Source: a virus
Virus record (IMG/VR): IMGVR_UViG_3300044640_002221
Location: 32,001 to 96,000 of that record
DNA: 64,000 nt
Direction: 5' to 3' (one strand)
Notes under the pieces: generated by a model
Database searches by the model: none
What the model saw: only the letters and a program-made list of their open reading frames with translations
Told to the model about the DNA's origin: nothing
Shown: one piece after another, positions 1-64,000 of the stretch
How positions within the stretch are numbered: the stretch's first letter is position 1
How the letters are laid out: every line of letters begins with the position of its first letter
Made by a program: the position numbers and the translations under genes

Positions 1-1100
1 CAAAGCAAACTATGATGCTGCTTTACCTCACTCTTACCAAAGACTTCTAGAGCCACTCTGTGTAGCGGCATCACAGTCTTGTTAAGTAAGTCCTTGTAGG
101 TATCTACATCATACTCAATAGCGACGAACAGTTCATTGAGGTCTTTAATACCGGGCAGGTCTGGGACTTTCCAAGTAAAGATGGGTATTCTCAGCTCAAT
201 AGCCAACTCACACAGATAAGGAGTAATCTGACTCCAGCTTTTGTATTGTCCAGCTTGTGCTGTGCCTAGCGGATACTTGTCTCTGTCAAATATTGCTAGT
301 AGATGCGTGCAGTGTTTTAAGTCCTTAGCATGAGGTAGTAAAGGTATGTTCACATTAAAGGTAGCGATCGCTGGTTCTCCCATTTCCATTAAACTCCGGC
401 AGTCACTAATGCCCTCTACTATCACAGCATAATCATGAGTTTTAATACCATGAAGATTGTATAAGTAATTAGTTATAGAGGGAGTACCTTTATCTGCCAG
501 CCAGCGGCGTTGTGGGTCTACACCAAGATTTCTACCTTGTAGGTGAACTAACGAACCTCTGCTGTTGCGAATAGGAAAGATTAGATGCTCATCATAAATC
601 TCTTTATCCGCAGACCACATCAGACCTAGCTCTTCTAGTTGAGTTTTATCTAAACCCTTCTGTTGTAAAAGAGTAGAACTGTTAGAAAAACCAAAATCTT
701 TTTGCTGTAGAGTCTGTTTCCAGCCTCTTGACAAACAATACTCTGCTACTCTGTCTTTTGAGCTTTTTAGTTCTTCTTGATAGATGTTAAAGGCTTTATC
801 CATACCTTTCAAGCGAGCACGGTATTTTCTGGTTTCTACTGTACTATCAACGTGCTGTAAAAGAAGCTGCCACGCCTCTCTAAAGGATGAAGCGAGTTTT
901 GCATCTTCTAGCAGAGTAAACACGTCTCCCTTAGCTCCACAGCGGAAGCACTTGTAAACCTTCTCGTAATAAACTTTGAATGCTTTAGAAGACTGACAAA
1001 AAGGACAAGGTTGGTAGCTTTGTCCTGGAGTGATTGGGATATTAAAGAGAGAAGCTACCTTAGAAACGGTTAAAGCTTCTTTAATTTGTTGAGCATCCAT
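1..1100 (-). CDS. dnaG: DnaG-like DNA primase (N-terminal part; runs off the window edge)
   Basis: Not in the ORF track; translated by hand from ATG 1100: MDAQQIKEALTVSKVASLFNIPITPGQSYQPCPFCQ...YKCFRCGAKGDVF (CHC2-type Zn finger), then IFPIRN..G.LVHLQGR and the TOPRIM motifs VIVEGISD...FDRD. Confidence 0.88.
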   Translation of the reverse strand, partial: MDAQQIKEALTVSKVASLFNIPITPGQSYQPCPFCQSSKAFKVYYEKVYKCFRCGAKGDVFTLLEDAKLASSFREAWQLLLQHVDSTVETRKYRARLKGMDKAFNIYQEELKSSKDRVAEYCLSRGWKQTLQQKDFGFSNSSTLLQQKGLDKTQLEELGLMWSADKEIYDEHLIFPIRNSRGSLVHLQGRNLGVDPQRRWLADKGTPSITNYLYNLHGIKTHDYAVIVEGISDCRSLMEMGEPAIATFNVNIPLLPHAKDLKHCTHLLAIFDRDKYPLGTAQAGQYKSWSQITPYLCELAIELRIPIFTWKVPDLPGIKDLNELFVAIEYDVDTYKDLLNKTVMPLHRVALEVFGKSEVKQHHSLL

Positions 1101-1140
1101 TTTAGTAGAGGGTAGAGAGCTCTCTCCATTGTATTAAATT

Positions 1141-1557
1141 TTAGTCTTGAACTCTCTTTAACTCTTCAGAATACTTTCTTTGATAAGTCACGTAATAAGT
1201 ACCTGGTGGTAGAATTTGGTCTCCATGTTCAGGATGTGTTAACAAAGTAGGGTTGGGGTTTACCCAAACTGGTCCTTGCAGAGCATTAGGATTGAGTAAG
1301 CTATAAAACTTACCCTCTTTTACAGATTCTTGGTCTAAGCAATGTCTACTACCTCTTGTTGATCCAGGTGCTAATTGATAAACTGGTTTTGACTCTTTTA
1401 ACTCTGGGAAGCCTTCTAAAGAATCAAACCTATATATGTAAATATCTCCTTGGTCTGAACGGCTGTTGGTTAAAGTAAATACCGGGGTTTTTGTGCTATC
1501 ATCAGCATTTGTCTGTCCGTGCTGAAGAATCTCTTTAATTACTGTTGTGGCTGTCAT
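1141..1557 (-). CDS. Conserved phage protein, partner of the adjacent DUF6745-like protein
   Basis: C-terminal LTHPEHGDQILPPGTYYVTYQRKY motif, typical of the small gene paired with DUF6745-like genes. Confidence 0.6.
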   Translation of the reverse strand: MTATTVIKEILQHGQTNADDSTKTPVFTLTNSRSDQGDIYIYRFDSLEGFPELKESKPVYQLAPGSTRGSRHCLDQESVKEGKFYSLLNPNALQGPVWVNPNPTLLTHPEHGDQILPPGTYYVTYQRKYSEELKRVQD

Positions 1558-1561
1558 AGTT

Positions 1562-2749
1562 TTAAGTCCTTAATACTGGGTAAGTTTCTGTTGGTCTAAA
1601 CGAAAAGCCAGAAAAAGCTTCTTCTGGGGCTTGTAGGTAATGCTGTGCCTCTTGGCAGGTTTTGCATTTAGGATCAACTTCTAGGGCGTAAGGACGACCA
1701 GTTGAAGGGTCATAAGTGCAGAGAACTTTAATGTCGTTTAATTGCATTAAAGATTCCATCCAAGTTGTACCAGACTGTAGTTTGATAATCTTGGTTTCTA
1801 CCACTTCTGCCTTTGACCGCTGTAAGTAATCTGTCCAGCCATAGCGTTCAATTCTGACTCTCTTCACCTCCTCATTTTCTTCTGAGTTTATCTGCTCCAG
1901 CGTTTGTGTTTTTGGGTGTAATACTATTTGCTCATCTACTTTAACTCCATTAATAGCCCAAATACAAAAACCATCTTTGTATGCAACTGCAGGACTATCT
2001 TCAGAGTGAATTACACCTTCTAATAAATTACACGTTACAGGTTTCTCTGACAGAATACAAATGTTCTCTCTTGGAATCCACCACCCACAGTTATCTACAA
2101 GATTCATTAATGGTTTTAGTTTTTCTGCTTCTTTAATTTTTAACACCTCTAAAAAGAAGTTATAAAAACCTAGCCAATAAGCATCTTGGGAGCCATAAGC
2201 TGAAGCCCAGACTGAATCCCAGACTGAATCCCAGACTGAATCCCCGACTGAAGCCCTGACTGAATCCCCGACTGAAGCCCCGACTGAAGCCCTGACTGAA
2301 TCCCAGACTGAATCCCAGACTGAATACCAGACTGAATCCCCGACTGAAGCCCTGACTGAATCCCCGACTGAAGCCCCGACTGAAGCCCTGACTGAATCCC
2401 AGACTGAATCCCAGACTGAATACCAGACTGAATCCCCGACTGAAGCCCTGACTGAATCCCCGACTGAAGCCCCGACTGAAGCCCTGACTGAATCCCCGAC
2501 TGAAGCCCCGACTGAAGCTTTACTTTTATTTTTCAACACATTGTCAGTAATCACTAAACTTAAAGGAGAGTCGCACCACACAAACTCTTCTGGAGGTTTT
2601 AACCCAGCTATTAGGTAAGCTTCTTTAGCAGCTTTTTCTGCTAGACTTCTATTGCAAGGTTCTGTGCTTAATCCTATCTTCAGCCATTTATCTCTGTAGA
2701 CAGGTAGGAGTGCTTCTTGCTCTGCTGTTAACTTTTCAATTTTGTTCAT
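1562..2749 (-). CDS. DUF6745-like phage protein with an internal tetrapeptide-repeat tract
   Basis: GSQDAYWLGFYNFF...NCGWWIPRENICILSEKP...PAVAYKDGF core, plus an (S-V-x-x)n repeat. Confidence 0.7.
   Translation of the reverse strand: MNKIEKLTAEQEALLPVYRDKWLKIGLSTEPCNRSLAEKAAKEAYLIAGLKPPEEFVWCDSPLSLVITDNVLKNKSKASVGASVGDSVRASVGASVGDSVRASVGDSVWYSVWDSVWDSVRASVGASVGDSVRASVGDSVWYSVWDSVWDSVRASVGASVGDSVRASVGDSVWDSVWDSVWASAYGSQDAYWLGFYNFFLEVLKIKEAEKLKPLMNLVDNCGWWIPRENICILSEKPVTCNLLEGVIHSEDSPAVAYKDGFCIWAINGVKVDEQIVLHPKTQTLEQINSEENEEVKRVRIERYGWTDYLQRSKAEVVETKIIKLQSGTTWMESLMQLNDIKVLCTYDPSTGRPYALEVDPKCKTCQEAQHYLQAPEEAFSGFSFRPTETYPVLRT
2200..2518. repeat. 12-nt-period tandem repeat (ACTGAATCCCAG / ACTGAAGCCCCG variants), in frame in 1562..2749
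   Basis: About 26 imperfect 12-mers encoding SVGA/SVGD/SVRA/SVWD/SVWY, with a higher-order 84-nt duplication. Confidence 0.95.
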
Positions 2750-2780
2750 TTTTATCTTGTTTCTCCTTCTCTTGCCTTTT

Positions 2781-3104
2781 TTATTGTACCCAACAGTAGA
2801 CGTTTACATTCGGGTTCTTTTTGATGTAGTCTTGAATCTTATCCCAGCTATCTAGTGAGCAGACATAGCTGTGAAGCTGCTGTAGAGTCTGTAATAAGTC
2901 CATAGCCTTGTTACCTGAAAGTTCATTGAGAAAATCACAAACTCTAGTGTCAGAATCCGGCAGGGTATCTCTTGCTCTACCAAAGTCAAAGCAGTTCTCT
3001 GAGGAAGCATGGTCATAAAAGCTCTCACCATACCTAGCTGCTTCTTCTTCTAACCTTTTGTACTCTTCAGCCTCTAAAAGAATTAGGTCTACATCAACAC
3101 TCAT
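2781..3104 (-). CDS. Hypothetical protein
   Basis: ORF track; tightly packed in the minus-strand gene run. Confidence 0.6.
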   Translation of the reverse strand: MSVDVDLILLEAEEYKRLEEEAARYGESFYDHASSENCFDFGRARDTLPDSDTRVCDFLNELSGNKAMDLLQTLQQLHSYVCSLDSWDKIQDYIKKNPNVNVYCWVQ

Positions 3105-4609
3105 ACGCTATCCTGCCTGTAGTTTTCACTCTTGTCATAAGCCTGACAAGCTCTTTCTATCTCAATACCTAAGTAACCTAGATGGGCTGCTTGAATACCT
3201 GGATTAGCCGCAGCTATTTGTCTTACCAGTCTTAGTGGAATAGTGCCCTTATACTCTCTGACTGCTTGACCACCCGGAGTTGTTTGAGTAACCAGTACAT
3301 CAAAGTCTTCTACTGTAATTACGAAGTTACCGACTGGATCGCTGTAATCAACTTTTAGTTGATAGTGTTCTTTCAAGACATCATCTGTATGTTGGAAAGA
3401 ATGACCGTAGATGTGAGCTGACTGTGAATTGATTATTAGTTCTCCTGCGATGTAACTGTCATCCAGATACTTTAATAGCACGTCCTGCAGCCGCCGCAAT
3501 GCCATGACATTACTGGGGTAAGCAGTGTACATATCATGAGAGCGGAAGGTAGCTATCATAATTAATCTTTTATCTATCAGTCGCACCCAGATGTTAGTCA
3601 AGCACGGAGGATTCTTGGAGTTAGTGTCTGTAGCAACATTCCAAAGCGAGATTGTACATTGAGAAGAGTCTGGGTTGGCTATAAGTTTGTTAGCTACTTC
3701 GGCTATCTGGTCTGTGGTTATAATCTCATCTTTGATACCTTCATACCACTTAAAAGCTCTAATCTTAGAGCCATAATTATAAGACACGCCTTCTGATATC
3801 TCACCTGTAACCATATAAGGTAGATAGCCTTCCATGAAGTCTGGTGTTACAGGTAGCCAAGGCTCAAAGTGAAAGTCTGCTGGCTCTGCTGCTACTACAG
3901 AAGTCATTTGAATTAATTCCTGTCTTTCACCGTACTGTGAGGCTGTCAGTCTACCAGTAGACCTGATTAAGTGAATAGCCTTTAACCATACTTCTGCTAC
4001 TGTCTGTCCTTTCACTAGATGCCCAGAGAGATCTCCCGGAAGGGTTGGGGATTCTGGTTTTGGTACTTCTACCATGACTGGTTCAGCATATTGTTTAAAG
4101 GGGTCAGACCCTTCTATAAATAAGTAGTGGCGAACCTTGTTGTGCTCTCTCAAATCTTTTACAAGGGTGTCAAGATTAGAAAACAGCGTGAAGTAGGTTA
4201 AGTTATTAAGAGTTGTTCTTAAAGACTCTTCTGGCACAACTAAGTCTACCCTCCCATTAACTTGAGACTTTGGCTTATAGTAGTTAGACTCTTTAGTAAA
4301 TGTTTCTCTTAAGGAAGAAGTAACATTAATTAAGTCATAGAAGCAACGACTAGCCCCTGCTATCTCATCTTGCCTTGTAGCAGACAGAACATAAACATCC
4401 CAGTTATGAGGATTGGCTAACAGGTTAACTATCAGCGGGGTTAAGCCATACATTGGGCTGTATAAGTTACCAATACAAGCGTACTCATGTGGTTCTAGTA
4501 ACTTAGCCACCCGCTCTTTAGGAGTCCAGCCAGTGATAATGATTGCCCTACCAGTTCCAACGATCAGTTCGTTGGCTCGGCATATTGGTTTGTACTGTGG
4601 GTTATTCAT
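3101..4609 (-). CDS. thyA: Thymidylate synthase (ThyA fold), long cyanobacterial-type form with extra N- and C-terminal domains
   Basis: NPPCLTNIW (catalytic Cys), ATFRSHDMY..YPSNVMAL, INSQSAHIY motifs. Confidence 0.8.
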   Translation of the reverse strand: MNNPQYKPICRANELIVGTGRAIIITGWTPKERVAKLLEPHEYACIGNLYSPMYGLTPLIVNLLANPHNWDVYVLSATRQDEIAGASRCFYDLINVTSSLRETFTKESNYYKPKSQVNGRVDLVVPEESLRTTLNNLTYFTLFSNLDTLVKDLREHNKVRHYLFIEGSDPFKQYAEPVMVEVPKPESPTLPGDLSGHLVKGQTVAEVWLKAIHLIRSTGRLTASQYGERQELIQMTSVVAAEPADFHFEPWLPVTPDFMEGYLPYMVTGEISEGVSYNYGSKIRAFKWYEGIKDEIITTDQIAEVANKLIANPDSSQCTISLWNVATDTNSKNPPCLTNIWVRLIDKRLIMIATFRSHDMYTAYPSNVMALRRLQDVLLKYLDDSYIAGELIINSQSAHIYGHSFQHTDDVLKEHYQLKVDYSDPVGNFVITVEDFDVLVTQTTPGGQAVREYKGTIPLRLVRQIAAANPGIQAAHLGYLGIEIERACQAYDKSENYRQDSV

Positions 4610-5012
4610 CTACTGACTCCTGTAATCTTTCAGCCTCACAAAGCGACTGGTGAGCCTGCTCCATTAAATGCTTAATCTTAACTACTTTATCTTCTTTTGG
4701 TTCAGCAGCTTCCTTTTGAGATTCTTTGTATAGACGTAGATACTCAGCGGCATCCTCTTTTGAGGCAAAAAAGTAACCTAAACGCCATCTAGCGTTTGTG
4801 GCAGACCAAGCTTTTGTTATGCTTGTTATGTTTCCTTTACAGTCACAGGGCGTAGCTGGTAACAACTGTTGCTCTCCAAAAGTTTCTTCTTTGGCTACTC
4901 CCAAAGCATAAAGGTAAGTAGTTCCTCGCTTTACTACTATCCACTCTGTTATTACTCCTCCCTCTCCAAGTCTGTAAAGGCTTTTATATTTCTCTTTTTT
5001 TGGTTTGGTCAT
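4602..5012 (-). CDS. Hypothetical protein
   Basis: ORF track; stop overlaps the start of the next gene. Confidence 0.6.
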   Translation of the reverse strand: MTKPKKEKYKSLYRLGEGGVITEWIVVKRGTTYLYALGVAKEETFGEQQLLPATPCDCKGNITSITKAWSATNARWRLGYFFASKEDAAEYLRLYKESQKEAAEPKEDKVVKIKHLMEQAHQSLCEAERLQESVDE

Positions 5013-5136
5013 AGTTTAAGATTTGAACTCTTTCTCTTTTCTTTTTTTATTTATAAACACACAAACATCATAAAACTTTTTGAAGCTTTATGATGTAGTT
5101 ATATACGTGCTAATCCTACAGTCTTAAGCTACTAAT

Positions 5137-5931
5137 TTATCTACTTACTAATCTCTTACCTGTACGAACTCTATCCATAGCCCATAGTAACTTTTTGTAT
5201 AACTCTTCTAGCTTCTGTTTGGTACTATCAGAATATCTATCCTCTTCTTCTTCTTCTGCTAGACTTTGCATCTCAAGAATGGCGTAAACACCCACTTCTT
5301 TAGGCTTAAAAAACCTCTTAAATAACTTATTACCAATGCTCTCTTTTGAAGATAGCAGACGAGAGTATACGCTCTTAATTCCCAAACTATCTAGATAAAC
5401 AATACATCCTGGGCTAAGAGTAGAGTCTTCTATTGATAAGTTTAAAAACTTATCATCTGAGTATCTTTTAATCTCTTCGCTTATTCTTTCTATATCTATA
5501 TCTTTTAAAATATTTTTTACAGACTCAATACCTTGTCTGCGGGCTTCATACTTTACAGTCATCTTTGTAAAGTGTAGTTTACCCCAATTAGTTCCATTAT
5601 GTAATATTCCCAAACACACTCTGTCTGAGTGTGATATAGTCAGCATCTCTTTTAAAATATTTTCTATATACTCTCTATCTTGAAAGTGCTCTGGTTTAAG
5701 ATAGGCTACAACGTTCTTTCTTGCTGTCTCACCTGCTTCTACGAGGTTAATTATATTAGTAATTATGTTAGCTGTTAAAAATAAACCTATCACTCCAAGA
5801 ACTAAAGCACCATCGTAAGTTAAATAACCGGTGTCTTTATACTGCTTAATTATTTGTATGCCGGTTTCTACAGAAATATGGTGATTAGACTGTTGTTTTT
5901 CGGTTGGTGTGTGAGCAATTTGGTTAACCAT
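5137..5931 (-). CDS. Single-TM membrane protein with a GAF-like C-terminal domain (possible T4-T-type holin)
   Basis: Hydrophobic GALVLGVIGLFLTANIITNII followed by SDRVCLGILHNG..F.K..V.YE. Confidence 0.35.
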   Translation of the reverse strand: MVNQIAHTPTEKQQSNHHISVETGIQIIKQYKDTGYLTYDGALVLGVIGLFLTANIITNIINLVEAGETARKNVVAYLKPEHFQDREYIENILKEMLTISHSDRVCLGILHNGTNWGKLHFTKMTVKYEARRQGIESVKNILKDIDIERISEEIKRYSDDKFLNLSIEDSTLSPGCIVYLDSLGIKSVYSRLLSSKESIGNKLFKRFFKPKEVGVYAILEMQSLAEEEEEDRYSDSTKQKLEELYKKLLWAMDRVRTGKRLVSR

Positions 5932-5950
5932 TGTTCTAAACTCTGTGAAT

Positions 5951-5984
5951 ACACTACCAGCTTAAACTAAGAAGCTGGTAGTGT
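5951..5984. terminator. 13-bp hairpin, terminator-like
   Basis: ACACTACCAGCTT-N8-AAGCTGGTAGTGT in the gap between 5931 and 6015. Confidence 0.55.
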
Positions 5985-6014
5985 GGGGCTCAATAATGTT
6001 TTGGTTGTGCAGCT

Positions 6015-6557
6015 TTATCGCTCTTCACAGTAGAAAAGCCACAAAGTTATACTCAACTCTCTCTCATCAATAGAAGTATTAGCTTTAAATTGGAACCTGT
6101 ACTTTTTACTAGAGTCTACTTTTTCGGCTAGTTCGCTCATTAAAGCTTTGCGAAGATTTCTTTTTACTTCAGTTACTACATCTTCATTCTCATGCTCTTT
6201 ATCTATGTAGAAAACCCTCTGCAAGACTCTTGTGTCTAACCAGCTTTGTCTTCTAGCTTGCTGATGATTTATCAACTCTGTCATGTCAACCGGATTTGTA
6301 GGACACCAAGCATAGTAGCCAGAAGGTAACTGTCTAAGAACAAATTGATGCTCTGAGTAGTTAATTCTTAGCAACCTTGGCGGTGTTAACAAACTATACG
6401 CTTCAAGAGCAACCTTTTCATATAGAGGTTTTCTAATAACAAAAGTCTCACCTCCATTGTAATGATTAGCTTCTAAAGCTTTATTGTAAGTGCAGAACTT
6501 ATCTAAACAAAGCTGTAGTAGGTCGCTATTAGTTGTAAGAATACTATCACTCATCAA
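6015..6557 (-). CDS. Hypothetical protein
   Basis: ORF track. Confidence 0.6.
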   Translation of the reverse strand: MMSDSILTTNSDLLQLCLDKFCTYNKALEANHYNGGETFVIRKPLYEKVALEAYSLLTPPRLLRINYSEHQFVLRQLPSGYYAWCPTNPVDMTELINHQQARRQSWLDTRVLQRVFYIDKEHENEDVVTEVKRNLRKALMSELAEKVDSSKKYRFQFKANTSIDERELSITLWLFYCEER

Positions 6558-6909
6558 AATCCTCCTCTTGCAAGATAAAGTTTGACTCCTCTAATTTGTA
6601 GGGTGTCTTCACACAATCAGCTACTTGCTGCTGTACTTCAGACTTATAAACAATAGTTTCTACTATCTTGTTAGGTACTGTGGCAAGTTTGGCTAAGGCT
6701 GGCAGGCGATCGCTCTTTTTAAGATATACACCACCTTGAAGTACCAGCAAAAGCTTCCCAAAAGCCCAGGCGGCTAGATAAGAACTGTAAGTTCTGTTAT
6801 CTACAGAGGGCATAAAGAAACTGGTAGAGGCTTTTCTGTTAGGCTGCCAAGCCACGTACCAGCTCTTAGTGAACACTCCTTTAAATTCAGGAGAGTTAAA
6901 TAATTTCAT
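6547..6909 (-). CDS. Hypothetical protein
   Basis: ORF track. Confidence 0.55.
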   Translation of the reverse strand: MKLFNSPEFKGVFTKSWYVAWQPNRKASTSFFMPSVDNRTYSSYLAAWAFGKLLLVLQGGVYLKKSDRLPALAKLATVPNKIVETIVYKSEVQQQVADCVKTPYKLEESNFILQEEDFDE

Positions 6910-7079
6910 TATTTCTTTGTTAGTGGGTTAATAAACACAGCAAACACCCAGGCTATTACAAACGTCCCTACTACTATCCAGAATCTACTTTGGTTTGTTA
7001 TAGTCTGTACAAACAAACTAACTAGATAGGCTATAAAGCTCATAAGTGTAGAAAATAATAGCGGTGCGGCTTCAAACAT
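6909..7079 (-). CDS. Small two-TM membrane protein (56 aa)
   Basis: Hand translation MFEAAPLLFSTLMSFIAYLVSLFVQTITNQSRFWIVVGTFVIAWVFAVFINPLTKK; its stop abuts the next start. Confidence 0.6.
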   Translation of the reverse strand: MFEAAPLLFSTLMSFIAYLVSLFVQTITNQSRFWIVVGTFVIAWVFAVFINPLTKK

Positions 7080-7244
7080 TTAGTTACCTTCTTTGATTAC
7101 AGATTTTATTATGTCAGTAAGACAAAGATTAACAGATGCTGAGCCTGTTTTTTTAAAAAAACAATGGTAAAAAAAGAAGAAAGAAGAAAGAAGATAATAA
7201 GCCGAGTTCTTTTACCTAGAAACTCTAATGATGCTTTTATCAGG

Positions 7245-7463
7245 TCAATCATCTGAGAATAGTCTCTTAATTTCTTCTAAGTTATCCCCTCCATTTAGAG
7301 GATGGTCATCATGCCACTCTCCAATCTCTGCTTCTTTCACCTTTATTACTATGGGGTTTATGCAGTGGTTAGGATAACGAGCATTACTTAAGACTTCTTC
7401 AATACCTTCTGCTCCAAGGTTATCGTGATCGTTTATTAATACAGTCAGCAAGTATGCTTTCAT
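7245..7463 (-). CDS. Hypothetical protein
   Basis: ORF track; 4-nt overlap with the upstream gene. Confidence 0.6.
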   Translation of the reverse strand: MKAYLLTVLINDHDNLGAEGIEEVLSNARYPNHCINPIVIKVKEAEIGEWHDDHPLNGGDNLEEIKRLFSDD

Positions 7464-7954
7464 GTTATTAAACTCCTCAAAAACTCTGTGAATATTTCTA
7501 CTACCAACTTTCTGTCTGGTGGGTCTTCTTGCTCAAATTCTACTATAGCTGCAAGCCAATACCCTGGTTGGTACAGGTCTATTCTAGTGTCTCGCATAAC
7601 GTGATGCTCTTTATGAATATTCAAGACTAAAATACATCCCGGAAGCTGTGGAGCTATATCAAAGCGAGATTGTCTAGAGCTTTTGGCTATAAAGCCATCA
7701 TTTCTGAGAATAAGAAAAGCTGCCCACTGTGGGAACAATTCAGAGTCCTTGTGCTTCTTCTGCTCTCTACACGCTATGTATTGTAAGTCTTTACCTTCTA
7801 ATAGTTGCTTTAATTTACCTTGAGTCTCTATTGTTTGACCTCTAAGTTGTAAATGAGGAATAGGACTGCTATAAGGATAAAAGTCTTGATGAATACCTGC
7901 TTGGTACATTAATTCACTGCGGGAGCTAAACTCTTGCCATTGATCTATTAACAT
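7460..7954 (-). CDS. Hypothetical protein
   Basis: ORF track. Confidence 0.6.
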   Translation of the reverse strand: MLIDQWQEFSSRSELMYQAGIHQDFYPYSSPIPHLQLRGQTIETQGKLKQLLEGKDLQYIACREQKKHKDSELFPQWAAFLILRNDGFIAKSSRQSRFDIAPQLPGCILVLNIHKEHHVMRDTRIDLYQPGYWLAAIVEFEQEDPPDRKLVVEIFTEFLRSLIT

Positions 7955-8325
7955 TGGTCTGCTTGATTATCTAAAAGAAGTTTTAACCATTTGCTTGTTT
8001 TTGTTAGTGTGTTACCCTTTTCTTTTTCTTCAATACTTGCAAGTTGTTCTATTTCTGTAAGGTAGTGGTCATAATTATTAGGGGCGAATAATTTGTCTGG
8101 TATAAGTCCTAGCAATCTCTTTTGAGTCTGGAGTTCTTTACTACCTTTACAGGCTAAAACAAAATCTTCTACAGAATGAAATACACAAACAGTATTAATT
8201 TCTACAAAGCAGTTGATACAAGTATTCCAAAAAGCAAAATCTGTAGCTGCTGGCTCTCCGGTATCTTCCTCAAGTTGTATCTGGTCTCCTATCCAAATAA
8301 ATCTCATCATTTTCTTTACTTCCAT
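7948..8325 (-). CDS. Hypothetical protein
   Basis: ORF track. Confidence 0.55.
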   Translation of the reverse strand: MEVKKMMRFIWIGDQIQLEEDTGEPAATDFAFWNTCINCFVEINTVCVFHSVEDFVLACKGSKELQTQKRLLGLIPDKLFAPNNYDHYLTEIEQLASIEEKEKGNTLTKTSKWLKLLLDNQADQC

Positions 8326-8390
8326 GTAATAAATAATCTCTATCTCTAGGAAAGTATTTAATAACAGATACTTTCCTGGAGACTTTTATT

Positions 8391-9347
8391 TTAAACCATT
8401 GCCAGTGCGCGTTCTTCAGCTTTAGCTAAGAAGTTAGCGTCGCTGCCAAACCATATAGAGTTGAATCTGCTATCTTTATTAGAGCTTTTAGCATGAGTAA
8501 CCCACTCCGTCAACGAGTTGAAGGCTGCATAAGCAGTACCACGCACACCATCAACCTGTAGATCAAGTGAGCTATTATAAACAGCTAGAATCTTTCTGCA
8601 AGAACGTAGGTCTTCTAACTCAGCGGTAGTCTCTAATCTTTTACTAGCAGCTTTCAAGTCACTCACAAACAAGTCTTCCAAGTAGTTGCGGAACTGTTTG
8701 GTGCTAATGTTAGTAGCAGCCATTTGACGATACTTTACAACTGTGTTGTCAAAGCTCTTTCGACAGATATCAAGAGAAGCTTGAATCTCGGATAATGCAA
8801 TAGCAGCTTTAGAGTTATGCGAGATAGCTTTAAATGCTCCGCTTTCACCTAATGCCACCCTTAAAGTGTTGGCACAGACTACTCTCTCAGAAACAAACTT
8901 GACAATAGCTTTCATACTACCGTCATGGGAGTTTGCTAGTAGCAAGTAGTTCCTGATGCGATCACCTTCAATAACTTCTGTCTCTGAGTTCTCAATCTCT
9001 GCCGCGATCCAGCACTTTTTCCCGGAGTCTAAAATCCCTGCTGTGCTGATATAACAATCTCTCTCATGCAGAAAGGGGTCAAAGAACTTAAAAGCATCTT
9101 CGTTCTGAATAGGTCGGTAAACCTTCCCTACAGTTGCCAGGTATGCTCCTGTATCGTCTCTGTGGACTGCCTTTTTATCTGGTATCTCTTGACCACAAGA
9201 GCTTACAGGGTGTAAAGACACCTTCCAGTCTGCCCCTGCTAGTTTCAAAGCCTCAGAGGTGCTGTAGACTTTATCTTCTAGAACTGTTCCTAAACCATGC
9301 CAAGTCGGTTCTTTAACAAAGAATCCACTTTCAAATTGATGAGCCAT
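8391..9347 (-). CDS. DUF932 family (phage/plasmid-like) protein
   Basis: WHGLG, Y.PIQNEDAF.F, YLLLANSHDGS, RVVCANTL, GTAYAAFNSLTEW motifs. Confidence 0.85.
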   Translation of the reverse strand: MAHQFESGFFVKEPTWHGLGTVLEDKVYSTSEALKLAGADWKVSLHPVSSCGQEIPDKKAVHRDDTGAYLATVGKVYRPIQNEDAFKFFDPFLHERDCYISTAGILDSGKKCWIAAEIENSETEVIEGDRIRNYLLLANSHDGSMKAIVKFVSERVVCANTLRVALGESGAFKAISHNSKAAIALSEIQASLDICRKSFDNTVVKYRQMAATNISTKQFRNYLEDLFVSDLKAASKRLETTAELEDLRSCRKILAVYNSSLDLQVDGVRGTAYAAFNSLTEWVTHAKSSNKDSRFNSIWFGSDANFLAKAEERALAMV

Positions 9348-9373
9348 ATTATTTATTTCCCTATTATTGATTG

Positions 9374-9853
9374 TTAATTATCTTTGTCGAAACGTTTAAT
9401 ATCTTCTTCCAGCCAGTAAAAAGCATTGCCAACTGCTTTTCTATATACAGTTTCAGCACTTGTTATTATGGACAGGCAAACTAATAATCTCTGTTCTACT
9501 ATGCCTGGATATTTAAGCTTTAGGTTATTTAGGCTTGTGGCAGATGGCAGAAATTGGTCTGCTAGTTCTTTAACTCTTTGCTCTCTTAATAGCAAAGTTA
9601 GTTCTTGCTTCTCCTGCTCTTTTATATCCAAATAGACATCTTCCCCAAGAACTATTCTGTACTCAGGTATGTTCATCTTTAGTACACAGTGCCTGATTGC
9701 TTCAGAAGCATACTCAAAGCTTCTATTCAGAACTTTACGCCCAACATGGCATACTGTTTTTCCATCTTTAAGCTTTCGTTTGGCACACCTTATCACCCAG
9801 CCCTCTTTATACCAACAGCTTTTTGATCTTCCTTTGACTACTGTTACTAACAT
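9374..9853 (-). CDS. Hypothetical protein
   Basis: ORF track. Confidence 0.55.
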   Translation of the reverse strand: MLVTVVKGRSKSCWYKEGWVIRCAKRKLKDGKTVCHVGRKVLNRSFEYASEAIRHCVLKMNIPEYRIVLGEDVYLDIKEQEKQELTLLLREQRVKELADQFLPSATSLNNLKLKYPGIVEQRLLVCLSIITSAETVYRKAVGNAFYWLEEDIKRFDKDN

Positions 9854-10213
9854 CTAAGTCTTAATATTGTTTGCTCTTTCAAAGTCCCTGAAGTCAACAC
9901 TCTCAACTATCTGCTGCAACACAGTTATGTCAAACGACTCAGGTACGACTAACTCACCTACTACTTGTGGGGTTAATACTTTATCTATTTGTTCTACTAA
10001 GTTTGGTTCTAGATTTAATAAGCCCGCCCACAGCGCATGACGAACTGACCTAATAAAGGCAAGTCGCGGGCTTACTATCAATCTTTGCTCTTGCTCTTCT
10101 CTTTTTTCTTCTGGTGCTGCAACAATTTCTTCAACTACTTCTATAGACTCTACAGAGCTTCTAATCTTTTGAGCTTGCTGTAGTAGCTTGTCTAAGTCCA
10201 ATAAACTCGGCAT
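9854..10213 (-). CDS. Hypothetical protein
   Basis: ORF track. Confidence 0.6.
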   Translation of the reverse strand: MPSLLDLDKLLQQAQKIRSSVESIEVVEEIVAAPEEKREEQEQRLIVSPRLAFIRSVRHALWAGLLNLEPNLVEQIDKVLTPQVVGELVVPESFDITVLQQIVESVDFRDFERANNIKT

Positions 10214-11681
10214 ACAACTCTTCCTCAGTTACAACCTTACTGCTATCAGGATATAGCTTATTCAAATGTGTAAGCCTCTTTCTAGCTTGGTTTAGGTAGT
10301 AATGAGGTTCTTCATCCCAGAAGTCTATTTGAAAGGCTGCAGTCTTGCGTTTAGATTGGTCTATCCTGATTCCCCTACCTGTCTTTTGAGTTACTCCAAT
10401 AGTTCCGCTTCCAGCTGCAGCATTAATGTTTAACCCAATACTTGGAAAGTCTACCCCTACGTTTAATGCTGGCGAGGAAAGCAATACTCTCATCTGACAG
10501 TTACTAAAGGCATTTTGTATACTTTCCCTTTCCTTTTTTTTAAGCAGTTTAGTATTGCTATGCACAAAAGGAATATCTAAACCTGTATTGGCAAACTCTT
10601 TTTGAAGTATTAGCCCATGTTCATCTATCTCTGTTACTAGAATTAGCACTTGACTATCAGATGTACACTCTAAATACTTTTGTACTACTCTGACGATCAG
10701 TTCGTTGCGGATTTTATTTCTACAGATAGCTGTAAGATAAACCTCTCGCTGCTCTGGCTTATCAGGATAAACTATTTTACCTCCTTTCATCACAGCGTTT
10801 GAGTAAATGGTAACTGATGCAGGCACTTTAATAAATCTTCCTTTAGGTTTATGGATAACTTTTTTATCAACCATCTCCATTTCTGGTATGACTAAGGCTA
10901 GTGGACCATATACACCTTCTAGGAGTAAATCAGCTCCTGATTCTGAGTACGCTGTGGCTGACAATCCTAACCGGAAGAAGGTATTGGGACAATGTTCGCC
11001 AATAGTCTGGTAAGAGTAACAAGAACCTGTGTGGCACTCATCGCCTATTAGAATTTCTGTTTCAGCTAAGTTGTACTTAAACTTACCCCCAGCATGAGAG
11101 AACAGCGAATTGATAATACCTACAGTTACACGCTGCCAGTCTTCTTTACCATCTCCTACTTGACCTATAGGCTCATCAAGAAACTCTGATAGTTGTTTTA
11201 CTAAAGACTTCTGCAAGGCTATTTGGGGTACAGTAATGAGGATTTTCTGGGTAGGGTATTGCTTGACTACCCATACTAAAGTTTTGCTCTTACCACTACC
11301 TGTAGGGGAGCTAATCATACAACGTTGGAAGTCAATAGCTGTCTTAACTGCTAACTCTTGATGATCCCATGCCCACTCAGGTAACTTCCAGGGGGTGTAA
11401 GCTTCTGCTTGGTATAAGCACTCTAGTTCATAGGGTTCTCCAATCTCTACTAAAAACTCTATTACTCTTGGCAACAACCCAGTGGGAAACGAACTGGTTC
11501 CAACGTCGTAGCAGCTTCTTTTAGGGTCTGCTGGATTCCATTTCTGGTAGTAGTTATTTCTTTCTACTTTCTTGTCTATCCACTGTAATAGCTGCTTAAG
11601 CTTGTAGTCTAGGTTTAGACCACCTGCTTGCTCCTTACTTATTACAGTAGCCTTTGCCCCATTAAAAACTATCTTTATCAC
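10161..11681 (-). CDS. Superfamily 2 helicase (UvsW/XPB-like)
   Basis: SPTGSGKS (Walker A), GDECH (DExH), GLSAT, LNVGVDFP, QKTGRGIR. Confidence 0.9.
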   Translation of the reverse strand: MIKIVFNGAKATVISKEQAGGLNLDYKLKQLLQWIDKKVERNNYYQKWNPADPKRSCYDVGTSSFPTGLLPRVIEFLVEIGEPYELECLYQAEAYTPWKLPEWAWDHQELAVKTAIDFQRCMISSPTGSGKSKTLVWVVKQYPTQKILITVPQIALQKSLVKQLSEFLDEPIGQVGDGKEDWQRVTVGIINSLFSHAGGKFKYNLAETEILIGDECHTGSCYSYQTIGEHCPNTFFRLGLSATAYSESGADLLLEGVYGPLALVIPEMEMVDKKVIHKPKGRFIKVPASVTIYSNAVMKGGKIVYPDKPEQREVYLTAICRNKIRNELIVRVVQKYLECTSDSQVLILVTEIDEHGLILQKEFANTGLDIPFVHSNTKLLKKKERESIQNAFSNCQMRVLLSSPALNVGVDFPSIGLNINAAAGSGTIGVTQKTGRGIRIDQSKRKTAAFQIDFWDEEPHYYLNQARKRLTHLNKLYPDSSKVVTEEELYAEFIGLRQATTASSKD

Positions 11682-11687
11682 GGCATT

Positions 11688-11712
11688 AAAAAGGGGAGTC
11701 TCAGCTCCCCTT
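11688..11712 (-). terminator. Rho-independent terminator
   Basis: On the minus strand AAGGGGAG-CTGAGA-CTCCCCTT followed by a T-run, downstream of the stop of 11735..13078. Confidence 0.65.
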
Positions 11713-11734
11713 AACTTAACTTCACAGATTAGAA

Positions 11735-13078
11735 CTACTCAACTGACTCTAATGTCTTTACTTTTGGTGCGAAGGCACTAAAAAGAGCTGGGTTGGTTTT
11801 TCCAACACTTGAAGAGCTTACAGGTTTAGTAACTACAGGTTCAGTTACAGCTTGCAGAGCAGGCATTCTAGGAGCAGACTCAAAACTAGTCTTACCATTA
11901 GCTACTTCACGCTCTAGCTTTAGAATAGACATAGCATGACGTACCCAGTCTAAAGAAGTCCAGCCTGCTTCAGCCTCAATTACATTTTTATCAGAGACAG
12001 GGTGGAATACTGGGATGTAGTCTTGACCATATTGCTGTTTCTCTAGGTGTCCACAATGCACTTCTGTTACTACTGGATAGCACAACTGACCACCTTGCAG
12101 AACACGGTGGCGTGTACCAGTATAGTTCTGGTCATGCAGGTACTTGAAGTATTCACCTGTAGAATAAATCTCTGAGGGAATGTGAGGGTCTGGTACTACG
12201 TTTCTGTCGAATGTTCCAGTACCAATCCCAGCGTGCTGGGACTTGGATAAACCTTTCAGCTTGAGAATGAATGGACGCTTGAAAGGAACTTTCTGATCTC
12301 CTTCCATTGTGTTAATCTTGGCATCCTCAATGCTTACCCATTTGATAGTAGCTTTTTCAGTATCAATATCATAGTTGTAGATACCTAACTGGAAGACAGC
12401 TATTAAGGCATAACCACCCATACTGCATTTAGCAAACTGAGCATTCTTGTCATTAAACAACTCAGGGTCTCCACCAGTTCCTTCTGGCTTACCATGTAGA
12501 TAATGCTCCCCTGCTTCTACACAAGACTTACAAGTTCGGGGAGTGCTAAAACTTGCGTTAGGATCTGCTCCGATAGGAGGACGACTACCATATAGAACCA
12601 TGTGCTCTTTATCTAACTGAGGGTTAAATACATGAGGATTATTCTTGTTCTGGTACATCCGCTCAAAAGGAAACTTGAGAGGATTGTTGTCGGTGGTATC
12701 TGTACTATTTTTACCTAAATGTTCTACTAAACGAGTAGTACGGCAGATGTTCTTAAAGTTTTTAGGGTCACTATTATCATCAAACGAAGCACCATAATGA
12801 AAGCCTAAGACAATCCCTCTTACAGCACAGAAGTGATGAGAGAAGTGTGATGATACTTCTTTATAAGTTCCAGCACCTTCTTCTCGCTCTTTCTTGGTAG
12901 TAGGTAAAGCCCAATCGAACTTATTAAGAGACTTGATTGAACACTCACGATGAGCTCTCCAAGTGTTGTCAAAGTCTTGACGCTGACCTTCACGCAGGGC
13001 TTGTGGTAATACTTCAGGGTTTTCTTCAAATATTAACTCTTCTGGTTCAAAAGTTGCTAAGTCAGATGTTGTAGTCAT
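11735..13078 (-). CDS. Hypothetical protein (replication-module position; possibly an ssDNA-binding or recombination protein)
   Basis: 447-aa ORF between the helicase and clamp-loader genes; no motif recognised. Confidence 0.55.
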   Translation of the reverse strand: MTTTSDLATFEPEELIFEENPEVLPQALREGQRQDFDNTWRAHRECSIKSLNKFDWALPTTKKEREEGAGTYKEVSSHFSHHFCAVRGIVLGFHYGASFDDNSDPKNFKNICRTTRLVEHLGKNSTDTTDNNPLKFPFERMYQNKNNPHVFNPQLDKEHMVLYGSRPPIGADPNASFSTPRTCKSCVEAGEHYLHGKPEGTGGDPELFNDKNAQFAKCSMGGYALIAVFQLGIYNYDIDTEKATIKWVSIEDAKINTMEGDQKVPFKRPFILKLKGLSKSQHAGIGTGTFDRNVVPDPHIPSEIYSTGEYFKYLHDQNYTGTRHRVLQGGQLCYPVVTEVHCGHLEKQQYGQDYIPVFHPVSDKNVIEAEAGWTSLDWVRHAMSILKLEREVANGKTSFESAPRMPALQAVTEPVVTKPVSSSSVGKTNPALFSAFAPKVKTLESVE

Positions 13079-13158
13079 TTATACTTTTCCTATGATTTCT
13101 CTTTCTCTTTTCTTTTTTCTTTCAACATGAGTAACTTTATTCGTGTTGAATAGCTAGT

Positions 13159-13707
13159 CTAGCTTACTTTCTCGTAAACCACTTGGAAAGTGTTATGAAG
13201 AACTACTCTTGCTACACTAACTGTCATCTCTAGCCCAACGTTAGTGGCACTCTCCCAAGATTTTATCTGGTATATCTTGTATGGTCTACCATTTGAAAAC
13301 TCTTCAGCAGCTTCTTTGAGAACTTTTAAACAGGTGTTGTACTCGTAAAAGATAGCTTCTACCAGACTCTTTATAGGCATTTGAGGAGGCTCTCCTAGAT
13401 TATGCCCTGTAGCTACGCTTATAGAGATTTTGTGGTCGTAGTCTGAGTTAGAACATCCTTCAAAGTTTCTTTCTGTTACGTTTTCTTTGCCAATAAAACC
13501 ATCAGAAACTCTTGAGAGAAAAGCTTTTGACGTTTTTATTAAATTGTAAGAAAGATACTCTTTTTCTGGTTCTACCTTAGTGGAATCACATTTGGAAAAT
13601 TCTGCTACTGGCAGAAGCTCTGGGCTTCTTTCTATCACTTTTTTAAACCAGTTGAGCATATCTTCAACTGTCAAGCTAGACTGTATACTGTATTGAATTT
13701 CTTCCAT
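13159..13707 (-). CDS. Hypothetical protein
   Basis: ORF track. Confidence 0.6.
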   Translation of the reverse strand: MEEIQYSIQSSLTVEDMLNWFKKVIERSPELLPVAEFSKCDSTKVEPEKEYLSYNLIKTSKAFLSRVSDGFIGKENVTERNFEGCSNSDYDHKISISVATGHNLGEPPQMPIKSLVEAIFYEYNTCLKVLKEAAEEFSNGRPYKIYQIKSWESATNVGLEMTVSVARVVLHNTFQVVYEKVS

Positions 13708-13750
13708 TAATCTTTCTTACCATTCTCTTTTCTTTTTTCTTACCTACTTG

Positions 13751-14611
13751 CTACAGTCCTGCCATAGCAAGCCATTTTCGTTTAGCTTTGGGGGAAGGAT
13801 TGAAGTAAAAGTTTACTCCTTCTCCTTTAGGTGCTGTCTTTCTTGTTAGTCCTGGATATCCGCTAACAGCCCAATACTCTGTGGAAAAATAAACCCACTG
13901 TGCAAACCTTTTTAGAAACACACTCTGTCTATTACTAGACCAATGCTTTTCTACTAAATGGCAGAAAGGATTGATAAAAGGTACCAGCCCCTGCGCTTTA
14001 GCTATTTTTAGTAAAATAGGTTCGGATATTCCTGGAGTGACAAACCACTTTCTTAGTTCTCCCTTGGTGAAAGAACCCCACTGTGCCACCCCTTCTATAG
14101 TGGTTAACGAGTCTACAAGCGACTGCTCGTAGCTTAGTGAGTTAGTTCTAGAAAAGCTGTTCTTACCATATTCTAACTCATGCAAAGCTACGTAGGGGTA
14201 GGCGGGGAGGTCTTCTATTCTTCTGAGGTCTAAGATTCTATAACAACCACCTTCTATCTTTTTAGCCGCCCCAGCCAGCTTATCAGAGATCTCTGCTGAG
14301 AGTTCTGTGACAGCTATAAAAGCATAATTGGTTGGGTGAACAAAGAAGAAAGGGTCTGTGGGTAAAAGAAACTCGCTGGTTACTGTTCCTTTAATGCCAC
14401 TACCTTTTAACTCTTTAGGTTGAATAACAAATGCCGCGTCATTAAAAGTTGGGTACTCTAGAGCTTTACGAATCTGGTCTGAAGATGGCTCGTACAAAAG
14501 TTCAGGTTCTAGCCTTAACTTTCTACAAATCCAAGCTATCTGTTCTATAGTACCCAGAGTCAGATAAACACAGCCGGCTCTAAGCTGTGGTAGAACCTCA
14601 GCTAGTAACAT
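13751..14611 (-). CDS. Hypothetical protein, possibly a delta-like clamp-loader subunit
   Basis: 286 aa, overlapping the end of the DnaX-like gene; function inferred from context only. Confidence 0.4.
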   Translation of the reverse strand: MLLAEVLPQLRAGCVYLTLGTIEQIAWICRKLRLEPELLYEPSSDQIRKALEYPTFNDAAFVIQPKELKGSGIKGTVTSEFLLPTDPFFFVHPTNYAFIAVTELSAEISDKLAGAAKKIEGGCYRILDLRRIEDLPAYPYVALHELEYGKNSFSRTNSLSYEQSLVDSLTTIEGVAQWGSFTKGELRKWFVTPGISEPILLKIAKAQGLVPFINPFCHLVEKHWSSNRQSVFLKRFAQWVYFSTEYWAVSGYPGLTRKTAPKGEGVNFYFNPSPKAKRKWLAMAGL

Positions 14612-15719
14612 AGTTTATTACTCCATGATCTTCATCTTGGATGCAAGCTCCTCGTTGAACTAAGTTCTTTCCATACAACTGAGTCACATAAGTAATGAAG
14701 TTAGTTAGTTTAACCTCATATTGTGTGAGAAGGTTTAATGCTACTATTTGGTCTTCGGATAGATTATTAACCATAGCTGCTGAGGTAAGAATGTCATCCT
14801 GCATCTGCTTACAAAGCTGCTCTGGACTTACTCTTTCTAAAAGTTGCTTTGTATAGTGCATTGTATAGAGAAAGTTACTTTTACTCTGTAGCATTTCCCA
14901 TAAAGTCCAGCGCCATTCACCTCTTGCTCTCTGAGCTGTGTATGCTGCTACTTCTGGTGTAACCGTCTCAAACTTTTCTATGCAAGAATCATACAAAGCA
15001 GTAGCCACCCCTATTCTACCTTTAGAGCCTTCTGCTAATATACTTGCAGCTTCTGGGTTCAAGTCTGGGTAGGCTGCTCTCAGAAATACTGCGATAGCTT
15101 CTGGTTCTATTACTCCCAGTCTGATAACACCACTAGCTGACCTTCTTATCAAAGCTGTCCGGTCTTCCTCTGCTAAGTCTTCCTCTTTCATAGTTAGAAA
15201 GATATAACAAACTTGATTACCGGGTACTTCTAGCTCTGTGCGAAGTAAAACTTGCTGCCGAAGGTTTCTAGCGAACTCCTGCCACTCATCAAACACGACG
15301 AACAGTACATCGCGGCTAGGGTCTCCTGTGTTAGTTGCACCTTTAGCAGCAGCATGAAGAGCGTTCTTAACACTTTGGTTAATAGTCTCCTCGGTATAGC
15401 TTCCAGGTTGAACCCAGACTACTCCACTCATAGAGCGGTCTGATAACCTAACATCTATGTCCTTACAGGCTTCACACTCTCCACAAGGTTCATACTCCCC
15501 TTCTACTCTGTTAAGACACCTAAAAGATCGAATCAGAAGTAAGACTAAAGAGGTTTTGCCAACGCCTGACTTCCCTGTAATAAACAAGGAACGAGGTAGA
15601 GCTTTTGCCCCTTTAGTTACTATTCTTTTGAGATAATCAACTTCTGCTTGATTAGTTCCAGAGCCGCAGTAGTAATCTGCCCACCTTTTGGGGGATCTGG
15701 TATAAGGATGATTGTGCAT
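14598..15719 (-). CDS. dnaX: DNA polymerase III gamma/tau (DnaX)-like clamp-loader ATPase
   Basis: FITGKSGVGKTS Walker A, RCLN...EPCGECEAC Zn module, VVFDEWQ Walker B. Confidence 0.85.
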   Translation of the reverse strand: MHNHPYTRSPKRWADYYCGSGTNQAEVDYLKRIVTKGAKALPRSLFITGKSGVGKTSLVLLLIRSFRCLNRVEGEYEPCGECEACKDIDVRLSDRSMSGVVWVQPGSYTEETINQSVKNALHAAAKGATNTGDPSRDVLFVVFDEWQEFARNLRQQVLLRTELEVPGNQVCYIFLTMKEEDLAEEDRTALIRRSASGVIRLGVIEPEAIAVFLRAAYPDLNPEAASILAEGSKGRIGVATALYDSCIEKFETVTPEVAAYTAQRARGEWRWTLWEMLQSKSNFLYTMHYTKQLLERVSPEQLCKQMQDDILTSAAMVNNLSEDQIVALNLLTQYEVKLTNFITYVTQLYGKNLVQRGACIQDEDHGVINYVTS

Positions 15720-15998
15720 CTAGCTATTAATCCTTTCTAACTTTTTAGCAAGTTCCTCATAAATATCTTGCATCTTTTCTGCAGTTAGCTTGAACAACCT
15801 TAAAGCTTCTCCCGCATCTTCTACATTTTTTGCTTCTTTAAGTAATAAAGAAGCTGATGCTAAAAATGCCAGCGCATTATCTGTCTGCTCATTTGTTTCT
15901 ATAAACATTGGTGCAAACGGTCTAAGAGGGTTTGAAGTAGCTTCTAAAAATCCCTTCTTAAATTCCTCAGGCATATCTGACAAACTCATAAATTTCAT
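15720..15998 (-). CDS. Hypothetical protein
   Basis: ORF track. Confidence 0.6.
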   Translation of the reverse strand: MKFMSLSDMPEEFKKGFLEATSNPLRPFAPMFIETNEQTDNALAFLASASLLLKEAKNVEDAGEALRLFKLTAEKMQDIYEELAKKLERINS

Positions 15999-16021
15999 AA
16001 CTCTCCCTCCCTTTTCTTTTT

Positions 16022-17683
16022 TTATCGCCCAGCTGTTAATAATCTTCTCAGCACGTCTGCTTGAGACATATCTGTACTATCTTCAGCTTCTAGGTCAAAG
16101 TCTTCTAGCAATCTACTACCTTTAATCTTCTGTGTCGCTAGAACAACCTGATGCTCGTCTACCAGTCCCTTATGATAAATGTAATGTAGAACCACCTCTT
16201 CATTTCTATTACCAGGACGGACGGCACGGTACATTGACTGCCTGAGTTTTTTAACTCCCCAAGGTGGGCAGTAGTAAATTACATCACTAGCGGAAGTTAG
16301 GTTAATGGACTCACTAGCTAGATTAATAGCAAATACTCCAACTTTGATATTGGGGTCAAACTGGAACTGGTCTACTAGTTCTACTCTCTGGGCTGCGGAA
16401 ATACTTTTAACCTCAGCTTGCTCATCAGTAGCATAGATTCTTACTACTTTATCTTTACCTAAAAGACTTTCAAGGTAAGTAGTAACTATGTTTGCTGACT
16501 TGATGTAAGTGCAGAAGACTACTACCTTCCCTGTAGAAGAAGTTACCACCTCACCTAACCTTTCTAGTTTAGGGCTTTCAGGATTATGATTACACAAAGC
16601 TATTAAAGGAAATAGTAGTCTTAATGCTTCTGCTTTCTGTTTTACTCCAACAGCTTGAGAGGCCATTAGTAAGGCTCTCTGGTGTTTGATTGTGTAATCT
16701 AGATGAGTAGCTCTCTGTTCAGGTGTAGGAGTAACGCCATGAATCTTGGTTAGACAGTTTGGTATCTTGATACAATCTTTAACCTGCGGATCTGTGAGTT
16801 TAACTCGGTGGATGAATCTCTTAATCAGAGTGAAATACTCTACCAGCTTTTCCGAGTCTAATTTCTGTAGATACTTGACGTTAGAGTTTTCTTGTAGTCT
16901 AGAGCCATACAGATAGTTGGTAGTTAACTGTTCTTTAGTGCCAAACTTTTTAGCAAACGCTTGGGCACTAGTGAAAGGCCAGACTTTGCCATAAACTAAC
17001 TCACAAAGATTATGAATCTCTGTTAGCTTGCCCTCTGAAGGCGTACCAGTCAACACTAAAACTCTCTTAGCTCTGTTGAGCAAATACTTTATTTGCTCAG
17101 TACGGGCTGTCTTTGGTTGGCAGTTATGCACTTCATCAATAATGATAGTAGCTGGTCTGAAAAGATTGGCTAACCTACGACTGATAAATGGTCTAGCACT
17201 TTCTTTTCTATGCTTAGAGCGGTTCTTCGGAAAGTCTAGGGAGTAGATGATAATAGGCTTTGTGCAGTTATCTAAGTCTCTCTCTGATTTGATTACTTCA
17301 TAGTGTTCTTGCATGGTTGGCGATCGCTCTAGCTCTTCTACCCAGCGTTGAGCGGCTAGTAAGTTGGGAACTAGAAGGTGTATACAACCAGCTCGGCGGC
17401 TATGAAATGTTTGGTATATACCTTGCAGCATAAGCACGCTTATTAAAGTCTTTCCTAGTGACATCTCGTAAGCCATGATGTTGCGGCGGCGTACTGCCAT
17501 GAGAGCAGCATACTCCCACTGGTAAGGACGTGGCTCAAAGTCTGCACCTAGTTGGGCGAAAGCTTCTTTAGTTCTGGTTAGATAAAGTCGGTAAGCAGGA
17601 AGAGCAGTAAGTAACTGCTCTTCTACTAATTCAAACTCTTCTAATTCTGTGTAATGGTCAATTAGTAAGAGTTGGTTGGTCAT
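16022..17683 (-). CDS. SNF2-family helicase/ATPase
   Basis: YEMSLGKT, IIIDEVH, LTGTP, ESINLTSA..VIYY, RAVRPG motifs. Confidence 0.88.
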   Translation of the reverse strand: MTNQLLLIDHYTELEEFELVEEQLLTALPAYRLYLTRTKEAFAQLGADFEPRPYQWEYAALMAVRRRNIMAYEMSLGKTLISVLMLQGIYQTFHSRRAGCIHLLVPNLLAAQRWVEELERSPTMQEHYEVIKSERDLDNCTKPIIIYSLDFPKNRSKHRKESARPFISRRLANLFRPATIIIDEVHNCQPKTARTEQIKYLLNRAKRVLVLTGTPSEGKLTEIHNLCELVYGKVWPFTSAQAFAKKFGTKEQLTTNYLYGSRLQENSNVKYLQKLDSEKLVEYFTLIKRFIHRVKLTDPQVKDCIKIPNCLTKIHGVTPTPEQRATHLDYTIKHQRALLMASQAVGVKQKAEALRLLFPLIALCNHNPESPKLERLGEVVTSSTGKVVVFCTYIKSANIVTTYLESLLGKDKVVRIYATDEQAEVKSISAAQRVELVDQFQFDPNIKVGVFAINLASESINLTSASDVIYYCPPWGVKKLRQSMYRAVRPGNRNEEVVLHYIYHKGLVDEHQVVLATQKIKGSRLLEDFDLEAEDSTDMSQADVLRRLLTAGR

Positions 17684-17688
17684 TGTTA

Positions 17689-18057
17689 TTAAATCTCTTG
17701 ATAGAACCCGTATCTTTGGTAAAAAGGTGTTTCTACCTCTTCACACCATCTCTCATCCCAAGCAACTTGCTCTTGTTCTGTACCTTGATCTGGATAACCT
17801 TTTAAAGTTGGAGAAAACATCTTTACTAGAGCTCTACCAAGAGGTGTTCTTTCATCATCGTCGAAGTCTACGCCCTGTCCTCTATAGTTATTAGCCACCC
17901 TATCTAAGATGTTCAGGAGTTCTTCTTTTGATAGTTGGTCTATCTCTTGCTCTACTTCGTTAAAGGCTGCATGAATAGCCTTGTAACAAGGCAGTTCAAG
18001 TGATAACTCTCTGTACCTACTAGAGTTGAATATCTCATTGATTGCTGGATTAGTCAT
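17689..18057 (-). CDS. Hypothetical protein
   Basis: ORF track. Confidence 0.6.
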   Translation of the reverse strand: MTNPAINEIFNSSRYRELSLELPCYKAIHAAFNEVEQEIDQLSKEELLNILDRVANNYRGQGVDFDDDERTPLGRALVKMFSPTLKGYPDQGTEQEQVAWDERWCEEVETPFYQRYGFYQEI

Positions 18058-18532
18058 CTTTGTAAAGTTCTTCTTCCTTATCCATTTGCTCTTTAGCTTT
18101 TAAGAAGCTTGCTGCTGCTGTATCTAAATTAACATCTTGGTCTGAATCATATGGTCTTAGCCATACCTTTACGTTAGAAGGAAGGTGAGATAAGACTGCA
18201 CTTCTGTAGTCTCTTGTTTCTACTAGCACTGCAATGTCAACTCCTTTCTCACCTTCTGGCGGTTTGACTACCACTATGGCTAACTCATCTTCTTCAAGGA
18301 TTACTTCACTAGGAATAGATATGAATTTATTGTTACCTGGAGAAGGTAAATGAGAAAGCCAGAACTTAACTGTATCTGTTTGAACTCCCTCCCAGCATTT
18401 GTGAACTATTGAGAAGAAAAGCAATTGTCTAAACTCACAACCTGATTCTGTCTCAGCTATGCAATAGTGATATCCTGAGTCAGTTGGATGTTCATCGGCA
18501 GGCTTCCACAATTTATCTACATTAATCAGCAT
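18050..18532 (-). CDS. Hypothetical protein with a DUF551-like N-terminus
   Basis: WKPADEHPTDSGYHYC...V.FWLSHLPSP. Confidence 0.55.
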   Translation of the reverse strand: MLINVDKLWKPADEHPTDSGYHYCIAETESGCEFRQLLFFSIVHKCWEGVQTDTVKFWLSHLPSPGNNKFISIPSEVILEEDELAIVVVKPPEGEKGVDIAVLVETRDYRSAVLSHLPSNVKVWLRPYDSDQDVNLDTAAASFLKAKEQMDKEEELYKDD

Positions 18533-19106
18533 CTGTTACCCCAAATACGTCTTGTATTAACTTCTGTTGAGCTTCTTCCAGTTCTGCTTGTTCTTCTAAC
18601 ACTTTCAAAACTAACTCAGGGTTTGCAGCACCATACTTCTCTTTAACTTTAGACTCTGCATCAAGAACTTTTTGAGCAGCTCTAAAAGGCATAAAGCAAG
18701 GCTTACCCATAGCTAGATTAGCCTCTCCTAAATAAGCCTTAAGATATACGTCTAAGCAAGGCGTTTCTTCTCCATTAACTACTAAATCTTCTATTACTCT
18801 GACAACTACCTCTATACTTGCCCCATCAGCACCTTCTGGAGGGTGAACTACTAAGCTTCCGGTTTCACCTTCCTCTAACTCAAGTTCATTACCTACATTT
18901 AGGAAGCAAACTTCATTAAAGTTATCAGGTACTGGTGGAATAGGCATCCAAGCCTTAATTTTATAAGGGAGACCCCAACACCCATCTGTAAAGTTCTGGA
19001 CTGTTGCCTCGTCTCCACTGCTTGTAGTAATAATTGTCAAGTATCTACCATCCTCTTCAGGACGCGTGGTTACTGGTCTGTAAAGCTTTCCTAATTCCGT
19101 GATCAT
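18522..19106 (-). CDS. Hypothetical protein with a DUF551-like N-terminus
   Basis: RPEEDGRYLT...IKAWMPIPPVP; paralogous to 18050..18532. Confidence 0.6.
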   Translation of the reverse strand: MITELGKLYRPVTTRPEEDGRYLTIITTSSGDEATVQNFTDGCWGLPYKIKAWMPIPPVPDNFNEVCFLNVGNELELEEGETGSLVVHPPEGADGASIEVVVRVIEDLVVNGEETPCLDVYLKAYLGEANLAMGKPCFMPFRAAQKVLDAESKVKEKYGAANPELVLKVLEEQAELEEAQQKLIQDVFGVTDAD

Positions 19107-19300
19107 TCTGATAGTTTAAACTCCTGTGGTATTAGTGGTATCTCCATGTAGGCTAAAGCTCCTAAGCAAGCAAACTTACCATCTTTAAATGGTTGAGCTA
19201 TAAAAGTCTCATTATTCCATAGACATCTATAAACTAAGTAGTGACCTCCTTCTTTAGGGAGAGTCTCAGGGGCGTAAGGTATCCAAGGTGTGTTATCCAT
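19103..19300 (-). CDS. DUF551-like small protein
   Basis: WIPYAPETLPKEGGHYLV...ALAYMEIPLIP. Confidence 0.6.
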   Translation of the reverse strand: MDNTPWIPYAPETLPKEGGHYLVYRCLWNNETFIAQPFKDGKFACLGALAYMEIPLIPQEFKLSE

Positions 19301-20111
19301 TTAACAGTGGCTCCAAGAACCTCAAATCATTTATAAAAGAAGCAACAGGCGTGCCAGGTAGCGGCGGGTAAAGCCACTCGTTTCTTGTGATAGTTACTCT
19401 ACCATCTTTGGTAACTACTTCACTCTCAATACGGGGTTCAGCTCTGGATATCTTGGTAGTATTTTCTGTAAATACTACAGGTCTGTTACCCAGCATTAAC
19501 CCAGCTCGCCGCCGGCAACCATTCAATCCCCACTCTTGCATCCACAACTCTCTTTTGTAGAGCATCTTGCAAGCTTTAAAAGCCTGTGTACCAGCTACCA
19601 ATAAAGGAACAGAAGGACAATACTCGTTTAAGATATTAAACTCACTAGTCAGCCAATGGCTGACGCAGGGCTTGATGTGTTTAGCTTCAATAATCTTCTG
19701 GTCAAAGGGGTTACATTTTACAGCATTAGTAAACCAACAATCTGTATAAGTGTCTAATCCGAACATTAAATTAAGTGCCATTCTCAGAAAACCACCTGCA
19801 TTACGAGGGCGCAGCAAACCTTTCCTACGTTCCTTTTGCTGCAAGGATAAATCAACCATAGGGTAAAGATTTCTCTCTTGGCTCTCAGAATGCCCTGGAT
19901 GGCAGCTTAAAATTATTAACTTTACTTTGCTAAGGTCATCTGGTCCTGCTCCTCCTACAGTGTAGTGAGCATCTTGGTTAGCTTTCAGAAAGCTGTTTAG
20001 TCTTTGCTTACGTTTACCAAGCTCACACTGCTCACACTTTGGGTCTATTCGGATTAAGCTGTGGGATTCCCTTTGATAAGTTTTAGGTAAGTCATTAAGG
20101 TTTATGTTCAC
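19293..20111 (-). CDS. Uracil-DNA glycosylase superfamily protein (family 4-like, Fe-S)
   Basis: CEQCELG, ILSCHPG..E, WFTNAVKCNP, I.PC..HWL.SE motifs. Confidence 0.75.
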   Translation of the reverse strand: MNINLNDLPKTYQRESHSLIRIDPKCEQCELGKRKQRLNSFLKANQDAHYTVGGAGPDDLSKVKLIILSCHPGHSESQERNLYPMVDLSLQQKERRKGLLRPRNAGGFLRMALNLMFGLDTYTDCWFTNAVKCNPFDQKIIEAKHIKPCVSHWLTSEFNILNEYCPSVPLLVAGTQAFKACKMLYKRELWMQEWGLNGCRRRAGLMLGNRPVVFTENTTKISRAEPRIESEVVTKDGRVTITRNEWLYPPLPGTPVASFINDLRFLEPLLNG

Positions 20112-20292
20112 TGCTATCCTGCTCCTCTAACACAATCCTTGGCTGCTCTTCTAGCTTTGAGTGGATAACTTGTTTGACTAGAAACGACTTTCCCTCCTTC
20201 CGCAAAATATCTCCTTGTTTTAGAAGAAATATTTTTTTACTCCAAGGAGTTGTATCGGGGTAGGTATTCTTATATCTATCAGTCTGACTCAT
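20095..20292 (-). CDS. Hypothetical protein
   Basis: ORF track. Confidence 0.5.
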   Translation of the reverse strand: MSQTDRYKNTYPDTTPWSKKIFLLKQGDILRKEGKSFLVKQVIHSKLEEQPRIVLEEQDSSEHKP

Positions 20293-21679
20293 TGAGGTCT
20301 TCTGTTCTTTCTTTAGTTTGAACCATTAGGACTATTACACAGCCATCTCGATTAAGAGGTTGTAAATAGAGTAAGTGATGCCCTGTTGTCTTAATATTAG
20401 AAGCCTGGGAGAGCTTAACGAACATCTTGTTAGTTACTTCTTCCTCTTCTTCTATCTGCTCGAAGTCAAAAGAGTCAGACATAACTCCACCCTCTAGCTT
20501 TTGTTGGCGTGTAATGTAAGTCTTTAAGGACTTTAGAGCATCTGTAAGATAAGAATGGTCCACTACTATAGGCATCCATTCTTTATCTAATCCATCAGTA
20601 GAAGGAGGAATAACCTCAGCTCGCTCTGACTTCTTGTTGTCAGAGCGTTTGGATAAAATGGCTTTACCTTCAATAAATTCTATTACTATGTCCTTGCGAG
20701 TGGCGTTCTTTTTAGGAGTACATATCTGAACAGCGTTAATTAGCTCCTGCAAATCAAAAACCCTATAACCTTTCTTTTCTACTTGTAGCCCCTTACCTTC
20801 TTTAAAGAAGTGAGCGGCTGCTCCTCTTGATAAAGCTGGACACTTGTAACCATCAATGGTTGGTATATTGGCATGACCTTGTTTGCCAACTATATGTAAC
20901 CTTTTTCCTTCTTGAGAGTATCTAAGTTCAATTCCTTGTCCTACTTCCTCATCTGAATAGATTGGTTTGGAAACAAAGGTTGTACGAGTAATGTGTCTAC
21001 CTCTTACTCCTAAATCCCAGTCCCTTCCACCTACAGTACCAATTAGAACACACAACAGCCCAGAACCTTGACTCCCATCTCGTTCTGTTGCTGTAAGGTA
21101 TAAGTTTCCTTCTCTACACCACAACCAAGCTTCTTTTTCTGTTGTATCTGCTTTGAGACTGCTGAAAGAATCACAAAGAGCGATCGCATGGAATAAGTCT
21201 AAAACTAACTCCTGGTGCACCTCAGCCAGGGTTTCATAGTCATATTCTTGAACTTTTAACTCTCTATCCTCAAACTCTGCTTCATCACCGTTGAAAGTCC
21301 CTATCAGGACATTGTTTGTAAGTTTCAACCTTTTACTGTTTGGAAGGATACAATCTACCTTCATTTGACTGGAAGGGGTTTGAGTGACTCGTAAGCCGTT
21401 TAGCTTCCAGACGTCCAGTTTTTCATTTACTCGTGTGAGTAGATCGTCTGCGTCAAATAAGTAAGTTGTACCAATAATCCCTGCTGAGTTGACATATCTT
21501 TCAAACCAGACACTTCCCGCTAAATAAGCTGTTAGACGAGAGTTGTCAGTCTCTATTTGCTCTAAACGCATAAAGGTTAAGGCAGACCCTTCTGGTAACT
21601 GTTTGTCTGGGTCATAGAGCGATCGCACTGCGGCGGTTAATTCTTTAGTTGTACCAAAGTCAATTTGAGTGATGGACAT
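20279..21679 (-). CDS. dnaN: Putative DnaN (beta)-like sliding clamp
   Basis: Clamp-like segments LYLTATERDG, VFDLQELINAVQI and IVVDHSYLTDALKSL (cf. beta C-terminal I.FN..YL.DAL), plus an adjacent DnaX homolog. Confidence 0.55.
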   Translation of the reverse strand: MSITQIDFGTTKELTAAVRSLYDPDKQLPEGSALTFMRLEQIETDNSRLTAYLAGSVWFERYVNSAGIIGTTYLFDADDLLTRVNEKLDVWKLNGLRVTQTPSSQMKVDCILPNSKRLKLTNNVLIGTFNGDEAEFEDRELKVQEYDYETLAEVHQELVLDLFHAIALCDSFSSLKADTTEKEAWLWCREGNLYLTATERDGSQGSGLLCVLIGTVGGRDWDLGVRGRHITRTTFVSKPIYSDEEVGQGIELRYSQEGKRLHIVGKQGHANIPTIDGYKCPALSRGAAAHFFKEGKGLQVEKKGYRVFDLQELINAVQICTPKKNATRKDIVIEFIEGKAILSKRSDNKKSERAEVIPPSTDGLDKEWMPIVVDHSYLTDALKSLKTYITRQQKLEGGVMSDSFDFEQIEEEEEVTNKMFVKLSQASNIKTTGHHLLYLQPLNRDGCVIVLMVQTKERTEDLNESD

Positions 21680-21733
21680 AAAATAATAGCTGCCTTATTA
21701 GACAGCTTAGAGTAGTATCTCAATTTTTCTTCT

Positions 21734-21931
21734 TTAACTGTCTGACTGCAGCTTATTAATTGCTTCTTGAGCATCAACAAAACTCTGTAAAGCTTTTGTT
21801 AACTCTTCATCACTAATAAAGAACAAGTTCTTTCTGTCTGTATAAGATAAAGCGTTAATTAGTAGTTGACCTACTCTTAATTCTGGGCAGGCAGTTTTTG
21901 CTACTTGTATTGTTGTTAAAAGGTCTTTCAT
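21734..21931 (-). CDS. Hypothetical protein
   Basis: ORF track; CPELRVGQL..N motif seen in small phage proteins. Confidence 0.6.
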   Translation of the reverse strand: MKDLLTTIQVAKTACPELRVGQLLINALSYTDRKNLFFISDEELTKALQSFVDAQEAINKLQSDS

Positions 21932-21966
21932 TTTTCACCTTCTGTTGTTTTGCAATAGCTATTATA

Positions 21967-22647
21967 TTACTCTTCCTCTTTTCTTTTTTCTCTGATTGGG
22001 TTTAACAAACGTCCCCAAGTTGGATTTTTTAAGACCGTAGAGGGTACAAAGTTTAGAGTTTGTTCTAACTCTCTTAGTTTGAACTTACTAGCTAGAAGCC
22101 ATATAGACCTTAGCATAAAAGACCTAAAGTAGTTCTGATCTTCATCTAACTTGTGTCTATGTGCTCTCTCAACCTTTAATCTACTCTCCCAGTTGTTTAT
22201 TCTAGCGTTAGAAGTAATCTGTTCCTGCTTTAAAGTCTCAAGTTTATCTAGAATAATGTTTATGCTTTTATCTAGCTGTTCTACTTTTACCTTTTTATCT
22301 GGAGTATTTACTACTTTCCACTTTGTTAAGATACACATCTGCTGCCGCAGCATTCTTCGCTTATGAATAGCACTTCTCCTCCAGTCTAATCTTTCTGCGG
22401 ATGTGTCTTCTGTTGAACCTTTTAGTTCTCCTGACTTCCAAGCTAGTATTGCTGTTTCTATCTGAGCTGTTATATCTCCTATTACAAAGTAAAGGTCACT
22501 CAACATCTCTTCACACTCTTCTAGAGAAGAAGGCAGCTTTGTAGTTTCATAAACTATTGGTGGCATTCCCCATACTCTGGGAAATCCGTAGGTGTCATGT
22601 TGTTCTTCTACAACCTCTCGGCGGTAACTTTGTAAGTCTTCTTGCAT
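21967..22647 (-). CDS. Hypothetical coiled-coil protein
   Basis: ORF track. Confidence 0.6.
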   Translation of the reverse strand: MQEDLQSYRREVVEEQHDTYGFPRVWGMPPIVYETTKLPSSLEECEEMLSDLYFVIGDITAQIETAILAWKSGELKGSTEDTSAERLDWRRSAIHKRRMLRQQMCILTKWKVVNTPDKKVKVEQLDKSINIILDKLETLKQEQITSNARINNWESRLKVERAHRHKLDEDQNYFRSFMLRSIWLLASKFKLRELEQTLNFVPSTVLKNPTWGRLLNPIREKRKEEE

Positions 22648-23114
22648 TGCTTTACTCTCTTTAGCTTATTGTGTGAGTATAACCTGTTTATATGGCTAAT
22701 AAACAGTTTCTTTTTACCTGATATAGGGCGTGTCGGCTTCTGCACCTTTACTAAACTGTCTAGGTCAAGCCCTGCCAGCACTTGTAAATCTTCTATGCAC
22801 AAGTCTGAAAAGCTTAACTCATGTAGGTGCATACCTACCTTTGTAATTACTGTATTGCTTGTGAAACCGTTAACAGACTCTTCTACCAAGTCTAAGAACT
22901 TTAGTCTGATCGGTTTCTTTAGTCTGATCGGTTTCTTTAGTAAACATAGCTTTACAGGTTTTCCATTATTCTCTGGTTTATAAAGAGCTGGGCTACTCCA
23001 GGTCTTTTCCTGTCTATACTCACTATCTTTCAGATAAGGTTTCACTATCTGCTTGATAGTCTTAATTAAATGCTTTTTGAGAGTATCTAACTCTTGGTCT
23101 GTTAGTAATGTCAT
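22608..23114 (-). CDS. Hypothetical protein
   Basis: ORF track; contains an 18-nt tandem duplication (KKPIRL x2). Confidence 0.55.
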   Translation of the reverse strand: MTLLTDQELDTLKKHLIKTIKQIVKPYLKDSEYRQEKTWSSPALYKPENNGKPVKLCLLKKPIRLKKPIRLKFLDLVEESVNGFTSNTVITKVGMHLHELSFSDLCIEDLQVLAGLDLDSLVKVQKPTRPISGKKKLFISHINRLYSHNKLKRVKQCKKTYKVTAERL

Positions 23115-23123
23115 AAACTGCCT

Positions 23124-23558
23124 TTAGTAATCGCAACCACAATCTGAACTGCTATCGTAAGAGCTGCAATCTGAACTACTATAATCATTACAGTCAAAGG
23201 TACTGCTACTGTCATCAAAAGCAGTGTGGGTAAAACGGTAACTTTCATCAACCCAGTCTTCCACTTTTGCTGTATTTAAGTTGTACTCCTTTTTACTATG
23301 GTATCTACGACTTTCTGAAGTATTTACATTAGTCTGTTTCAAAGGCTTTATATGTAATCCAGCTTTTCTTCTATCTTCTGAGTTATAAGGCCACTGAAAG
23401 TCTGGTGAGTTGAAGAACTCTTCCTTTTCTTTAGTAGTTATCCCTGCTATTTCTTCTTGAGTGGGTGCAGCCTTTCTCTGACCTAAGTTATGCACGGCAG
23501 GGTCATAAGGCCAATCAATATGTTGTTTAACTAATTCATTAAGTTCTTCATTTGTCAT
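23124..23558 (-). CDS. Hypothetical protein with a Ser/Asp/Cys-rich tail
   Basis: ORF track. Confidence 0.55.
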   Translation of the reverse strand: MTNEELNELVKQHIDWPYDPAVHNLGQRKAAPTQEEIAGITTKEKEEFFNSPDFQWPYNSEDRRKAGLHIKPLKQTNVNTSESRRYHSKKEYNLNTAKVEDWVDESYRFTHTAFDDSSSTFDCNDYSSSDCSSYDSSSDCGCDY

Positions 23559-23603
23559 AAAGCCTCCTGGTTAAATATTACAAAACTCCCCTAGCTTATT
23601 CTA

Positions 23604-23894
23604 CTAGAGGAGCTTGCGATTTGCTCTATTAGAGTCTAGATAATCATCCAAATATTCTTGTAAGCAGACAGAGCCGCAGAAAGTTCCTTGTTCATTTTGA
23701 GAATGAGGTACTAGGACTTCACTTCTAATAGTTAAAGTAACCAGCAGACTGTGGTTTAAGTCCATCTTTAGACTCCCTCCACACCAGTCGCAGCAATCTT
23801 TCTTACCTATAGCTCCTGTCATTGTTTGCCTCCTAGATATGACAAAGGGAGGGTAATACCCTCCCCTCTTATCAATGAAGCCAGATTGGTCCAA
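23604..23894 (-). CDS. Hypothetical protein with CxxC pairs
   Basis: CDWCG...CGSVC. Confidence 0.55.
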   Translation of the reverse strand: MDQSGFIDKRGGYYPPFVISRRQTMTGAIGKKDCCDWCGGSLKMDLNHSLLVTLTIRSEVLVPHSQNEQGTFCGSVCLQEYLDDYLDSNRANRKLL

Positions 23895-24123
23895 TATTGT
23901 ACTCAGCTCGTCCGGTCAAGGGACTGCCAGCAGCTTTAAAGAACTCAGTCTCTACTTCCACCATTATTCTGTGAATCAGCTCTGCTGCTTCTTTAGCCTC
24001 CGCGTCCCAAGCAAACTTAGGTGTAGTTGGTCTACCATCTTTATCAATTACGTTACCGTGTTTATCAAAGAAGGTTTTAGTCTCATCTATCCAAGTCTTA
24101 CCCGGAGCGCGGGCGTTTAGTTC
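23872..24123 (-). CDS. polA: Family A DNA polymerase, last exon
   Basis: ELNARAPG...AELIHRIMVEVE...YNIGPIWLH* completes motif C (VHD|EL) and the IG..W..H terminus; follows the intron terminal G at 24124. Confidence 0.9.
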   Translation of the reverse strand, partial: ELNARAPGKTWIDETKTFFDKHGNVIDKDGRPTTPKFAWDAEAKEAAELIHRIMVEVETEFFKAAGSPLTGRAEYNIGPIWLH

Positions 24124-24274
24124 CACTTGTGTTACGAGTAGCCCGGTTCCGACTACTCTCTCTAGCTTTCACTAGAGGTCAGATCATATCATCCTCAGTT
24201 ATGAGGGAGCCTGTTTCGAGTGTCCGACACCCTACGTCTTGTGACTGACCGTTGAACCTTGTACGTGCTATAAG

Positions 24275-24355
24275 TGGATGCTAAAAGAGTTGAACTTTTC
24301 TTGGGTTTCCCCACGACTTATGAGGTCGTTGCCTAAACCGCTCGGCCAAGCATCC
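24275..24355 (-). tRNA. tRNA(CAU), probably Ile2 (Met not excluded), with a 13-nt variable region; nested in intron 4
   Basis: GGATGCT/AGCATCC+A acceptor; D arm GCCGAGCGGTTTAGGC; ACGAC-CTCATAA-GTCGT anticodon arm; GGGGAAACCC variable hairpin; AAAAG-TTCAACT-CTTTT T arm; no encoded CCA. Confidence 0.88.
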
Positions 24356-24427
24356 ATCTTTATAGTTTAGCACCTTGGCTGCTGATTGTCCATATCCTTG
24401 TTCTTTTTAAACCTGATGACAGCTAGT

Positions 24428-24703
24428 TTAACAAAGGTCTAAGTTACCTTCTGAACTATAATCTACGTCTGTCAGATGGTCTTGACAACATAAGTAAACT
24501 TTTGCGTCTGCTTTTACCAATCCATCTGCTAACAACTTCTGCACCTTATCTAAAAGCTGCTGAACTGTTATTGCTTCTGGGGGTTTAGGAGCATAGTTTT
24601 GAGGTACTAGTAATGCCCCTATGGTCTTTAAACCTGGATGAGGTGCAGCACCACTTTTGGTTATTGTTTTAGGAAGTATGTAAGGTTCTGTCATGTCTTC
24701 CAC
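24428..24703 (-). CDS. Intron-encoded hypothetical protein (no nuclease motif)
   Basis: ORF track; enclosed by the stem ATGATAGTTA/TAGCTGTCAT between the P and Q elements. Confidence 0.6.
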   Translation of the reverse strand: MEDMTEPYILPKTITKSGAAPHPGLKTIGALLVPQNYAPKPPEAITVQQLLDKVQKLLADGLVKADAKVYLCCQDHLTDVDYSSEGNLDLC

Positions 24704-24815
24704 TATTTATTAACTATCATTATAATCACGCTTGCCGTTTCCAGCTACGTTGTGGTGAACAAGGCTCTGAGGAATTTCCAGCAATTTAAGCTCTTTACCC
24801 ACGACCAACTAATCA

Positions 24816-24905
24816 ATCGTGCACCGCGTTTAATATTATAATTCCTGTTCCTTTAGCCTCCTTTCGTACGCGTATCATGGCTTCTTTCATCATCTGGGCG
24901 CATTC
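24816..24905 (-). CDS. polA: Family A DNA polymerase exon (30 codons)
   Basis: ECAQMMKEAMIRVRKEAKGTGIIILNAVHD, matching the IQGxAAD..K.AM to motif C segment. Confidence 0.9.
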
Positions 24906-25000
24906 CGATTATGTTATCACTGAGCTTTTTATCTCAGTTTCTAAAGATTTCTCCTTAGTCCAGGGCACGTCTTGAACAGTAAGTGGGTAGTAGGTTTGGT

Positions 25001-25366
25001 CTAGAAGGGAGAGGCGTAACCTTTCCAGTCTTCTATGGTATTTAAGGTTTGAGTCTCAGTGGTCAGTCCAGCTATTAAAGTAGAGACACCTCCTTGTAAG
25101 TTTGGTAGTTTTATTCCTTTAGAAGGATTAGCTCTTTCAAACTCTGCATAAGCTTTATCAGAGTAAAACTGCCCCGTGCTTTGCTGGAGTTGGTCTCTCA
25201 GCTTAGTGTTCTCTTCCATAGCAACAATCAACTTTTCAGTCAATTGTTGGTTCTGTGTTTGCAGGTCAGCTACTAAAGCTTGATAGCTACTGGTGAGAAC
25301 TATCTTGGTGTCAAGTATCTTCTCTAAGTCAGAAGACTCGACGAACTGTTCGTTGTGGTTGTTCAT
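25001..25366 (-). CDS. Intron-encoded hypothetical coiled-coil protein
   Basis: ORF track 25001..25411; likely start is ATG 25366, just after the upstream stop. Confidence 0.6.
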   Translation of the reverse strand: MNNHNEQFVESSDLEKILDTKIVLTSSYQALVADLQTQNQQLTEKLIVAMEENTKLRDQLQQSTGQFYSDKAYAEFERANPSKGIKLPNLQGGVSTLIAGLTTETQTLNTIEDWKGYASPF

Positions 25367-25370
25367 TTGT

Positions 25371-25979
25371 TTAGATAACGTAAGGTTGAACAATTGCGCG
25401 GTACTCTTCAAGTCTGGCTTCTAAGGTTTGGCACTTAGTTTCAAGTTGATTAATCTGCTCTACATACTTAGGAACTAAGTCTTCAAGCTCTGCCAATCTA
25501 GCTCTCAAGTGTATGAGTTCTGACTTTGAGCTTTCCTTCTTCTCTGTAGCCTTTTCAGACTGTTCATTAAAGTAGTCTTCTGCAGTACCTTCCCATAAAG
25601 GGTTAGCCTCAAGCTTATCAACTGCCCAGCGAAGAATCTTATCACTGATAATTACTTTGAAGCAGCTCTCTTCTTTTAGAAGACCAATCTTTTCCACAAC
25701 GTCCCAATGCTCATAGAGGAAGATACAGCGGTAAGCTTTTCTTCTTTCTACTCTCTCTTCTAAATAATGATTAAAAGAGTTGAAAGTTCCTCTGTCAGTT
25801 TCTACAGGGTTAGACTTAGTAGCTGATGCCAGCATATCTCTAATCTTTGTGAGAGACTCTCCAGCATCTCGGTAATGTTGAAGGCTCTTTCTCCTTAACT
25901 GTTGAGACTCTTTAAAGTTCTCGTCAGCTTCACCAAACTTAGTCATGTAATTTGTTTCTAATAGAGATAGGATAAGCAT
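25371..25979 (-). CDS. Intron-encoded protein, DUF3102-like N-terminus plus coiled coil
   Basis: YRDAGESLTKIRDML...F.HYLEE.V..RKAYRCI.LYEHW resembles the N-terminus of 43906..45258. Confidence 0.55.
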   Translation of the reverse strand: MLILSLLETNYMTKFGEADENFKESQQLRRKSLQHYRDAGESLTKIRDMLASATKSNPVETDRGTFNSFNHYLEERVERRKAYRCIFLYEHWDVVEKIGLLKEESCFKVIISDKILRWAVDKLEANPLWEGTAEDYFNEQSEKATEKKESSKSELIHLRARLAELEDLVPKYVEQINQLETKCQTLEARLEEYRAIVQPYVI

Positions 25980-26320
25980 AGAACTTTTATTCTGCTAAAG
26001 GACATGACCTGTGGTTTAAACCACAGGTTCTCATTACTAATATAGCAGCTTATTCTAGAAGAAACATCTTGAGTCTTATTAAACCTTCCAACTACCTTAA
26101 TACGACCTTTGCTGCCTACTTACTGTCCGGGGGCGCTCTTGGGTCTCTTACCGTCTGTTCCTGCAATGCAAGACTGAAGACTTAGACCTGCCCGTCGCAC
26201 CTTCCTACCATTTCTGATAGGCTTGGCTCAAAGTTATCCTCAACATCACTTGGTAGGACTTTCTTATGAGTTCACCCCCTGCACTCTAAAAGTCACCTAA
26301 TAGAGGGGCAATTGTTATTT

Positions 26321-27204
26321 CAGTGTTATTACCGTCAAGGCTCTTTATCCCTGACTTCTACTGGTCACCCAGCAGCTTGGACTATTTCATTATCTAGACT
26401 TAGTAGTAGAACTCTCTTTCTATTTAAGAAGAAACCAGGTTCTTGGTACATAAGCTTGGTCAGCCGTTCAACGCGTTCCTTACTGCCGACTCTTATCACT
26501 TGCACACTCCTATTGTTGTAGATGCTAACCTTAAAGTCATTCTCTCTAAGAAAACTAACTAATTGGTCAACAAACTCTTTACTAGCAGAGCATAAAGTTA
26601 TAGCTTTGTAATCCCCTTTTGCCCCATCCTTTTTGATGTGACCATTCCCATCCATGACACCTCTAAAGAAGCTAAAACTTAAAGGAAAGTTAACCTTTAA
26701 AGATTTACTCTTTCTAGGGGTTATTCCAAGGCTAGTTAAATAAGAAGCAACTTCTTTATTAGTGAAGCTTACCTCGTAATAAGTAGTTTGGTATCTCTTG
26801 TCGAAGATAGGGTAGGGTTTCATCAATTCCCCTAAAAAGCTGCAGAAAGCTAAGGCTAAGTCTTCATCTTTTGTAACTAGACTAACCTTTCCTCTATCAT
26901 GCACGCAGCCATCTGTTGCCATTATTCCCAGCCAGTATTGAACTTCTGGGGCAAGCATTTCTGTAAATGGATTAGTTGTTACTTTCTTAGGGAGTCTTGG
27001 CATCTTTTTCTCTACTACATTCTCAGTCTAGATATCGGGCGCTCGTGGGCAGATTATTATTGGGATTCACTGCCTAGTCTCTGAACCTTCTAGGAAACCT
27101 ATGCCCTTCCTAGCTTGGCTTAGCGTTATCTTACCTTGTAAGACTTTCACTAAATTCACCCGATTTTCATTTATTGATTACTCAATAAAGGGGCTCTCTA
27201 CGGG
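26321..27204 (-). mobile_element. Group I intron 3a of polA (884 nt) with a LAGLIDADG gene in P8
   Basis: IGS GCCCC; P GAAUUUAGUGAAA; R UUCAGAGACUA; P3' CGCCCGAU; P8 AUCUAGACU/AGUCUAGAU; S GAAAUAGUC; ends AUAACACUG. Confidence 0.88.
26365..27003 (-). CDS. LAGLIDADG homing endonuclease (double motif)
   Basis: YWLGIMATDGCV and FFRGVMDGNGHI. Confidence 0.9.
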   Translation of the reverse strand: MPRLPKKVTTNPFTEMLAPEVQYWLGIMATDGCVHDRGKVSLVTKDEDLALAFCSFLGELMKPYPIFDKRYQTTYYEVSFTNKEVASYLTSLGITPRKSKSLKVNFPLSFSFFRGVMDGNGHIKKDGAKGDYKAITLCSASKEFVDQLVSFLRENDFKVSIYNNRSVQVIRVGSKERVERLTKLMYQEPGFFLNRKRVLLLSLDNEIVQAAG

Positions 27205-27274
27205 ACCCTGGATCGCGTGGTTCACTGCAGCGCGAACCGAGCTTTCTCCTACGCCCTTAGCATTCTCTTCATCT
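27205..27274 (-). CDS. polA: Family A DNA polymerase exon (70 nt)
   Basis: (V)DEENAKGVGESSVRAAVNHAIQG, the R.A.N..IQG motif. Confidence 0.9.
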
Positions 27275-27441
27275 CTATTGTGTTATCGCCAGGGCTCTTT
27301 ATCCTTGGCTTCTGTAGGTTATTTTTCCACTACAGTACAGACTATATCATCAACTTAAAAGCAAGCAATTAGTTAAACGTACGGTGTTTTAGTCACGTAG
27401 ACTATTTTGAGTTATTCTTTCTCTTTTCTTTTTTATTACTC

Positions 27442-27573
27442 CTACTGCTTAAACACTACTTCTCTGACGCTGCTGTCCTCTCTTTGTAAGAAAAGTTTAG
27501 ACCCTGCTATTCTTTCCTTTAAGAAGTAAGCTCCTGTAACTATAGCTTTTGTACTTACTTCTTCTGTGGTCAT
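27442..27573 (-). CDS. Small hypothetical protein (43 aa), intron 2 cargo
   Basis: Hand translation MTTEEVSTKAIVTGAYFLKERIAGSKLFLQREDSSVREVVFKQ. Confidence 0.4.
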   Translation of the reverse strand: MTTEEVSTKAIVTGAYFLKERIAGSKLFLQREDSSVREVVFKQ

Positions 27574-27639
27574 ATCTTGGCTTCTAAAATGTTTGTAATG
27601 GAAACACTCTGTTTGCTAAGTAGCTTGTCCTCTAGTTGG

Positions 27640-28512
27640 TCAATCTTTGGTATGTTCACTTTGTTGTGCTTGCCAGACAGTAATACCAACTTCATCTTCT
27701 ATAGCTACTAACTCAGCCGTTATGTTAAAGCTCGAAAAATCAAAAACGCTGACTAAATCTACAGATTTAATATGTACCGCTTTTAAAGACAAAGCAGAAA
27801 CTACACGATAGAATAACTCTTCTTGATTACTTACAGAGTTCTTGATTAAGTAAGTTAACTTGTAAAGTTGAGGAGTGGGAGCGGTGTTTTTAACGCTACA
27901 AACTACATTACCCTCTTCATCTTCTACTCTTGTTAAAGACCAAATAGAGTCTTCGGTACTGAACTCTCCCGCAATATCAAAGCCTTTTTGTTTAGCTAAG
28001 TTTTCAGACTCAGTGCTGAATATCTTATAAAACTCACTGACAGAAGCTTTGTTGTTTACAGAGAATACCAGTTTGTAATCTTGAGAATGCTCTTCTTCTA
28101 AGCACTCACCAACTTCACAGTCCCAAACTATCAGGTTGTCTGAGTCATAAATACGTTTTAAAGTTACTAACCTCTCAGAACCTTGAAGTGCATCTATTGT
28201 AATCTCTGCTGCTACTAAAGCTTCTTGCAGGTCTTTAACTATAACTTCTCTTTCTAAGTTAAAGCTTCTTGGTACAATTTGCTTATTAACGTAAAACTCT
28301 AGCCTGAAAGTTTTCAGGTAAGAATATCTACAATGAAGTCTATAAAGAACTGCGCCAGCTCTAGTTTGACCATCTTTAAGAGTCTCTCTAGCTGCATCTA
28401 AGTAACCCTGAAGTACCTCTCTTTCAATGCCTGGATAGCTTTGGATTAGAAACTCTAGGGTCGGGAGTTCTTTTAAAGTATCGGCAATCAAACAATTGTA
28501 TAGTTGTTGCAT
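27640..28512 (-). CDS. Hypothetical protein with internal YKL repeats, intron 2 cargo
   Basis: ORF track; repeated YKL...FY(K/R)...(V/L)EDE.G..V units. Confidence 0.65.
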   Translation of the reverse strand: MQQLYNCLIADTLKELPTLEFLIQSYPGIEREVLQGYLDAARETLKDGQTRAGAVLYRLHCRYSYLKTFRLEFYVNKQIVPRSFNLEREVIVKDLQEALVAAEITIDALQGSERLVTLKRIYDSDNLIVWDCEVGECLEEEHSQDYKLVFSVNNKASVSEFYKIFSTESENLAKQKGFDIAGEFSTEDSIWSLTRVEDEEGNVVCSVKNTAPTPQLYKLTYLIKNSVSNQEELFYRVVSALSLKAVHIKSVDLVSVFDFSSFNITAELVAIEDEVGITVWQAQQSEHTKD

Positions 28513-28741
28513 GGTTATTTCTTTTAGTCTTGGTAATAATCTGATTGAAATTGTTCTTCTACGAGGTTATCAAGCTGTTCTGTAGCTATATGAGCAAAGC
28601 ATACATGGAGGCTGCTCATATAGTCGGAAGCTTCATTACCTATTACTAAAGCATTCTCTAAGTTACTAGCCAACACATCTCTATAGATTAAAAAGTCTGG
28701 CAAAACCTCTGTACTGACGGTTTAACGTCAGTTTGTATCTA

Positions 28742-28891
28742 TTACTGCTTTTCTTTCTCCTCAATGTCATCAGCTTCCTCCCTGTAAGAGTTCAGTTGTG
28801 CAACTATTTGTTCTGCTGTTTCTCCTTCTGGGAGGGTTACAGCTCCGCTGAGAACATAGTCTTGCAGCATTGTAATAATATCTTGGCTCAT
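28742..28891 (-). CDS. Small hypothetical protein (49 aa), intron 2 cargo
   Basis: Hand translation MSQDIITMLQDYVLSGAVTLPEGETAEQIV...; paralog of 29500..29706. Confidence 0.6.
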   Translation of the reverse strand: MSQDIITMLQDYVLSGAVTLPEGETAEQIVAQLNSYREEADDIEEKEKQ

Positions 28892-29319
28892 GGTAGCTTA
28901 GTCTTGTTGTTCTGTTTATACCAATCTGGGTTGTACATTTCTACTTTCTGATCAATCTCTAGCTTTAGACAAGCCTCTAAATTTACTTCAACCACATTAA
29001 GAGTGCGGACTGCTACACTAGATAACCGTTGAACCTGTAAGTTTGGTTCATCCTCCTCTGTTAAAGTCTTTAAAACTTCTAGAGCACTCATCGTGGTTGG
29101 TAGAGTAATGATAAACGGATTGAGCCCTAGCCAATGAAGAGCTGCACTTGTTGACCAAGTAGCATCTAGCTCATGAGAACTTTTATAGCCAGTCTCAAAA
29201 GCAGCTTTAGCTTTTTCTGCTGAACGAAAAGTGCATAGAGACTTATCTTCAGTAAGAGACAAAAAAGCTTTTCCTTGAGTTCTAAAGATTATGAAGTAGT
29301 TATTCACTGCGTTTACCAA
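28888..29319 (-). CDS. Hypothetical protein, intron 2 cargo
   Basis: ORF track. Confidence 0.6.
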   Translation of the reverse strand: MVNAVNNYFIIFRTQGKAFLSLTEDKSLCTFRSAEKAKAAFETGYKSSHELDATWSTSAALHWLGLNPFIITLPTTMSALEVLKTLTEEDEPNLQVQRLSSVAVRTLNVVEVNLEACLKLEIDQKVEMYNPDWYKQNNKTKLP

Positions 29320-29500
29320 ACCCTTTGGCTGACCTTAAATCTGCCTTAGTTCTTATTTTAGGCGTAGGCTGACAGGGGGAGGAGTCATCAATAAAGGATT
29401 TAATTTCTGCTCTATCAACTTGACTTATCCCATAGCTGTTAATTAGTCCTCTGTCATCAGACCAGACAGGACTAGCGACAAATATTTCTGCTTCACGCAT
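29300..29500 (-). CDS. Hypothetical protein, intron 2 cargo
   Basis: ORF track; ends AKGFGK like its neighbour (ARGFGK). Confidence 0.55.
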   Translation of the reverse strand: MREAEIFVASPVWSDDRGLINSYGISQVDRAEIKSFIDDSSPCQPTPKIRTKADLRSAKGFGKRSE

Positions 29501-29706
29501 TACTTAACTCCTTTAGGCTTACCAAATCCTCTAGCTGCTGGCAGTGGTGGATTGAGATAACCAAACTCCCCCTGGTCTAAGACAAAGGTTTCAAAGAAAA
29601 CTAAGTCTTTCTGCATCTTCTCGACGTTAGACCCTTCTGGTGGGGTTATAGCCCCACTCTGAATGAGCTTTATCAACTGAATGGAAGTCTTTTCACGTTT
29701 AGTCAT
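29500..29706 (-). CDS. Hypothetical protein, intron 2 cargo
   Basis: ORF track; SGAITPPEG motif. Confidence 0.6.
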   Translation of the reverse strand: MTKREKTSIQLIKLIQSGAITPPEGSNVEKMQKDLVFFETFVLDQGEFGYLNPPLPAARGFGKPKGVK

Positions 29707-30208
29707 CTTGATTTACCTTTGGTAGTCTTCTACCTATTTCATAGTTCTCAAACATCCACTTAACTACGTGGTCTACTAGATAGTGTTTTAACTGCCAGTA
29801 ACTTGACCTGCCCATCTGTTCTTCAGCTACCTGCATACAAGCCTTTAACTTTTCAGACCCTTCAGGTTCATGGTTAGAAGTTTTAGTAAGAGCTTGGCTT
29901 ATCTTATCAAGAATCTCCTCTACATTATCTGCTGGTCTTGTTTGATAAACAGTTACTCCACCAGACAGATTACCTACTGGTGGAGTGGCTAAGTTTTCTA
30001 CTGGTGGAGTGGCTAAGTTTTTAGGAATCCTGTAAACCTGAAAGTAACAGTCGGGCGCGGCAAGTAGCATCCTAGTGAGAGTTACATTCTTGTAGTCTGG
30101 AAAGTCTTTAACTAATTCTTCCATTTGGGTATACAGCTTCAGCAGCTCTCTAGGTAGCATATAGAGAGTCTTAGCATACTGTACATAATCAAAGTCTTGT
30201 TCTGTCAT
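29699..30208 (-). CDS. Hypothetical protein, intron 2 cargo
   Basis: ORF track; 24-nt tandem duplication (NLATPPVE/NLATPPVG). Confidence 0.6.
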   Translation of the reverse strand: MTEQDFDYVQYAKTLYMLPRELLKLYTQMEELVKDFPDYKNVTLTRMLLAAPDCYFQVYRIPKNLATPPVENLATPPVGNLSGGVTVYQTRPADNVEEILDKISQALTKTSNHEPEGSEKLKACMQVAEEQMGRSSYWQLKHYLVDHVVKWMFENYEIGRRLPKVNQDD

Positions 30209-30213
30209 AATGT

Positions 30214-30546
30214 TTAAGAGTTTTGTTCTTTATTCTTGAAAAAGGTCAGCCAATCTATTACTACATCTAATAGAGCGTCTTTTGCTTCTGGAGATAGTCT
30301 TGCTACCATTTCCACCAAATCTCTCTGAGCATCTTCAGCAAACAACTTGGGCTGATAGACTCTTCTAAACTCCTTTCTAATCTCTCTAAGCTTTGGCAGG
30401 TGCGCTTTTAGTAAAGGGTTAACCTCCCAAGCTGCTATTATGCTTTCAATAATGTCTGAAGCTTCTTTTACTACAGGACTAAGACTAGTCTCTATAGCTT
30501 GCTCAATAAGCTGGGTAGCTTCTTCTACATACTCTTGTTCTGTCAT
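30214..30546 (-). CDS. Hypothetical protein, intron 2 cargo
   Basis: ORF track. Confidence 0.6.
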   Translation of the reverse strand: MTEQEYVEEATQLIEQAIETSLSPVVKEASDIIESIIAAWEVNPLLKAHLPKLREIRKEFRRVYQPKLFAEDAQRDLVEMVARLSPEAKDALLDVVIDWLTFFKNKEQNS

Positions 30547-30888
30547 TTAATTCTCCGATGCAGATGGTTTGTACATCCAATTATCTCCTCCATGCGGCGG
30601 AGGAACGTCTATAAACCCTAATCTTTCATACCAAGCTTTAAGGTCAGTCTTTCCTAAGCCTTGATTAAACGGAACAGACTGCAAACAAAAGGTTGCTTTA
30701 GGATGAGCATCAAAGACCTCTTGCAAAAGCTGCGTGCCGTAACCTTGTCTCTGAAACTCAAGGTTGATGAACAAGTTTATTATCTGAACTTGTTTACCCT
30801 CTTTGACTGTGAATGTGCCGCCTATTATCTCACCTGTGTCTGACAGAAGCTCATAATAGGCAGCTTTTAACTTGTTTATTTTTACCAT
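30547..30888 (-). CDS. GNAT-family acetyltransferase, intron 2 cargo
   Basis: LFINLEFQRQGYGTQLL (acetyl-CoA motif A) and LKAWYERLGF (motif B). Confidence 0.85.
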   Translation of the reverse strand: MVKINKLKAAYYELLSDTGEIIGGTFTVKEGKQVQIINLFINLEFQRQGYGTQLLQEVFDAHPKATFCLQSVPFNQGLGKTDLKAWYERLGFIDVPPPHGGDNWMYKPSASEN

Positions 30889-30920
30889 TGCTTGCTTTTA
30901 AGTTGCTGGGCGCTCGTGTG

Positions 30921-31544
30921 CTACAAGTAATTCATGTCTATTTTATAAGACATAGATGGAATGATAAATGGCTCAACAAGGGCTATAAATTTCTTTGCTT
31001 CCTTTGTTCCACAAGTTAATCTGTACCAACCTTTGTTTAGAACCTGACCAAAGTTAATAGCGTACTTTTCTTTAAAGAAATCTATGATAATTTGGTTTTC
31101 TTCTTTGGTTCTATGAGTGTTCAGATATATTCTTCTAGCGTGAATCTTTCCATTTCTTTTAGGTAAAGAAAGATTTCCATCGTCCATATACCAAATAGCT
31201 ATTCCTTCTGGCGTTAGGTAGTTTAAAATCTTTCTTTGATAGGTTTTTATCCCATTTGGGTACATCCACTTTCTTAAATAACGAAACCATCTATGCTGTT
31301 TTGAAATTTGCACACCTGGATACCCATTATTATTTATCTCCTGGATTTTTGGTTGTTTGCCCCCGAGAATTGAGTGTAGTAACTTAGCTTTGTGCTCCAG
31401 GTACTCTCTTTGCTTTGCTGAGTGTCGCAACTTCAAAGTATAGTACGTTTTAGGAACAGTACATCTTTTGTTAACTACAGGCGTTACGTACCCGTCCCCT
31501 AAGACCATTGCTATTAGCAGAGATTTTTTTAACTGTCTTTCCAT
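30921..31544 (-). CDS. LAGLIDADG homing endonuclease (LAGLIDADG_2-like)
   Basis: LIAMVLGDGYV, HSAKQREYL..K, LTPEGIAIWYMDDG. Confidence 0.9.
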   Translation of the reverse strand: MERQLKKSLLIAMVLGDGYVTPVVNKRCTVPKTYYTLKLRHSAKQREYLEHKAKLLHSILGGKQPKIQEINNNGYPGVQISKQHRWFRYLRKWMYPNGIKTYQRKILNYLTPEGIAIWYMDDGNLSLPKRNGKIHARRIYLNTHRTKEENQIIIDFFKEKYAINFGQVLNKGWYRLTCGTKEAKKFIALVEPFIIPSMSYKIDMNYL

Positions 31545-31723
31545 CTTCTTTTACAAACCTTTTGGTTGTACTTTATGTAAATTGTAGCTTAGTCGTTACA
31601 CTTTCCTACCATCCCTGATAGGCTTAGCTAGGTATTACCCTTCCTTGCTGCAAAGGTTTGGGGCTTTCACCTAATTCACCCAGTTGTCATCCACCAATCA
31701 CTTGGTGGCGGGGCTGAGAACCA

Positions 31724-32154
31724 ACCCATCTCCATAATCCTGATACTGGAGAGATAGCATATCCTCTGGCGGCTGCGATCGCTCCGAACTCTTCTGCCCA
31801 AGCGTAATAACCTGGATAGGTAGTTCTGTGTCCTGTTAACCAAGACTGAGCTACTTCTTCTTTTACACAGAAGTTTTCAGCAGCTGTTGAAGCGGACATA
31901 AGATATATGCTACCAAAGTTGAGAGATTTTGCACTCTTCCTTGCTCCGCTTTTGTCTGCTATTGCTCTCCATTCGTGCTCTGGTTTTCCTTCAAATAAAT
32001 GAGGGGCTACACAACCTTTTGATGAGAGAGTATGTAAATCGGAGTAGGGATTTACATACTCTGTACCATCTTCTAAGTAGAGCTTAGTTTTTGCTAGATA
32101 ACTGTTGACCATTGTGGGGTCTTTCGACCATGCTGCGGCTGTGATTAGCTCTTG
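31724..32154 (-). CDS. polA: Family A DNA polymerase exon containing motif B
   Basis: QELITAAAWSKDPTM...DLHT...RKSAKSLNFGSIY...SGLWRW(V); 431 nt, and phase matches both neighbouring exons. Confidence 0.92.
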
Positions 32155-32308
32155 CTTTTGTGATTACCGTGAGGCTCTTTATCCTCACCTCTTATAGTTT
32201 CCTATAAGCTTCGACTATCTCTTCATCTCATGTTGTATTAATACCCTAGACGGGGCTCGAACCCGCAGTTCCTTTCGTAAGCATAAGGGTTAGGAGAAAA
32301 GGTTATAA

Positions 32309-33418
32309 CTACCTGAGCCATTTTCTTATAGCGTTGTCACTTACACCAAACATTTTACCCACAGAAACATAACTTTTTGAAGAAACTAGAGCTAATAGTT
32401 CTTCTTTACTAGGTCTGTCTTTGACTTTTCTAGTATGTAATTGATGACAAGAGGGACAGCGAGCACTCTTTCTACTCAATGTGATTTTGCCGCAGTCTTT
32501 ACACTTGTTATCTTGAACTTCTTTGTTTCTGAGTTTTTCCTGTTTTAGCTTCAGTAAGTCTGCCTTTTCTTGTCTTTTAATGGTCAGTTGTTTCTGCTTT
32601 TCTTCTGTAGCCTTATTACGAAGATGTCTCTCTGCCTGCTTAACTCTTAGTGTGTCTAACTTTACTGTTTCTAGTGTTATTAGCTGCATTGCCAGACTGA
32701 ACTTTCTTTCTAGCTTGCTTGTAGAGTCTGCATATAATACTTGACAAACTTTTAAAGCTCGCAGCCCATTAACATTGACCTCGCAGTAGTTACCTCTATT
32801 AACAGGTCTACACCTATAAGCTGGGTCTATAGACTTTACATATTCTATAAACCCTTCCACCATATTTATAGACCCACATAGACCAACTGCTCTTTTCTTT
32901 TCTCCTACATAAACCCATCCATCTCCATCTATACAGCCCCGCCAAAAGTGACGCTGTAAAGAGGGTTCTATGTAAGGTGGTGATGCTATTAGAGATTTAC
33001 GAGGTACTACCCCAAGCTTTGCCAAGTCTTCTTTCATTCTTTTTGAGAATACTGATAGACAAGCAGAGTTTTTCTTCGTGTATCTAACTTTTGTGTGGGC
33101 TTCTAAATAATCTTTAAACTCTTCCAGTATAAGAAAATCATTTTTATGTACTTCTAAGGAAATATTATTTCCTTTTGTAGATACACACCCATCAGTTATT
33201 AAAAACCCAAGGAAATAGGCTTTACTTTCAGTATCAATGTTTTCAAAGAATGACTCGTTCACAGGTTTAAGCGTGCCTCTTCCGTTTTTGGCTACTAGGG
33301 CAAGATTAATATAACATAAGATGCCTGGCGTTCGTGGAGCTTTCTGCTGTTCCAGCTTATTAACTCTAGTCTGTACACCTTCCTTCCATTCCTGGAAGGC
33401 TTGGCTCGGTGTTGTCAT
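32309..33418 (-). CDS. LAGLIDADG homing endonuclease with a C-terminal Zn ribbon and HTH
   Basis: YFLGFLITDGCV, FWRGCIDGDGWV, CKDCG...CPSC, SYVSVGKMFGVSDNAIRKW; the N-terminus overlaps the intron core. Confidence 0.88.
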   Translation of the reverse strand: MTTPSQAFQEWKEGVQTRVNKLEQQKAPRTPGILCYINLALVAKNGRGTLKPVNESFFENIDTESKAYFLGFLITDGCVSTKGNNISLEVHKNDFLILEEFKDYLEAHTKVRYTKKNSACLSVFSKRMKEDLAKLGVVPRKSLIASPPYIEPSLQRHFWRGCIDGDGWVYVGEKKRAVGLCGSINMVEGFIEYVKSIDPAYRCRPVNRGNYCEVNVNGLRALKVCQVLYADSTSKLERKFSLAMQLITLETVKLDTLRVKQAERHLRNKATEEKQKQLTIKRQEKADLLKLKQEKLRNKEVQDNKCKDCGKITLSRKSARCPSCHQLHTRKVKDRPSKEELLALVSSKSYVSVGKMFGVSDNAIRKWLR

Positions 33419-33514
33419 GCTCTAGTAGAGTTTAGAGTTCACCGAGTTAACCAGGTTTACACTACATGATTACTCGTGTAGGAGGCCAATGGTAGATGCA
33501 ACCCTGTCTTTGCC

Positions 33515-33856
33515 TTAAAGACGGTTATGCTTTTCGGTTCTTTGTACTCTTCTTGGTACTTTATTCTCATCGAGAATGTTATATAAGACAGTAGTGCCAA
33601 AACCAAACTCTTTTAGGATGTCGCCAGCTTTTGAACCAGCTTTATATTTTGATATAACCTGCTCAACAGTGGCAGAAGGCAGCTTGACTTTACTAGCGAT
33701 AGTCCTTCTTTCATAAACTTGGTTTTTATCCAATAGAGTATAAAAATTATGACTGTTAAGCTCGTATCTCAGTTTTATTCTGTGTACAGGCTCGCCATCT
33801 TTATATGCTGCTATTATTTCTGCTACTTGTTGTGGGGTTAAATCTTTATAGCTCAT
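33515..33856 (-). CDS. Intron-encoded tandem-HTH DNA-binding protein
   Basis: Two similar HTH-like units (QVAEIIAAYKDGEPVHRIKLRYEL / QVISKYKAGSKAGDILKEFGFG); no nuclease motif. Confidence 0.65.
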   Translation of the reverse strand: MSYKDLTPQQVAEIIAAYKDGEPVHRIKLRYELNSHNFYTLLDKNQVYERRTIASKVKLPSATVEQVISKYKAGSKAGDILKEFGFGTTVLYNILDENKVPRRVQRTEKHNRL

Positions 33857-33877
33857 TGCACCTACCGGATATTTTCA

Positions 33878-33991
33878 ACCTGCGTAATCACAGCTTATAT
33901 GCACTTCTCCTGGTCTACATTCAAACCCTACTCTGGGATTACCTGGGAAGGTAATTGTTCTTGTTTCAGGTTGCCATAGAGTAATTCCCAA
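33878..33991 (-). CDS. polA: Family A DNA polymerase exon containing motif A
   Basis: ...TITFPGNPRVGFECRPGEVHISCDYAG; same frame as 34154..35554 but separated from it by 4 stops; the 5' limit (TTG 33991, preceded by AAAGGA) is uncertain. Confidence 0.75.
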
Positions 33992-34188
33992 ATTTCTTTT
34001 CCTTTCTTAGTTAGTTGCAGATACTGCCTCTTGATGAGCAGCTGCTTACTTTTTAAAACATTCAAAGCAAGCATCACCTCCTTGGTGGTTAGTGGAACAT
34101 CTGGAAATAGAATACCCTTTTGAGGGTCTTTAAAGCACTGGAGAACTAGCAACTCATGCTGGCTCAACTTTAAGCCCAACGGGAGCAA
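33928..34188 (-). CDS. Winged-helix-like reading frame bridging two polA segments
   Basis: LSQHELLVLQ...LNVLKSKQLLI..YLQLTKKGKEIWELL; +1 frame relative to polA. Confidence 0.45.
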   Translation of the reverse strand: MLPLGLKLSQHELLVLQCFKDPQKGILFPDVPLTTKEVMLALNVLKSKQLLIKRQYLQLTKKGKEIWELLYGNLKQEQLPSQVIPE

Positions 34189-35554
34189 ACCAGGCTTTAG
34201 ATAGTGTAAGATTGCAATGCGTTTTATTCCCTATTTGTTGGCTGTTAGGTGCTGAAGAACTGGCTCTACTTGTAGCGGCTCCAAGTTGATCATAGCGAGG
34301 ATGAACGTTACCAGTCACAGGATTAATAAACTTTCTCAAGTCCATACCTTCCTGCTTCAATAACTTCTTAAACTCAAGAATAGCTTTCACTACAGGGCTG
34401 AGAGCTATCAAGTCTGACTGTTCCATGATAGTTAGTTCCTCAAAGAGAGATTCCTCATCATCACTAATAAAGATATCATCTCCACCAGCCTCACCATCGC
34501 CCCCGCTGTCTGTCTTTTTAGAAGCATGAAGTAAGTCTACAATGTCTAGCATTCTTTTGAGAGTTTTACCTTGTACATCAGTTAGCTTATTCATGTTGAT
34601 AGCTTTCTGAAGTACATCTAGTAAGCCTGTTGAGGAGCGAAGAACCTTGAGGGCTTTCTGCGAAGGAACTTCTTTACCAGACCAATCACGTTGGGGAGTG
34701 TCAAGCTCTAGTTCTCTCGAAAGATAAACTCCAGCTTCGTCTAGTGCTTCACAAACCCCTTCTTGATAAAGTCGCATGGTTTCTTCACTGACTGGCATAC
34801 CGCCATATTCCATCTCAGCTACTATGACAGTGAAGTTTAATTCTCGTTTAAGAACTTTCTCCATTCCAAAGCCATAAACACCTGAGCTGTTACCTGTCTG
34901 TAAGATAGGGCTATCTGGTAGTGCGGCTATAATAACTTGCTCCATGATGTCATGTATCTGAAATAGATATTTAACATCTGTAGCTGCGTATAGCACCTTC
35001 TCATACCACCATTCATTATCTAGAGTTCTGGCTGATATTGCAGTTCCCCAGGTAGAAGCACGCAGGTCTTTCTTACCGGTGATGTGAACACTCAAATACT
35101 CTCGGCACAAGTCAGCGTAACTATGTCCATGACCTTTACCTACCTTTGAGCCTGTGGCATTGGATATTAACTTACCCATTACCATGATGTCTCGCACGCG
35201 CTCTGGCATATAGTCCAAGGTTGATTTCATGAACTGCATATCAAACTTGTAGTTAATACCTAGCTGATAGTCTTGTACACTTTCTAAAGTGTCTATCAGT
35301 TCTTGAGGGTTGTAACCAGCAACTTCTAGGTGAAGTAAATCAAAGACGTAGGGGATACCTTTAGGCTTCTGGGCTATTAGCAGAGAGATTCTACCTGTGT
35401 GAGGGTCAAGAGCAGAGCCACCTTTGGTTAACCACTCTGGTCTTACACAGGTTTCTGTATCTACTGCCAGCCGCTTTGCTCCATAAAGGTCTCTACAAGC
35501 TAGAGGATAGTCTTGCAGGTTGGTTATGTAGGCAAAAGGTTTAGTTTGTTTCAC
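34154..35554 (-). CDS. polA: Family A DNA polymerase, N-terminal 3'-5' exonuclease and thumb region
   Basis: ExoI AVDTE, ExoII NYKFD, ExoIII YAATD, and HPRYDQLGAATSRASSSAPNSQQI (TGRLSS.PNLQNI equivalent). Confidence 0.92.
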   Translation of the reverse strand: MKQTKPFAYITNLQDYPLACRDLYGAKRLAVDTETCVRPEWLTKGGSALDPHTGRISLLIAQKPKGIPYVFDLLHLEVAGYNPQELIDTLESVQDYQLGINYKFDMQFMKSTLDYMPERVRDIMVMGKLISNATGSKVGKGHGHSYADLCREYLSVHITGKKDLRASTWGTAISARTLDNEWWYEKVLYAATDVKYLFQIHDIMEQVIIAALPDSPILQTGNSSGVYGFGMEKVLKRELNFTVIVAEMEYGGMPVSEETMRLYQEGVCEALDEAGVYLSRELELDTPQRDWSGKEVPSQKALKVLRSSTGLLDVLQKAINMNKLTDVQGKTLKRMLDIVDLLHASKKTDSGGDGEAGGDDIFISDDEESLFEELTIMEQSDLIALSPVVKAILEFKKLLKQEGMDLRKFINPVTGNVHPRYDQLGAATSRASSSAPNSQQIGNKTHCNLTLSKAWFAPVGLKVEPA

Positions 35555-35723
35555 TAGCCGCTAGTTCCTCATAGTCAGCTAACTCTCTAGCAGCTTTTTC
35601 TTTTATAGCTTTAGCTTGGACTAAAGTAGCTTGCGCCCTCTCAAATTCTTTCTTAGCTTGAGTTAAGTTTCTAGTTATGCGAGTTAGATAGGCTTGCTCT
35701 TGGTCTTTCTTGTCTAAGCTCAT
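35541..35723 (-). CDS. Hypothetical coiled-coil protein
   Basis: ORF track. Confidence 0.55.
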   Translation of the reverse strand: MSLDKKDQEQAYLTRITRNLTQAKKEFERAQATLVQAKAIKEKAARELADYEELAASETN

Positions 35724-36769
35724 ACAATCCCATTCTTTGTGAGAACATCCTTATAAATACGAGCATACAGCTCTGGGTTGGAATCTAGAAACTCTCCAGC
35801 TTTTTCTTCACCCTGACCGGCATTAATTTTCTCCACTCCCAACTCACCTGCATAAGCTTCATTAAACTTCATCCAAGACCCAGCTTTTTGCATTAAGCCT
35901 ACCTTTACAGCTTCTATGACTAAGGACTGTCCCAGTTGAACGACACCTTTATAGATAGGAATCTCTGTTGTTAGGTGCGGTGTAAAAGTTTTGTTCTTAA
36001 TAACCTTCAGGTGAGACTTGATCATACCAGGCTTGTCATTTTCTTTGATAGCTTGGGTAATCATCATTTCTATTGAGAAAAGATGCTTAATAGTATGACC
36101 ACCAGGTGTATCTAAACCCCCATGAGGAGATTTAATATTATCTCTAACTTGATTTACCAAAACCCAGCAAGCATCAGTAGCTGTTAGACCTGAAACTATC
36201 TTGCCCTTCAGTCTTTTAAACATAGCTGCTTGAGCCATAGCTGGTCCATTGTAGTTAGAGTCATCCTGAGTTTTATCAACAACTGCCTTTGGGTCCATAA
36301 ATGGTAAAGAATCAGTGACTATAAGTCTACACCCACTATTGGCGGCTGTGAGAGCGACATCAACGCAGTCTTCGCCATACACAGGCTTACATACAAGTAG
36401 ATTCTCCCCTAGATTGTTACCATCAAATAATTGTAAGTTTCTAGATTCCAGGTTTATTAGATGGTCTTTTGCTAAAGTTTCTTCTAAATCTTGATATACA
36501 GCTTGGTAGCCCTGATTGACTTCATGTTTACAGGACATAAGCATTATGGCAGACTTGCCCATACTTTCTTTGCCTGCCAGCTCTACAAGTCTTCCTTTTG
36601 GCCAACCTCCTCCAGTAACAACATCTAGACCCGCAATACCTGTAGAGAATCTATAAATAGGAGGGATGTTGTTTCCCATCACTACAGCACAGTCGCCATG
36701 TTTTTTCTGCATTATCTCAAATAGAGATAAATTATCCTGAGAATTATCTGGTGTTGTTTTCTTAACCAT
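35720..36769 (-). CDS. recA: RecA/UvsX-like recombinase
   Basis: GRLVELAGKESMGKS Walker A, IVTDS Walker B, NQVRD, TPGG..IKH, GSW...GQG.EKA. Confidence 0.92.
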   Translation of the reverse strand: MVKKTTPDNSQDNLSLFEIMQKKHGDCAVVMGNNIPPIYRFSTGIAGLDVVTGGGWPKGRLVELAGKESMGKSAIMLMSCKHEVNQGYQAVYQDLEETLAKDHLINLESRNLQLFDGNNLGENLLVCKPVYGEDCVDVALTAANSGCRLIVTDSLPFMDPKAVVDKTQDDSNYNGPAMAQAAMFKRLKGKIVSGLTATDACWVLVNQVRDNIKSPHGGLDTPGGHTIKHLFSIEMMITQAIKENDKPGMIKSHLKVIKNKTFTPHLTTEIPIYKGVVQLGQSLVIEAVKVGLMQKAGSWMKFNEAYAGELGVEKINAGQGEEKAGEFLDSNPELYARIYKDVLTKNGIV

Positions 36770-36781
36770 GTACGCTCCTTA

Positions 36782-37264
36782 TTACTTTCCCTGTTCTTTT
36801 TTTACCAATGCCAGCAGCAACCCCGCCATTCTTTCCTCAATCATAAACATAGTCAAAGGCTTTCCTGTTTCAGGATGAGTGATAGTGATGCCATAAACAT
36901 CAATACCCTGCCTCTGACCTTTCTCATACTCTTGAAGAGTGAGATTCCAAGACTTCCTCACACCTCTATCTTTAGTCTCCATTCTCAGAGTACCTTCAAG
37001 TAGAGAAGTGTCTCCGTCTCCCAAGGCTGCTCCTGACCTGAGAGTTGAGGTAGCGATCGCTCTTCTCTGATTACTCTCAACCTTCTTAGCTTGCAGCAGA
37101 CGTTTCTGTTTCTTGCTATCAGGTTTGTGAGGGTGTTCTGGCAACCATCCTGTTGTACTTTCATAAAACAGTTGGCTACTGTTACCGCTGCCAGCGGCGC
37201 ATACTCTACATTTGTTAAGAGCATTTGCACACTGGTTATAGTATTCATCTGGACAGTTCTTCAT
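36782..37264 (-). CDS. PD-(D/E)XK nuclease, putative Holliday junction resolvase
   Basis: SGA...DGD...RMETK motif next to recA. Confidence 0.6.
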   Translation of the reverse strand: MKNCPDEYYNQCANALNKCRVCAAGSGNSSQLFYESTTGWLPEHPHKPDSKKQKRLLQAKKVESNQRRAIATSTLRSGAALGDGDTSLLEGTLRMETKDRGVRKSWNLTLQEYEKGQRQGIDVYGITITHPETGKPLTMFMIEERMAGLLLALVKKEQGK

Positions 37265-37818
37265 AGTACGCGAGCGTTTTTAAGAGCTGCTATAATGCTA
37301 GTTCTAGACTCATTAGGTCTTCGTATCATAACTCTATCTATTGCTTGTTCACTGGTGGCTGCCACAATCTTTGATGGAATATTACCTTGTAGCTCATCAT
37401 CTTTACTGTAGTTACAGAGGTAGCTGGCGGCGCGTTTAATAGCTATAGGGTGTTTTAGTACCATTCCATAACTTAACTCACCTGCTTGGCGTAGAATACT
37501 TCTCCTAAACCTTGTGTCATCTATAGTAAGCCAAGCTGCAAGAACTCCTTCTTGAACAATCTGCTGACTCTCTTTGTCAAACAGAGCTGCTAGTTCTGCT
37601 GCTCCTGGGTAGGCACTAGTATTTAATATCTCCCATACTATCAACCCATTAAACTCATGGTTATAAAGAGAAACTATGTTGTCAGGGATAGACCTACAAC
37701 AGTTAAACTGTTCATAAAGCTGGTTTACTCTAGCAGTTAGGGTCTTTATAAGCTTTGTGTGCTCATAAATAATTGGGGCTTCATGTTTGTGATAAGCGTA
37801 ATCTCCTGCTGATACCAA
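37261..37818 (-). CDS. Hypothetical protein
   Basis: ORF track. Confidence 0.6.
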   Translation of the reverse strand: MVSAGDYAYHKHEAPIIYEHTKLIKTLTARVNQLYEQFNCCRSIPDNIVSLYNHEFNGLIVWEILNTSAYPGAAELAALFDKESQQIVQEGVLAAWLTIDDTRFRRSILRQAGELSYGMVLKHPIAIKRAASYLCNYSKDDELQGNIPSKIVAATSEQAIDRVMIRRPNESRTSIIAALKNARVL

Positions 37819-37820
37819 AA

Positions 37821-38165
37821 TTAATCTTCTTCCACCTCTGAATTAATACCTTGGCAGAGAGCTGACAGCATTAGATATTCTATTCTGTACTCTTGAGCTA
37901 ACTGGTATACAGTCAGCTTCCACTGCTGTACAGCCTCGCAGAGTCCTTCCCAAGGGCTGTTAGGCTTGTACTTCTGCTCAAGCACGAACGCTTTTCTCTG
38001 CATTTCGTTCTTTAACTGAAGTCTATCAAATGCTGCTGTAATCTCTTGTTCTGCCTCCCACTTTTCTTTTTTCTTCTCCGCTTCTGCTAGTTGTGATTTG
38101 GAGTTTACTAGCTTGTCCAGAAGTTGTTGGCACAACTCTTTTTGTTCACTCAGCTTCATCTTCAC
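37821..38165 (-). CDS. Hypothetical protein
   Basis: ORF track. Confidence 0.6.
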   Translation of the reverse strand: MKMKLSEQKELCQQLLDKLVNSKSQLAEAEKKKEKWEAEQEITAAFDRLQLKNEMQRKAFVLEQKYKPNSPWEGLCEAVQQWKLTVYQLAQEYRIEYLMLSALCQGINSEVEED

Positions 38166-38739
38166 TAGCCTCTGAAGCTTTTACAAGCGTTTGTAGAGTG
38201 TCAGCTAGTCTAGTATCTTGAGAAAACTCTCTGAACTTTGAGTTTACTTGTTTTACTATCTCAAACTCTTCTTGATGTTTCTTTAATTCTTCTACAAGCT
38301 TTTCTACTAAAGCTGCTTTTTCTATTATGAGTTCTTTGAGCTCTTGCTCTCTATGTATATTACTAACCATACTTGATGCCAGTTCAAAAAACTGGGAGTA
38401 ACTATCATTACTTACTATAGTAAGGTTTACTTCGCTTGTACTCATTACTTCACTCTCTGTTATTTTAAATTCCTTTCTCTTATCTTTTTTTTCACTTACT
38501 TCTTTTTCTTCTTTCTCTTGTTTTAACAGATTCTGGACTGCTTGTCTATCTTCTTCATTATCTAAGCAGTTTAGTAACACCAAACCTTCTTTTGTCTTCA
38601 ACACTACTTCTATGTCCGGGGTTAAGTATTGTTCAACCTGTCGTAGAGAGTCAAGGCTTATATAAGGATAATTGGGAGTAGATGCTACTTCTATAGCTTT
38701 TACTTGTCTATTGTTGAATATTACTAGAGTATTGAGCAT
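38146..38739 (-). CDS. Hypothetical coiled-coil protein
   Basis: ORF track. Confidence 0.6.
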   Translation of the reverse strand: MLNTLVIFNNRQVKAIEVASTPNYPYISLDSLRQVEQYLTPDIEVVLKTKEGLVLLNCLDNEEDRQAVQNLLKQEKEEKEVSEKKDKRKEFKITESEVMSTSEVNLTIVSNDSYSQFFELASSMVSNIHREQELKELIIEKAALVEKLVEELKKHQEEFEIVKQVNSKFREFSQDTRLADTLQTLVKASEASEDEAE

Positions 38740-38790
38740 GGCTTATTATGCGTGTTAATGTTAAGCTGGACTTGTTACATAATTAATACT

Positions 38791-39015
38791 ATGTCTTCTA
38801 ATATTGTCACATCTAATGGTTTAAAGTTAGTTTACACAGGGGAGTTTCTTAACGACCCGGCTGCGGATACAGCAGTAGATTTAGCAACAAACTTCAATAC
38901 TAATACTGAATATCTAGATACGCTGGTTACTAGAGTAACTCTCCTAGAGCCTTTGGCACAGGTTGTGGAAGATTCTGGACTATCAGCAAAATTCTTAAAT
39001 GGTGGAAGCTTCTAA
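38791..39015 (+). CDS. Small hypothetical (probably virion-associated) protein
   Basis: ORF track 38752..39015; likely start is ATG 38791; co-oriented with the tail fibre. Confidence 0.6.
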   Translation: MSSNIVTSNGLKLVYTGEFLNDPAADTAVDLATNFNTNTEYLDTLVTRVTLLEPLAQVVEDSGLSAKFLNGGSF

Positions 39016-39063
39016 ATCTTTCAACGAACAGTTCGTCGCATAAGCAATAAATAATAAATAATC

Positions 39064-42000
39064 ATGTCTAGCCCAGCCGACTTTGACCCTACAAGAATTA
39101 TTAACAAACATTCAGCTACAGCTAACACTGTTCCTAGTCTGTCTACTCTAGAAATTGATGACCAGTTAGTTGGTTTGTATAAAGGTGAGATAGCTGTAAA
39201 TCATTACTCTAATGGCACTTTACTATCTTCTGTAGGGTTATTCATTAGAGTAGGAGCTACCACAACAGAAGAGGTTTCTGACAAATTAGTTCGCATAGGC
39301 CCTGCTTTTGTTACTAACGACTTAACTACAACTACCGCTCCTACTTTAAGTAATCTTTCTAATCCCAGCCTTAATCTTGCTGGACAACTATGGTTAAGAA
39401 CTACAGACTCAGCCGTTTTTATTCATAACTCTATAGGTTGGCAGAGAGTAACTCCTTTAGTGGCTACTGCCGCGACAGCTGGGTTAGTGAGATTAGCAAC
39501 AGAAGCCGACTTAAATGCTGAAGTTTCTGACAGAGTTCTCACACCAGCACTATTAAAGAGTTGGAGAGATAATAAGAAGCTTATAAGTGAAAAAGAATCA
39601 GCGTTCTCTTTTTATGTGGATTGTTACTCTGGTGATGATTCGGTAGAAAACGATGGTAGAGACCTTTATAGACCTTTCAAAACTATTGAGCGAGCTTTAC
39701 TTGAAGTTGCTAAAGTCAGTTATCTACCAGATGCGGGTACTGGCAGCAGAGACTATTACGCTAACTCTACTGTTTTTGTAGGCATTGGAGATTATGTAGT
39801 TGACAACAGACCAGGTTCGGCTCTAGTATCTGAAATTTTATCTTCGGCTGCTGACTCTACAGAACCAATTCAACCTATTAGTGTTGGTGCTATCACAAGC
39901 TATGATCTTACGACTCAAACTTTAGTATTAAGTGGTGGAGTAACTGAAGAGTTAACTGTTGGGACTCAGTTATTTTCTAGTGGTGGTGGAAAAGCTGTAA
40001 TAGAAGCACAACTAGAAACAGGGTACAAATTAAAATCTGTTAGCGGCTCTTGGCTGCCAACTTTAACTGTCAGAGTCTCACAACATAGAGTTTATAACAG
40101 TGTTACAGGCGGTGTTATAGTCCCAAGAGGGTGTTCTATTGTAGGAGCAGACTTAAGAAAAACCAGAATAAGACCAAAGTATGTTGGTGACTTCACTGCT
40201 TGGCAAGATGATTCTGGTTGTTTTGGCACAGGTAGAACATCAATCTTTAAGTTAACAGGCGGGTCTCACTGTACTGCTTTTACATTTACAGATAACTTAA
40301 ATATTCTCTCAACACACCATCTCTGTACTTGCGTTGAGTTTGCTTCTAGCGATGAGTTATCTAATTCAACTTCTGGTTATTACTCTAAAGTCTTTAAAGG
40401 TCTAGGAGCTACTGTTAGCCCGACTATGTTAGCTACTAACTTGGCGGCTGTACTTGAAGAGAGTAGTATTGTGTCTCCTACAATATCTTCTACAGAGTTA
40501 GATCCTAATGGCTTTACTGCTGTTAACAGTGTTGTGGGTTCCTCTCCTTACGTCTTTAACTGCTCTGTGCTTTCCAGGTTTGGTCTGTGCGGTATGTTGG
40601 TTGACGGAGCAAAGGCAACTGGCTTTAGAAGTATGGTGACAGCACAGTTTACTAATGTCTCCCTGCAAGTTGACTCTAGAGCTTTTGAGAATGATATTGC
40701 TACTCCTGGTGGTAAAAGATATAAAGAACTATGGAGACACTTCTCGTTTAAAGCTTGTAACAACGGTTATATCCAGATTGTTAGTTGCTTTGTAGTGGGC
40801 TCGGCTATTCACTATCAAACAGTAGATGGTGGAGAAATGAGTATCACAAACAGTTGCTCTAACTTTGGTGACTTGTCTCTTGTTTCTAATGGGTATAGCA
40901 CCAATATTCTTCCTCAAGATACTGGCGGTACTATTACAAAACTTATCAGCCCTAAACCTCTTTCTCTAACTCCGGTAGAGATACCAACTCTTCCTTTTGT
41001 AGCAGCTAACTCTACAACTACTAAGCTATATCTTGAAGGAGATTTAGCTGAAGAAAGAATAGCTCCTTTTACCTTTGTAGGTGGCGACACTCTTTATGTA
41101 AATGATGGTGAAGGTACAGAGTATACTGCAAAACTATCGGCTACAGCTCCTTTCTTTGCTCAAGATAGTAACGGCTGGTACTTTATCACTCAAGCAACTT
41201 CTAACGGCATCTATGCTAATAGAGCTTTGATAAACTTATTTCCTATTTCTATCAAAAGGGTGGTTGACGAGAGATCACAAGACGACAGAATCTATTGGTT
41301 AAAGCTGGAAGGATTAACCTCTGACTCTCAGCGTAGACCTTTAGAAAACTTTGTTCTTAGGTTTAACCAGACTTTAATGAGTAAGACTCTCGCAAGAAGT
41401 CTATTTGTAGCAGCAGTTAAAACTACTGATAGTGCCGGAGTTAATCTTGCTACTGGAACTTATTTAATAGCATTACTAAGTGCAGATGGTAATAATGACC
41501 TGACTGAGAATATTTATCCACCAATAGCGGTTAATGCCCCTCTTGAGAACTCTGCTACTAGCTTGACTTACAAGGCTATGCAGACTCTACTCACTGCTTT
41601 AGAGATATCACAAGCGGAGCAATCAACCTTACTGGTGGCATCTAACTCTGAAGCTACTATTCCAGTAACTATCCGTCCTGACTTTGCTAGACCCTCGTTG
41701 ATAAGATGCTCTATGCACACTTGGGAGTGGCAAGGGTACATGAACTACTCTTCTGCTTTACCTAAGTTTCAACAAAAAGTTTTATCCTTTACTGACTCAA
41801 TGAAAAGAATAAAGGTAGAAACAGAGGGAGGTCGTGTTTACTCTACTGGTATAGATCAAGACGGTAATTTTATTGTTGGTAATAAGGTTATTGACTTAAA
41901 GACTGGTAATGAAAAGGCACTTAACGGAGCTAATACAGACTCTCAAGTGTTTAAGAAGCTAACAGTGACTGAAAGGCTGTTAATGTTTCCTAACTCTACT

Positions 42001-42834
42001 TTAGATTTGAGGTCTACAAAGCTAAGTATTGATTCACGGACTAGGTTTACAAGCCCTATTACTACTAACTCTCTTACTTACGCCACAACCGAGCAGCCAG
42101 GGTTTATAGAGATTGCTAATGTTGCTGAAGTTATTGCGGGGACTAATAATAAACTAGCTGTAGTGCCTGCTACTTTAAAAGCAGTTACAGACTTGTTAGA
42201 AACAGGGATAGGAAACATACTAGACTCTTTAGTACCTATATTAGACTCTTTAGTGCCTCTAGGAACAATTATTGAGGCTTCTACTAATACTGCTCCTACT
42301 TGGGGAACATGGATGCCTGCTGATAACAGAGAAATATCTGTCGAAACTTACCCAGAGTATTATGCTGCTTTAGGAAGTCCAACCTTATCCTCTGAACCTT
42401 CATTAGCGGCTCCTTTAGGAAAGTATAGAATACCAGATAGAAGAGATAGAGTTTCTGTGGGTGCTGGAGGAAGTTATAGTTTGGGGTCTACAGGGGGAGC
42501 ACCCACTCATACTTTGACTATTAATGAGATGCCTACTCATAGTCATACTGCTGATCACACACATACTTATAATGATCCCTCTCACACTCATGTTTTAACT
42601 TTAGGAGGAACTCAACTTAGAGGATATGCTGAGGGCAATGGAGCAAAAGGAGATGGAGCAGAATTAACCACTATACCCGGGGGTTCTCTAATGTATGCAC
42701 TTAATTCTTATAGCTATACTGGGATTACTATTAATCCTACTTCTGGGCTTACAACCAGCAGTCAAGGTTTAGGGCAAGCTCACAACAATATGCAACCCTA
42801 CATAGTTCACAATCATTTTGTAAGAGTCAAGTAG
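39064..42834 (+). CDS. Tail fibre / receptor-binding protein with a C-terminal tail-collar domain
   Basis: Fibre repeats ATAATAGLVRLA and ATTEQPGFIEIA; YVD..SGDD...RPFKTIERAL; collar PLGTII...YPEYYAALG...IPDRRDRV; GG..THTLT..EMP.H.H tip. Confidence 0.85.
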   Translation: MSSPADFDPTRIINKHSATANTVPSLSTLEIDDQLVGLYKGEIAVNHYSNGTLLSSVGLFIRVGATTTEEVSDKLVRIGPAFVTNDLTTTTAPTLSNLSNPSLNLAGQLWLRTTDSAVFIHNSIGWQRVTPLVATAATAGLVRLATEADLNAEVSDRVLTPALLKSWRDNKKLISEKESAFSFYVDCYSGDDSVENDGRDLYRPFKTIERALLEVAKVSYLPDAGTGSRDYYANSTVFVGIGDYVVDNRPGSALVSEILSSAADSTEPIQPISVGAITSYDLTTQTLVLSGGVTEELTVGTQLFSSGGGKAVIEAQLETGYKLKSVSGSWLPTLTVRVSQHRVYNSVTGGVIVPRGCSIVGADLRKTRIRPKYVGDFTAWQDDSGCFGTGRTSIFKLTGGSHCTAFTFTDNLNILSTHHLCTCVEFASSDELSNSTSGYYSKVFKGLGATVSPTMLATNLAAVLEESSIVSPTISSTELDPNGFTAVNSVVGSSPYVFNCSVLSRFGLCGMLVDGAKATGFRSMVTAQFTNVSLQVDSRAFENDIATPGGKRYKELWRHFSFKACNNGYIQIVSCFVVGSAIHYQTVDGGEMSITNSCSNFGDLSLVSNGYSTNILPQDTGGTITKLISPKPLSLTPVEIPTLPFVAANSTTTKLYLEGDLAEERIAPFTFVGGDTLYVNDGEGTEYTAKLSATAPFFAQDSNGWYFITQATSNGIYANRALINLFPISIKRVVDERSQDDRIYWLKLEGLTSDSQRRPLENFVLRFNQTLMSKTLARSLFVAAVKTTDSAGVNLATGTYLIALLSADGNNDLTENIYPPIAVNAPLENSATSLTYKAMQTLLTALEISQAEQSTLLVASNSEATIPVTIRPDFARPSLIRCSMHTWEWQGYMNYSSALPKFQQKVLSFTDSMKRIKVETEGGRVYSTGIDQDGNFIVGNKVIDLKTGNEKALNGANTDSQVFKKLTVTERLLMFPNSTLDLRSTKLSIDSRTRFTSPITTNSLTYATTEQPGFIEIANVAEVIAGTNNKLAVVPATLKAVTDLLETGIGNILDSLVPILDSLVPLGTIIEASTNTAPTWGTWMPADNREISVETYPEYYAALGSPTLSSEPSLAAPLGKYRIPDRRDRVSVGAGGSYSLGSTGGAPTHTLTINEMPTHSHTADHTHTYNDPSHTHVLTLGGTQLRGYAEGNGAKGDGAELTTIPGGSLMYALNSYSYTGITINPTSGLTTSSQGLGQAHNNMQPYIVHNHFVRVK

Positions 42835-42835
42835 C

Positions 42836-43852
42836 TTAAAGTATTTCTGGGGCGGAGAGACCTAGTTCTTGAGCTTTAGCTGCTAGTCTTTTCAGCTCCA
42901 GGTTACTAATCTGTCTTACTCTATAGTGAGTAATATTTAAAATACTTCCTATCTCTTTAGCAGTCATAGGAGCTTCACCATCCAAACCAAATCTCCAAGT
43001 CAGGATATTTCTTTCTCTATCGTTACTGTCTTCCATGAGAAGGGTTAAAGTAGCTAGATAGTCTAACTTCTCTAAGCTTGGAAGTATCTGGTCTTCTGCT
43101 TCTATTAACTCTCCTATAGTGCATTTCGAGTCAGCAAACTCTCCTGTAACAATATCTGTGGAGCAAACGCTTTGGCTCCACCTCTGCAAATTAACTATTT
43201 TTTCATAGGGTAAACACATTACTTCGGCTAACTGTGCCACTTTAGGAGTGCAGCCGCTTTGTTCTGTTAATACTTTAGTTATTCTTTTTAGCTTATTAAC
43301 CTGTTCGTGAACCATTACAGGCAGTCTTATAGTTCTACTCTGTTGAGTTATAGACCTAGTTATAGCTTGTCTAATCCAGCAAGAAGCATAGGTAGAAAAC
43401 TTAAAACCCTTGTCTGGGTCGAACTTCTCGGCGGCTCTATTCAACCCTACAGAACCTTCTTGCACTAAGTCTATTAGAGACTCTTCTTGTTTTCTGGCGT
43501 ATCCTTTTGCTAAAACTACTACTAATCTTAAATTAGCTTCTATAAGTTTTTTTCTAGCGTTACTAGCTCTTTTTAATATAGTATTTAACTCTTGTAAGCT
43601 TATTCCTATTGTTTCTGCTTGCTGTAAAGTAGCTATGGGTTTAGCGAGATTTAATTTTAGTTGAGGGTGTTGTTCTGCTAAACCCATAGCCTTTCTTACA
43701 ATCCTGCCTAAAGACTTTTCCTCCTCAGCGGTTAGCAGTTTATACCTTCCTATAGCTCGTAAAAAAGCACCAAGGCAATCTTCTTCTCTGCCGTTTGGTT
43801 CTTCTATTCTTATATCCTGTAATACTGTCGTTTTCTTCTTGTCTGTCTTCAT
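42836..43852 (-). CDS. Sigma-70 family RNA polymerase sigma factor (RpoD/group 2-like)
   Basis: ANLRLVV..AK.Y, DLVQEG..GL.RAAEKFDP.KGFKFSTYA..WIRQAITR, RTIRLP, region 4 HTH. Confidence 0.93.
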   Translation of the reverse strand: MKTDKKKTTVLQDIRIEEPNGREEDCLGAFLRAIGRYKLLTAEEEKSLGRIVRKAMGLAEQHPQLKLNLAKPIATLQQAETIGISLQELNTILKRASNARKKLIEANLRLVVVLAKGYARKQEESLIDLVQEGSVGLNRAAEKFDPDKGFKFSTYASCWIRQAITRSITQQSRTIRLPVMVHEQVNKLKRITKVLTEQSGCTPKVAQLAEVMCLPYEKIVNLQRWSQSVCSTDIVTGEFADSKCTIGELIEAEDQILPSLEKLDYLATLTLLMEDSNDRERNILTWRFGLDGEAPMTAKEIGSILNITHYRVRQISNLELKRLAAKAQELGLSAPEIL

Positions 43853-43905
43853 ACGCTGTTAGTTTTAGTAGTTAGGCTTATACTAACAGTTTTGTTGCCT
43901 TGTGT

Positions 43906-45258
43906 TCAACCTACCTCTAAGAATTTTGATGCTCCACAATTAGAGGCTATATTCTTTAATGCTTCTCTGATACCAAAATGTTCCTTTGCTGAACCATAAA
44001 CGCAGTGCATTACTGTGTTATTAACTTCTACAATTGGTGTAAGAAATCTGTTTAAACACTCTTCCATGCCGTTTTCTATTTCATCATATCCTTCTACTAA
44101 TTCTGGGGCTTGGTTCTCCTCTACTTCTTTATCTAAAGTCTGTAAGTCCACAATCATCTTTCTAGGGGCGTAGTAAGGCGGCTTATAGACTAACGCAATA
44201 ATAACAGAGGCACACGTGATGTTTATGCCGACAATACTACGACTGCGACCTGTATGACGGCGCAGAACTAATAGGTGTAAAGGAGTCAGCCCGCCGGCTT
44301 CTATAATTGGGCCACAAAACATAGCTGCTTTATGTCCTATTGTTATCAAACCAAAACCACCAGGCTTGATTATATTACCCAACTGACCGCATAGTTTGAT
44401 AAAACCTTCCTCTTCATCTTTTATAAAGCTATATCTCATAGGAGCTTCTACTACTGCTACGTCAACAGACTCATAAGGTACTTTATTCAAAGCTGTTGGT
44501 GCTAAACCTTTATAAACTTTTGACTTCATTCCTCCAGTAGAAAGAGCAGCCTTTTCTTTTTGTATTTCCTCATCTTGTGTCTTTTCTTTTTCTTTTTTTA
44601 TAGATAATAAAGCTTCTTTTGTGCTCTTAAAGCCAGAGTTAGTATCTGTTACTAAAAGATTTGCTACTTCTATTTGTCTTTTAGCACTCAGTTTAGAAAG
44701 GTTCCTTAGTTCCTTTGCGTCCTCTGCTACACTACTTTCTGCTAAAACATCTATGACTTGTGGGTTTACTCCAGCCTCGGCTAGTTTTATCTTTCTGTAT
44801 ACTTTTATTAAGTCAGTTATTTCTTCTCTTGTTGGGGGTTCTTTAGATGCAGCTGCTAGTTTAAGTATTTCTTCTTTTACTTCAGGCTCTACAGTTGTTC
44901 TGGCTGTGTTATACAAAGCACTTAAGCTTAATCTAGATATTCCTTTTGAATGCTCTTCACCATGCTCTAAAACTAAGTTATAGAGGTTTATAAGATTATT
45001 GGCTGTGTCATGAGATATTTCACCTACTAACTCTGTCTCAACCCATCTTTGCCAAAGTTTGCCTTTGTTATTCTTCATGAATATCTCTCTAGCTACTTTA
45101 AGCTTTCCACCAATCTCAACCGCTACTGTCTGGCTTTGTCTTCTCCAAGAAGAACTTATTTCTAAAACTTCAGTGGCAATTGTTTTAAGCTCTTCTGAAG
45201 CTGTTTCTTCTATTTCTAGAAACTCATTAGTTAAAATTAAAGAACCGTTATTTAACAT
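43906..45258 (-). CDS. DUF3102-like N-terminal domain fused to a degenerate methyltransferase-like domain
   Basis: EIGGKLKVAR...WQRWVE...SHDTANNLINLY; C-terminal SVDVAVVEAPM where DPPY would be expected, then IKPGGF. Confidence 0.55.
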   Translation of the reverse strand: MLNNGSLILTNEFLEIEETASEELKTIATEVLEISSSWRRQSQTVAVEIGGKLKVAREIFMKNNKGKLWQRWVETELVGEISHDTANNLINLYNLVLEHGEEHSKGISRLSLSALYNTARTTVEPEVKEEILKLAAASKEPPTREEITDLIKVYRKIKLAEAGVNPQVIDVLAESSVAEDAKELRNLSKLSAKRQIEVANLLVTDTNSGFKSTKEALLSIKKEKEKTQDEEIQKEKAALSTGGMKSKVYKGLAPTALNKVPYESVDVAVVEAPMRYSFIKDEEEGFIKLCGQLGNIIKPGGFGLITIGHKAAMFCGPIIEAGGLTPLHLLVLRRHTGRSRSIVGINITCASVIIALVYKPPYYAPRKMIVDLQTLDKEVEENQAPELVEGYDEIENGMEECLNRFLTPIVEVNNTVMHCVYGSAKEHFGIREALKNIASNCGASKFLEVG

Positions 45259-45377
45259 ACAGCCTTCCTGTTTTATTTTTAGGTCTCTAGATTATAACTT
45301 CTATTTTGTTATTTTGAAACCTAAAAATAAAATTTATTGTAAGGTGTATACAATTACAGCTTAATGACAGGGGGTGT

Positions 45378-45629
45378 TTAAATACAGCTTACTACGTTAG
45401 CTACGCGTGAAAGCAGGTTAAAATTGTACCCAATACTACTATATGAATTTGTTAATACTTTAACATCTTCTGGAGTTAATTTATTTTCTGCTAATTGCGG
45501 TAGAACATAATACTCTAAAAATACCTCAGCTTCTTTCTCTGTTAATGTTAAAACTCCCTCAACTATCCATCTACTAATAACTTGAGTTGGGGGTAGAGAA
45601 GATTTCTGATTATCTAAAGAAACAAGCAT
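45378..45629 (-). CDS. Hypothetical protein
   Basis: ORF track. Confidence 0.55.
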   Translation of the reverse strand: MLVSLDNQKSSLPPTQVISRWIVEGVLTLTEKEAEVFLEYYVLPQLAENKLTPEDVKVLTNSYSSIGYNFNLLSRVANVVSCI

Positions 45630-45808
45630 AAGTGCTACTTTTTACTAGATTGCTTGACTATTATAGTTAAAAGTTAAGTTATATGCCTACTTGAAAAGAT
45701 TGATGATAAACGACAAAAGCAAGCATTTACTCTATGGAATGTAAGAGCTATTATGTGTGCAAAAAACCTTTCTTAACTCAACGAACTGTTCGTCGTTTTT
45801 TTGCTAAG

Positions 45809-46507
45809 TTAATTGGGTTGAAAGTTTTTTGCTCCTATACCATGAACGTCAACTACTATATTGCCAAACCTACCATTACACTTACCACAATCTTGACAAG
45901 TTATGGCATAGTTACTACTATCTGCTGGGCAGTAGGTTTCATCCGGCAGTACAGGTTCATGTTTTTGTTTAACTCTAAAGGTCTTCCACCCTCTTGAGTT
46001 TGCTTCTGTTTTTAGTCTTACACTTTCTACTGAAGCTTGTATATGTTGTCTCCATCTAGAGTCACAATCTCTCCATCTGTGAGTGTACCCTGTTTTGATT
46101 CTTGTCACTTTTAGTAATGCCTCCCATATTTCAAAGGGAACTGCAGTAGCTTCTCCATAAGCGGCTATTCTTAAATCTCTACCATTTAACTTGTAAGAAG
46201 TTTTAATTAAAGGATACTTATCTTCCTTATAAGCCTTGTACACCTGTCCTATAGTCATGTGGTTAACATAACAGATTCTTCCTTTACCTTTATCTCCCCT
46301 TAGAGGACAGCTACCACATACTGACTCATCTGCTCCACTCCTAATAGCTTCTGTAGGATGAATATCTTTTGGTAAAATCCAAGTCTGTAACATCCAACCT
46401 GTCTTGCGATTAGCTGAGGGTCTAGTTGTACCTGTTACCAGCAAAATAATAGAAGCTCCATTAATTAATGAAGCTCCCTCCCATATAACATTTCCGTTTG
46501 GTATCAT
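45809..46507 (-). CDS. Conserved Cys-rich phage protein (radical-SAM-like, Fe-S candidate)
   Basis: NRKTG.MLQTWIL, CGSCPLR...CYV, LRIAAYGE, GYTH.W, ITCQDCGKC. Confidence 0.55.
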   Translation of the reverse strand: MIPNGNVIWEGASLINGASIILLVTGTTRPSANRKTGWMLQTWILPKDIHPTEAIRSGADESVCGSCPLRGDKGKGRICYVNHMTIGQVYKAYKEDKYPLIKTSYKLNGRDLRIAAYGEATAVPFEIWEALLKVTRIKTGYTHRWRDCDSRWRQHIQASVESVRLKTEANSRGWKTFRVKQKHEPVLPDETYCPADSSNYAITCQDCGKCNGRFGNIVVDVHGIGAKNFQPN

Positions 46508-46556
46508 CTGTTCTGGCTTATTTTAATTTCTTTCTTTCGCTCTCTCTCGTCTTTTT

Positions 46557-47105
46557 TTATTCAGACTTGAACAAGTCCTGCTCAGCTTTTCTTCTTAGGA
46601 CTAGCCCCTTTAAAATCCCTCTTCTACCTCTTCTCCATTTTGGCAGCTCGTCCGCCGCCCCGGCATAATCTCCTCTGTTCAGCTTCTTCAGTAAAGAAGA
46701 CCTTTGAAAAGCTCCGTCTCCTGTATTAAAAGTGAAAGATACTAGAGCACTAAACTGGTTATCAGTAAGAGGAACCTTTACATATTTACTAACTACAGCC
46801 TCAAATTCTTTCATATCTTGCTGTAGCAGTAGCTCTGCTTTCTCTACTGTAATAGCTCTACCTTGCCTTGCGGTTTTACCTGTATGACCCCACCCAATAC
46901 TTTTTACACCTGATGGACATAAGTAAGGTCTTAGGTACAAACCTTCAAAGTGTTTAACCAGTTTTAACCCCGCTGGGTTGATACGTCTTTCTTGTTTAAC
47001 TGGTTGTATACTGACTTCTTCTTCTTCTTCTTGCTTAAAGTCTATTAAAGGTGTATGCCACTTGAGAGTAACTGCTAATAGAAGGGATTCAAACATTTCT
47101 GTCAA
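46557..47105 (-). CDS. Endolysin, GH24 lysozyme
   Basis: HFEG...Y.CPSG..SIGWGHT; QFSALVSFTFNTG; GL..RR.AE. Confidence 0.92.
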   Translation of the reverse strand: MTEMFESLLLAVTLKWHTPLIDFKQEEEEEVSIQPVKQERRINPAGLKLVKHFEGLYLRPYLCPSGVKSIGWGHTGKTARQGRAITVEKAELLLQQDMKEFEAVVSKYVKVPLTDNQFSALVSFTFNTGDGAFQRSSLLKKLNRGDYAGAADELPKWRRGRRGILKGLVLRRKAEQDLFKSE

Positions 47106-47190
47106 TTGAGTTCTACATCCGCTGAAGTGCGGCTAACTATTGGTCTATCCCTATTTTCTCACTAGTTGAAGATTAATGGAATGTTATAAG

Positions 47191-47229
47191 CTAAAAGCCT
47201 CTTAAATCAATGATTTAAGAGGCTTTTAG
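47191..47229. terminator. Perfect 19-bp inverted repeat (terminator-like)
   Basis: CTAAAAGCCTCTTAAATCA-A-TGATTTAAGAGGCTTTTAG. Confidence 0.7.
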
Positions 47230-47520
47230 GTGCTGGCGTAACAGCCTAGAGGTTAACTATCGTTCTGAGAATAACGTATAAGACCTTGTTCTAGGGTTTT
47301 ATCGAGCGTTGACCCTTAATGGTTGAGCTTTGATAAATAAGAACTTTGAGCTTTTAGGATTGAAAGTTGAACTTTGAAGGTTGAGCTTTGAAGTCTTTTC
47401 TTCGGATGGTTCACTGACCACTAAAGAACGATACGCTTTATGTACACTTCGCCGAGTGTTGGTTAGCCTTTGCCCCAGCTAGAGGGTTCTCTGATTTAAG
47501 TTATTCGCTATGACAGCACT
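47229..47520 (-). ncRNA. Candidate structured ncRNA with an internal heptamer-repeat array
   Basis: ORF-free; ends pair (GUGCUG/CAGCAC, AUAGC/GCUGU); about 12 UCAANNN-type 7-mers at 47299-47391; followed by a hairpin. Confidence 0.65.
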
Positions 47521-47533
47521 GTAATTATAACAC

Positions 47534-48157
47534 CTAAACTTCGATTGTGGTTGTGGAGTTACTAACTGAGATAATGTCATCTACATTATTCATAAAAGCC
47601 TCTACGTCATCATGAAGTTTATTGATTAAAGTAACCAAGTTGAGCGGATCTATAGCAGTAGCTTGATTACGTTCTAAAAAAGGTGTAGCAACGGCTTTAT
47701 AGTCTGACTCTGCTATATCAGTCTTTCCTTGAAAGGTAGACTTGATTAAGTCATCTAACCTATCAGAAACTCTGTTATTTAGGGAAGTCACGGTAGATTC
47801 TACTTTCTTCAGCTGCTGCTGCATTACTTTACCAAGCTGTAGTCGGTACAGGATAGACTGTTTAGTCTCAATAGCAGCGGCTACAGTGTACTCCTTACCA
47901 GCAATAGTAACTTTGGTTGCGCCGTTACTGTTAACTATTGCTTGCTTGATTTTCTCACGATAGTCAATAAGGTCGTTAATAGCCTGGTAACTGCTCTTAA
48001 TAGCTTTTTCTAACTCTTCTTGGCTTCGGTAGCCTACTGGCAGCTGACCTGGCTTTTCCATTAAGAAGACAAAAGTAGACTCAGAAGTGAGTTTTGTGAT
48101 GCGATCGCCTAAAGTTTTGAGTTCTTTGAGGGCGCGAGTGATTGTTAAGGTTGTCAT
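47534..48157 (-). CDS. Conserved coiled-coil protein (DUF6847/DIP1984-like)
   Basis: TITRALKELKTL..RI, DLIDYREKIKQAIVNSN..T.V.IAG..YTVAAAIE.K, D.FM..VD..ISVSNSTT. Confidence 0.65.
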   Translation of the reverse strand: MTTLTITRALKELKTLGDRITKLTSESTFVFLMEKPGQLPVGYRSQEELEKAIKSSYQAINDLIDYREKIKQAIVNSNGATKVTIAGKEYTVAAAIETKQSILYRLQLGKVMQQQLKKVESTVTSLNNRVSDRLDDLIKSTFQGKTDIAESDYKAVATPFLERNQATAIDPLNLVTLINKLHDDVEAFMNNVDDIISVSNSTTTIEV

Positions 48158-48192
48158 AAAGAAGATTGATTGTTGAATGTGAATATTGTAAC

Positions 48193-48828
48193 TTAATCTG
48201 GAAGACTTGGTAGCTGTACTAGAGAAGTATCTACCTCGGTTAGCATTGCCTCTTGTGAATGTAGAATCCCCGTGTCTTTAGACCTGGGAGTGTCAAGCTG
48301 TATTTTCTTAAGTGTCTTCACTTTACTAACAACTGTTTCACTGATATTCTGCCATAAAACATTAATAGGAGTCTGAAGAATCTCTATAATAGTAAGTGGG
48401 GCTGGTGGAATAACAACAGCTTTTGATGACTGTTCCTCTACGTCTGCTGATCTTAAAGCTTTTACATTAGATTTTGCGTTAGTCACCATCGTAGTAGATT
48501 CTAGGCTGCCAAAATCAAGTTCTAACTGGATAAACTCTTTATTGAGCTTACTTTCTTCTACTATCTCTGGATTAACTTTATTCTCTACAAAGTGTGTAGC
48601 TATGTTAGATAAAAGTAATGGAAAGTAGACAGCTCCAATACAAACTGTGATCAGACTTAAAGTTATTAGCTGTAGTGCTTTCAAACTTAGCAAGATAGCT
48701 TCTTTGAGTTGTTTTAAGGATTCTTCTGTCCACAAATCATTCTTGGCGTAATGAATAACTTGCTGAGTGTACAAGTCTAAACGCTCTTCTAAAGTTGTTA
48801 AAAGTTCTTTTTGACTGGGTAAATACAT
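48193..48828 (-). CDS. Hypothetical membrane protein
   Basis: One hydrophobic segment LITLSLITVCIGAVYFPLLL. Confidence 0.55.
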   Translation of the reverse strand: MYLPSQKELLTTLEERLDLYTQQVIHYAKNDLWTEESLKQLKEAILLSLKALQLITLSLITVCIGAVYFPLLLSNIATHFVENKVNPEIVEESKLNKEFIQLELDFGSLESTTMVTNAKSNVKALRSADVEEQSSKAVVIPPAPLTIIEILQTPINVLWQNISETVVSKVKTLKKIQLDTPRSKDTGILHSQEAMLTEVDTSLVQLPSLPD

Positions 48829-48925
48829 AATTCTTTTCCTTTCTGTTAATTAAATAGTTTGGGGAGTCATAAGACCCCCCCTCTTTCTCTTTTCTTTTCT
48901 TTTCGTTTCTCTTACTTTGAGCTTA

Positions 48926-49186
48926 CTAAAACGGCTCTTGATAGCTTGGATCTAGCTTACTAAACCAATGTTTTATCCTTAAAGTTAGATAAGCCTTTAG
49001 AAGTCTTAACTGCTCTAATAAAGATGGGCTTAATTCTACACAATCAGTTTCTTCTACTATGCTGTAGTCTGTAAATACTAGAAATGTAGCACCATAACTG
49101 TTACCAGAACAGTCACCATACAACTCTAGCTCCGAAACCTTGTCTTTCAGCTTCTTGATTCCTTGATTTTTGATTAGATAGTACAT
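48926..49186 (-). CDS. Hypothetical protein
   Basis: ORF track. Confidence 0.55.
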   Translation of the reverse strand: MYYLIKNQGIKKLKDKVSELELYGDCSGNSYGATFLVFTDYSIVEETDCVELSPSLLEQLRLLKAYLTLRIKHWFSKLDPSYQEPF

Positions 49187-49226
49187 ACTACTCTTCTCCT
49201 TCCTGCTTTCTCTTTTCTTTTTTTTC

Positions 49227-49505
49227 TTACATAGCCAGCTCTGTTATGATTGGGTCTACTTCTATACCCAGTTCCTTTCTCAACAAAGTTAAGTTAGGTT
49301 TTGTGTCCTCAAAGCAAGTATTTCTTGATGTGCTGTATCTTTCTAAGATATTAGTAGTTCTGTTATAGATACCTTCTGGATATAGTGTTTCTGCATCCAG
49401 CCCTGCTTGAAGATAGAAATATGCTCCTGCGTAAGTATCCTCCTCCTGAGACCATAGAACTCCGTAACGCCAGGATAAGGCTACATAGTTATTTATCTTC
49501 TTCAT
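49227..49505 (-). CDS. Hypothetical protein
   Basis: ORF track. Confidence 0.55.
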   Translation of the reverse strand: MKKINNYVALSWRYGVLWSQEEDTYAGAYFYLQAGLDAETLYPEGIYNRTTNILERYSTSRNTCFEDTKPNLTLLRKELGIEVDPIITELAM

Positions 49506-49959
49506 TCAATACTCCTGTTAAACTAAAAGACTTCTCAGCTTTATCTAATGAGTTTCTTTCTATTCGCATCCAGTCACGCATCCAGCCGTCTACTTGACCG
49601 CGAACTGCATCCTCAAGAGGCTCACGAATCTTCATGGTTAACTGTCTGCCATACTCTGCTACTAGAGTGTCCACTAACTTCCTAAGATTTCTATCACCAA
49701 AGCGATCGGCTATCTCATGAATCTGCTCTTTAGTTATGCTGGCGGCTATTGCTCTGATTATTCTGTCTTCTTCTTCTAAGAGATCCTCAAGATGCTTTAT
49801 TTTTTGTTGATGCTCTTCTAACTGCTTCTCATATCTATTTAGAGAACACATTAAGTCTACTGTCTGCTCAAGTCTTGAAGAAAGACTATTTACTTTCTCT
49901 GTTAGTTTAAGAAGCTCTCTGACTCCCAAAAGACTTCTAGCAAGGTTTGTAATGTTCAT
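49489..49959 (-). CDS. Hypothetical coiled-coil protein
   Basis: ORF track. Confidence 0.6.
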   Translation of the reverse strand: MNITNLARSLLGVRELLKLTEKVNSLSSRLEQTVDLMCSLNRYEKQLEEHQQKIKHLEDLLEEEDRIIRAIAASITKEQIHEIADRFGDRNLRKLVDTLVAEYGRQLTMKIREPLEDAVRGQVDGWMRDWMRIERNSLDKAEKSFSLTGVLNEEDK

Positions 49960-49991
49960 AATTGTTTAGGGTAGCTTAACTCCCCATTTCA

Positions 49992-52238
49992 TTAAATCTT
50001 GACTGTTGTTTCACCTAGTACAAAAGAAACCTTTGCTTGAACTCCATCAAACTGACCTTGTAGAGTACAGTTATCGCGGCTGTCAAACTCCGGGAACCAT
50101 TGTTTACCAAGGATAACTGAGAACTTACTGCGCTGTACTTGCGATCGCAGTTCACGCTGACGTTTCTTAACTACTTCTATCTGGCACTCCAGCCAGCCTT
50201 TAATAACTTCATCCTTACAGTTCTCTATGCAAGTTTTGAAGTAGATTAAAGTATGTACCATTGCTGTAAGAGGAGTTCCAGCTTTAAGAGTGTGAGTTTC
50301 TTCCAGAGCCTCAACAGCTTTCTCAACTTTGGGTAAAGAACTCCAGCCTGCTACTTTTAGCTCAAAGGTCTTCACTTGGTATTGATCTGTTACATCTTCC
50401 TTAACTGTTGGTGGTGCAAATCCATTCTTAGTTATACCTTTAGACTGCAGGAACGCTGTCTGCTCTTTTGTGTAACCTTCAAAGGAAACTTGTTCTGGTG
50501 TTACTTCAGCCAGAAGATATTTATAAACCTTTAGCTTGGCTCCCAGAACTTCATCCTCTACTGCTAAGTTAGCTAGAGTTTGACCTGCACCAAGTTGTCT
50601 TGCTGATTCGGCGATCGCTTGATTGATGAGAGGTAGTTTATATAGTTCTGCTACTCCTTCTCTCCTGGAGCGCGTTGTTATATAAGTACCCCAATTCTCT
50701 AGCTCTTGGTTAAAGGGTTCTTGGTTGAAGATGTCAGAGATAGCTTCATCTGATAATGCTAATGGCAGTCTTGAAGTCCACAGATGACCATCTTTAATGA
50801 TTGTGTAGTTTCTCCAGGTATAGGTGCTTATAGCGGCTGTAAGCCCTACTTCATCTGCATCTGGCAGATAAACAATGCCCGGTATCCTAACCAAAGCTGA
50901 CAGACTCAACTTTGAGCTATTCCAAGTCAAGCCCGCAATATCAGAACTTGCTCCTTGGATGGGCTGGAACTCTGGATATCCTTCTGCCGTTACTGTCTTT
51001 CTACCTGTACGCTTGTACTTAAAGTCAGGATGAGAAGGTAAGAAAGAAGCATTATGTTCTAGCAGCTTATCTAACAAGTCCAAAACACAAAAAACATTTT
51101 TATCTGGCTGGGGATTTGCTTGGTAGCCAAATGGATATCTGTTACGAACAGGGTTAGGATAGCCAATTGAGTTAAGCGGAGGTATTGGTTTGAAAATGTT
51201 AGCTACTTGATTCTCAAACTCTCCATGCTCTTGTGCAGTAAAAGCTCTATTAAGTCCCTCGAATAGAAACTTATTACCAATTGCAGATGAAAGAGCGATC
51301 GCGTCAGCAGTCTTCATTCTTTGGTTGAGAACTACAGCCCCTGCTAAAGCACCATCAATTAATGAATGATAATCTGGGTCATTAAACTTCAAGTCATTGA
51401 TAACTACTTTCTTAGAGTCACCAGCTACATCATTACTAATGAAGTAAACAGAGAAAGTGTCCCCTACGCTAGGCGGAGAGACTAATACTTCCCCAAAGGC
51501 TTGCTCATAACTACAGATGCCACTGTGAAGAGTAAAGACGTTTAAAATCTCACCCATACCATCAAGCTCAACATTAACTTTCTTTACAGTAGGCATCCCT
51601 TCTATAAAGTCAGTCATTGCACGCCCATAGTCTTGTTGGTCTGAACAGTGGCGTAACTCCCCACCAACTTCAGCAGCCATTTGTGCTAATAATTCTTTGT
51701 TGTAGTAGTCACCATAACCAATAAACTGCGCGGAAGTGAGTCTAGACTCCAACTTTGATAAAGCAGAGCTGATGCTCTCTACTTCCTTTTTATAGTTATT
51801 TACTACTGGATAGCCGTCTGTGAACAACCACAGCGCAAAGTTTGTACTAATCCATGACAACTCCTCAATAACATTTAAAGAGTCTTGTAGAATCTCAGAG
51901 AAGCAAGTGAGAGACAAGGATTGTTTGTACTTGTTTAGCTCCTGATCCAGCTTGTTGTGGTCTTCTTCTGTCGTCAGCTTCAAGCCTTTAAAGACAAAGC
52001 GGTACATTCCTTCCGAGCTAAAGTATCCAAAAGATAAAGTGTCTTGTGTGTTTAACTCTCTATGGCTTGTCTTGAGGTCGTCAATTAGTCTTGGCAGTTC
52101 TCTACTCATAGAACCGCTGCGGTCTACTAACCAAATGTGGTTTACTGCCGCTCTGACCTTGCTTTCTACCCGAGACTTAACAGTAACGAACTGTTCGTTC
52201 AAGTAGAGGTCTCCAAACTTGATATGTCTGTTAGTCAT
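49992..52238 (-). CDS. vWA-domain protein
   Basis: MIDAS WLVDRSGSM, LT, LFTDGYP in the N-terminal third. Confidence 0.8.
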   Translation of the reverse strand: MTNRHIKFGDLYLNEQFVTVKSRVESKVRAAVNHIWLVDRSGSMSRELPRLIDDLKTSHRELNTQDTLSFGYFSSEGMYRFVFKGLKLTTEEDHNKLDQELNKYKQSLSLTCFSEILQDSLNVIEELSWISTNFALWLFTDGYPVVNNYKKEVESISSALSKLESRLTSAQFIGYGDYYNKELLAQMAAEVGGELRHCSDQQDYGRAMTDFIEGMPTVKKVNVELDGMGEILNVFTLHSGICSYEQAFGEVLVSPPSVGDTFSVYFISNDVAGDSKKVVINDLKFNDPDYHSLIDGALAGAVVLNQRMKTADAIALSSAIGNKFLFEGLNRAFTAQEHGEFENQVANIFKPIPPLNSIGYPNPVRNRYPFGYQANPQPDKNVFCVLDLLDKLLEHNASFLPSHPDFKYKRTGRKTVTAEGYPEFQPIQGASSDIAGLTWNSSKLSLSALVRIPGIVYLPDADEVGLTAAISTYTWRNYTIIKDGHLWTSRLPLALSDEAISDIFNQEPFNQELENWGTYITTRSRREGVAELYKLPLINQAIAESARQLGAGQTLANLAVEDEVLGAKLKVYKYLLAEVTPEQVSFEGYTKEQTAFLQSKGITKNGFAPPTVKEDVTDQYQVKTFELKVAGWSSLPKVEKAVEALEETHTLKAGTPLTAMVHTLIYFKTCIENCKDEVIKGWLECQIEVVKKRQRELRSQVQRSKFSVILGKQWFPEFDSRDNCTLQGQFDGVQAKVSFVLGETTVKI

Positions 52239-52398
52239 GTTTATTGCTTTCTACTAGTAAATCAAACTTCATCTTTAGGTTGTCATACTGCTCTCTCCAG
52301 TAACAAACGTCGCATAGAGAAAGACTTTCACCTAAAGGTCTGCCACAATGTCCAGGGTTTATAGCATAGCTGCCACATACTCTACATTTAGTTCTCAT
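52231..52398 (-). CDS. Small Zn-finger protein (55 aa)
   Basis: Hand translation MRTKCRVCGSYAINPGHCGRPLGESLSLCDVCYWREQY... Confidence 0.7.
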   Translation of the reverse strand: MRTKCRVCGSYAINPGHCGRPLGESLSLCDVCYWREQYDNLKMKFDLLVESNKHD

Positions 52399-52810
52399 TC
52401 TCTTTTCTTTTTTCTTCCAGTTTTCCTAGCACAAGGCTAACAAAGCCTTGTATTTTATCTACAAACATTGGTATTGCTATATGTAGCTCTTCAGAAGAGG
52501 GTACTCCACTATCAGGTAAGTGTAGGTGCTTTGGCATTACTTCTGTCCATATAGCCGGAGAGTATTCGGTTTCCTCAATATCTTCTGAGTTAGTTACCCA
52601 AAGCCAACCTGCAGTTTCACCCAAGTCTGTTAAAACAACACCTTCGTTTTTTAGCTTGCTTATTGGGTTTACATAAACATCTATCACTGTGCCATCTGGT
52701 AACGTAAATGGAGTTGAAACTTTTATTTTGCATTTTGGTACAGGTTTATTAAGCCACTCGCAGCTATAACCCTGACCAAGCTGAAGCTGTAATTGATTAG
52801 GTGTGAGCAT
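52388..52810 (-). CDS. DUF1828-like protein
   Basis: STPFTLPDGTVIDVYV...LTDLGET..WL. Confidence 0.55.
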   Translation of the reverse strand: MLTPNQLQLQLGQGYSCEWLNKPVPKCKIKVSTPFTLPDGTVIDVYVNPISKLKNEGVVLTDLGETAGWLWVTNSEDIEETEYSPAIWTEVMPKHLHLPDSGVPSSEELHIAIPMFVDKIQGFVSLVLGKLEEKRKENEN

Positions 52811-52878
52811 GAGATAAAAAAGATAAAAAGAAAATAAAAAAATAAAAGAGGAAGATTTTTTCTGCTTCCTCTTTTTAT
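52811..52878 (-). terminator. Rho-independent terminator
   Basis: AAAAGAGGAAG/CTTCCTCTTTT stem with a long T-rich tract on the minus strand. Confidence 0.65.
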
Positions 52879-52889
52879 CTTGTTGTAGC

Positions 52890-53813
52890 TTACACTAGGT
52901 CTAAGTCTTTGCTGAAAGCCTTAGTTGTGCGATCGTGTAGCTTAATCAAGTCTTTGAAACAGTCATCAACCTTCTTTTCACCTACGACTCCTATTAGCTT
53001 ACAAACCGCAACGTCTTCAGCTTCTTCCTCATCATGGGAGTAAATATCCCAATCTGAATATCTCCAAGGCTTAGGAGTGAGTCGAGCTCTAAAGGTTTCT
53101 TGGCTTCTACATAGCAGGGAGTATTTAGGGTCAGCATAGAGATTAGTCATCAGCACTTTAGTTTTTGGGCTTGATGGCGACCACTCTTTTGAAGTCTCAA
53201 TATACCGAAGACCTCCAGCAGTTCTATAGACTCTGAAGTCTCCGCCATTTTCAGCCTGCCATGCTCTAAGAGCTCCTAGAGCTTGTTTTTCACTAACTAC
53301 AGCTTCAGAATAGCCATCAGCTTTTCCCGCTATGTCCACATCAACTATCAACATTCTTTCAGCGTTAAGCACTGTAGCTTGATAGCTGTTAACTGTAGTA
53401 ATGCCCTGAAAGACCTCTTTGTAGTAATACTCATCTTCTACCTCCTCTGTAAGAACAGAGTAGCCTGCGTTATACCAGTCACGCTCTAGAAAGCTGTCAT
53501 TGTAGTTTAAGAACTCAGCTTTTGGAAATCTGTAAGGAATGACTTTCCACAGTTCTTGCTTCTCTCTAGCTGATAAACACTTATTCCATATTTCGAGGTA
53601 AGGTTTAGCCTCCGCAAAGTCATCAGTCCGGCTTAGTACCAACTCATGAATATAGGTGTTAACTTCAGCTTGTGCATCATTAAATCTTCTTCTTCTACTA
53701 GCCCAATACTTTAACTTTTTAAGCAGAGTAGGATACTTTTGTTTAAACTGTTGAAAGTTGCGTGGATGGCCTACCATCTCACTTCTGTGACTTTTATAAG
53801 CCATTTGTCTCAC
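52890..53813 (-). CDS. Conserved hypothetical protein with AEP-like motifs
   Basis: LIVDVD, RVYRTAGGLR, DPKY..LC..QETFRARLTPKPWR. Confidence 0.5.
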   Translation of the reverse strand: MRQMAYKSHRSEMVGHPRNFQQFKQKYPTLLKKLKYWASRRRRFNDAQAEVNTYIHELVLSRTDDFAEAKPYLEIWNKCLSAREKQELWKVIPYRFPKAEFLNYNDSFLERDWYNAGYSVLTEEVEDEYYYKEVFQGITTVNSYQATVLNAERMLIVDVDIAGKADGYSEAVVSEKQALGALRAWQAENGGDFRVYRTAGGLRYIETSKEWSPSSPKTKVLMTNLYADPKYSLLCRSQETFRARLTPKPWRYSDWDIYSHDEEEAEDVAVCKLIGVVGEKKVDDCFKDLIKLHDRTTKAFSKDLDLV

Positions 53814-54105
53814 TACTCCTATTCTGTGCGGTTATGGAAGAGACTCTACAACAGTACCAATAGCTAACAGGAGTATTGCTTCTTCTATTAGTTCTTGTTA
53901 CTTCTATTAAGAATCTCTGTTGTGAAGACCTCTCAGGCTTGAACTTCCGATAGTTAGCTATATAAGGACTATACAAACTATAGAGCAGTTGTAAAGGGTC
54001 TTCACCAGCATTTACAACTGCTCTGACAATACCTATTCTTTCTACAGAGTGTTTTTTACTCCTCCAGCTCACCTGCTGATTTATCTGTACCATTGTTTCC
54101 TTCAA
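53794..54105 (-). CDS. Hypothetical protein
   Basis: ORF track. Confidence 0.55.
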   Translation of the reverse strand: MKETMVQINQQVSWRSKKHSVERIGIVRAVVNAGEDPLQLLYSLYSPYIANYRKFKPERSSQQRFLIEVTRTNRRSNTPVSYWYCCRVSSITAQNRSSETNGL

Positions 54106-54745
54106 TCTCTAATCGGTTAGTTTGAGCGATTGCTTTTAAACCTAAAGCTCTAACCTGGTCATCCATCCAAGCCGAAGCTTCTATCTTGCTGCGCGATATT
54201 GTGGCATCCATTGCTTCTTGGAAAGACTTCTCGACCCAAGGAGCTGTGTCAGTTAGATGCCTACTAACTGTTTCTGCCTTTTTTCTTAGCTCAGTCAGGT
54301 CTCCTTTGCCTGCTTTACCTTTAGAAGATAGTTCCTCAATAGCCTTCTTTAGCTCTTCTAAGGCTTCTAAGCCATCAGCTAGAGTATTCTTTAACTCTGA
54401 TTCAAATTCTGTTCTGGGTGGAGGAGGAGGGCAGTATCTTTCAACTTCTCCTTTTCCTGCTGGTGTTATCCACTCTAACGTACAGGGCGTACCAGTTCCA
54501 TTATTTAGGTTGGTTATTAACTCAGCAAACTGGTGATAAGAAAGTCTAAGAGAAATAACGCCTTTGTCCGGGTGAACATAGTTTCTACTTAATCTTCTAG
54601 TTAAGTGAGCTGTGTCAACTCTTACCTGTATATGCCCACCTAACTCTAATTCTTCTGCCATGAAGCAATTAGACTTATTACAGCCTTGTCTGGCTATAGA
54701 GATAATCCCAAAGGAAGGGTGTTCATATATTCTGTCGTTGCGCAT
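54056..54745 (-). CDS. Conserved phage protein
   Basis: HPSFG.I...QFAELIT..N.G.G.PCTL pattern plus a coiled-coil C-terminus. Confidence 0.6.
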   Translation of the reverse strand: MRNDRIYEHPSFGIISIARQGCNKSNCFMAEELELGGHIQVRVDTAHLTRRLSRNYVHPDKGVISLRLSYHQFAELITNLNNGTGTPCTLEWITPAGKGEVERYCPPPPPRTEFESELKNTLADGLEALEELKKAIEELSSKGKAGKGDLTELRKKAETVSRHLTDTAPWVEKSFQEAMDATISRSKIEASAWMDDQVRALGLKAIAQTNRLEIEGNNGTDKSAGELEE

Positions 54746-55269
54746 TATTGTTTTGCCTTTTTCTTTAACCAGTTATGAGCGTCTAACCACTCAATACTAT
54801 CTTTAGTAATCCAACACGCTCCACCACCATAAGCACCTGTTGTAGCTCTGTCAGCAGTATTGCTATAACAGAATCCAAAAGGAGGAATATTGTAGGTTTT
54901 TACCGCGTACTGAAGAAGAATATCTAATCCTACAGGCACTGTCTCGTCATAGTCAAATACTAGAACAGTAGGACTATGAGGGCTACCGTGTGAACAAACT
55001 AGGGTTTCAGAAGGATATCCGGCCTGGTGAAACAACATTATAGAAGCTTCAGAGTAGGAGAATTTAGTTAGAGTTTCTTGCTCATACAACTCAATAATCT
55101 TGCTATAAATTGCATGGGTAGAAACCTCTGTCAGTCTTTTTAGCTGAACACCAACTAAGTTTAGTTCAGACTGTAAAGCATCATACCCATTTAGAACTGA
55201 CTCAAACTCCTTGCGGTTCTCTTCACTTAGTAAGTCTAGCTGAAAGTATACCTTTGTGTAATAGTTCAT
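54745..55269 (-). CDS. Hypothetical protein
   Basis: ORF track; ends GGGACWIT...W. Confidence 0.6.
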   Translation of the reverse strand: MNYYTKVYFQLDLLSEENRKEFESVLNGYDALQSELNLVGVQLKRLTEVSTHAIYSKIIELYEQETLTKFSYSEASIMLFHQAGYPSETLVCSHGSPHSPTVLVFDYDETVPVGLDILLQYAVKTYNIPPFGFCYSNTADRATTGAYGGGACWITKDSIEWLDAHNWLKKKAKQ

Positions 55270-55328
55270 AAATTTCTTAATTGTTGAGTTGATTGGTTAG
55301 CCCTTTTACAGACTAACCGTTTAATTTA

Positions 55329-56231
55329 CTAACAGCCGCCGCGTACAGGTACTCTTACAGGCTGGCTCTCACTCATCTTATTACTTCCGGGTAACAGAGT
55401 GGTCAAATAAGCTCTTAATGATTCACCGCTATAAGGACGACGCACTACTAGACGCTCTCCAAGATTGTTTGTCTCAACATTAATGAAACAAACCTTCTCG
55501 GGTGCAGATGAACGCTCCTGCAGTTGAGATAGATATCTAAATTGAGATACTGCTAAATTAGCCGAGCGGGCGTATCTTGCTGTTTGTTCTAAGCTAACAA
55601 CATGACAAGGTTGAACTTGGATATCATAAATACCTCCTTGGTCAGGGCAAGCGCCATTAATCCAGTCAAAGTCCCCACAAGGTAAGAAACTATCACCACT
55701 AGATTGAACAAGCTTCCCAGGCTCAAAGTTACCACTCCAGTCGGTATCACGAGAAGGTCTAAAAGCTAAAGGGTTAGCTCTATCGAATGTTTCCTCTAAA
55801 GTAGAAGGCAACCAACTAGCACGGGTGTACAATACTAAGTCACCATCCCAGGTTAGGGGTATGGTTTGACTACCAGCTCTTTCAGCTAAACCAACTCTCA
55901 CGCTCTCATCTGGATGGCTTTTTAGTTTGTTCCAGAAGTTTACAAGAGGTTGATAAGGAATGCCATCATCTTGAAGCTTTCTGACTCTTGTACCGATACT
56001 GGTAGGGATAACTTCATCGTTGTAGAAATACTCTCCTGATTGATAGCGGAATGCTCCTCCTGTTGTTTCTTGGAGGTAGTTGTCTGTAGAAATCCAAGAC
56101 TCGCTAAATTCTTGATTACTTAACAACTTTGATTTAATCAAGTCAAAGTAAGAATTGCCTAAGTTGGAAATCAAGCGTGTTTGACCATTTGAGAAAACAG
56201 TAATTAAGTTATCGCTAATTAGGTACTTCAT
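55329..56231 (-). CDS. rIIB: rIIB-like protein
   Basis: Y.PLVNFW.KL..HP...IPLT.DG..V.Y; directly follows the rIIA-like gene. Confidence 0.6.
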   Translation of the reverse strand: MKYLISDNLITVFSNGQTRLISNLGNSYFDLIKSKLLSNQEFSESWISTDNYLQETTGGAFRYQSGEYFYNDEVIPTSIGTRVRKLQDDGIPYQPLVNFWNKLKSHPDESVRVGLAERAGSQTIPLTWDGDLVLYTRASWLPSTLEETFDRANPLAFRPSRDTDWSGNFEPGKLVQSSGDSFLPCGDFDWINGACPDQGGIYDIQVQPCHVVSLEQTARYARSANLAVSQFRYLSQLQERSSAPEKVCFINVETNNLGERLVVRRPYSGESLRAYLTTLLPGSNKMSESQPVRVPVRGGC

Positions 56232-58546
56232 GCGTCACAGTCCTTTATGTATTTTATAATTTCTGGTAACAATGCTTGTTGCTCTTTTGGTAACTCAGCA
56301 GAGTACCGAGACTTGTTGAAAGTGTAGTATCTGAGTATGTAAGTTAATAAAGGGTACTTCTCTACTAGCTTCTTGAAGATAGGTATGTTAGTCCATTGAT
56401 AACCTTGAAAGTAGTTGTTAGTGTGGTCAGCAGTGCCTTCTAACCTCCAAGATAGATTTTGTAGCCTTTCTCTTTTCTCTGTTCTTTCTGAGAGAGGCTC
56501 AAATACCTCTTTTTGCTCTAACAAACAGAATCCCTCTGCTGGATGGGAATTGATTATTAGAAACCTAGAACAAGATATATCAGCCAGCCAATTACCTTCA
56601 TCTGGTTTGTTTAATAGCTCTATAAGAACTAAAATATCTTCTCTTTTAATAGAAGAAGCTAACAATATTTCAGCCAGCGCACTTGAGGCTCTTTTATCTC
56701 CAAACAAAAAAGTCTTATTAAACCAATCTTGGTCTATTGTGTAGTTAATTAACTCTAGCCCTAGCTTATAGTAATCTGTAAGCCGGTCAAACTCTGTACT
56801 GCAGTAGTCTCTAAAGTTAATCCAGTTAGAGTCTTTTCTTAGCTCTTCAGCTATAGTGTTACTCACAAAAAACAAATCTTTTTTGGACAGAGAGGGAGGA
56901 AGATGGCAACGCTGGAAAGTATATTTAGCTTCTTCAGTCTTGATGTACACTCCTGAATCTGGAAGATCCTCTACTTTTTCTGTAGCTTCATAAATGTTGT
57001 GGATGCTCTCATCTGTTAAAGAGAGAGTTCTTGCGCCTCCTGACTTAACTAAACTTTTTAGACTAGCTTTCTTAGGTGTTAAACTAGAAGTTTTCTTTTT
57101 CTCAAAGTTTACAGTGATAACGTCGTCCATTAAAGATAGGAGTCTATGTCTTTTTACATAGTCTTCAGGCTCTTCTTCTGCTCTAATCGCTAATATGTGT
57201 TTATTAGACTCTACGTTAGCCAGTTTTCTCACTTTGTCTTTTGACATTCCTTTAGGATAAACAACCCAAGCGCAATCTAAGAGATGTTTAAGTGAATGAT
57301 TTGAACCATGAATAGTCGGTGAATCTCCTTGTGGAAGGTTTGCCCAAAATTCTTTGGTGATTTGACTGTATATAGAGTCATAAAAAGCTCCCCAAGTTAG
57401 AAAGCAAGATGAAAACAGGTCTGTGGTCAACCAAATATTTTTAGCACTACTGGCAAAAAAAGAGCATTTTGTAAGAGACACTCCCTGCCTCTCAAAATTA
57501 GAAAAAGGGTAGTCGCTATAAAAAGCTTTTAAGCAACTCCTTAGAGAAGGTAGCGTTACCAACTCAGAAAGTTTGGTTTCAACATCTGTTATTACTGACC
57601 ACACAAGAGCCTTCAGCTTATTTAGGTTCTTGTCTGTGTCTTCTATGTTTTCTCTATTAGAAGTAAGTTCCACTGACCCTACAGGTATTCTGATTATTAG
57701 GCTACTAAAGATTTTACTGTTAGCCGTTACCTCTAAGTCAAACTTAGTTAACAAACCTTTTACTTTTTGTCCTGTGATTAAGTAAGGTAGGTCTCCTATT
57801 AAAACTGTGACTTTTAGATAAGAAGTTCCGGCGTTATTAAAATACCAAGGTAAATCAATATCTCCTTGAAGCTTTTTAGCTACTCCTGTAAATTTCCAAG
57901 CTTTAGTGTCTTGAAAATATCCATACCCTTGTTTGAACACAATGGGTTGCTGCACCCACATAGTAAGTTCTCTGATATAATCAATAACTTTGAATATATC
58001 CTCTTCTTGAATAGGAATGCTTAGCTTTGTGCCATTTGGTTCATTTGTTGGCTGAGTATCTAAAGTAGCAGCGGCACAATTACCTTTTTCATTCCTGTAA
58101 AGAACATGGCTATACTTTATGCTATCGCATACACTTGTTATAGCTACTTGAGGGGCGATCGCCAGCGCACTAAATCTACCAACACCAAATCCACCCATTT
58201 GGGTATTATCTTCTCTTTTAGTAGACTCACCCCATCTCTTGTAAACCTTATCGAACCTTTCAGCACCAATACCTACACCACAATCTTCAAAAATTAGTAA
58301 AGGTTCGTCTTCTGTTGGTAATGTGATAGTAATAGGTAGATGCTGATTTCGTGCTTCTTTGTTAGCGTCTAGTGCGTTTTGTAGAGCCTCCCTGCAAGCA
58401 GCTTTTAAAGGATTTGCATATTGCTTTCTTATCAATATGTCTTGAATAATCTTTTTAGCTGTACCATCAGTTGGCAGGTCAAACTCTGACTGGTCTTCAG
58501 GTCTAAGGTTAGACAGGATAGTTCGTTCTTGTTGTGCTATTTGCAT
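56228..58546 (-). CDS. rIIA: rIIA-like protein with an N-terminal GHKL ATPase
   Basis: REALQNALDA, FEDCGVGI, STKR..N..MGGFGVGRFS. Confidence 0.8.
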   Translation of the reverse strand: MQIAQQERTILSNLRPEDQSEFDLPTDGTAKKIIQDILIRKQYANPLKAACREALQNALDANKEARNQHLPITITLPTEDEPLLIFEDCGVGIGAERFDKVYKRWGESTKREDNTQMGGFGVGRFSALAIAPQVAITSVCDSIKYSHVLYRNEKGNCAAATLDTQPTNEPNGTKLSIPIQEEDIFKVIDYIRELTMWVQQPIVFKQGYGYFQDTKAWKFTGVAKKLQGDIDLPWYFNNAGTSYLKVTVLIGDLPYLITGQKVKGLLTKFDLEVTANSKIFSSLIIRIPVGSVELTSNRENIEDTDKNLNKLKALVWSVITDVETKLSELVTLPSLRSCLKAFYSDYPFSNFERQGVSLTKCSFFASSAKNIWLTTDLFSSCFLTWGAFYDSIYSQITKEFWANLPQGDSPTIHGSNHSLKHLLDCAWVVYPKGMSKDKVRKLANVESNKHILAIRAEEEPEDYVKRHRLLSLMDDVITVNFEKKKTSSLTPKKASLKSLVKSGGARTLSLTDESIHNIYEATEKVEDLPDSGVYIKTEEAKYTFQRCHLPPSLSKKDLFFVSNTIAEELRKDSNWINFRDYCSTEFDRLTDYYKLGLELINYTIDQDWFNKTFLFGDKRASSALAEILLASSIKREDILVLIELLNKPDEGNWLADISCSRFLIINSHPAEGFCLLEQKEVFEPLSERTEKRERLQNLSWRLEGTADHTNNYFQGYQWTNIPIFKKLVEKYPLLTYILRYYTFNKSRYSAELPKEQQALLPEIIKYIKDCDA

Positions 58547-58709
58547 ATTTAGTTTATTTTAAATTCTCTTTCCCTTTTCTTTTTTCTTACAGGAGAGCTA
58601 CTACTCTCCTAAATTTGCTACTTACTACACTTGTTGTTAACTTGCTCTTTTGATGGATTCAGGTCTGCTATCACTTTTAGCTTAACCGACAAAAGCTCCA
58701 CCAAGTTCT

Positions 58710-59144
58710 TCAAAGTTCACGTACAAACTCTTTAATTCTGTTAATTACTTGCTGTTTTATACCAACTTGCTGCTGGAGGTCGAAGAGATCATCTTCATTT
58801 ATTTCTACATAACAGCAGACATTAAATAACCAAAAAGCAGGGGGTATACCTCCTCTCTTATGACTAGGAGTTAACGCAACTTTACTTAATTGGTCTTCAG
58901 TTCTTTTTAAACTAAAGAACTGTTCTACTGCGTCCCAATAAAAGAACTGCTCTCCATCTAAGCATAGCATGGGGCTTCCACTCGGACTTAGTTTAAACCC
59001 TCTTTCAATAAACCAAGGGTGTTGGGCGGCGTGACCAATAGCACAAGCAGTTGTTAAGCAAGTCCAGCTACTAAGGTCAATTAACTCATCTGGAGTAGCT
59101 TCTAAAATCTCTACTACCTTCAACAATGCTTCTACGTTAGGCAT
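58710..59144 (-). CDS. Hypothetical protein, paralog array member 3
   Basis: VEALLKV...DLSSW...TACAIGHAA. Confidence 0.65.
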   Translation of the reverse strand: MPNVEALLKVVEILEATPDELIDLSSWTCLTTACAIGHAAQHPWFIERGFKLSPSGSPMLCLDGEQFFYWDAVEQFFSLKRTEDQLSKVALTPSHKRGGIPPAFWLFNVCCYVEINEDDLFDLQQQVGIKQQVINRIKEFVREL

Positions 59145-59565
59145 TTTTTGTCTTCTCTTCCGGTTTGTAATGTGCCTTAATAAATTGATCTATTACTTGA
59201 CCAAGAATCTCAGCTCTTTCTTTACTATTTTCTGCTGCTCTTGCATAGGCATTATGTAAGTCTACTGGCCAGTAATTTCTATGAAACAGATCCTCGGTAA
59301 TGTTCCACTCATCATCTGTAAAACCTAAGATTTTAGAAGCAGCTTGAGATGCATAGGCTTCTAATGCTAAGTCGTTTAGGTTAGAGTCTGCACTATTCTC
59401 CTCAATAAACTTATTAATTATCAACTGACCTGCTATACAAGAAACAGTTCCACAGGGAGTGTCACATTCTGTTTGAATCCAAACTCCCATATTTAAGCTT
59501 TCAGGTTCAGCTAGTTTTTGAGCTTTAACTTGCAATAACGCTTCTACACCTTCTTTAGTCAGCAT
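59137..59565 (-). CDS. Hypothetical protein, paralog array member 2
   Basis: GVEALLQVK..KLAEPESLNM...SCIAGQLI...LFHR.YW. Confidence 0.65.
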   Translation of the reverse strand: MLTKEGVEALLQVKAQKLAEPESLNMGVWIQTECDTPCGTVSCIAGQLIINKFIEENSADSNLNDLALEAYASQAASKILGFTDDEWNITEDLFHRNYWPVDLHNAYARAAENSKERAEILGQVIDQFIKAHYKPEEKTKNA

Positions 59566-59591
59566 TTTGTAGTTCTTCCTCTTGGTAGTTT

Positions 59592-59984
59592 TTAGCCTTC
59601 CTCTTGGTAGTTTTTAGCTATGAATCTGTTAATTACTTCAGCTACTATTTGAGCTCTTTCATTTGCGGTAGTAGAGTTTTGCCATCTATTATATAAGTCT
59701 TTATCCCAGTAAAGTCTATGAAATAGAGAATCAGTTATCCTTTGATTATCAGGGTCTCCTTCAAATGGTATTCCCACAATAGAGCCTGCCAGCTTATGAC
59801 ACTCAAAGTCAATCTGTTCAGCTTCTTTAAGTCTCTGCATACCATACTTATTAAGTATTAACTGACCACCTATGCAAGTTGCTCCAAAATGGTCTAAATA
59901 AGTGTGCATTACTAGAGAGTCGGGGTCTGCAAGCTTTTGTTCTTTAACTTTTAATAGGGCTTCTACGCCGGCTGTTGTTAGCAT
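59592..59984 (-). CDS. Hypothetical protein, paralog array member 1
   Basis: GVEALLKVK..KLADPDSLVM...TCIGGQLI...LFHRLYW. Confidence 0.65.
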   Translation of the reverse strand: MLTTAGVEALLKVKEQKLADPDSLVMHTYLDHFGATCIGGQLILNKYGMQRLKEAEQIDFECHKLAGSIVGIPFEGDPDNQRITDSLFHRLYWDKDLYNRWQNSTTANERAQIVAEVINRFIAKNYQEEG

Positions 59985-60112
59985 AATCTGCTTTTCCTTC
60001 TTCTATTTGTAAGTTAATTAAGTGTTGGTCTAGTCCTGGTTCTTTAGCTGGGTCGCTATAAAACCCAACAATCTTGCTACTAGGAATGGTTAGCAAGCCA
60101 AGCTTAGGCTGC

Positions 60113-60598
60113 TTATCTCTCAGCCATATTTGGTGCACTGTCAGTTTGCCAGTTACCATTCTCTTTCTGAACAAACTTGAATCTGGGATAAACCAAGTTA
60201 CCCCAGCAGGGGTTGTTGTAAAGCCATTTACCACGCTCTTCTGTAGGTTCTGTAAAAGAGTGCCTAACAAAGAAAACAACGCCCTTCTTGGCAAAGAAAA
60301 AGGCGTTCTTGAGGATCTCGAAAGCTTGGTTAAAGGGTGGGTTTGTAACTACCCAATCTGTCTCTGGAAACTCTAACCAACTTCTAGAGTTAGCAGCATC
60401 ATAGTGTGAGTCAGCTTTAAGGTTAGTATTTATGTCATTAGTCCAGACCTTAGTAACGTTCTTGAAGTGAGGAAGGATAGAAGAGAGGTTGCCAGCCCCG
60501 CTGCATGGTTCTCCTACTACTCCATCAAGAGTTATGTAACTTGGTAAGTGGGTTACAAACCAACCAGGGCTGTCGTAGTGGTCTAGTAAGTTTCTCAT
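60113..60598 (-). CDS. DNA N6-adenine methyltransferase-like protein (C-terminus possibly continues in 59944..60140)
   Basis: EPCSGAG SAM-binding motif, WTNDI, WVVTNPPF catalytic motif, F...TEPT..R..WL, QTDS. Confidence 0.75.
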   Translation of the reverse strand: MRNLLDHYDSPGWFVTHLPSYITLDGVVGEPCSGAGNLSSILPHFKNVTKVWTNDINTNLKADSHYDAANSRSWLEFPETDWVVTNPPFNQAFEILKNAFFFAKKGVVFFVRHSFTEPTEERGKWLYNNPCWGNLVYPRFKFVQKENGNWQTDSAPNMAER

Positions 60599-60632
60599 CC
60601 CCCTATTATCAGTCCTAAGTCACCATAGCTTT

Positions 60633-60833
60633 CTACTTTCTCTCTATCACAAAAGAAATGCTCCCAGCTTGTGGGCACTTGGTAGTTTCCAAGTTTAAGG
60701 GTGGGATTGGTTTGCTTGGTGGTCTGTGGTCTGTTCTGACAGGTAGAGTTTGACATTGTAATACCTTATTAATCTCTTGTTGATTCCAGCCATGCCCTGA
60801 GAGCAGCACAGCAGCTTCTTCCTTAGTTCTCAA
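60633..60833 (-). CDS. Hypothetical protein
   Basis: ORF track. Confidence 0.5.
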   Translation of the reverse strand: MRTKEEAAVLLSGHGWNQQEINKVLQCQTLPVRTDHRPPSKPIPPLNLETTKCPQAGSISFVIERK

Positions 60834-60919
60834 GGTTCTGACTCCTTTATTACAGTCAAGGCAACTGACAGAGCTAGAAGGAGAAATATTACTAACACTC
60901 TTAAGATTACAAAACTCAT
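60830..60919 (-). CDS. Single-TM microprotein (29 aa)
   Basis: Hand translation MSFVILRVLVIFLLLALSVALTVIKESEP. Confidence 0.45.
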   Translation of the reverse strand: MSFVILRVLVIFLLLALSVALTVIKESEP

Positions 60920-60930
60920 AATTTCTCTCT

Positions 60931-61032
60931 TCAGGGTAAGTTGAGCAAGCAGACTACGTATGTGTATGCCAAAATAGCAAGGATTGCTACTAGAGACAAT
61001 AAAATGTCTATCAAGTTCTCTTCATCTAACAT
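60931..61032 (-). CDS. Single-TM microprotein (33 aa)
   Basis: Hand translation MLDEENLIDILLSLVAILAILAYTYVVCLLNLP. Confidence 0.45.
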   Translation of the reverse strand: MLDEENLIDILLSLVAILAILAYTYVVCLLNLP

Positions 61033-61147
61033 TTAGTAAAACCTTGTTTAAGTTGGTAAAAAGACTAAGCCACAGCAAGTAGCTAATAGAGCTTACTATT
61101 AGTGCGGCTACTGGGAAAGCTATTAAGTTTTTAATTGTCGTCTTCAT
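61022..61147 (-). CDS. Single-TM microprotein (41 aa)
   Basis: Hand translation MKTTIKNLIAFPVAALIVSSISYLLWLSLFTNLNKVLLNVR. Confidence 0.5.
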   Translation of the reverse strand: MKTTIKNLIAFPVAALIVSSISYLLWLSLFTNLNKVLLNVR

Positions 61148-61153
61148 TGTTAG

Positions 61154-61375
61154 TTAGGCGTACCATCTTTCAGTTAATAATTCTTGAGAAGTCAGAATTA
61201 ACTTTGCTTTCTCCACTAAGTTATCAGTACCACCATTAGCTATGTATTCCAGAAACTCCTTGTAGAGGTCATCTTCAATTATGTGGGCAGTTTCAGTGTC
61301 TTCTTCTTCTATCTCACTTAAGGTCTCCTGAATGTACTCCAGGGACATTTCTTCTTTACCTTTGTCATTAGTCAT
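61154..61375 (-). CDS. Hypothetical protein
   Basis: ORF track; D.E.AH..ED.LY..FL..IA pattern. Confidence 0.6.
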   Translation of the reverse strand: MTNDKGKEEMSLEYIQETLSEIEEEDTETAHIIEDDLYKEFLEYIANGGTDNLVEKAKLILTSQELLTERWYA

Positions 61376-62210
61376 TCTCTATCTCCTTGTTATACTTAAT
61401 TGCAAAGTCATTAGCTGCTTCAATGTACTTATCTAAGTCAGAAGCATAAACCCCGGCGCAATGGTAAGAACCAAGCTCTGCAACTTTTAACTCAGAGTTT
61501 CCTTCCATTCTACTGGTAGTGCAGATGTCTATACTCCACATAGCAGAAGGGTACCATTTAGCAGACTTAACTATCTTTTCTACTTCTGCTATTAAACCAG
61601 AAGAATGTTGACGAATAGGCCAAACTTCTCTGTAATCTAGGCTATAGTGGCTGCCAGTGACAAACTTATCACCATACATAAAGCAGCGCCATTCATTGAC
61701 TATCTCTTGCCTTGGAGCCACCAGAACCTTAAAGTCTTTACTCTGTCTGAGATAAATACAAAGCTGTTCAAGGCACCGATAGTCTGTAAGGTTAATTACT
61801 CCGCCGTGGAACTGCTTTAAGCCGCTGTCAGGTCTGATAAACAGTTCTCCTTGAGACTGGAAGTAATCAAGAATCTCAGCTCTGCGCCGCCACAGCTCTG
61901 ATAAAGATAGGATTAGATATTTACTGTTTAAAGCATGATTTCCGAAGTGGGTGAGCCAAGTCGAGCAGTTATAGTTTGACCAGTCATCAATTCCCACCTG
62001 CTGGTCTAAACCCATTGCTCTACAGCTTCTAAAGCTTCCTCTATAGGTTGGAACTTTATCAAACTTTGCTGCTTTGAGTTTAGGAGTAAAGTCATTACGA
62101 AGCATAAAGTTCTTATCAAACTCTAGAACCTCTAAGTTATGTCTTCTTAAAGCAGCAACGAACTGTTCGTCATTGAATACACCATGCTCGTAAATCCAGG
62201 TAGGCTTCAC
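61368..62210 (-). CDS. ATP-grasp fold protein (R2K/DUF4343-like)
   Basis: LFIRPDSGLKQFHG, EWRCF, SIDI, VAELG..HCAG.Y. Confidence 0.7.
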   Translation of the reverse strand: MKPTWIYEHGVFNDEQFVAALRRHNLEVLEFDKNFMLRNDFTPKLKAAKFDKVPTYRGSFRSCRAMGLDQQVGIDDWSNYNCSTWLTHFGNHALNSKYLILSLSELWRRRAEILDYFQSQGELFIRPDSGLKQFHGGVINLTDYRCLEQLCIYLRQSKDFKVLVAPRQEIVNEWRCFMYGDKFVTGSHYSLDYREVWPIRQHSSGLIAEVEKIVKSAKWYPSAMWSIDICTTSRMEGNSELKVAELGSYHCAGVYASDLDKYIEAANDFAIKYNKEIEND

Positions 62211-62680
62211 ACTACTCCTCCCAGTCGGTCTTGAGAAATAATCTGGTCTATAAAGGGTTTGATATTAAACTCTACTGGCTTACCAAATTCTAGCCTTGCA
62301 CCTTCTTTACCACTTTCAACCTTACAAGTTTTAGAAACTCTATCTAGAGATAGTAGAAGACTCTTCTCATAAACAAAGATAACAGGGCGCCATTCAAGAG
62401 TAAATAACTCTAGTGACTCAAAGACGCTCTTTTGAAGGCAGACGGTGATTTTAGATTCATCTCTGGGTAAAATAACCCAGTTTAACAAGTCAAAGTCTTT
62501 TGGAAACCAACTAGGCTGGCAATCAACTGTAAGAAACTCACCTCTTTTTAGTAGAGGCTGAGACTTTCTAAAGAAAGAAGCCAGCCTCTCCACGTCTTTG
62601 TTTAACTCATTAGCTACTTCTTGCTCCATCAACTCAAGAAGCTTTTCTGTAGTTTCTCTAAGTCTATGATGTATGTTCAT
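62207..62680 (-). CDS. Hypothetical protein
   Basis: ORF track. Confidence 0.6.
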   Translation of the reverse strand: MNIHHRLRETTEKLLELMEQEVANELNKDVERLASFFRKSQPLLKRGEFLTVDCQPSWFPKDFDLLNWVILPRDESKITVCLQKSVFESLELFTLEWRPVIFVYEKSLLLSLDRVSKTCKVESGKEGARLEFGKPVEFNIKPFIDQIISQDRLGGVV

Positions 62681-62889
62681 TGACCTACTCTCTCAAACCT
62701 CTTAACAAGTTTACCATCAACCTCCACGCTTTCATTAAATTGCTCTGGACTTCTGGTAAACAAAGGGTAGGGGCTGGGGTAAAGCGGAATGTAAACTACT
62801 CGCATTTCATCTTCATCAGCTTCTTTAGCTACGCCTATAACCTGGTAGAGGTTGCCTTTGTAATGCTTATAAGTGCCTGGTTGTATCAT
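62677..62889 (-). CDS. DUF1653-family protein
   Basis: G.YKHYKGNLYQVIG.A...VVY..LY...R....F.E.V. Confidence 0.85.
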   Translation of the reverse strand: MIQPGTYKHYKGNLYQVIGVAKEADEDEMRVVYIPLYPSPYPLFTRSPEQFNESVEVDGKLVKRFERVGQ

Positions 62890-62926
62890 TAGTTTTTCTT
62901 TTAGTTCCTTACTCTTTTCTTTTTTC

Positions 62927-63475
62927 TTACTTTACTTCACTAAGTTGAGGTTCTTCTGTTACTTTCTTTTTTCTGGGTTTCTTTACTGTAGGAGAGGCTA
63001 CTTTACTTTCAGCTTGCTCTATTTGCTCTGCAGCTTTTTCTAACTGTGTTGCGGCTTTTTCTATTTGCTTTTCTTCTTTTACTACTTTTACTGGAGATAA
63101 CAAAACCCAAGGCGCGGTGAGTTGTTCTTTATTGAGAGTTATAACCCAGAGTTCTTTAGGTTCTGCTTGTATTTCCCATTTGATACCTAACCAGAGTTCT
63201 TGTTGGATAGGATGGCTGCTGGGGCGCAGACCAGAGACTACGGTGAAGGAGTTACCGAGTTTCAATTGGGAGATAGTTTGTTTATCATTCACACTATGTA
63301 CATAAGCCACTCCTGGGCGGAGGGAGAGAACTTTAGTAAAGAAGAACTCAGCGCGGACGAAGCCTTCTTCTGATAGAAGTTTTGTAAGGTTCTGGGCGCA
63401 GGTAGTAGCCCAGGCTGTGAGTAGGGTATGTTTCTGTTGGTCTGGTAAAACAACTGGATGAGCGATGAGTGCCAT
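62927..63475 (-). CDS. Hypothetical protein
   Basis: ORF track. Confidence 0.6.
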   Translation of the reverse strand: MALIAHPVVLPDQQKHTLLTAWATTCAQNLTKLLSEEGFVRAEFFFTKVLSLRPGVAYVHSVNDKQTISQLKLGNSFTVVSGLRPSSHPIQQELWLGIKWEIQAEPKELWVITLNKEQLTAPWVLLSPVKVVKEEKQIEKAATQLEKAAEQIEQAESKVASPTVKKPRKKKVTEEPQLSEVK

Positions 63476-63477
63476 AA

Positions 63478-63888
63478 TTAGTGTTGAATAATAGGTTTTT
63501 TAAGTGCTCTGCGAAGTTCTTGCCAAGTAGTTTTAGGAGGGTTTAGTAGAGGCTCGCCTATTGACCTTTCTTGAGGATTGACTGCGATTGCCTTGACTGC
63601 CTGAACACCCTGCTCAACTGCTTGACCAAGTTTCTTCATTACCCAGCTTACTACTGCTTTAACCTTAGCACCAGCTCTCATGTCTTTCTCTATTGCTCCA
63701 GCTACAGCAGTTACAAGTTCTTCTGTGTCTTTTAACGAAGCGTACTTAACTGTTTCTCTAGCTGTAATGACTGGTTTTAGAACAGATTGTGTTGAAGGGT
63801 TGTACTTACTATCAGCTCTATAAAACTTCCTGTATAGAAGTACAAGAGTGTAGGGAGGATTAATTGGTGAATGGTTTGTGATAGTCAT
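63478..63888 (-). CDS. Hypothetical protein
   Basis: ORF track. Confidence 0.6.
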   Translation of the reverse strand: MTITNHSPINPPYTLVLLYRKFYRADSKYNPSTQSVLKPVITARETVKYASLKDTEELVTAVAGAIEKDMRAGAKVKAVVSWVMKKLGQAVEQGVQAVKAIAVNPQERSIGEPLLNPPKTTWQELRRALKKPIIQH

Positions 63889-64000
63889 AGAGTCTCTCTT
63901 TTTTAGTTAAAACCTTACTGTCTGTAAGGCTATCCCTAATAGGGTGTTATGATTCTTGCTAAAGAGAGTATCACAAATTTCCTGTAAGTTTGTAGTAGTT

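What the first reader, a model, noticed from the sequence alone, without database searches (positions are those of the whole stretch)
27275..31723. 4.4-kb group I intron with about ten phage genes inside a perfect 19-bp P8 stem
Seen: CAACUUAAAAGCAAGCAAU (30905-30887) directly follows P3' and is the exact complement of AUUGCUUGCUUUUAAGUUG (27369-27351), which directly precedes J8/7-P7'. Between them lie about 3.5 kb of co-oriented ORFs: a GNAT acetyltransferase, six tracked hypotheticals and 2-3 small ORFs. The GNAT AUG overlaps the end of the stem. The LAGLIDADG gene sits separately in P7.1. To my knowledge a whole operon inside a phage ribozyme loop is undescribed. Inference: the excised intron could serve as a stable mRNA for accessory genes.
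Basis: partly seen in the sequence, partly recalled or inferred. Interest (0 to 1): 0.92.

Follow-up and report, generated by a model that had tools for sequence, protein, structure and literature searches.

The report
Phage intron carrying a gene cassette
A self-splicing group I intron in a cyanophage DNA polymerase gene carries about eleven unrelated genes (3.5 kb) inside one ribozyme loop, closed by a perfect 19-bp stem; a related phage has the same layout with a different stem and mostly different genes, an arrangement so far described only in coral mitochondria.

Summary
On the minus strand, 31723-27275 has every sequence feature of one group I intron. These are a U.G 5' splice site, P1-P7, a LAGLIDADG gene in a 7-bp hairpin between P7 and P3', a perfect 19-bp P8, J8/7-P7'-P9 and a terminal G. 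The P8 arms enclose 3,517 nt with about 11 co-oriented ORFs: a GNAT and orphans.

Joining the flanking exons gives a PolA colinear with Ma-LMM01 gp178, so no exon is hidden. The one relative with DNA to hand (L005) has the same intron at the same codon. It has a perfect 20-bp P8 of different sequence, a mostly different 1.48-kb cargo and no endonuclease. Flanking exons show mostly synonymous change.

The anatomy is therefore real and conserved. The idea that the excised intron is a stable mRNA is untested.

The closest precedent is the hexacoral mitochondrial ND5-717 intron, with 2-16 genes in P8. I found no phage precedent. A genome-wide "gene-start" polypurine motif just before the P8 3' arm in both phages leaves bipartite (trans) splicing open.

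Other first readers of this scan flagged the same stretch.

The parts
31724..32154 (-). PolA exon B (QELITAAAW ... motif B ... LWRW-V), the 5' exon of the intron
   Evidence: Colinear with Ma-LMM01 gp178 residues 28-165. It is 86% identical in protein to L005, and 20 of 29 changed codons are synonymous.
27275..31723 (-). The whole group I intron, 4,449 nt
   Evidence: 5' splice site after U31724; terminal G at 27275. The 5' core is an Rfam RF00028 partial hit at 31587-31677 (26.4 bits, E 0.001).
31711..31727 (-). P1: GGGU|UG (31727-22) pairs with CAGCCC (31716-11); U31724 pairs with G31714
   Evidence: MFE fold of the mini-intron. The same helix is present in L005.
31691..31708 (-). P2 hairpin CCACCAA-GUGA-UUGGUGG, followed at once by the in-frame UGA (31689-31687) that ends read-through from exon B
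   Evidence: L005 has a U.G pair where the window has C-G.
31590..31683 (-). P3 5' strand (CUGGGUG, 31683-77), the P4-P6 domain and the P7 5' strand (CGACUA, 31595-90)
   Evidence: Rfam alignment, fold, and compensatory pairs in P5, P5a and P6 against L005.
30920..31588 (-). P7.1-type hairpin (7 bp) enclosing the LAGLIDADG homing endonuclease ORF 30921-31544 (207 aa)
   Evidence: PF03161 E 1.2e-29. The hairpin forms in the mini and full-length folds. L005 has only a short hairpin here.
30906..30912 (-). P3 3' strand, CGCCCAG
   Evidence: Pairs with 31683-31677 in the mini and full-length MFE.
30887..30905 (-). P8 5' arm, 19 nt
   Evidence: Duplex energy -25.7 kcal/mol.
27370..30886 (-). L8 cargo, 3,517 nt. 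ORFs: 30547-30888 (GNAT, 113 aa), 30214-30546, 29699-30208, 29500-29706, 29300-29500, 28888-29319, 28742-28891, 28524-28703 (doubtful), 27640-28512 (290 aa), 27570-27695 (doubtful), 27442-27573
   Evidence: ORF list and spacing. Pfam and PHROGs name only the GNAT. The 290-aa ORF has homologues at 93% and 54% identity. There are no matches in isolate phages.
27416..27434 (-). Copy of the genome-wide polypurine 'gene-start' motif AAAAAAGAAAAGAGAAAGA, after the last cargo ORF and 46 nt before the P8 3' arm, with no ORF after it
   Evidence: 34 copies on the gene strand against 3 on the other strand, mostly 0-45 nt before an ATG. L005 has its own version abutting its P8 3' arm.
27351..27369 (-). 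P8 3' arm, 19 nt
   Evidence: Exact complement of 30905-30887. All 19 pairs form in the MFE of the 4,486-nt RNA.
27275..27350 (-). J8/7 and P7 3' strand (AUGAUAUAGUCUG), P9 (27335-30 / 27317-12), P9.1-like hairpin with GGAUAAAGAGCC, and the terminal G at 27275
   Evidence: It is 75-78% identical to the 3' part of the L005 intron.
27205..27274 (-). PolA exon C (V)DEENAKGVGESSVRAAVNHAIQG, the 3' exon
   Evidence: 54% identical to Ma-LMM01 gp178 residues 179-204. Against L005, 9 synonymous and 4 amino-acid-changing codon differences in the 21 codons compared.

Best explanation
This is one genuine group I intron (IA-like, with a hairpin between P7 and P3') in the family-A DNA polymerase gene of a roughly 190-kb freshwater cyanophage distantly related to Microcystis phage Ma-LMM01.

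Two of its peripheral loops have been used as insertion sites. A LAGLIDADG homing endonuclease sits in the P7.1-type hairpin. A 3.5-kb block of about 11 accessory genes sits in the loop of P8.

P8 has been lengthened to a perfect 19-bp helix of about -26 kcal/mol. I infer that it acts as a long-range clamp: it brings the 5' two-thirds of the ribozyme (P1-P7, P3') and the 3' third (J8/7, P7', P9) back together once the 3' arm has been transcribed.

The intron then removes itself by the ordinary two-step guanosine-initiated reaction. That joins ...LWRW-V to DEENAKG... and restores the polymerase palm.

The cargo genes are transcribed as part of the polA transcript. They are translated from the precursor and/or the excised intron.
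- Translation of the first cargo gene and formation of P8 should exclude each other, because its start codon lies in the stem.
- The cargo turns over quickly between lineages, while the ribozyme and exons are conserved.
- With an intact endonuclease in the window phage, the whole intron, cargo included, could be copied into intron-less polA alleles by homing.

Shown: the anatomy, its conservation, covariation and exon colinearity. Inferred: that splicing occurs, that it occurs in cis, how the cargo is expressed, and the vehicle role.
For: 1. All core elements are present, in the right order and directly abutting one another.

2. Mini-introns of the window and of L005, with cargo and endonuclease replaced by GAAA in silico, fold by MFE into P1 (U.G at the splice site), P2, P3, P4/5, P6, the hairpin, P8, P9 and P9.1.

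3. In the MFE of the full 4,486-nt RNA all 19 P8 pairs form. So do P3, across the 655-nt endonuclease insert, and the 7-bp hairpin. In the 1,815-nt L005 RNA all 20 P8 pairs form.

4. L005 has the intron at the identical codon. Its P8 is a perfect 20 bp, and only the basal 6 bp are shared with the window. Aligned in register, 8 P8 pairs and 3 pairs in P5, P5a and P6 change on both sides and still pair.

5. The exons are colinear with Ma-LMM01 gp178 with no residues missing.

6. Most codon changes between the window and L005 are synonymous: 20 of 29 in exon B, 9 of 13 in exon C, 9 of 15 in exon E. The gene is therefore in use in both lineages and the intron must be removed.

7. ORFs from three more protein clusters read through the same 5' splice site into the same intron start (...RWV-xLQPxxQVIGG). 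They occur on more than 60 contigs.

8. The cargo differs between lineages. Only two small gene families are shared, and the 290-aa and 169-aa ORFs are absent from the 94%-complete L005 genome.

9. In a sample of 51 phage introns with the same 3' motif, the distance from P7 to J8/7 was:
- 50-130 nt in 29 introns;
- 318-870 nt in 20 introns;
- 1,791 nt in one (two HNH ORFs);
- 1,563 nt in L005.
In the window it is 4,240 nt.

10. Precedent shows that P8 tolerates this. ND5-717 carries 2-16 genes in P8 and is spliced (PMC6545197). Natural trans-spliced group I introns are usually broken in L8 (PMC3873408).
Against: - There is no RNA evidence of any kind.
- The intron as a whole does not reach Rfam's gathering score. 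Only its 5' half is hit, at 26.4 bits, because the inserts are too long for the model to span.
- MFE folds of kilobase RNAs ignore co-transcriptional folding and ribosomes moving through the cargo.
- Both long stems are purely Watson-Crick: 39 pairs with no G.U and no mismatch. That is not what slow RNA-level drift usually leaves, and it hints at recent remodelling or a DNA-level process.
- A 'gene-start' motif just upstream of the 3' arm may mean that the 3' half is also made as a separate transcript.
- Only one relative could be examined at the DNA level.
Confidence: 0.65

Rival explanations
1. The anatomy is the same, but the intron works in two pieces. The precursor is made or cut as two RNAs inside L8: exon B + 5' ribozyme + cargo, and P8 3' arm + 3' ribozyme + exon C onward. 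This could arise by internal initiation at the polypurine motif, by termination, or by RNase cleavage. The perfect 19-20-bp P8 duplex would then hold the halves together for trans-splicing.
For: - A strand-specific motif that elsewhere sits 0-45 nt before start codons, often right after a hairpin and T run, lies 46 nt (window) and 1 nt (L005) before the P8 3' arm, with no gene after it.
- P8 is two to three times the Rfam consensus length of 9 pairs and is perfectly Watson-Crick in both phages. That is what a bimolecular association would favour.
- Natural trans-spliced group I introns are usually broken in L8 (PMC3873408).
Against: - The two halves are colinear on one strand and only 3.5 kb apart, so read-through gives a cis precursor anyway.
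- The consensus scan found no excess of promoter-like or terminator-like sites and no convincing terminator in the cargo.
- The motif's function (promoter, 5' leader or something else) is unknown.
- The other cargo-bearing intron of this gene (26320-24906) has no such motif.
Confidence: 0.2
2. The 19-20-bp inverted repeats are primarily a DNA-level feature: the ends of an inserted mobile cassette, an invertible segment, or repeats made by template switching when cargo was exchanged. That they lengthen P8 is incidental.
For: - All 39 stem pairs in the two phages are Watson-Crick, with no G.U.
- The inner 13-14 bp differ completely between the phages, and so do the genes next to them, as if stem and cargo ends were replaced together.
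Against: - The cargo holds no transposase, recombinase or integrase by Pfam or PHROGs.
- The arm sequence occurs nowhere else in the 137-kb genome.
- The arms begin and end exactly at P3' and J8/7, and the basal 6 bp are the conserved P8.
- Ends recognised by a protein would be conserved in sequence rather than replaced by a different complementary pair.
- This rival explains the origin of the stem. It does not replace the RNA role, so it is compatible with the best explanation.
Confidence: 0.1
3. The intron is decayed and polA is not expressed as a spliced product. The polymerase would be a relic, or would be supplied otherwise.
For: - The gene is extraordinarily broken: five introns plus an upstream split.
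- Splicing was not observed.
Against: - The exons on both sides are under purifying selection.
- The catalytic motifs A, B and C are intact across the exons.
- The ribozyme helices are kept by compensatory change.
- The same arrangement persists in several lineages on dozens of contigs.
Confidence: 0.04

Closest known systems
Hexacoral mitochondrial ND5-717 group I intron (sea anemones, zoantharians, mushroom corals; PMC6545197)
   Same: Whole genes are embedded in the P8 peripheral segment of a group I intron in an essential gene, on the same strand as the host gene. The intron is still removed: 2 genes in anemones, up to 16 genes and 18-19 kb in mushroom corals.
   Different: - ND5-717 is organellar, obligatory and vertically inherited, and its cargo is the host's own essential genes.
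[quoted passage not shown]
- Here the host is a phage, and the cargo is orphan accessory genes that differ between close relatives.
- A homing endonuclease is present in another loop, and P8 is a perfect 19-20-bp helix.
Classical phage group I introns with one homing endonuclease (T4 td, nrdB and sunY; SPO1, Bastille and Pf-WMP3 DNA polymerase introns; PMC3984707, PMC3428280)
   Same: - A IA-type core in a DNA-metabolism gene.
- An in-frame stop soon after the 5' splice site.
- An endonuclease ORF looped out of a peripheral helix.
- Insertion at a conserved polymerase site.
   Different: These introns carry at most one endonuclease ORF and are about 0.2-1.5 kb long. In my sample of 51 related phage introns, the insert between P7 and J8/7 was at most 870 nt, apart from one case with two HNH ORFs and L005, the relative described here. 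This intron carries about 11 further non-endonuclease genes.
Natural trans-spliced (bipartite) group I introns of mitochondria (Trichoplax, Helicosporidium, Gigaspora, Prasinoderma; PMC3873408)
   Same: The discontinuity lies in L8, the loop that holds the ORF in cis relatives. The halves reassociate through P8 and tertiary contacts.
   Different: In those introns the halves are encoded far apart or on opposite strands. Here they are colinear and 3.5 kb apart, and separate transcripts are only a possibility.
IStron CdISt1 of Clostridioides difficile (PMC3984707)
   Same: A bacterial group I intron (IA2) that carries non-endonuclease genes and still splices.
   Different: The IStron's cargo is an IS605-type element with two transposases embedded at the 3' end of the intron. 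Here there is no transposase and the cargo is in L8.

Membership tests
Group I intron (Rfam RF00028) | Covariance-model score at or above the gathering threshold (50 bits) | tested here: inconclusive
   Only the 5' half is hit (31587-31677; 26.4 bits, E 0.001). The 655-nt and 3.5-kb inserts are too long for the model to span. The L005 orthologue gives partial hits of 37 and 31 bits. The neighbouring intron 27204-26321 scores 63.7 bits.
Group I intron (Rfam RF00028) | P1 with a U.G wobble at the 5' splice site, and an internal guide sequence | tested here: met
   GGGU|UG pairs with CAGCCC, with U31724 opposite G. The same helix is present in L005.
Group I intron (Rfam RF00028) | Conserved core: P3-P7 pseudoknot, P4-P6 domain, and J8/7 plus P7 3' strand | tested here: met
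   - P3: CUGGGUG/CGCCCAG.
- P7: (C)GACUA/UAGUC(U)G.
- J8/7: AUGAUAUAGUC, against the consensus gAAGAUAUAGUC.
- Helices are kept in L005 with compensatory changes.
Group I intron (Rfam RF00028) | Terminal guanosine before the 3' splice site, and exon ligation that restores the reading frame | tested here: met
   G27275. GU + A gives valine, followed by DEENAKG. The result is colinear with Ma-LMM01 gp178.
Group I intron (Rfam RF00028) | Self-splicing or in vivo splicing | not testable with these tools
Subgroup IA (P7.1/P7.2 between P7 and P3') | Extra hairpin(s) between the P7 5' strand and the P3 3' strand | tested here: inconclusive
   One 7-bp hairpin is present in the window, holding the LAGLIDADG ORF, and a short one in L005. 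No formal subgroup assignment was made.
ND5-717-type giant intron | Several genes embedded in P8 | tested here: met
   About 11 ORFs lie between the P8 arms.
ND5-717-type giant intron | Cargo consists of the host genome's own essential genes; the intron is obligatory and vertically inherited | tested here: not met
   The cargo is a GNAT plus orphans and differs between two close relatives. An intact homing endonuclease is present in the window.
IStron | IS605-type transposase genes inside the intron | tested here: not met
   No transposase family in Pfam or PHROGs for any of the ten intron ORFs scanned; the two smallest ORFs (41 and 43 aa) were not scanned.
Trans-spliced bipartite group I intron | The 5' and 3' intron halves are made as separate transcripts | tested here: inconclusive
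   The halves are colinear on one strand. A gene-start motif precedes the 3' arm in both phages. There are no transcript data.
LAGLIDADG homing endonuclease (PF03161) | Full-length profile match | tested here: met
   E 1.2e-29, profile positions 3-168 of 168; PHROG 11023.
GNAT acetyltransferase | Pfam match above the curated cut-off | tested here: met
   PF13508 at 36.5 bits (cut-off 27), PF13673 and PF00583.

The most novel reading that the evidence does not exclude
In this cyanophage lineage, group I introns may serve as vehicles and safe harbours for accessory genes.
- A fast-changing operon rides in the L8 loop of a homing-competent ribozyme inside an essential gene, so homing would spread the cargo between co-infecting phages.
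- The over-long, perfectly paired P8, together with a gene-start motif just before its 3' arm, may let the ribozyme assemble from two RNAs. That would be the first natural trans-splicing group I intron outside organelles.
- The same stem could also act as a switch between translating the cargo and splicing the polymerase message.
Probability: 0.2. Interest if true: 0.9.

Novelty: new variant of a known kind. Interest (0 to 1): 0.78.

Why it matters
Phage group I introns are thought of as compact ribozymes that carry at most a homing endonuclease.

An intron that holds a 3.5-kb block of accessory genes, differing between lineages, would have two consequences.
- Ribozyme loops in essential phage genes could act as insertion-tolerant, and possibly mobile, sites for new genes. 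That would be a new route for gene flux in phages.
- A bacterial-type system would tolerate kilobase interruptions in P8, even though transcription and translation are coupled there.

It also gives a simple natural model for asking how a long-range helix rescues ribozyme folding, and whether cis introns drift towards trans-splicing. In the same gene a second intron (26320-24906) carries two non-endonuclease ORFs in P8 and a third holds a tRNA gene, so this is not a one-off.

For annotation, such genes will be miscalled as many fragments.

Tried and rejected

Searches for more relatives
- Five viral-contig scans with patterns specific to this intron or gene returned only the L005 contig or nothing.
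- A looser scan for the shared 3' motif returned the introns used in the survey.
- Two metagenome-contig scans and one genome-contig scan found nothing.
- The isolate-phage collection has no near match. It holds only distant PolA relatives: the Ma-LMM01 group, Pam2 and PA-SR01.

Ideas rejected
- Hidden exon or two introns: exons B and C abut without a gap against gp178.
- Chance inverted repeat: rejected.
- Transposon-like cassette: no transposase was found, and the arms are unique in the genome.
- A possible relic second copy of J8/7 in the 46-nt spacer (27407-27390): only an 8-10-nt match, not significant by local alignment.

Cargo function
- No Pfam or PHROG hits beyond the GNAT.
- No tblastn hits in isolate phages.
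- The AlphaFold model of the 290-aa ORF had mean pLDDT 37.8, so no fold search was run.

Transcription signals
- The promoter and terminator scan showed no excess over shuffles.

Full report
CONTEXT

The window is bases 32001-96000 of a 136.9-kb IMG/VR virus record, estimated 71% complete. Nearly all genes lie on the minus strand.

By tblastn, the N-terminal part of the polymerase matches only cyanophages:
- the Microcystis phage Ma-LMM01 group, at 27% identity;
- Pseudanabaena phages Pam2 and PA-SR01.

Other genes in the window include recA, an SNF2 helicase, thyA and a baseplate protein. This is a large freshwater cyanophage.

THE OBSERVATION

All features below are read on the minus strand.

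1. Exon B ends ...GLWRW-GU at 31724.
2. The next bases are UGGUUCUCAGCCCC, and they form P1 with the exon end. GGGU|UG pairs with CAGCCC, with U31724 opposite a G.
3. P2 follows. The in-frame UGA that stops read-through from exon B comes immediately after it.
4. Then come P3 (CUGGGUG), the P4-P6 domain and the P7 5' strand.
   - Rfam hits this stretch as a partial Intron_gpI match (31587-31677, 26.4 bits, E 0.001).
5. A 7-bp hairpin, GCUACAA/UUGUAGC (31588-82 / 30926-20), encloses a full-length LAGLIDADG_2 ORF (PF03161, E 1e-29).
6. P3' (CGCCCAG, 30912-06) is followed at once by CAACUUAAAAGCAAGCAAU (30905-30887).
7. Its exact complement lies at 27369-27351.
8. That complement is followed at once by AUGAUAUAGUCUG (J8/7 and P7'), then P9, a hairpin carrying GGAUAAAGAGCC, and the terminal G at 27275.

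This pair is the only long-range perfect inverted repeat of 19 nt or more in 11 kb. About 0.013 are expected per 64 kb.

Between the arms lie 3,517 nt with 11 co-oriented ORFs. Two are doubtful. Most overlap or touch.
- The first is a small GNAT whose AUG overlaps the end of the stem.
- The rest have no Pfam or PHROG family and no match in isolate phages.
- The 290-aa ORF has homologues at 93% and 54% identity in public assemblies, so it is a real gene.

ONE INTRON OR TWO?

Ma-LMM01 gp178 aligns to three exons in order:

| Exon | Window coordinates | gp178 residues |
|---|---|---|
| B | 32154-31771 | 28-165 |
| C | 27279-27208 | 179-204 |
| E | 24959-24816 | 194-240 |

- '...GRFINV NEDNAKGIAG...' corresponds to '...LWRWV DEENAKGVGE...'.
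- No residues are unaccounted for, so the cargo hides no exon.

THE RELATIVE

L005 is a 196.9-kb IMG/VR contig, 94% complete, with exon A 73% identical to the window. It has an intron at the identical codon (...IRW-GU|U...).

- Its ribozyme is 75-80% identical to the window's in both halves.
- It has no endonuclease.
- Its P8 is a perfect 20 bp: CAACUUCUUAAUUAACAACC / GGUUGUUAAUUAAGAAGUUG.
  - Only the basal 6 bp are the same as in the window.
  - The stem closes a 1,480-nt loop.
- Of its roughly six cargo ORFs, only two small families recur in the window.
  - One is 38% identical, E 2.5e-8.
  - The other shares a PEGETAE motif, seen by eye in the translations.
- The window's 290-aa and 169-aa ORFs are absent from the whole L005 record.

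STRUCTURE AND SELECTION

Mini-introns of both phages, with the inserts replaced by tetraloops in silico, fold into the same textbook set of helices. On their alignment:
- 13 pairs change on both sides and still pair. Eight are in P8 and three are in P5, P5a and P6. The other two fall in a spurious exon pairing and in the non-homologous hairpin.
- Breaks are confined to the non-homologous hairpin, P9 (where the alignment has gaps) and a spurious exon pairing.

In the MFE of the full RNAs, every P8 pair forms across 3.5 kb (window) and 1.5 kb (L005).

Codon changes between the two phages are mostly synonymous:

| Exon | Changed codons | Synonymous |
|---|---|---|
| B (C-terminal 66 codons) | 29 | 20 |
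| C | 13 | 9 |
| E | 15 | 9 |

Both lineages therefore need this polymerase, and so need the intron removed.

Further relatives are known at the protein level only.
- Three clusters of exon-B ORFs, on more than 60 contigs of up to 211 kb, read through the same splice site into the same intron start.
- In one lineage the exon-B ORF and a homologue of the 290-aa cargo gene lie on contigs of identical length (35,048 nt and 6,328 nt).
  - They are therefore probably the same contigs.
  - That would place the cargo gene within 6.3 kb of exon B.

HOW UNUSUAL IS IT?

I sampled 51 IMG/VR phage introns that share the 3' motif and measured the distance from the P7 5' strand to J8/7.

| Distance | Introns |
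|---|---|
| 50-130 nt | 29 |
| 318-870 nt (one ORF) | 20 |
| 1,791 nt (two HNH ORFs) | 1 |
| 1,563 nt (L005) | 1 |

In the window the distance is 4,240 nt. The Rfam consensus P8 has 9 pairs.

LITERATURE

- Four full-text searches found no phage intron with multi-gene, non-endonuclease cargo.
- The hexacoral mitochondrial ND5-717 intron holds 2-16 genes in P8 and is spliced (PMC6545197).
- Natural trans-spliced group I introns are usually broken in L8 (PMC3873408).
- The IStron carries transposases at its 3' end (PMC3984707).

MECHANISM

Best reading: a cis-spliced intron in which the lengthened P8 (about -26 kcal/mol) clamps the two ribozyme parts together. The cargo is co-transcribed with polA.

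Two things keep a bipartite version open.

- Both stems are perfectly Watson-Crick: 39 pairs with no G.U.
- A strand-specific polypurine motif precedes the 3' arm in both phages.
  - The motif has 34 copies on the gene strand against 3 on the other. Most lie 0-45 nt before an ATG, often just after a hairpin and T run.
  - In the window it sits 46 nt before the P8 3' arm.
  - In L005, that lineage's own version sits 1 nt before the arm.
  - No gene follows it in either phage.
  - If it is a promoter, a separate 3' transcript would begin just before the arm.

The lack of G.U pairs, together with the wholesale replacement of the inner stem and of the neighbouring genes, also suggests that stem and cargo ends are remodelled together at the DNA level. 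The mechanism is unknown.

No transposase was found, and the arms are unique in the genome.

LIMITS

- There are no RNA data.
- No DNA was available for further relatives.
- Only two genomes were compared at the nucleotide level.
- MFE folds of long RNAs are only indicative.
- The suggested role of the excised intron as a stable mRNA remains pure inference.

VERDICT

- The anatomical interpretation is supported.
- The functional inference is untested.
- This is a new variant of a known kind: a group I intron with a P8 insertion, known at this scale only from cnidarian mitochondria. It is of high interest for phage and ribozyme biology.

Noticed in passing
window 33890-34230 (minus strand); L005 12320-12662: PolA is also broken upstream.
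- After ...SSAPNSQQIG come about 270 nt with in-frame stops. They carry a conserved 86/93-aa winged-helix-like ORF in the +1 frame.
- Then comes a micro-exon, FPGNPRVGFECRPGEVHISCDYAG, holding the motif-A aspartate, in the same frame as exon A.
- There is no group I signal on the 270 nt. Ma-LMM01 has an equivalent break (gp180/gp179/gp178).
- An earlier follow-up in this scan called this a naturally split polymerase gene.
   Followed up: partly
window 32155-33889 (minus strand): Another group I intron follows the micro-exon (5' splice site GGU|U at about 33889).
- A 113-aa ORF of helix-turn-helix-like repeats (33515-33856) apparently lies in L1.
- A 369-aa LAGLIDADG ORF (32309-33418) starts inside the ribozyme core.
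- In L005 the same intron is compact (Rfam 81.8 bits at 13026-13263) and lacks the LAGLIDADG gene.
   Followed up: partly
window 27204-26321 and 26320-24906 (minus strand): Two introns lie back to back with no exon base between them.
- The endonuclease-bearing intron (Rfam 63.7 bits) ends at G26321.
- The next intron starts at 26320.
- L005 lacks the first one, and there exon C runs straight into the second (CAAGGU|AAAUUACAUUUGCCCC).
- The first intron must be spliced out before the second has its 5' exon.
   Followed up: partly
window 24906-26320 (minus strand); L005 16898-18322: A second cargo-bearing P8.
- ORFs of 202 aa (25371-25979) and 136 aa (25001-25411), neither with an endonuclease motif, are closed by a long imperfect helix (GGACAGUAAGU.../...ACUUACUGUUC).
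- The helix has G.U pairs and one compensated change against L005.
- This cargo is conserved: 71% identity to L005.
- The 202-aa ORF has a 36%-identical paralogue at G000:C1:119660-120184.
   Followed up: partly
window 24124-24815 (minus strand): A fifth intron follows ...NAVHD|.
- It contains a tRNA-Met (CAT) gene (24274-24355) and a 91-aa ORF (24428-24703).
- The last exon, ELNARAPGK...IGPIWLH, starts at about 24123.
   Followed up: partly
whole genome G000, e.g. window 36802, 27434, 21989, 16022, 13738, 13118, 5047: A strand-specific polypurine motif, (TAAG)AAAAAAGAAAAGAG(A/C/T)AAG(G/A).
- It has 34 copies on the gene strand and 3 on the other.
- Most copies are intergenic, 0-45 nt before start codons, often directly after a hairpin and T run.
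- It is probably a promoter or leader element of this phage.
- The L005 lineage uses AAAAAAGAACAAAGAA.
   Followed up: partly
L005 about 11320-12290 and about 13560-14850: The relative's polA carries two apparent inteins that the window phage lacks.
- One is CIAAGMKV...VHN|SSS, before motif PNSQQ.
- The other is AK|CVTGDTKV...VAQD|SLNFG, inside motif B.
The same gene is invaded by both inteins and introns.
   Followed up: no
window 26007-26028: A perfect 22-nt palindrome, ACCTGTGGTTTAAACCACAGGT (9-bp stem), followed by a T-rich tail. It lies inside the intron at 26320-24906, just before its 202-aa ORF, and looks like a terminator.
   Followed up: no
protein P0004 (no DNA available): An exon-B ORF 95% identical to the window's continues after ...WRWV with a different read-through tail (DSLRLLIGLPGVEPGRIWGFI). 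This suggests a different intron variant at the same site in a very close relative.
   Followed up: no

Follow-up and report, generated by a model that had tools for sequence, protein, structure and literature searches.

The DNA polymerase gene (polA) of the cyanophage described here contains a group I intron whose helix P8 bears at its tip a phage-type tRNA-Leu(UAA) gene, broken between nt 43 and 44 by a 989-nt insert that carries the gene for a chimeric homing endonuclease. We consider this explanation likely to be correct; in its last element, the pairing of the two separated acceptor strands would most likely act as a clamp on the insert. The result is a nesting of four levels: polA holds a group I intron, the intron a tRNA gene, and the tRNA gene the endonuclease gene, and every level can be named from the sequence. 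Intron-borne homing endonucleases and endonucleases targeting tRNA genes are both known kinds of element, and it is the nesting of the four elements that is unusual. It also links intron-borne homing endonucleases with the free-standing endonucleases of phage tRNA arrays, two groups that are usually treated apart.

Intron 1 of the polymerase gene carries an inserted block in P8

The window analysed here is a stretch of 64,000 nt, bases 32001-96000 of a 136.9-kb IMG/VR virus record (IMGVR_UViG_3300044640_002221) with a CheckV completeness of 71%. Its minus strand, on which all features discussed below lie, bears a family-A DNA polymerase gene with several group I introns. The exonuclease/N-terminal exon of this gene is distantly related to Microcystis and Pseudanabaena phage polymerases; the PA-SR01 polymerase was too distant for placing the downstream polA exons. 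Intron 1 occupies positions 33877-32155, as delimited by exon continuity, Rfam model RF00028 and comparison with a relative. The last codons of its 5' exon, ending at 33878, read DYAG, and the 3' exon (QELITAAAWSKD) begins at 32154, directly after G32155, which gives the junction DYAG / QELITAAAW. RF00028 finds the intron as two half-matches flanking a long ORF, one at 33509-33276 (43.7 bits) and the other at 32389-32191 (28.4 bits). With a conserved P3-P9 core and continuous exons, intron 1 is identified by its sequence as a group I intron, and is presumably self-splicing.

The relative is L008, the sole close one in IMG/VR, with 73% protein identity in polymerase exon 1. It has a homologous intron at the same site, without the long ORF (RF00028, 81.8 bits), and its homology with the window stops at 33877. 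The 3' end of our intron, placed by cmscan alignment at 32232-32155 and comprising the P8 3' strand, J8/7, the P7 3' strand, P9 and the terminal G, is 79% identical to L008 positions 13226-13354. In the 5' part of intron 1 (P1 loop region) the ORF list contains a 113-aa double helix-turn-helix frame at 33856-33515, which shows a weak HTH_7 match and resembles the N-terminal domain of the LAGLIDADG homologue P0012 (BLASTP E 3e-8); L008 has a 122-aa counterpart at the same position. P8 of L008 is a plain 6-bp hairpin, GUCUUG/CAAGAU with a 5-nt loop, and holds neither a tRNA nor an ORF. The part of the window from about 33314 to 32233 is absent from L008, and hence both tRNA-like pieces described below are, like the ORF, part of the inserted block.

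Two pieces of a tRNA-Leu(UAA) gene flank the insert

The 5' piece, delimited by the D-arm test, family alignment and HMM described below, covers nt 1-43 of the tRNA and lies at 33301-33260. It consists of the acceptor strand GCCCUAG (33301-33295) followed by U8 and A9, a D arm at 33292-33275 (GCC, a 12-nt loop with GG, and GGC, which make a 3-bp stem), a truncated 5' strand of the anticodon stem, the anticodon loop CUUAAAC (33271-33265) and the 3' strand of that stem, CUGUG (33264-33260). The 3' piece, delimited by its B-box, family alignment and HMM, runs from the variable loop to A73 at 32271-32242. It comprises the variable loop (32271-32267), the T arm GCGGG-UUCGAGC-CCCGU (32266-32250; 5-bp stem, loop UUCGAGC) and the acceptor strand CUAGGGU (32249-32243), with A73 at 32242. 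Although they stand about 1 kb apart, the acceptor strands GCCCUAG and CUAGGGU form all 7 pairs of a 7-bp acceptor stem, and an eighth pair, U33302-A32242, is possible. The D arm has G18 and G19, the T arm has a loop of the UUCRA type, as is expected of a tRNA, and G18 G19 stand opposite U55 C56. Every motif quoted for the two halves in the preliminary description of this DNA was thus recovered at these minus-strand coordinates.

That description had called the element tRNA-Leu(UAA)-like, and the call is borne out by comparison with phage tRNAs. A widespread family of phage tRNA-Leu is marked by the D-arm signature GTAGCCMAA(1-4)GGAAGAGGCA. At least 119 IMG/VR contigs contain this signature, and the carriers recognised by ARAGORN have Leu anticodons without exception (75/75). 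Our 5' piece matches the D arm of this family, GTAGCCCAA(n)GGAAGAGGCA, except for a change of C13 to A and one extra base in the loop. When the pieces are joined, 57-58 of the 72 nt are identical to the best family members, and the top six matches are all tRNA-Leu(UAA). Several Leu(taa) members share the loop CUUAAAC with the split tRNA, which also has A73, and in the tRNA-Leu(UAA) of locus L118 both the acceptor stem and the CTTAAAC loop are the same. In L061, L060 and L050 a tRNA-Leu gene directly follows an endonuclease gene with the same Zn-ribbon/helix-turn-helix tail as the endonuclease described in the next section, and when set in register with the D arms of these tRNA-Leu genes our 5' piece agrees at 13/13 and 10/10 bases. 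Judged by sequence, the two pieces are the 5' and 3' parts of one phage-type tRNA-Leu(UAA) gene.

An exact scan of IMG/VR for the T arm together with the acceptor strand gave no match, and the same scan of 596 Gb of prokaryote genomes gave seven places, of which one is a tRNA, an archaeal tRNA-Thr. On the strength of these two scans the split tRNA has no recent cellular donor. Neither the tRNAs that the phage itself encodes (Met, Arg, Thr, His) nor those found in the relative resemble the pieces, and we rejected them as a source. It needs to be mentioned that the split tRNA is a single copy, which allows neither covariation analysis nor a selection test.

The break separates nt 43 from nt 44, where the variable loop begins, and the gap of about 1 kb that had been ascribed to an endonuclease gene splitting a tRNA-derived element is indeed a 989-nt insert with such an ORF. 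The previously noted overlap of the 5' half with the endonuclease reading frame holds as well, since the open frame 33418-32309 covers the 5' piece. This frame is translatable from ATG 33418, and in it GGAAGAGGC reads Gly-Arg-Gly and CUUAAA reads Leu-Lys; parts of the 5' piece might thus have been shaped by coding.

By its sequence, the tRNA-Leu is dead and lies in two pieces. In comparison to the family, 3 nt have been lost from the 5' strand of the anticodon stem and the D loop is one base longer; the best local anticodon stem has 4 bp and an 8-nt loop instead of 5 bp and 7 nt. With these 3 nt missing and its body interrupted, this tRNA is unable to decode. The suggested anticodon loop with UAA holds, but its stem is defective. 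A homology-guided join of the pieces was not called as a tRNA by ARAGORN, nor is there, with 989 nt in between, a contiguous gene to call. The preliminary description had proposed such a join in silico and would have counted the lack of a tRNA score, along with a lack of RNA processing ends, against itself. One half of this did come about, but we attribute the missing call to decay of the anticodon stem and not to an absence of tRNA ancestry, which stands.

The interrupting gene encodes a chimeric homing endonuclease

The endonuclease ORF lies at 33262-32309. Its likely start is GUG 33262-33260, within the 3' strand of the anticodon stem, and its stop is TAG 32311-32309. The frame is open upstream as far as ATG 33418, with no in-frame ATG from there to the first motif, and the alignment with phrog_4645 (E 2e-43) begins at residue 1 of the GUG-started protein. 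Residues 1-196 counted from this GUG are of the LAGLIDADG type, matching Pfam PF14528 (LAGLIDADG_3) and phrog_4645, and two LAGLIDADG motifs are invariant in alignment A1, as in LAGLIDADG endonucleases; by these signatures the product is a LAGLIDADG homing endonuclease. The last 70 or so residues (32560-32312), recognised by alignment A2 and by PHROG matches, form a DNA-binding tail made of a Zn ribbon and a helix-turn-helix. In A2 it shares 42-58% identity with the tails borne by HNH and GIY-YIG endonucleases, and it matches phrog_15471 and phrog_10822 ('HNH endonuclease'). As read from its two parts, the enzyme is a chimera of a LAGLIDADG nuclease and a Zn-ribbon/helix-turn-helix tail, and it illustrates module swapping in which this nuclease was joined to a tail found otherwise on HNH and GIY-YIG enzymes. 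The closest protein other than itself is at most 45% identical, and no IMG/VR locus was found to match both the nuclease domain and the tail.

The tail is linked to tRNA genes. IMG/VR loci that match the tail alone lie in phage tRNA arrays, and in 30 of 37 loci the stop codon of the tail-bearing gene is placed -9 to +10 nt from a tRNA gene, often one for tRNA-Leu. The loci adjoining tRNA genes in this way include L050, L060 and L061, which are also the best D-arm matches. From this we infer that the endonuclease would have entered the intron because its tail recognises tRNA(-Leu) gene DNA. Such an entry suggests a route by which an endonuclease may reach an intron, via a tRNA carried as cargo and not via the homing site of the host gene. 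We also considered a cassette bringing a replacement tRNA half, and rejected it, as no copies of the 5' part of the downstream tRNA were found upstream of related phage endonuclease genes. At the present locus, too, no intact replacement tRNA turned up. Truncated 5' fragments of tRNA-Leu do occur in other phages, with no visible endonuclease gene after them.

Several minor features surround the start of the gene. GGAAGAGG at 33283-33276, 13 nt before the GUG, is a possible ribosome-binding site; according to cofold it is able to pair with CCUUUUCU just after the ORF stop, which is a weak lead. An extended -10-like motif, TGTTATATT, lies at 33316-33308 and is speculative; it was noted for its position, from which a start would fall near G33301. 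The pattern TGnTATATT has three matches in the window against 2.5 expected, which is chance frequency, and a -35/-10 promoter scan flagged nothing at this place.

The likeness to a tRNA exceeds chance expectation

Short tRNA-like matches do arise by chance throughout a genome. Genome-wide BLAST of tRNA 5' thirds returned many chance matches of 13-17 nt, among them one in which a tRNA 5' end agrees with a stretch of a polA exon at 17/17 positions, and generic HMMs of tRNA thirds proved too weak, with real tRNAs scoring only 3-7 bits. For these reasons we used tests at a fixed place, which are free of that weakness. In the D-arm test the position is set by the acceptor helix: compared with 194 phage tRNA D arms, the 22 nt that follow the 5' acceptor strand obtain a score of 11, where the null distribution has a mean of 2.0 and an sd of 2.0. 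A score of 11 was reached by 4 of 24000 random 22-mers from the genome and by 1 of 6000 shuffles, so that P is about 2e-4. The B-box GGTTCGANNCC of the 3' piece occurs once in the 64-kb window, with 0.09 occurrences expected.

ARAGORN called a tRNA in 163 of 2650 artificial joins of the two pieces. These calls have many different anticodons, which means that the score comes from the acceptor, D and T arms. When the interior of the 5' piece was shuffled, any call at all appeared in just 3 of 25 shuffles, with at most 10 joins each, and shuffling the interior of the 3' piece gave calls in 0 of 25. Moreover, an HMM of the tRNA-Leu family, run with nhmmer on the whole 137-kb genome, placed the 5' piece at rank 2 (E 0.022, model positions 1-37 at 33301-33267) and the 3' piece at rank 3 (E 0.12, model positions 43-74 at 32273-32242). 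The two matches lie on the same strand, in the correct order and 994 nt apart, and their model ranges are complementary; their ranks fall between those of the real tRNA-Arg and tRNA-His of this genome.

It could still be argued that an ordinary P8 extension and a GC-rich hairpin mimic the arms of a tRNA. A closing helix is required wherever an ORF is placed in P8, by our own estimate the window should contain about one T-arm-like hairpin if permissive stems are allowed, and short chance matches are, as just described, a fact. Such an argument has to face the B-box count, the ARAGORN shuffles, the D-arm test, the family identity and the HMM ranks together, and by our own arithmetic two independent HMM matches in order within 1.5 kb have a P of about 1e-5. 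We regard chance resemblance as already close to refuted, with hardly any probability left to it. Another reading accepts a tRNA relic and places it elsewhere, in the contiguous 77 nt at 32318-32242, where a tRNA usually follows endonucleases with such a tail; the distant 5' strand would then be the complement that closes P8 and nothing else. This segment shares the T arm of our 3' piece, with GCUCAGG as the rival 5' partner, and cmscan with RF00005 does report it (17.7 bits, E 0.038 for the genome), albeit below the gathering score of 29. The stop codon UAG of the ORF would fall on U8-A9-G10, and in loci L039 and L047 the stop likewise overlaps the tRNA by 9 nt. Yet its D-arm region scores 0 (P 0.92), the family HMM has no match upstream of 32273, only 6 of 7 acceptor pairs form and three of them are G-U, the local fold is no better than that of shuffled sequences (z +1.25), ARAGORN makes no call, and it is the distant 5' piece that matches the family over 43 nt. 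A contiguous relic is accordingly very improbable, if somewhat less so than chance resemblance.

The acceptor strands may now clamp the ends of the insert

The split tRNA-Leu is joined to the intron through P8. By sequence reading and cofold, the 5' strand of P8 (33323-33315) pairs with 32232-32224 over 9 bp, and the 5' strand of a P8 extension (33314-33305) pairs with 32242-32233 at 9 of 10 positions. The acceptor helix runs into this extension across a 3-nt bulge on the 5' strand, and cofold yields one continuous helix of 27 bp, made up of P8, its extension and the acceptor stem, plus the T hairpin. This helix is predicted to close the 1.06-kb insert. The A at 32242 that had been taken for a discriminator is present, but it is not free, as it is base-paired in the helix that continues into the P8 extension.

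What the acceptor pairing does at present is most likely, we infer, to serve as a structural clamp on the insert that lets the ribozyme fold, because an intron in an essential gene needs a closing helix for its core to fold. Selection would now hold the 7-8 bp formed by the acceptor strands. Stacked on the P8 extension (10 bp) and on P8 itself (9 bp), these pairs would tie the ends of the 1.06-kb insert together so that the ribozyme core of the essential gene's intron folds. On the other hand, the element might be a live processing signal, whose acceptor/T-arm/D-arm 'elbow' would be selected for cuts by RNase P and RNase Z at 33302/33301 and after 32242, releasing an endonuclease mRNA that ends in a tRNA-like fold. 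Such a role is compatible with tRNA ancestry. The parts read by the two enzymes are intact (the 7-bp acceptor, a canonical T arm, G18 and G19), and it is the anticodon stem, dispensable to both, that has decayed. Furthermore, intron 4 has an intact tRNA-Met in its P6 that has to be excised from the intron RNA, so this phage must have processing of this sort. Against it stands the fold, in which leader and trailer are paired, A73 lies inside the P8 extension and the 3-nt bulge alone is unpaired. A paired leader and trailer disfavours RNase P cleavage and is not the usual form of its substrate. Besides, there is a single sequence to judge from, and the intact parts may simply reflect youth. All in all, we find a live processing signal rather unlikely and favour the clamp.

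tRNA genes as intron cargo and the order of events

The tRNA-Met just mentioned is intact and sits in the P6 loop of another polA intron (intron 4), both here and in L008. The parallel previously drawn with it is thus confirmed, and since it is conserved in L008, these introns do carry tRNAs as cargo. Taken with the split tRNA-Leu, it speaks for phage group I introns as possible carriers of tRNA genes; a search of open-access full texts found no paper describing tRNA genes carried by such introns.

The preliminary description had also suggested that the tRNA was captured by the intron and then invaded by the endonuclease gene. The tRNA origin and the split both stand, whereas the order of the two steps is not shown, as P8 of L008 has neither the tRNA nor the ORF. 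Nor did relatives with an uninterrupted tRNA at this site, which that description had hoped for, turn up: a search for intron 1 alleles by conserved core motifs yielded, in IMG/VR, only L008 and one distant intron whose P8 is short, and metagenomes gave nothing of use. It is plausible that the tRNA-Leu was in P8 first and the endonuclease came second, and this order would account for the presence here of an endonuclease whose tail is that of tRNA arrays. The tRNA/endonuclease unit could also have arrived ready-made. A bolder scenario holds that in this cyanophage lineage the group I introns are carriers of tRNAs, that a tRNA-seeking endonuclease homed into the cargo tRNA and not into polA, and that the relic both clamps P8 and is cut by RNase P/Z, releasing the endonuclease mRNA with tRNA-like ends; we think it doubtful that all of this would hold at once.

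Likeness to known systems

The separated acceptor strands recall tmRNA, in which the 5' and 3' ends form an acceptor/T-arm domain and a coding stretch replaces the middle. The ends of the split tRNA form the same kind of domain around a coding stretch, but there is no homology and no alanine identity, and the ORF has at least 317 codons.

That tRNA genes are targets of endonucleases is known from SegB, which belongs to the tRNA cluster of T4 and recognises a site that takes in the T-psi-C stem-loop motif of tRNA genes (PMC2330249). The Zn-ribbon/helix-turn-helix tail found here is likewise that of HNH and GIY-YIG genes which abut tRNA genes. In contrast to endonucleases of the SegB type, with which the tail alone is in common, the nuclease here is LAGLIDADG and neither GIY-YIG nor HNH, its gene interrupts a tRNA gene instead of lying between two of them, and a group I intron encloses the whole.

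In phage T4, the group I introns of the td, nrdB and sunY genes have peripheral loops that hold a homing endonuclease ORF (PMC3984707). Intron 1 resembles them in being an intron of the self-splicing type in a phage replication gene, with an ORF looped out from P8 and an ORF-less allele in a relative. Unlike in these introns, the ORF is wrapped in two tRNA pieces instead of being placed directly in the loop, and the tail of its product points to a tRNA target and not to the intron's own insertion site.

Finally, group I introns are found inside tRNA-Leu(UAA) genes of cyanobacteria and plastids (PMC3984707). The tRNA-Leu(UAA), the group I intron and the cyanobacterial setting are all shared with the present case. 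The cyanobacterial and plastid intron is a ribozyme located at U34/A35. Here the nesting is inverted: the tRNA is in the intron, and what interrupts it is a bare ORF at nt 43/44.

An intact tRNA-Met gene resides in intron 4 of polA

The P6 loop of a polA group I intron other than intron 1, namely intron 4, houses an intact tRNA with the anticodon CAU (tRNA-Met, 50.8 bits; window 24274-24355, minus strand), and this gene is kept in P6 also in L008, a close relative from IMG/VR (L008 18563-18643). The tRNA is 81-82 nt long, bears a D arm of the Leu/Ser type and a long variable arm, and is preceded, about 8 nt upstream, by TGCTAAACT. It rests on a flanking helix, similarly to the split tRNA-Leu(UAA), which rests on P8 of intron 1. 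Upstream of the tRNA-Met, intron 4 carries a 91-aa ORF (window 24428-24703, minus strand), which is absent from L008 together with the matching stretch of about 300 bp.

The split tRNA belongs to a widespread phage tRNA-Leu family

The phage tRNA-Leu family, of which the split tRNA is a member, was found in at least 119 contigs (IMG/VR loci L095-L213), where all six Leu anticodons are represented. Its architecture combines a 3-bp D stem of the Leu type with a large D loop and a short, 5-nt variable loop. Some members have inserts of 30-45 nt in the anticodon region (loci L112 and L199), and others are truncated 5' fragments.

The endonuclease of intron 1 may be split in two

The 5' part of intron 1 (the P1 loop) contains a double helix-turn-helix ORF (window 33515-33856, minus strand; L008 12678-13046) conserved at the protein level in both phages. 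It is homologous (E 3e-8) to an N-terminal domain fused in homologues of the LAGLIDADG protein. As the window's LAGLIDADG ORF lacks this domain, the intron 1 endonuclease may be encoded in two separate pieces; alternatively, the helix-turn-helix ORF may be a relic.

Other features of polA and its introns

In L008, an intein-like insert containing a LAGLIDADG-type motif (L008 13251-15095) separates RKSAK from SLNFGSIY (motif B) in polA exon 2, whereas the window's polA is uninterrupted at this site. Within the window's exon 2, positions 31844-31860 (minus strand; coding for KEEVAQS) match nt 1-17 of a phage tRNA-Phe at 17/17; because no T arm follows downstream, we judged this match to be due to chance.

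The conserved J8/7-P7 motif (18 nt) that these group I introns share also occurs within a CRISPR spacer of a metagenome contig (L094, about 7068-7106); the target of this spacer may be an intron-bearing phage.

What the first reader, a model, noticed from the sequence alone, without database searches (positions are those of the whole stretch)
47229..48157. Coiled-coil gene followed by a candidate ncRNA containing a 7-nt repeat array
Seen: 14 nt after the stop of the DUF6847/DIP1984-like gene begins a ~290-nt ORF-free region whose ends pair (GUGCUG-UC-AUAGC ... GCUGU-UACGC-CAGCAC), followed by a 19-bp hairpin. Inside are phased heptamers UCAAAGC UCAACCU UCAAAGU UCAACUU UCAAUCC UAAAAGC UCAAAGU ... 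UCAAAGC UCAACCA UUAAGGG UCAACGC, with a constant UCAA and a variable 3-nt part. Inference: a two-component RNP in which the protein oligomerises along the single-stranded repeats (scaffold, sponge or anti-defence, or a toxin-antitoxin type III-like system). No RT gene is visible in this window.
Basis: partly seen in the sequence, partly recalled or inferred. Interest (0 to 1): 0.8.

Follow-up and report, generated by a model that had tools for sequence, protein, structure and literature searches.

The report
Phage heptad-repeat RNA with partner protein
Directly behind a small helical-protein gene of this cyanophage lies a real, pseudoknotted 290-base non-coding RNA that displays eleven evenly spaced 7-base units; the same gene-plus-RNA pair recurs from phage T5 relatives to bacterial tRNA gene arrays, so it is probably an undescribed protein-RNA particle whose job is unknown.

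Summary
Window 47230-47519 (minus strand) is a 290-nt structured RNA that starts 14 nt after the stop of a 207-aa gene. It has a closing helix, a pseudoknot and 7 + 4 phased U-Y-A-A-N-N-N heptads, and it ends at a 19-nt inverted-repeat terminator.

- **Periodicity:** the 7-nt signal is the strongest in the 64 kb (0.34, against 0.14 elsewhere).
- **Distribution:** nearly all of about 160 fetched loci that encode a homologue carry the same RNA just downstream. They include 441 T5-like phages, Vibrio, Bacillus and jumbo phages, and the tRNA arrays of filamentous cyanobacteria and Bacillales.
- **Structure:** helices P1, P2 and the pseudoknot covary heavily.
- **Coupling:** a covariance model of the 3' domain hit only beside the gene in the genomes searched, so the link holds in both directions.
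- **Conservation:** the RNA (85% identity) is better conserved than the gene (61%).
- **Protein:** a remote relative of DIP1984/DUF6847 (3kdq, Z 11.1).
- **Rfam:** it holds only an 86-nt 5' fragment of one subclade (RAGATH-27, orphan). That model does not detect this window's RNA.

Protein-RNA binding, oligomerisation and function remain inferred, and expression could not be tested. This scan has met the same family before on other DNA.

The parts
47534..48157 (-). Gene of a 207-aa helical protein. It belongs to phrog_1491, whose label 'tail fiber protein' is probably wrong, and is a remote DIP1984/DUF6847 relative.
   Evidence: ORF. phrog_1491 E 1.8e-56. No Pfam, NCBIfam or PADLOC hit. AlphaFold2 pLDDT 91: long helical hairpins plus a small beta sheet. 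3kdq: Z 11.1, profile E 0.0023. 3,822 cluster representatives, nearly all 202-217 aa.
47524..47532 (-). TGTTATAAT, an extended -10-like element 5 nt upstream of the RNA's first paired base.
   Evidence: Read from the sequence. The closest relative L003 has TGTTAGAAT at the same place, but only 2 of 86 relatives have such an element. The consensus scan, which needs a -35 box, did not list it. Function was not tested.
47230..47519 (-). The whole structured non-coding RNA (290 nt).
   Evidence: Bounded by closing helix P1. No Rfam match, even at E 10. The family is found downstream of the homologous gene in nearly all loci.
47507..47519 (-). P1, 5' strand (GUGCUGUCAUAGC).
   Evidence: Pairs with 47230-47242: 13 positions with 2 mismatches here. 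In 57 non-redundant relatives the 12 family positions are 97% paired with 4-6 pair types each, against 31-54% when the partner is slid.
47230..47242 (-). P1, 3' strand (GUUACGCCAGCAC).
   Evidence: As for the 5' strand.
47499..47503 (-). Pseudoknot, 5' strand (UAACU), three bases (GAA) after P1.
   Evidence: Pairs with AGUUA at 47254-47258. In relatives the two strands change together, for example AUCAGA/UCUGAU, CGCCGU/ACGGCG, AACGAUA/UAUCGUU. Mutual information is 0.4-0.64.
47392..47498 (-). Variable domain of local hairpins. In some relatives a whole tRNA gene sits at this position.
   Evidence: Alignment A5 shows length and sequence variation here. tRNAs are embedded in L006, L021, L025 and L034.
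47343..47391 (-). Heptad block 1: seven units (UCAAAGC UCAACCU UCAAAGU UCAACUU UCAAUCC UAAAAGC UCAAAGU).
   Evidence: The units align in register across phyla. Family logo: U 72%, N, A 93%, A 74%, r, g, y.
47334..47342 (-). U-rich linker (UCUUAUUUA) between the two heptad blocks.
   Evidence: A similar U-rich linker is present in many relatives.
47306..47333 (-). Heptad block 2: four units (UCAAAGC UCAACCA UUAAGGG UCAACGC).
47296..47305 (-). Conserved single-stranded element UCGAUAAAAC that leads into P2.
   Evidence: Three A's are invariant in 56 aligned 3' domains.
47291..47295 (-). P2, 5' strand (CCUAG).
   Evidence: Pairs with CUAGG at 47245-47249. In 75 sequences 98.9% of cells are paired, 100 cells are changed on both sides, and 0 of 500 shuffles reach this.
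47245..47249 (-). P2, 3' strand (CUAGG), followed by CU and then P1.
47283..47286 (-). P3, 5' strand (AGGU).
   Evidence: Pairs with ACCU at 47250-47253. The NGGU/ACCN pattern was seen by eye across relatives. It was not scored formally, because MAFFT misaligns this part.
47250..47253 (-). P3, 3' strand (ACCU).
47259..47277 (-). P4 hairpin (ACGUU...AACGAU with one bulge), variable in relatives.
   Evidence: Read from the sequence. A hairpin of varying sequence sits here in relatives.
47254..47258 (-). Pseudoknot, 3' strand (AGUUA).
47191..47229 (-). 19+19-nt inverted repeat. The core GCCUC...GAGGC is followed by UUUU, which makes it a likely intrinsic terminator.
   Evidence: Fold. The strict terminator scan did not list it because it has fewer than 5 U in the tail. 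L003 has a comparable hairpin.

Best explanation
**Shown.**
- Window 47230-47519 (minus strand) encodes a 290-nt structured RNA of a large family.
- The family is tied to one protein family: the 207-aa helical protein encoded immediately upstream, which is a remote DIP1984/DUF6847 relative.
- The fold has a compact core. A 12-13-bp closing helix P1 is followed after GAA by the 5' strand of a pseudoknot.
- On the 3' side, one continuous strand supplies in turn the pseudoknot partner, P3, P2 and, after CU, P1.
- A variable domain and a single-stranded stretch of about 95 nt extrude from this core. The stretch carries 7 + 4 phased U-Y-A-A-N-N-N heptads split by a U-rich linker, and both ends of this loop are held in the core.

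**Inferred.**
- The protein and the RNA form a ribonucleoprotein particle.
- Several copies of the protein, or a defined oligomer, read the phased U.A(A) marks. This would resemble the way hexameric HutP reads two blocks of UAG-N4 repeats. The protein's conserved beta-sheet 'head' may be the part that reads them.
- Relatives of the pair sit inside tRNA gene arrays of phages and bacteria, sometimes with a tRNA inside the RNA. The particle therefore most likely serves translation or tRNA-related takeover or protection during infection or stress. The actual activity is unknown.
- In this phage the pair stands alone between a gene of unknown function and the endolysin gene. It has an extended -10-like element in front of the RNA and a terminator hairpin behind it.
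For: **Real and non-random**
- Lag-7 score is 0.344, against 0.144 elsewhere in the window and a shuffle maximum of 0.163.
- Folding z-score is -4.3.

**Family and coupling**
- The homologous gene is followed by a 300-500-nt gap with heptads in T5-like and Vibrio phages and in 78 IMG/VR loci.
- The same holds in 80 bacterial genome loci. Most of the apparent exceptions have only a variant 3' motif.
- Model R1 of the 3' domain gives one hit per locus, always downstream of the gene on the same strand, and one hit in the 137-kb phage record.
- In four whole genomes of 4-12 Mb, R1 hits only beside the gene.
- Among 150 sampled cyanobacterial genomes there were two new RNA hits. Both have the protein gene just upstream, and three RNA-negative genomes lack the protein.

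**Structure**
- P1 is 97% paired with 4-6 pair types per position.
- P2 is 98.9% paired, and 0 of 500 shuffles reach this.
- The pseudoknot covaries.

**Selection and heptads**
- The RNA is 85% identical to its closest relative, against 61% for the gene.
- The heptads are in register across phyla.
- HutP gives a precedent for two blocks of 7-nt-period repeats bound by an oligomer (PMC2425495).

**tRNA link**
- tRNA genes flank or are embedded in the pair.
- Cyanobacterial long tRNA arrays are reported to carry embedded hypothetical genes (PMC8421152).
Against: - No experiment or prediction here shows that the protein touches the RNA.
- Expression of the RNA was not tested.
- The protein has no recognised RNA-binding domain.
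- My crude parser gives heptad numbers of roughly 10 to 14 with varying block sizes. A fixed stoichiometry is therefore not established.
- This phage's copy is not in a tRNA array: the only tRNA in the window is 23 kb away. The tRNA link is a property of the family, not of this locus.
- Strict gene-RNA linkage could also arise if the RNA regulates the gene, or if the two are merely co-transcribed cargo.
Confidence: 0.6

Rival explanations
1. The RNA works without the neighbouring protein as its ligand. In this reading the heptad array is a decoy or sponge for a host factor, such as an RNA-binding protein, a ribonuclease, or a tRNA- or mRNA-targeting defence nuclease. The neighbouring protein would then be a chaperone, a regulator or an unrelated co-transcribed partner.
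For: - The heptads are A-rich and single-stranded, like known sponge RNAs.
- In GC-rich relatives they read UCAGGAC or GCAAGGA, which resemble GGA or Shine-Dalgarno motifs.
- The family travels with phage tRNAs. One known role of such tRNAs is to offset tRNA-cleaving defences (bioRxiv 10.1101/2023.03.15.532788).
- The unit Y-U-N-A-A-R-N loosely resembles an anticodon loop carrying an NAA anticodon.
Against: - The hosts span Proteobacteria, Bacillota, Cyanobacteria, Actinobacteria, Deinococcus and an archaeal MAG. A single host target would have to be universal.
- The near-obligate, same-strand, adjacent linkage to one protein family is not explained.
- Position 6 of the unit is mostly G, whereas tRNA position 38 is rarely G (own knowledge). 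This weakens the anticodon-loop idea.
Confidence: 0.2
2. The stretch is a long, structured 3' untranslated region. It would act in cis on the upstream gene's messenger through stability, autoregulatory binding or termination control, and would not be a separate RNA.
For: - The RNA begins 8-20 nt after the stop codon in most relatives, with no obvious promoter in between.
- It is therefore usually co-transcribed with the gene.
Against: - A 230-440-nt pseudoknotted fold with about eleven phased repeats, kept across phyla, is far more than known 3' UTR stabilisers need.
- The RNA is better conserved than the gene it would serve.
- Whole tRNA genes are embedded in it in some relatives. That implies processing into stable RNA.
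- This window and L003 have an extended -10-like element in front of the RNA.
- Rfam's curators classed the 5' fragment as a gene, not as a cis-regulatory element.
Confidence: 0.1
3. It is a type III toxin-antitoxin-like pair, or a retron-like template RNA.
For: - It is a repeat-bearing RNA next to a small protein gene.
- The paired ends recall the a1/a2 repeats of a retron RNA.
Against: - The repeat unit is 7 nt, not about 36 nt.
- The RNA lies downstream of the gene, not upstream of a toxin.
- The protein's only clear structural relative is 3kdq.
- No PADLOC family matches.
- No reverse transcriptase is found in the 137-kb record, which is 71% complete.
Confidence: 0.04

Closest known systems
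RAGATH-27 RNA motif (Rfam RF03100; orphan candidate sRNA, 86 positions)
   Same: In relatives L067 and L075 the first 86 nt of this RNA family match RF03100 above its gathering score (92.9 and 87 bits against 76.1). L064 matches below it, at 47.9 bits. The match starts exactly at the P1 5' strand.
   Different: The Rfam model treats the P1 and pseudoknot strands as 46 unpaired conserved bases followed by one hairpin. It is therefore a 5' fragment of one subclade. It lacks the heptads, the 3' domain, the closing helix and the pseudoknot. It does not detect this window's RNA even at E 10, nor 20 other loci at gathering score. I could find no function or partner protein recorded for it.
HutP with the hut terminator RNA of Bacillus subtilis
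   Same: In the hut RNA, short marks are repeated every 7 nt (UAG-N4) in two blocks joined by a linker. The two faces of a protein hexamer read them (PMC2425495). Here U.AA marks recur every 7 nt in two blocks joined by a U-rich linker.
   Different: HutP has a different fold, and there is no Pfam HutP match here. The hut RNA has 3 + 3 repeats in a messenger leader that controls termination. This RNA has about 7 + 4 repeats held in a pseudoknotted stand-alone RNA, and no ligand or terminator switch is evident. The likeness is of working principle only.
DIP1984 / DUF6847 proteins (PF20935; crystal structure 3kdq, function unknown)
   Same: 3kdq is the best and only clear structural match (Foldseek top hit; VIA Z 11.1 over 151 of 152 residues). 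There is also a weak profile match that includes the SN..T...G.MT.A.A motif. The ESM Atlas lists a DIP1984 cluster as the nearest named neighbour.
   Different: The window's protein is about 50 residues longer and fails the Pfam and NCBIfam models. DUF6847 has no known function. Genes that do pass PF20935 in Bacilli also have a non-coding stretch behind them, but with other motifs (UAAC/UUAC runs) and only a weak 7-nt signal.
GOLLD and ROOL large non-coding RNAs of phages
   Same: These are large structured RNAs of unknown function. They are often found in phages or prophages and next to tRNA genes, and are possibly co-transcribed with them (PMC5737381).
   Different: There is no sequence or structure match in Rfam. 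No dedicated partner protein gene and no heptad array are described for GOLLD or ROOL (own knowledge).
RAGATH-18 RNA with IS607 TnpB
   Same: This is a precedent for an orphan RAGATH motif that turned out to be the RNA partner of the adjacent protein gene (PMC11061315).
   Different: That pair is an RNA-guided nuclease. Here the protein has no nuclease fold, and the RNA has no evident guide segment.

Membership tests
RAGATH-27 (RF03100) | Covariance-model score at or above the gathering score of 76.1 bits. | tested here: not met
   No RF03100 match in window 46900-47800, even at E 10, or in the whole window at gathering score. Relatives L067 and L075 pass. The window's RNA therefore belongs to a wider family, of which RF03100 models one subclade's 5' end.
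Heptad-repeat RNA family defined here (model R1, 3' domain) | A 3' domain with UCGAUAAAAUCC, P2, P3/P4 and GGCUG, directly followed by the P1 3' strand. | tested here: met
   Window 47232-47309 scores 57.6 bits, E 1.8e-8. The window sequence was in the seed, so this is partly by construction. The model also found 19 or more loci that were not in the seed.
Heptad-repeat RNA family defined here | A closing helix P1 flanked by CGAA (5' side) and GGCUG (3' side), plus a pseudoknot between the junction and the strand 5' of P3. | tested here: met
   Window P1 is 47507-47519 with 47230-47242, and the pseudoknot is 47499-47503 with 47254-47258.
phrog_1491 | A profile match over the full length. | tested here: met
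   E 1.8e-56, residues 1-207 on profile positions 2-209 of 211. The family's label 'tail fiber protein' is an annotation, not a tested function. In T5-like phages the gene lies in the early tRNA region.
DUF6847 / DIP1984 (PF20935) | A Pfam model score above the curated cut-off. | tested here: not met
   No PF20935 hit, even at E 10, and no NCBIfam DIP1984 hit at E 1.
DUF6847 / DIP1984 (PF20935) | The same fold as the solved member 3kdq. | tested here: met
   VIA Z 11.1 with 151 of 152 residues aligned and the next hit at 7.4. Foldseek top hit with probability 1.0, but TM only 0.38-0.48. Profile E 0.0023.
Type III toxin-antitoxin (ToxIN-like) | An antitoxin RNA made of tandem repeats of about 34-36 nt, placed upstream of the toxin gene. 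| tested here: not met
   The unit is 7 nt, and the RNA lies downstream of the gene.
Type III toxin-antitoxin (ToxIN-like) | A toxin with the ToxN/AbiQ endoribonuclease fold. | tested here: inconclusive
   No such chain appears among the listed fold matches, and no PADLOC family matches. A family that is not listed is not excluded.
Retron | A reverse transcriptase gene next to the RNA. | tested here: not met
   No RVT_1 match in the 137-kb record, which is 71% complete. None was seen in the flanks of the loci examined.
HutP-hut RNA | A HutP-fold protein and NAG-N4 repeats in an operon leader. | tested here: not met
   No Pfam HutP match. The repeat core is U.AA rather than NAG, and the RNA is not a leader. 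Only the 7-nt spacing and the two-block layout are shared.
tmRNA / tRNA | Recognised by ARAGORN or by the Rfam tmRNA or tRNA models. | tested here: not met
   ARAGORN finds only tRNA-Met at 24274-24355. There is no Rfam match in the region.

The most novel reading that the evidence does not exclude
The RNA is a molecular ruler. Its pseudoknotted core closes a loop of about eleven phased heptads, on which a defined oligomer of the helical protein assembles. That would give a new class of ribonucleoprotein particle that phages and mobile tRNA arrays carry across bacterial phyla to act on the translation apparatus. It might, for example, shield or mimic tRNA or mRNA against host nucleases, or reprogramme ribosomes under translational stress.
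Probability: 0.25. Interest if true: 0.9.

Novelty: categorically new. Interest (0 to 1): 0.8.

Why it matters
**Scale.** The protein family has about 3,800 cluster representatives at 50% identity. Each member examined here has a dedicated, complex RNA next to it. The pair occurs in model phages (441 T5-like records, including BF23) and in the stress-induced long tRNA arrays of cyanobacteria. Yet I found no paper on it. Databases hold only a mislabelled 'tail fiber protein' and an 86-nt orphan motif.

**What it could explain.** If the pair is a particle, it adds a new kind of RNA-protein machine to phage biology. It could also explain part of what phage and mobile tRNA arrays are for.

**Testability.** The question is directly testable, because T5 and BF23 grow on E. 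coli K-12.

**Design interest.** The fixed 7-nt register would also be a natural design for spacing proteins along an RNA.

**Caveat.** This scan has reported the same family several times on other DNA. This window therefore adds a cyanophage member and independent confirmation, not a first sighting.

Tried and rejected

**Searches that found nothing or failed**
- The single-protein search of viral contigs found nothing. The alignment-based search did.
- Alignment A3 was too diverse for the genome-contig scan. A1 worked.
- Literature searches gave no paper on this pair. The terms tried were T5 non-coding RNA, DIP1984, DUF6847/PF20935, heptamer repeat with CAAAG, and RAGATH-27.

**Candidates ruled out**
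- Rad, the T5-family anti-retron protein, was considered because it lies in the same tRNA-rich region. It is a different protein of 189 aa with a TOPRIM-like annotation.
- Coding potential of the heptads was rejected. UUAAAG and UGAAAG units put stops in all frames of relatives.
- The idea that each heptad mimics an anticodon loop (Y-U-N-A-A-R-N) was considered. I judge it weak, because position 6 is mostly G.

**Analyses that fell short**
- MAFFT could not align P3 and P4 consistently, so those two helices rest on inspection only.
- A full-length covariance model was not built, because calibration of about 290 positions exceeds the allowed time.
- The strict promoter and terminator scan listed neither the extended -10 element nor the hairpin.
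- My heptad counter is crude and its block sizes are noisy. I do not claim a fixed number of units.
Full report
**What is there**

The window is part of a 136,923-base virus record, estimated 71% complete. Almost all its genes lie on the minus strand.

At 47534-48157 (minus) lies a 207-codon gene. Its stop codon is at 47536-47534, and 14 nt later a 290-nt stretch begins (47519-47230). This stretch has no meaningful reading frame, only a 40-codon GTG frame. It is followed by a 19+19-nt inverted repeat (47229-47191), and then by an endolysin gene (46557-47105; Phage_lysozyme E 2e-44).

- seven units at 47391-47343;
- a 9-nt U-rich linker;
- four units at 47333-47306.

The 7-nt periodicity is the strongest in the whole 64 kb. 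The score is 0.344, against 0.144 for any window outside the RNA and 0.163 for the best of 200 shuffles. The region folds better than its shuffles, z = -4.3.

Rfam has no match here, at gathering score or at E 10. ARAGORN finds nothing here.

**The protein**

It matches phrog_1491 over its full length (E 1.8e-56). It matches no Pfam, NCBIfam, PADLOC or PDB sequence family.

The AlphaFold2 model from a 61-sequence alignment is confident (pLDDT 91.3). It shows long helical hairpins and a small sheet made from the N-terminus, a central hairpin and the C-terminus. The invariant and near-invariant residues (L10, K14, R19, K71, S77, N78, T81, K99, D170, P171, D193, N200) cluster around that sheet.

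The only clear structural relative is 3kdq, an uncharacterised Corynebacterium diphtheriae protein:
- Foldseek top hit;
- VIA Z 11.1 over 151 of 152 residues, with the next hit at 7.4;
- profile search E 0.0023.

The ESM Atlas names a DIP1984/PF20935 cluster as the nearest annotated neighbour.

The family is large. It has 3,822 representatives at 50% identity, and 1,772 of them score at E 1e-30 or better. Nearly all of the 150 listed are 202-217 residues long.

**The pair recurs very widely**

tblastn finds the protein in 742 phage records: T5-like Salmonella and E. coli phages, Vibrio, Pseudomonas, Aeromonas, Bacillus, Klebsiella and Erwinia jumbo phages.

In the T5-like phage JLBYU40 and in Vibrio phage Ceto, the gene is followed by an unannotated gap of 442 and 363 nt. 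Each gap has paired ends, heptad runs and a CUAGG/GGCUG-type motif near the 3' end. The gene plus gap is kept at 88% identity or more in 441 T5-like records. In BF23 it is BF23_00102 plus a 360-nt unannotated gap.

All but a few of the 78 loci from IMG/VR show the same thing. So do 80 loci from bacterial genomes: filamentous cyanobacteria, Bacillales, Deinococcus, Roseburia and a Bathyarchaeia MAG. A strict pattern finder recovers 102 of 161. Most of the rest carry the RNA with GGCAG or AGCUA in place of GGCUG.

**Structure**

Closing helix P1 (12 family positions):
- It abuts a conserved CGAAAA on the 5' side and GGCUG on the 3' side.
- In 57 sequences with distinct P1 strands it is 97% paired, with 4-6 pair types per position. 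Pairing falls to 31-54% when the partner is slid.
- This set was chosen for at least 8 of 10 pairs, so the percentage is inflated. The diversity of pair types is not.

P2:
- It is 98.9% paired in 75 sequences.
- 100 cells are changed on both sides, and 0 of 500 shuffles reach this value.

Pseudoknot:
- Following a lead from earlier notes of this scan, I tested for a pseudoknot. The bases 5-9 after P1 covary with the five bases just 5' of the P3 3' strand.
- Mutual information is 0.4-0.64, with 4-6 pair types.
- Examples are AUCAGA/UCUGAU, CGCCGU/ACGGCG and AACGAUA/UAUCGUU. In the window the pair is UAACU/AGUUA.

P3 (NGGU/ACCN) and a variable P4 hairpin are seen by inspection only.

The 3' strand thus pairs in turn with four different upstream segments. 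The variable domain and the heptad stretch form a loop that is closed by this core.

**The heptads**

The heptads align in register from cyanophage to Bacillales. The family logo is U (72%), N, A (93%), A (74%), r, g, y.

**Coupling tested from the RNA side**

A covariance model of the 79-position 3' domain (R1) gave these results:
- It hits once per locus, always downstream of the gene on the same strand, including many loci that were not in its seed.
- It hits once in the phage record.
- In four whole bacterial genomes it hits only beside the gene. One genome has two copies, each with its own gene.
- In a sample of 150 cyanobacterial genomes it found two new copies. Both have the protein gene immediately upstream. 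Three RNA-negative genomes lack the protein.

Between the window and its closest fetched relative (L003), the RNA is 85% identical. The gene is 61% identical and the flanks 37-59%.

**Context**

About half of the phage loci have tRNA genes within 2.5 kb on the same strand. In four loci a tRNA gene lies inside the RNA's variable domain.

In Coleofasciculus, Dulcicalothrix, Calothrix and Moorena the pair sits inside dense tRNA arrays. These are the long arrays described in cyanobacteria as stress-induced and as carrying embedded hypothetical genes (PMC8421152).

This window's copy is not in a tRNA array. It has TGTTATAAT 5 nt upstream of the RNA, as its closest relative does, but that element is rare in the family. 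Most copies are probably co-transcribed with the gene.

**Comparison with what is known**

- **RAGATH-27 (RF03100).** It matches the first 86 nt of the RNA in L067 and L075 above threshold, and L064 below it. Its model shows the P1 and pseudoknot strands as unpaired. The catalogued motif is therefore a fragment of one subclade. It does not detect this window.
- **HutP.** It offers the nearest working analogy: two blocks of marks spaced 7 nt apart, read by an oligomer.
- **GOLLD and ROOL.** They share the phage and tRNA context.
- **Type III toxin-antitoxin, retron and tmRNA.** These readings fail on defining features.

I found no paper on the pair. Earlier agents of this scan described the same family on other DNA. 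I re-derived their main points independently here.

**Verdict**

The interpretation as a two-component unit is well supported by comparative evidence. Direct binding, oligomerisation along the heptads and the biological role are inferred.

Noticed in passing
L165-L175 (Bacilli genomes; genes that match Pfam PF20935): Genes that truly match DUF6847 also have a non-coding stretch behind them. In the four strongest it has complementary ends (CCCGCC...GGCGGG). In about 6 of 11 there are short 7-nt-period runs with a different core (UAAC, UUAC, GUAAC). This hints that the whole superfamily pairs with heptad RNAs whose mark differs by clade.
   Followed up: partly
L029:3106-3400 (IMG/VR phage locus): Behind this homologue lies a long (GGAAAA)n-like 6-nt repeat. 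The R1 match comes only about 640 nt after the stop (3745-3828). L045 and L046 are similar outliers.
   Followed up: no
L081:3516-3644; L032:1428-1555; L051:937-1065 and 371-425: Other orphan phage-associated Rfam motifs lie beside the pair. A skipping-rope RNA sits just after the RNA in Paenibacillus. RAGATH-36 lies upstream of the gene in two phages. There is also a sub-threshold twister-P1 match.
   Followed up: no
L040:448-857: A phage-encoded tmRNA, called by ARAGORN with a tag peptide, lies about 1.6 kb upstream of the homologous gene in a tRNA-rich locus.
   Followed up: no
L001:3995-4633, L176:701-1339 and hundreds of T5-like records: The homologue is annotated 'tail fiber protein' (once 'major capsid protein'). 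Yet it lies in the early tRNA region next to lysis and nucleotide-metabolism genes. The label is probably a propagated error.
   Followed up: partly
window 46557-47105; L001 and L002 downstream genes: In this cyanophage, in T5-like phages and in Vibrio phage Ceto, the pair lies just upstream of lysis genes: an endolysin here, and a cell wall hydrolase or a spanin plus hydrolase there. This could be shared ancestry of the gene order or a functional link.
   Followed up: no
window 49992-52238 (-): A 748-aa protein (phrog_2426, function unknown) has weak von Willebrand A-type matches (E 0.005-0.008). It lies three genes upstream of the pair.
   Followed up: no
window 26358-27214 (-): Rfam finds a group I intron (63.7 bits) that encloses a 212-codon frame. 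Earlier notes of this scan describe a DNA polymerase gene here that is interrupted by several such introns.
   Followed up: no
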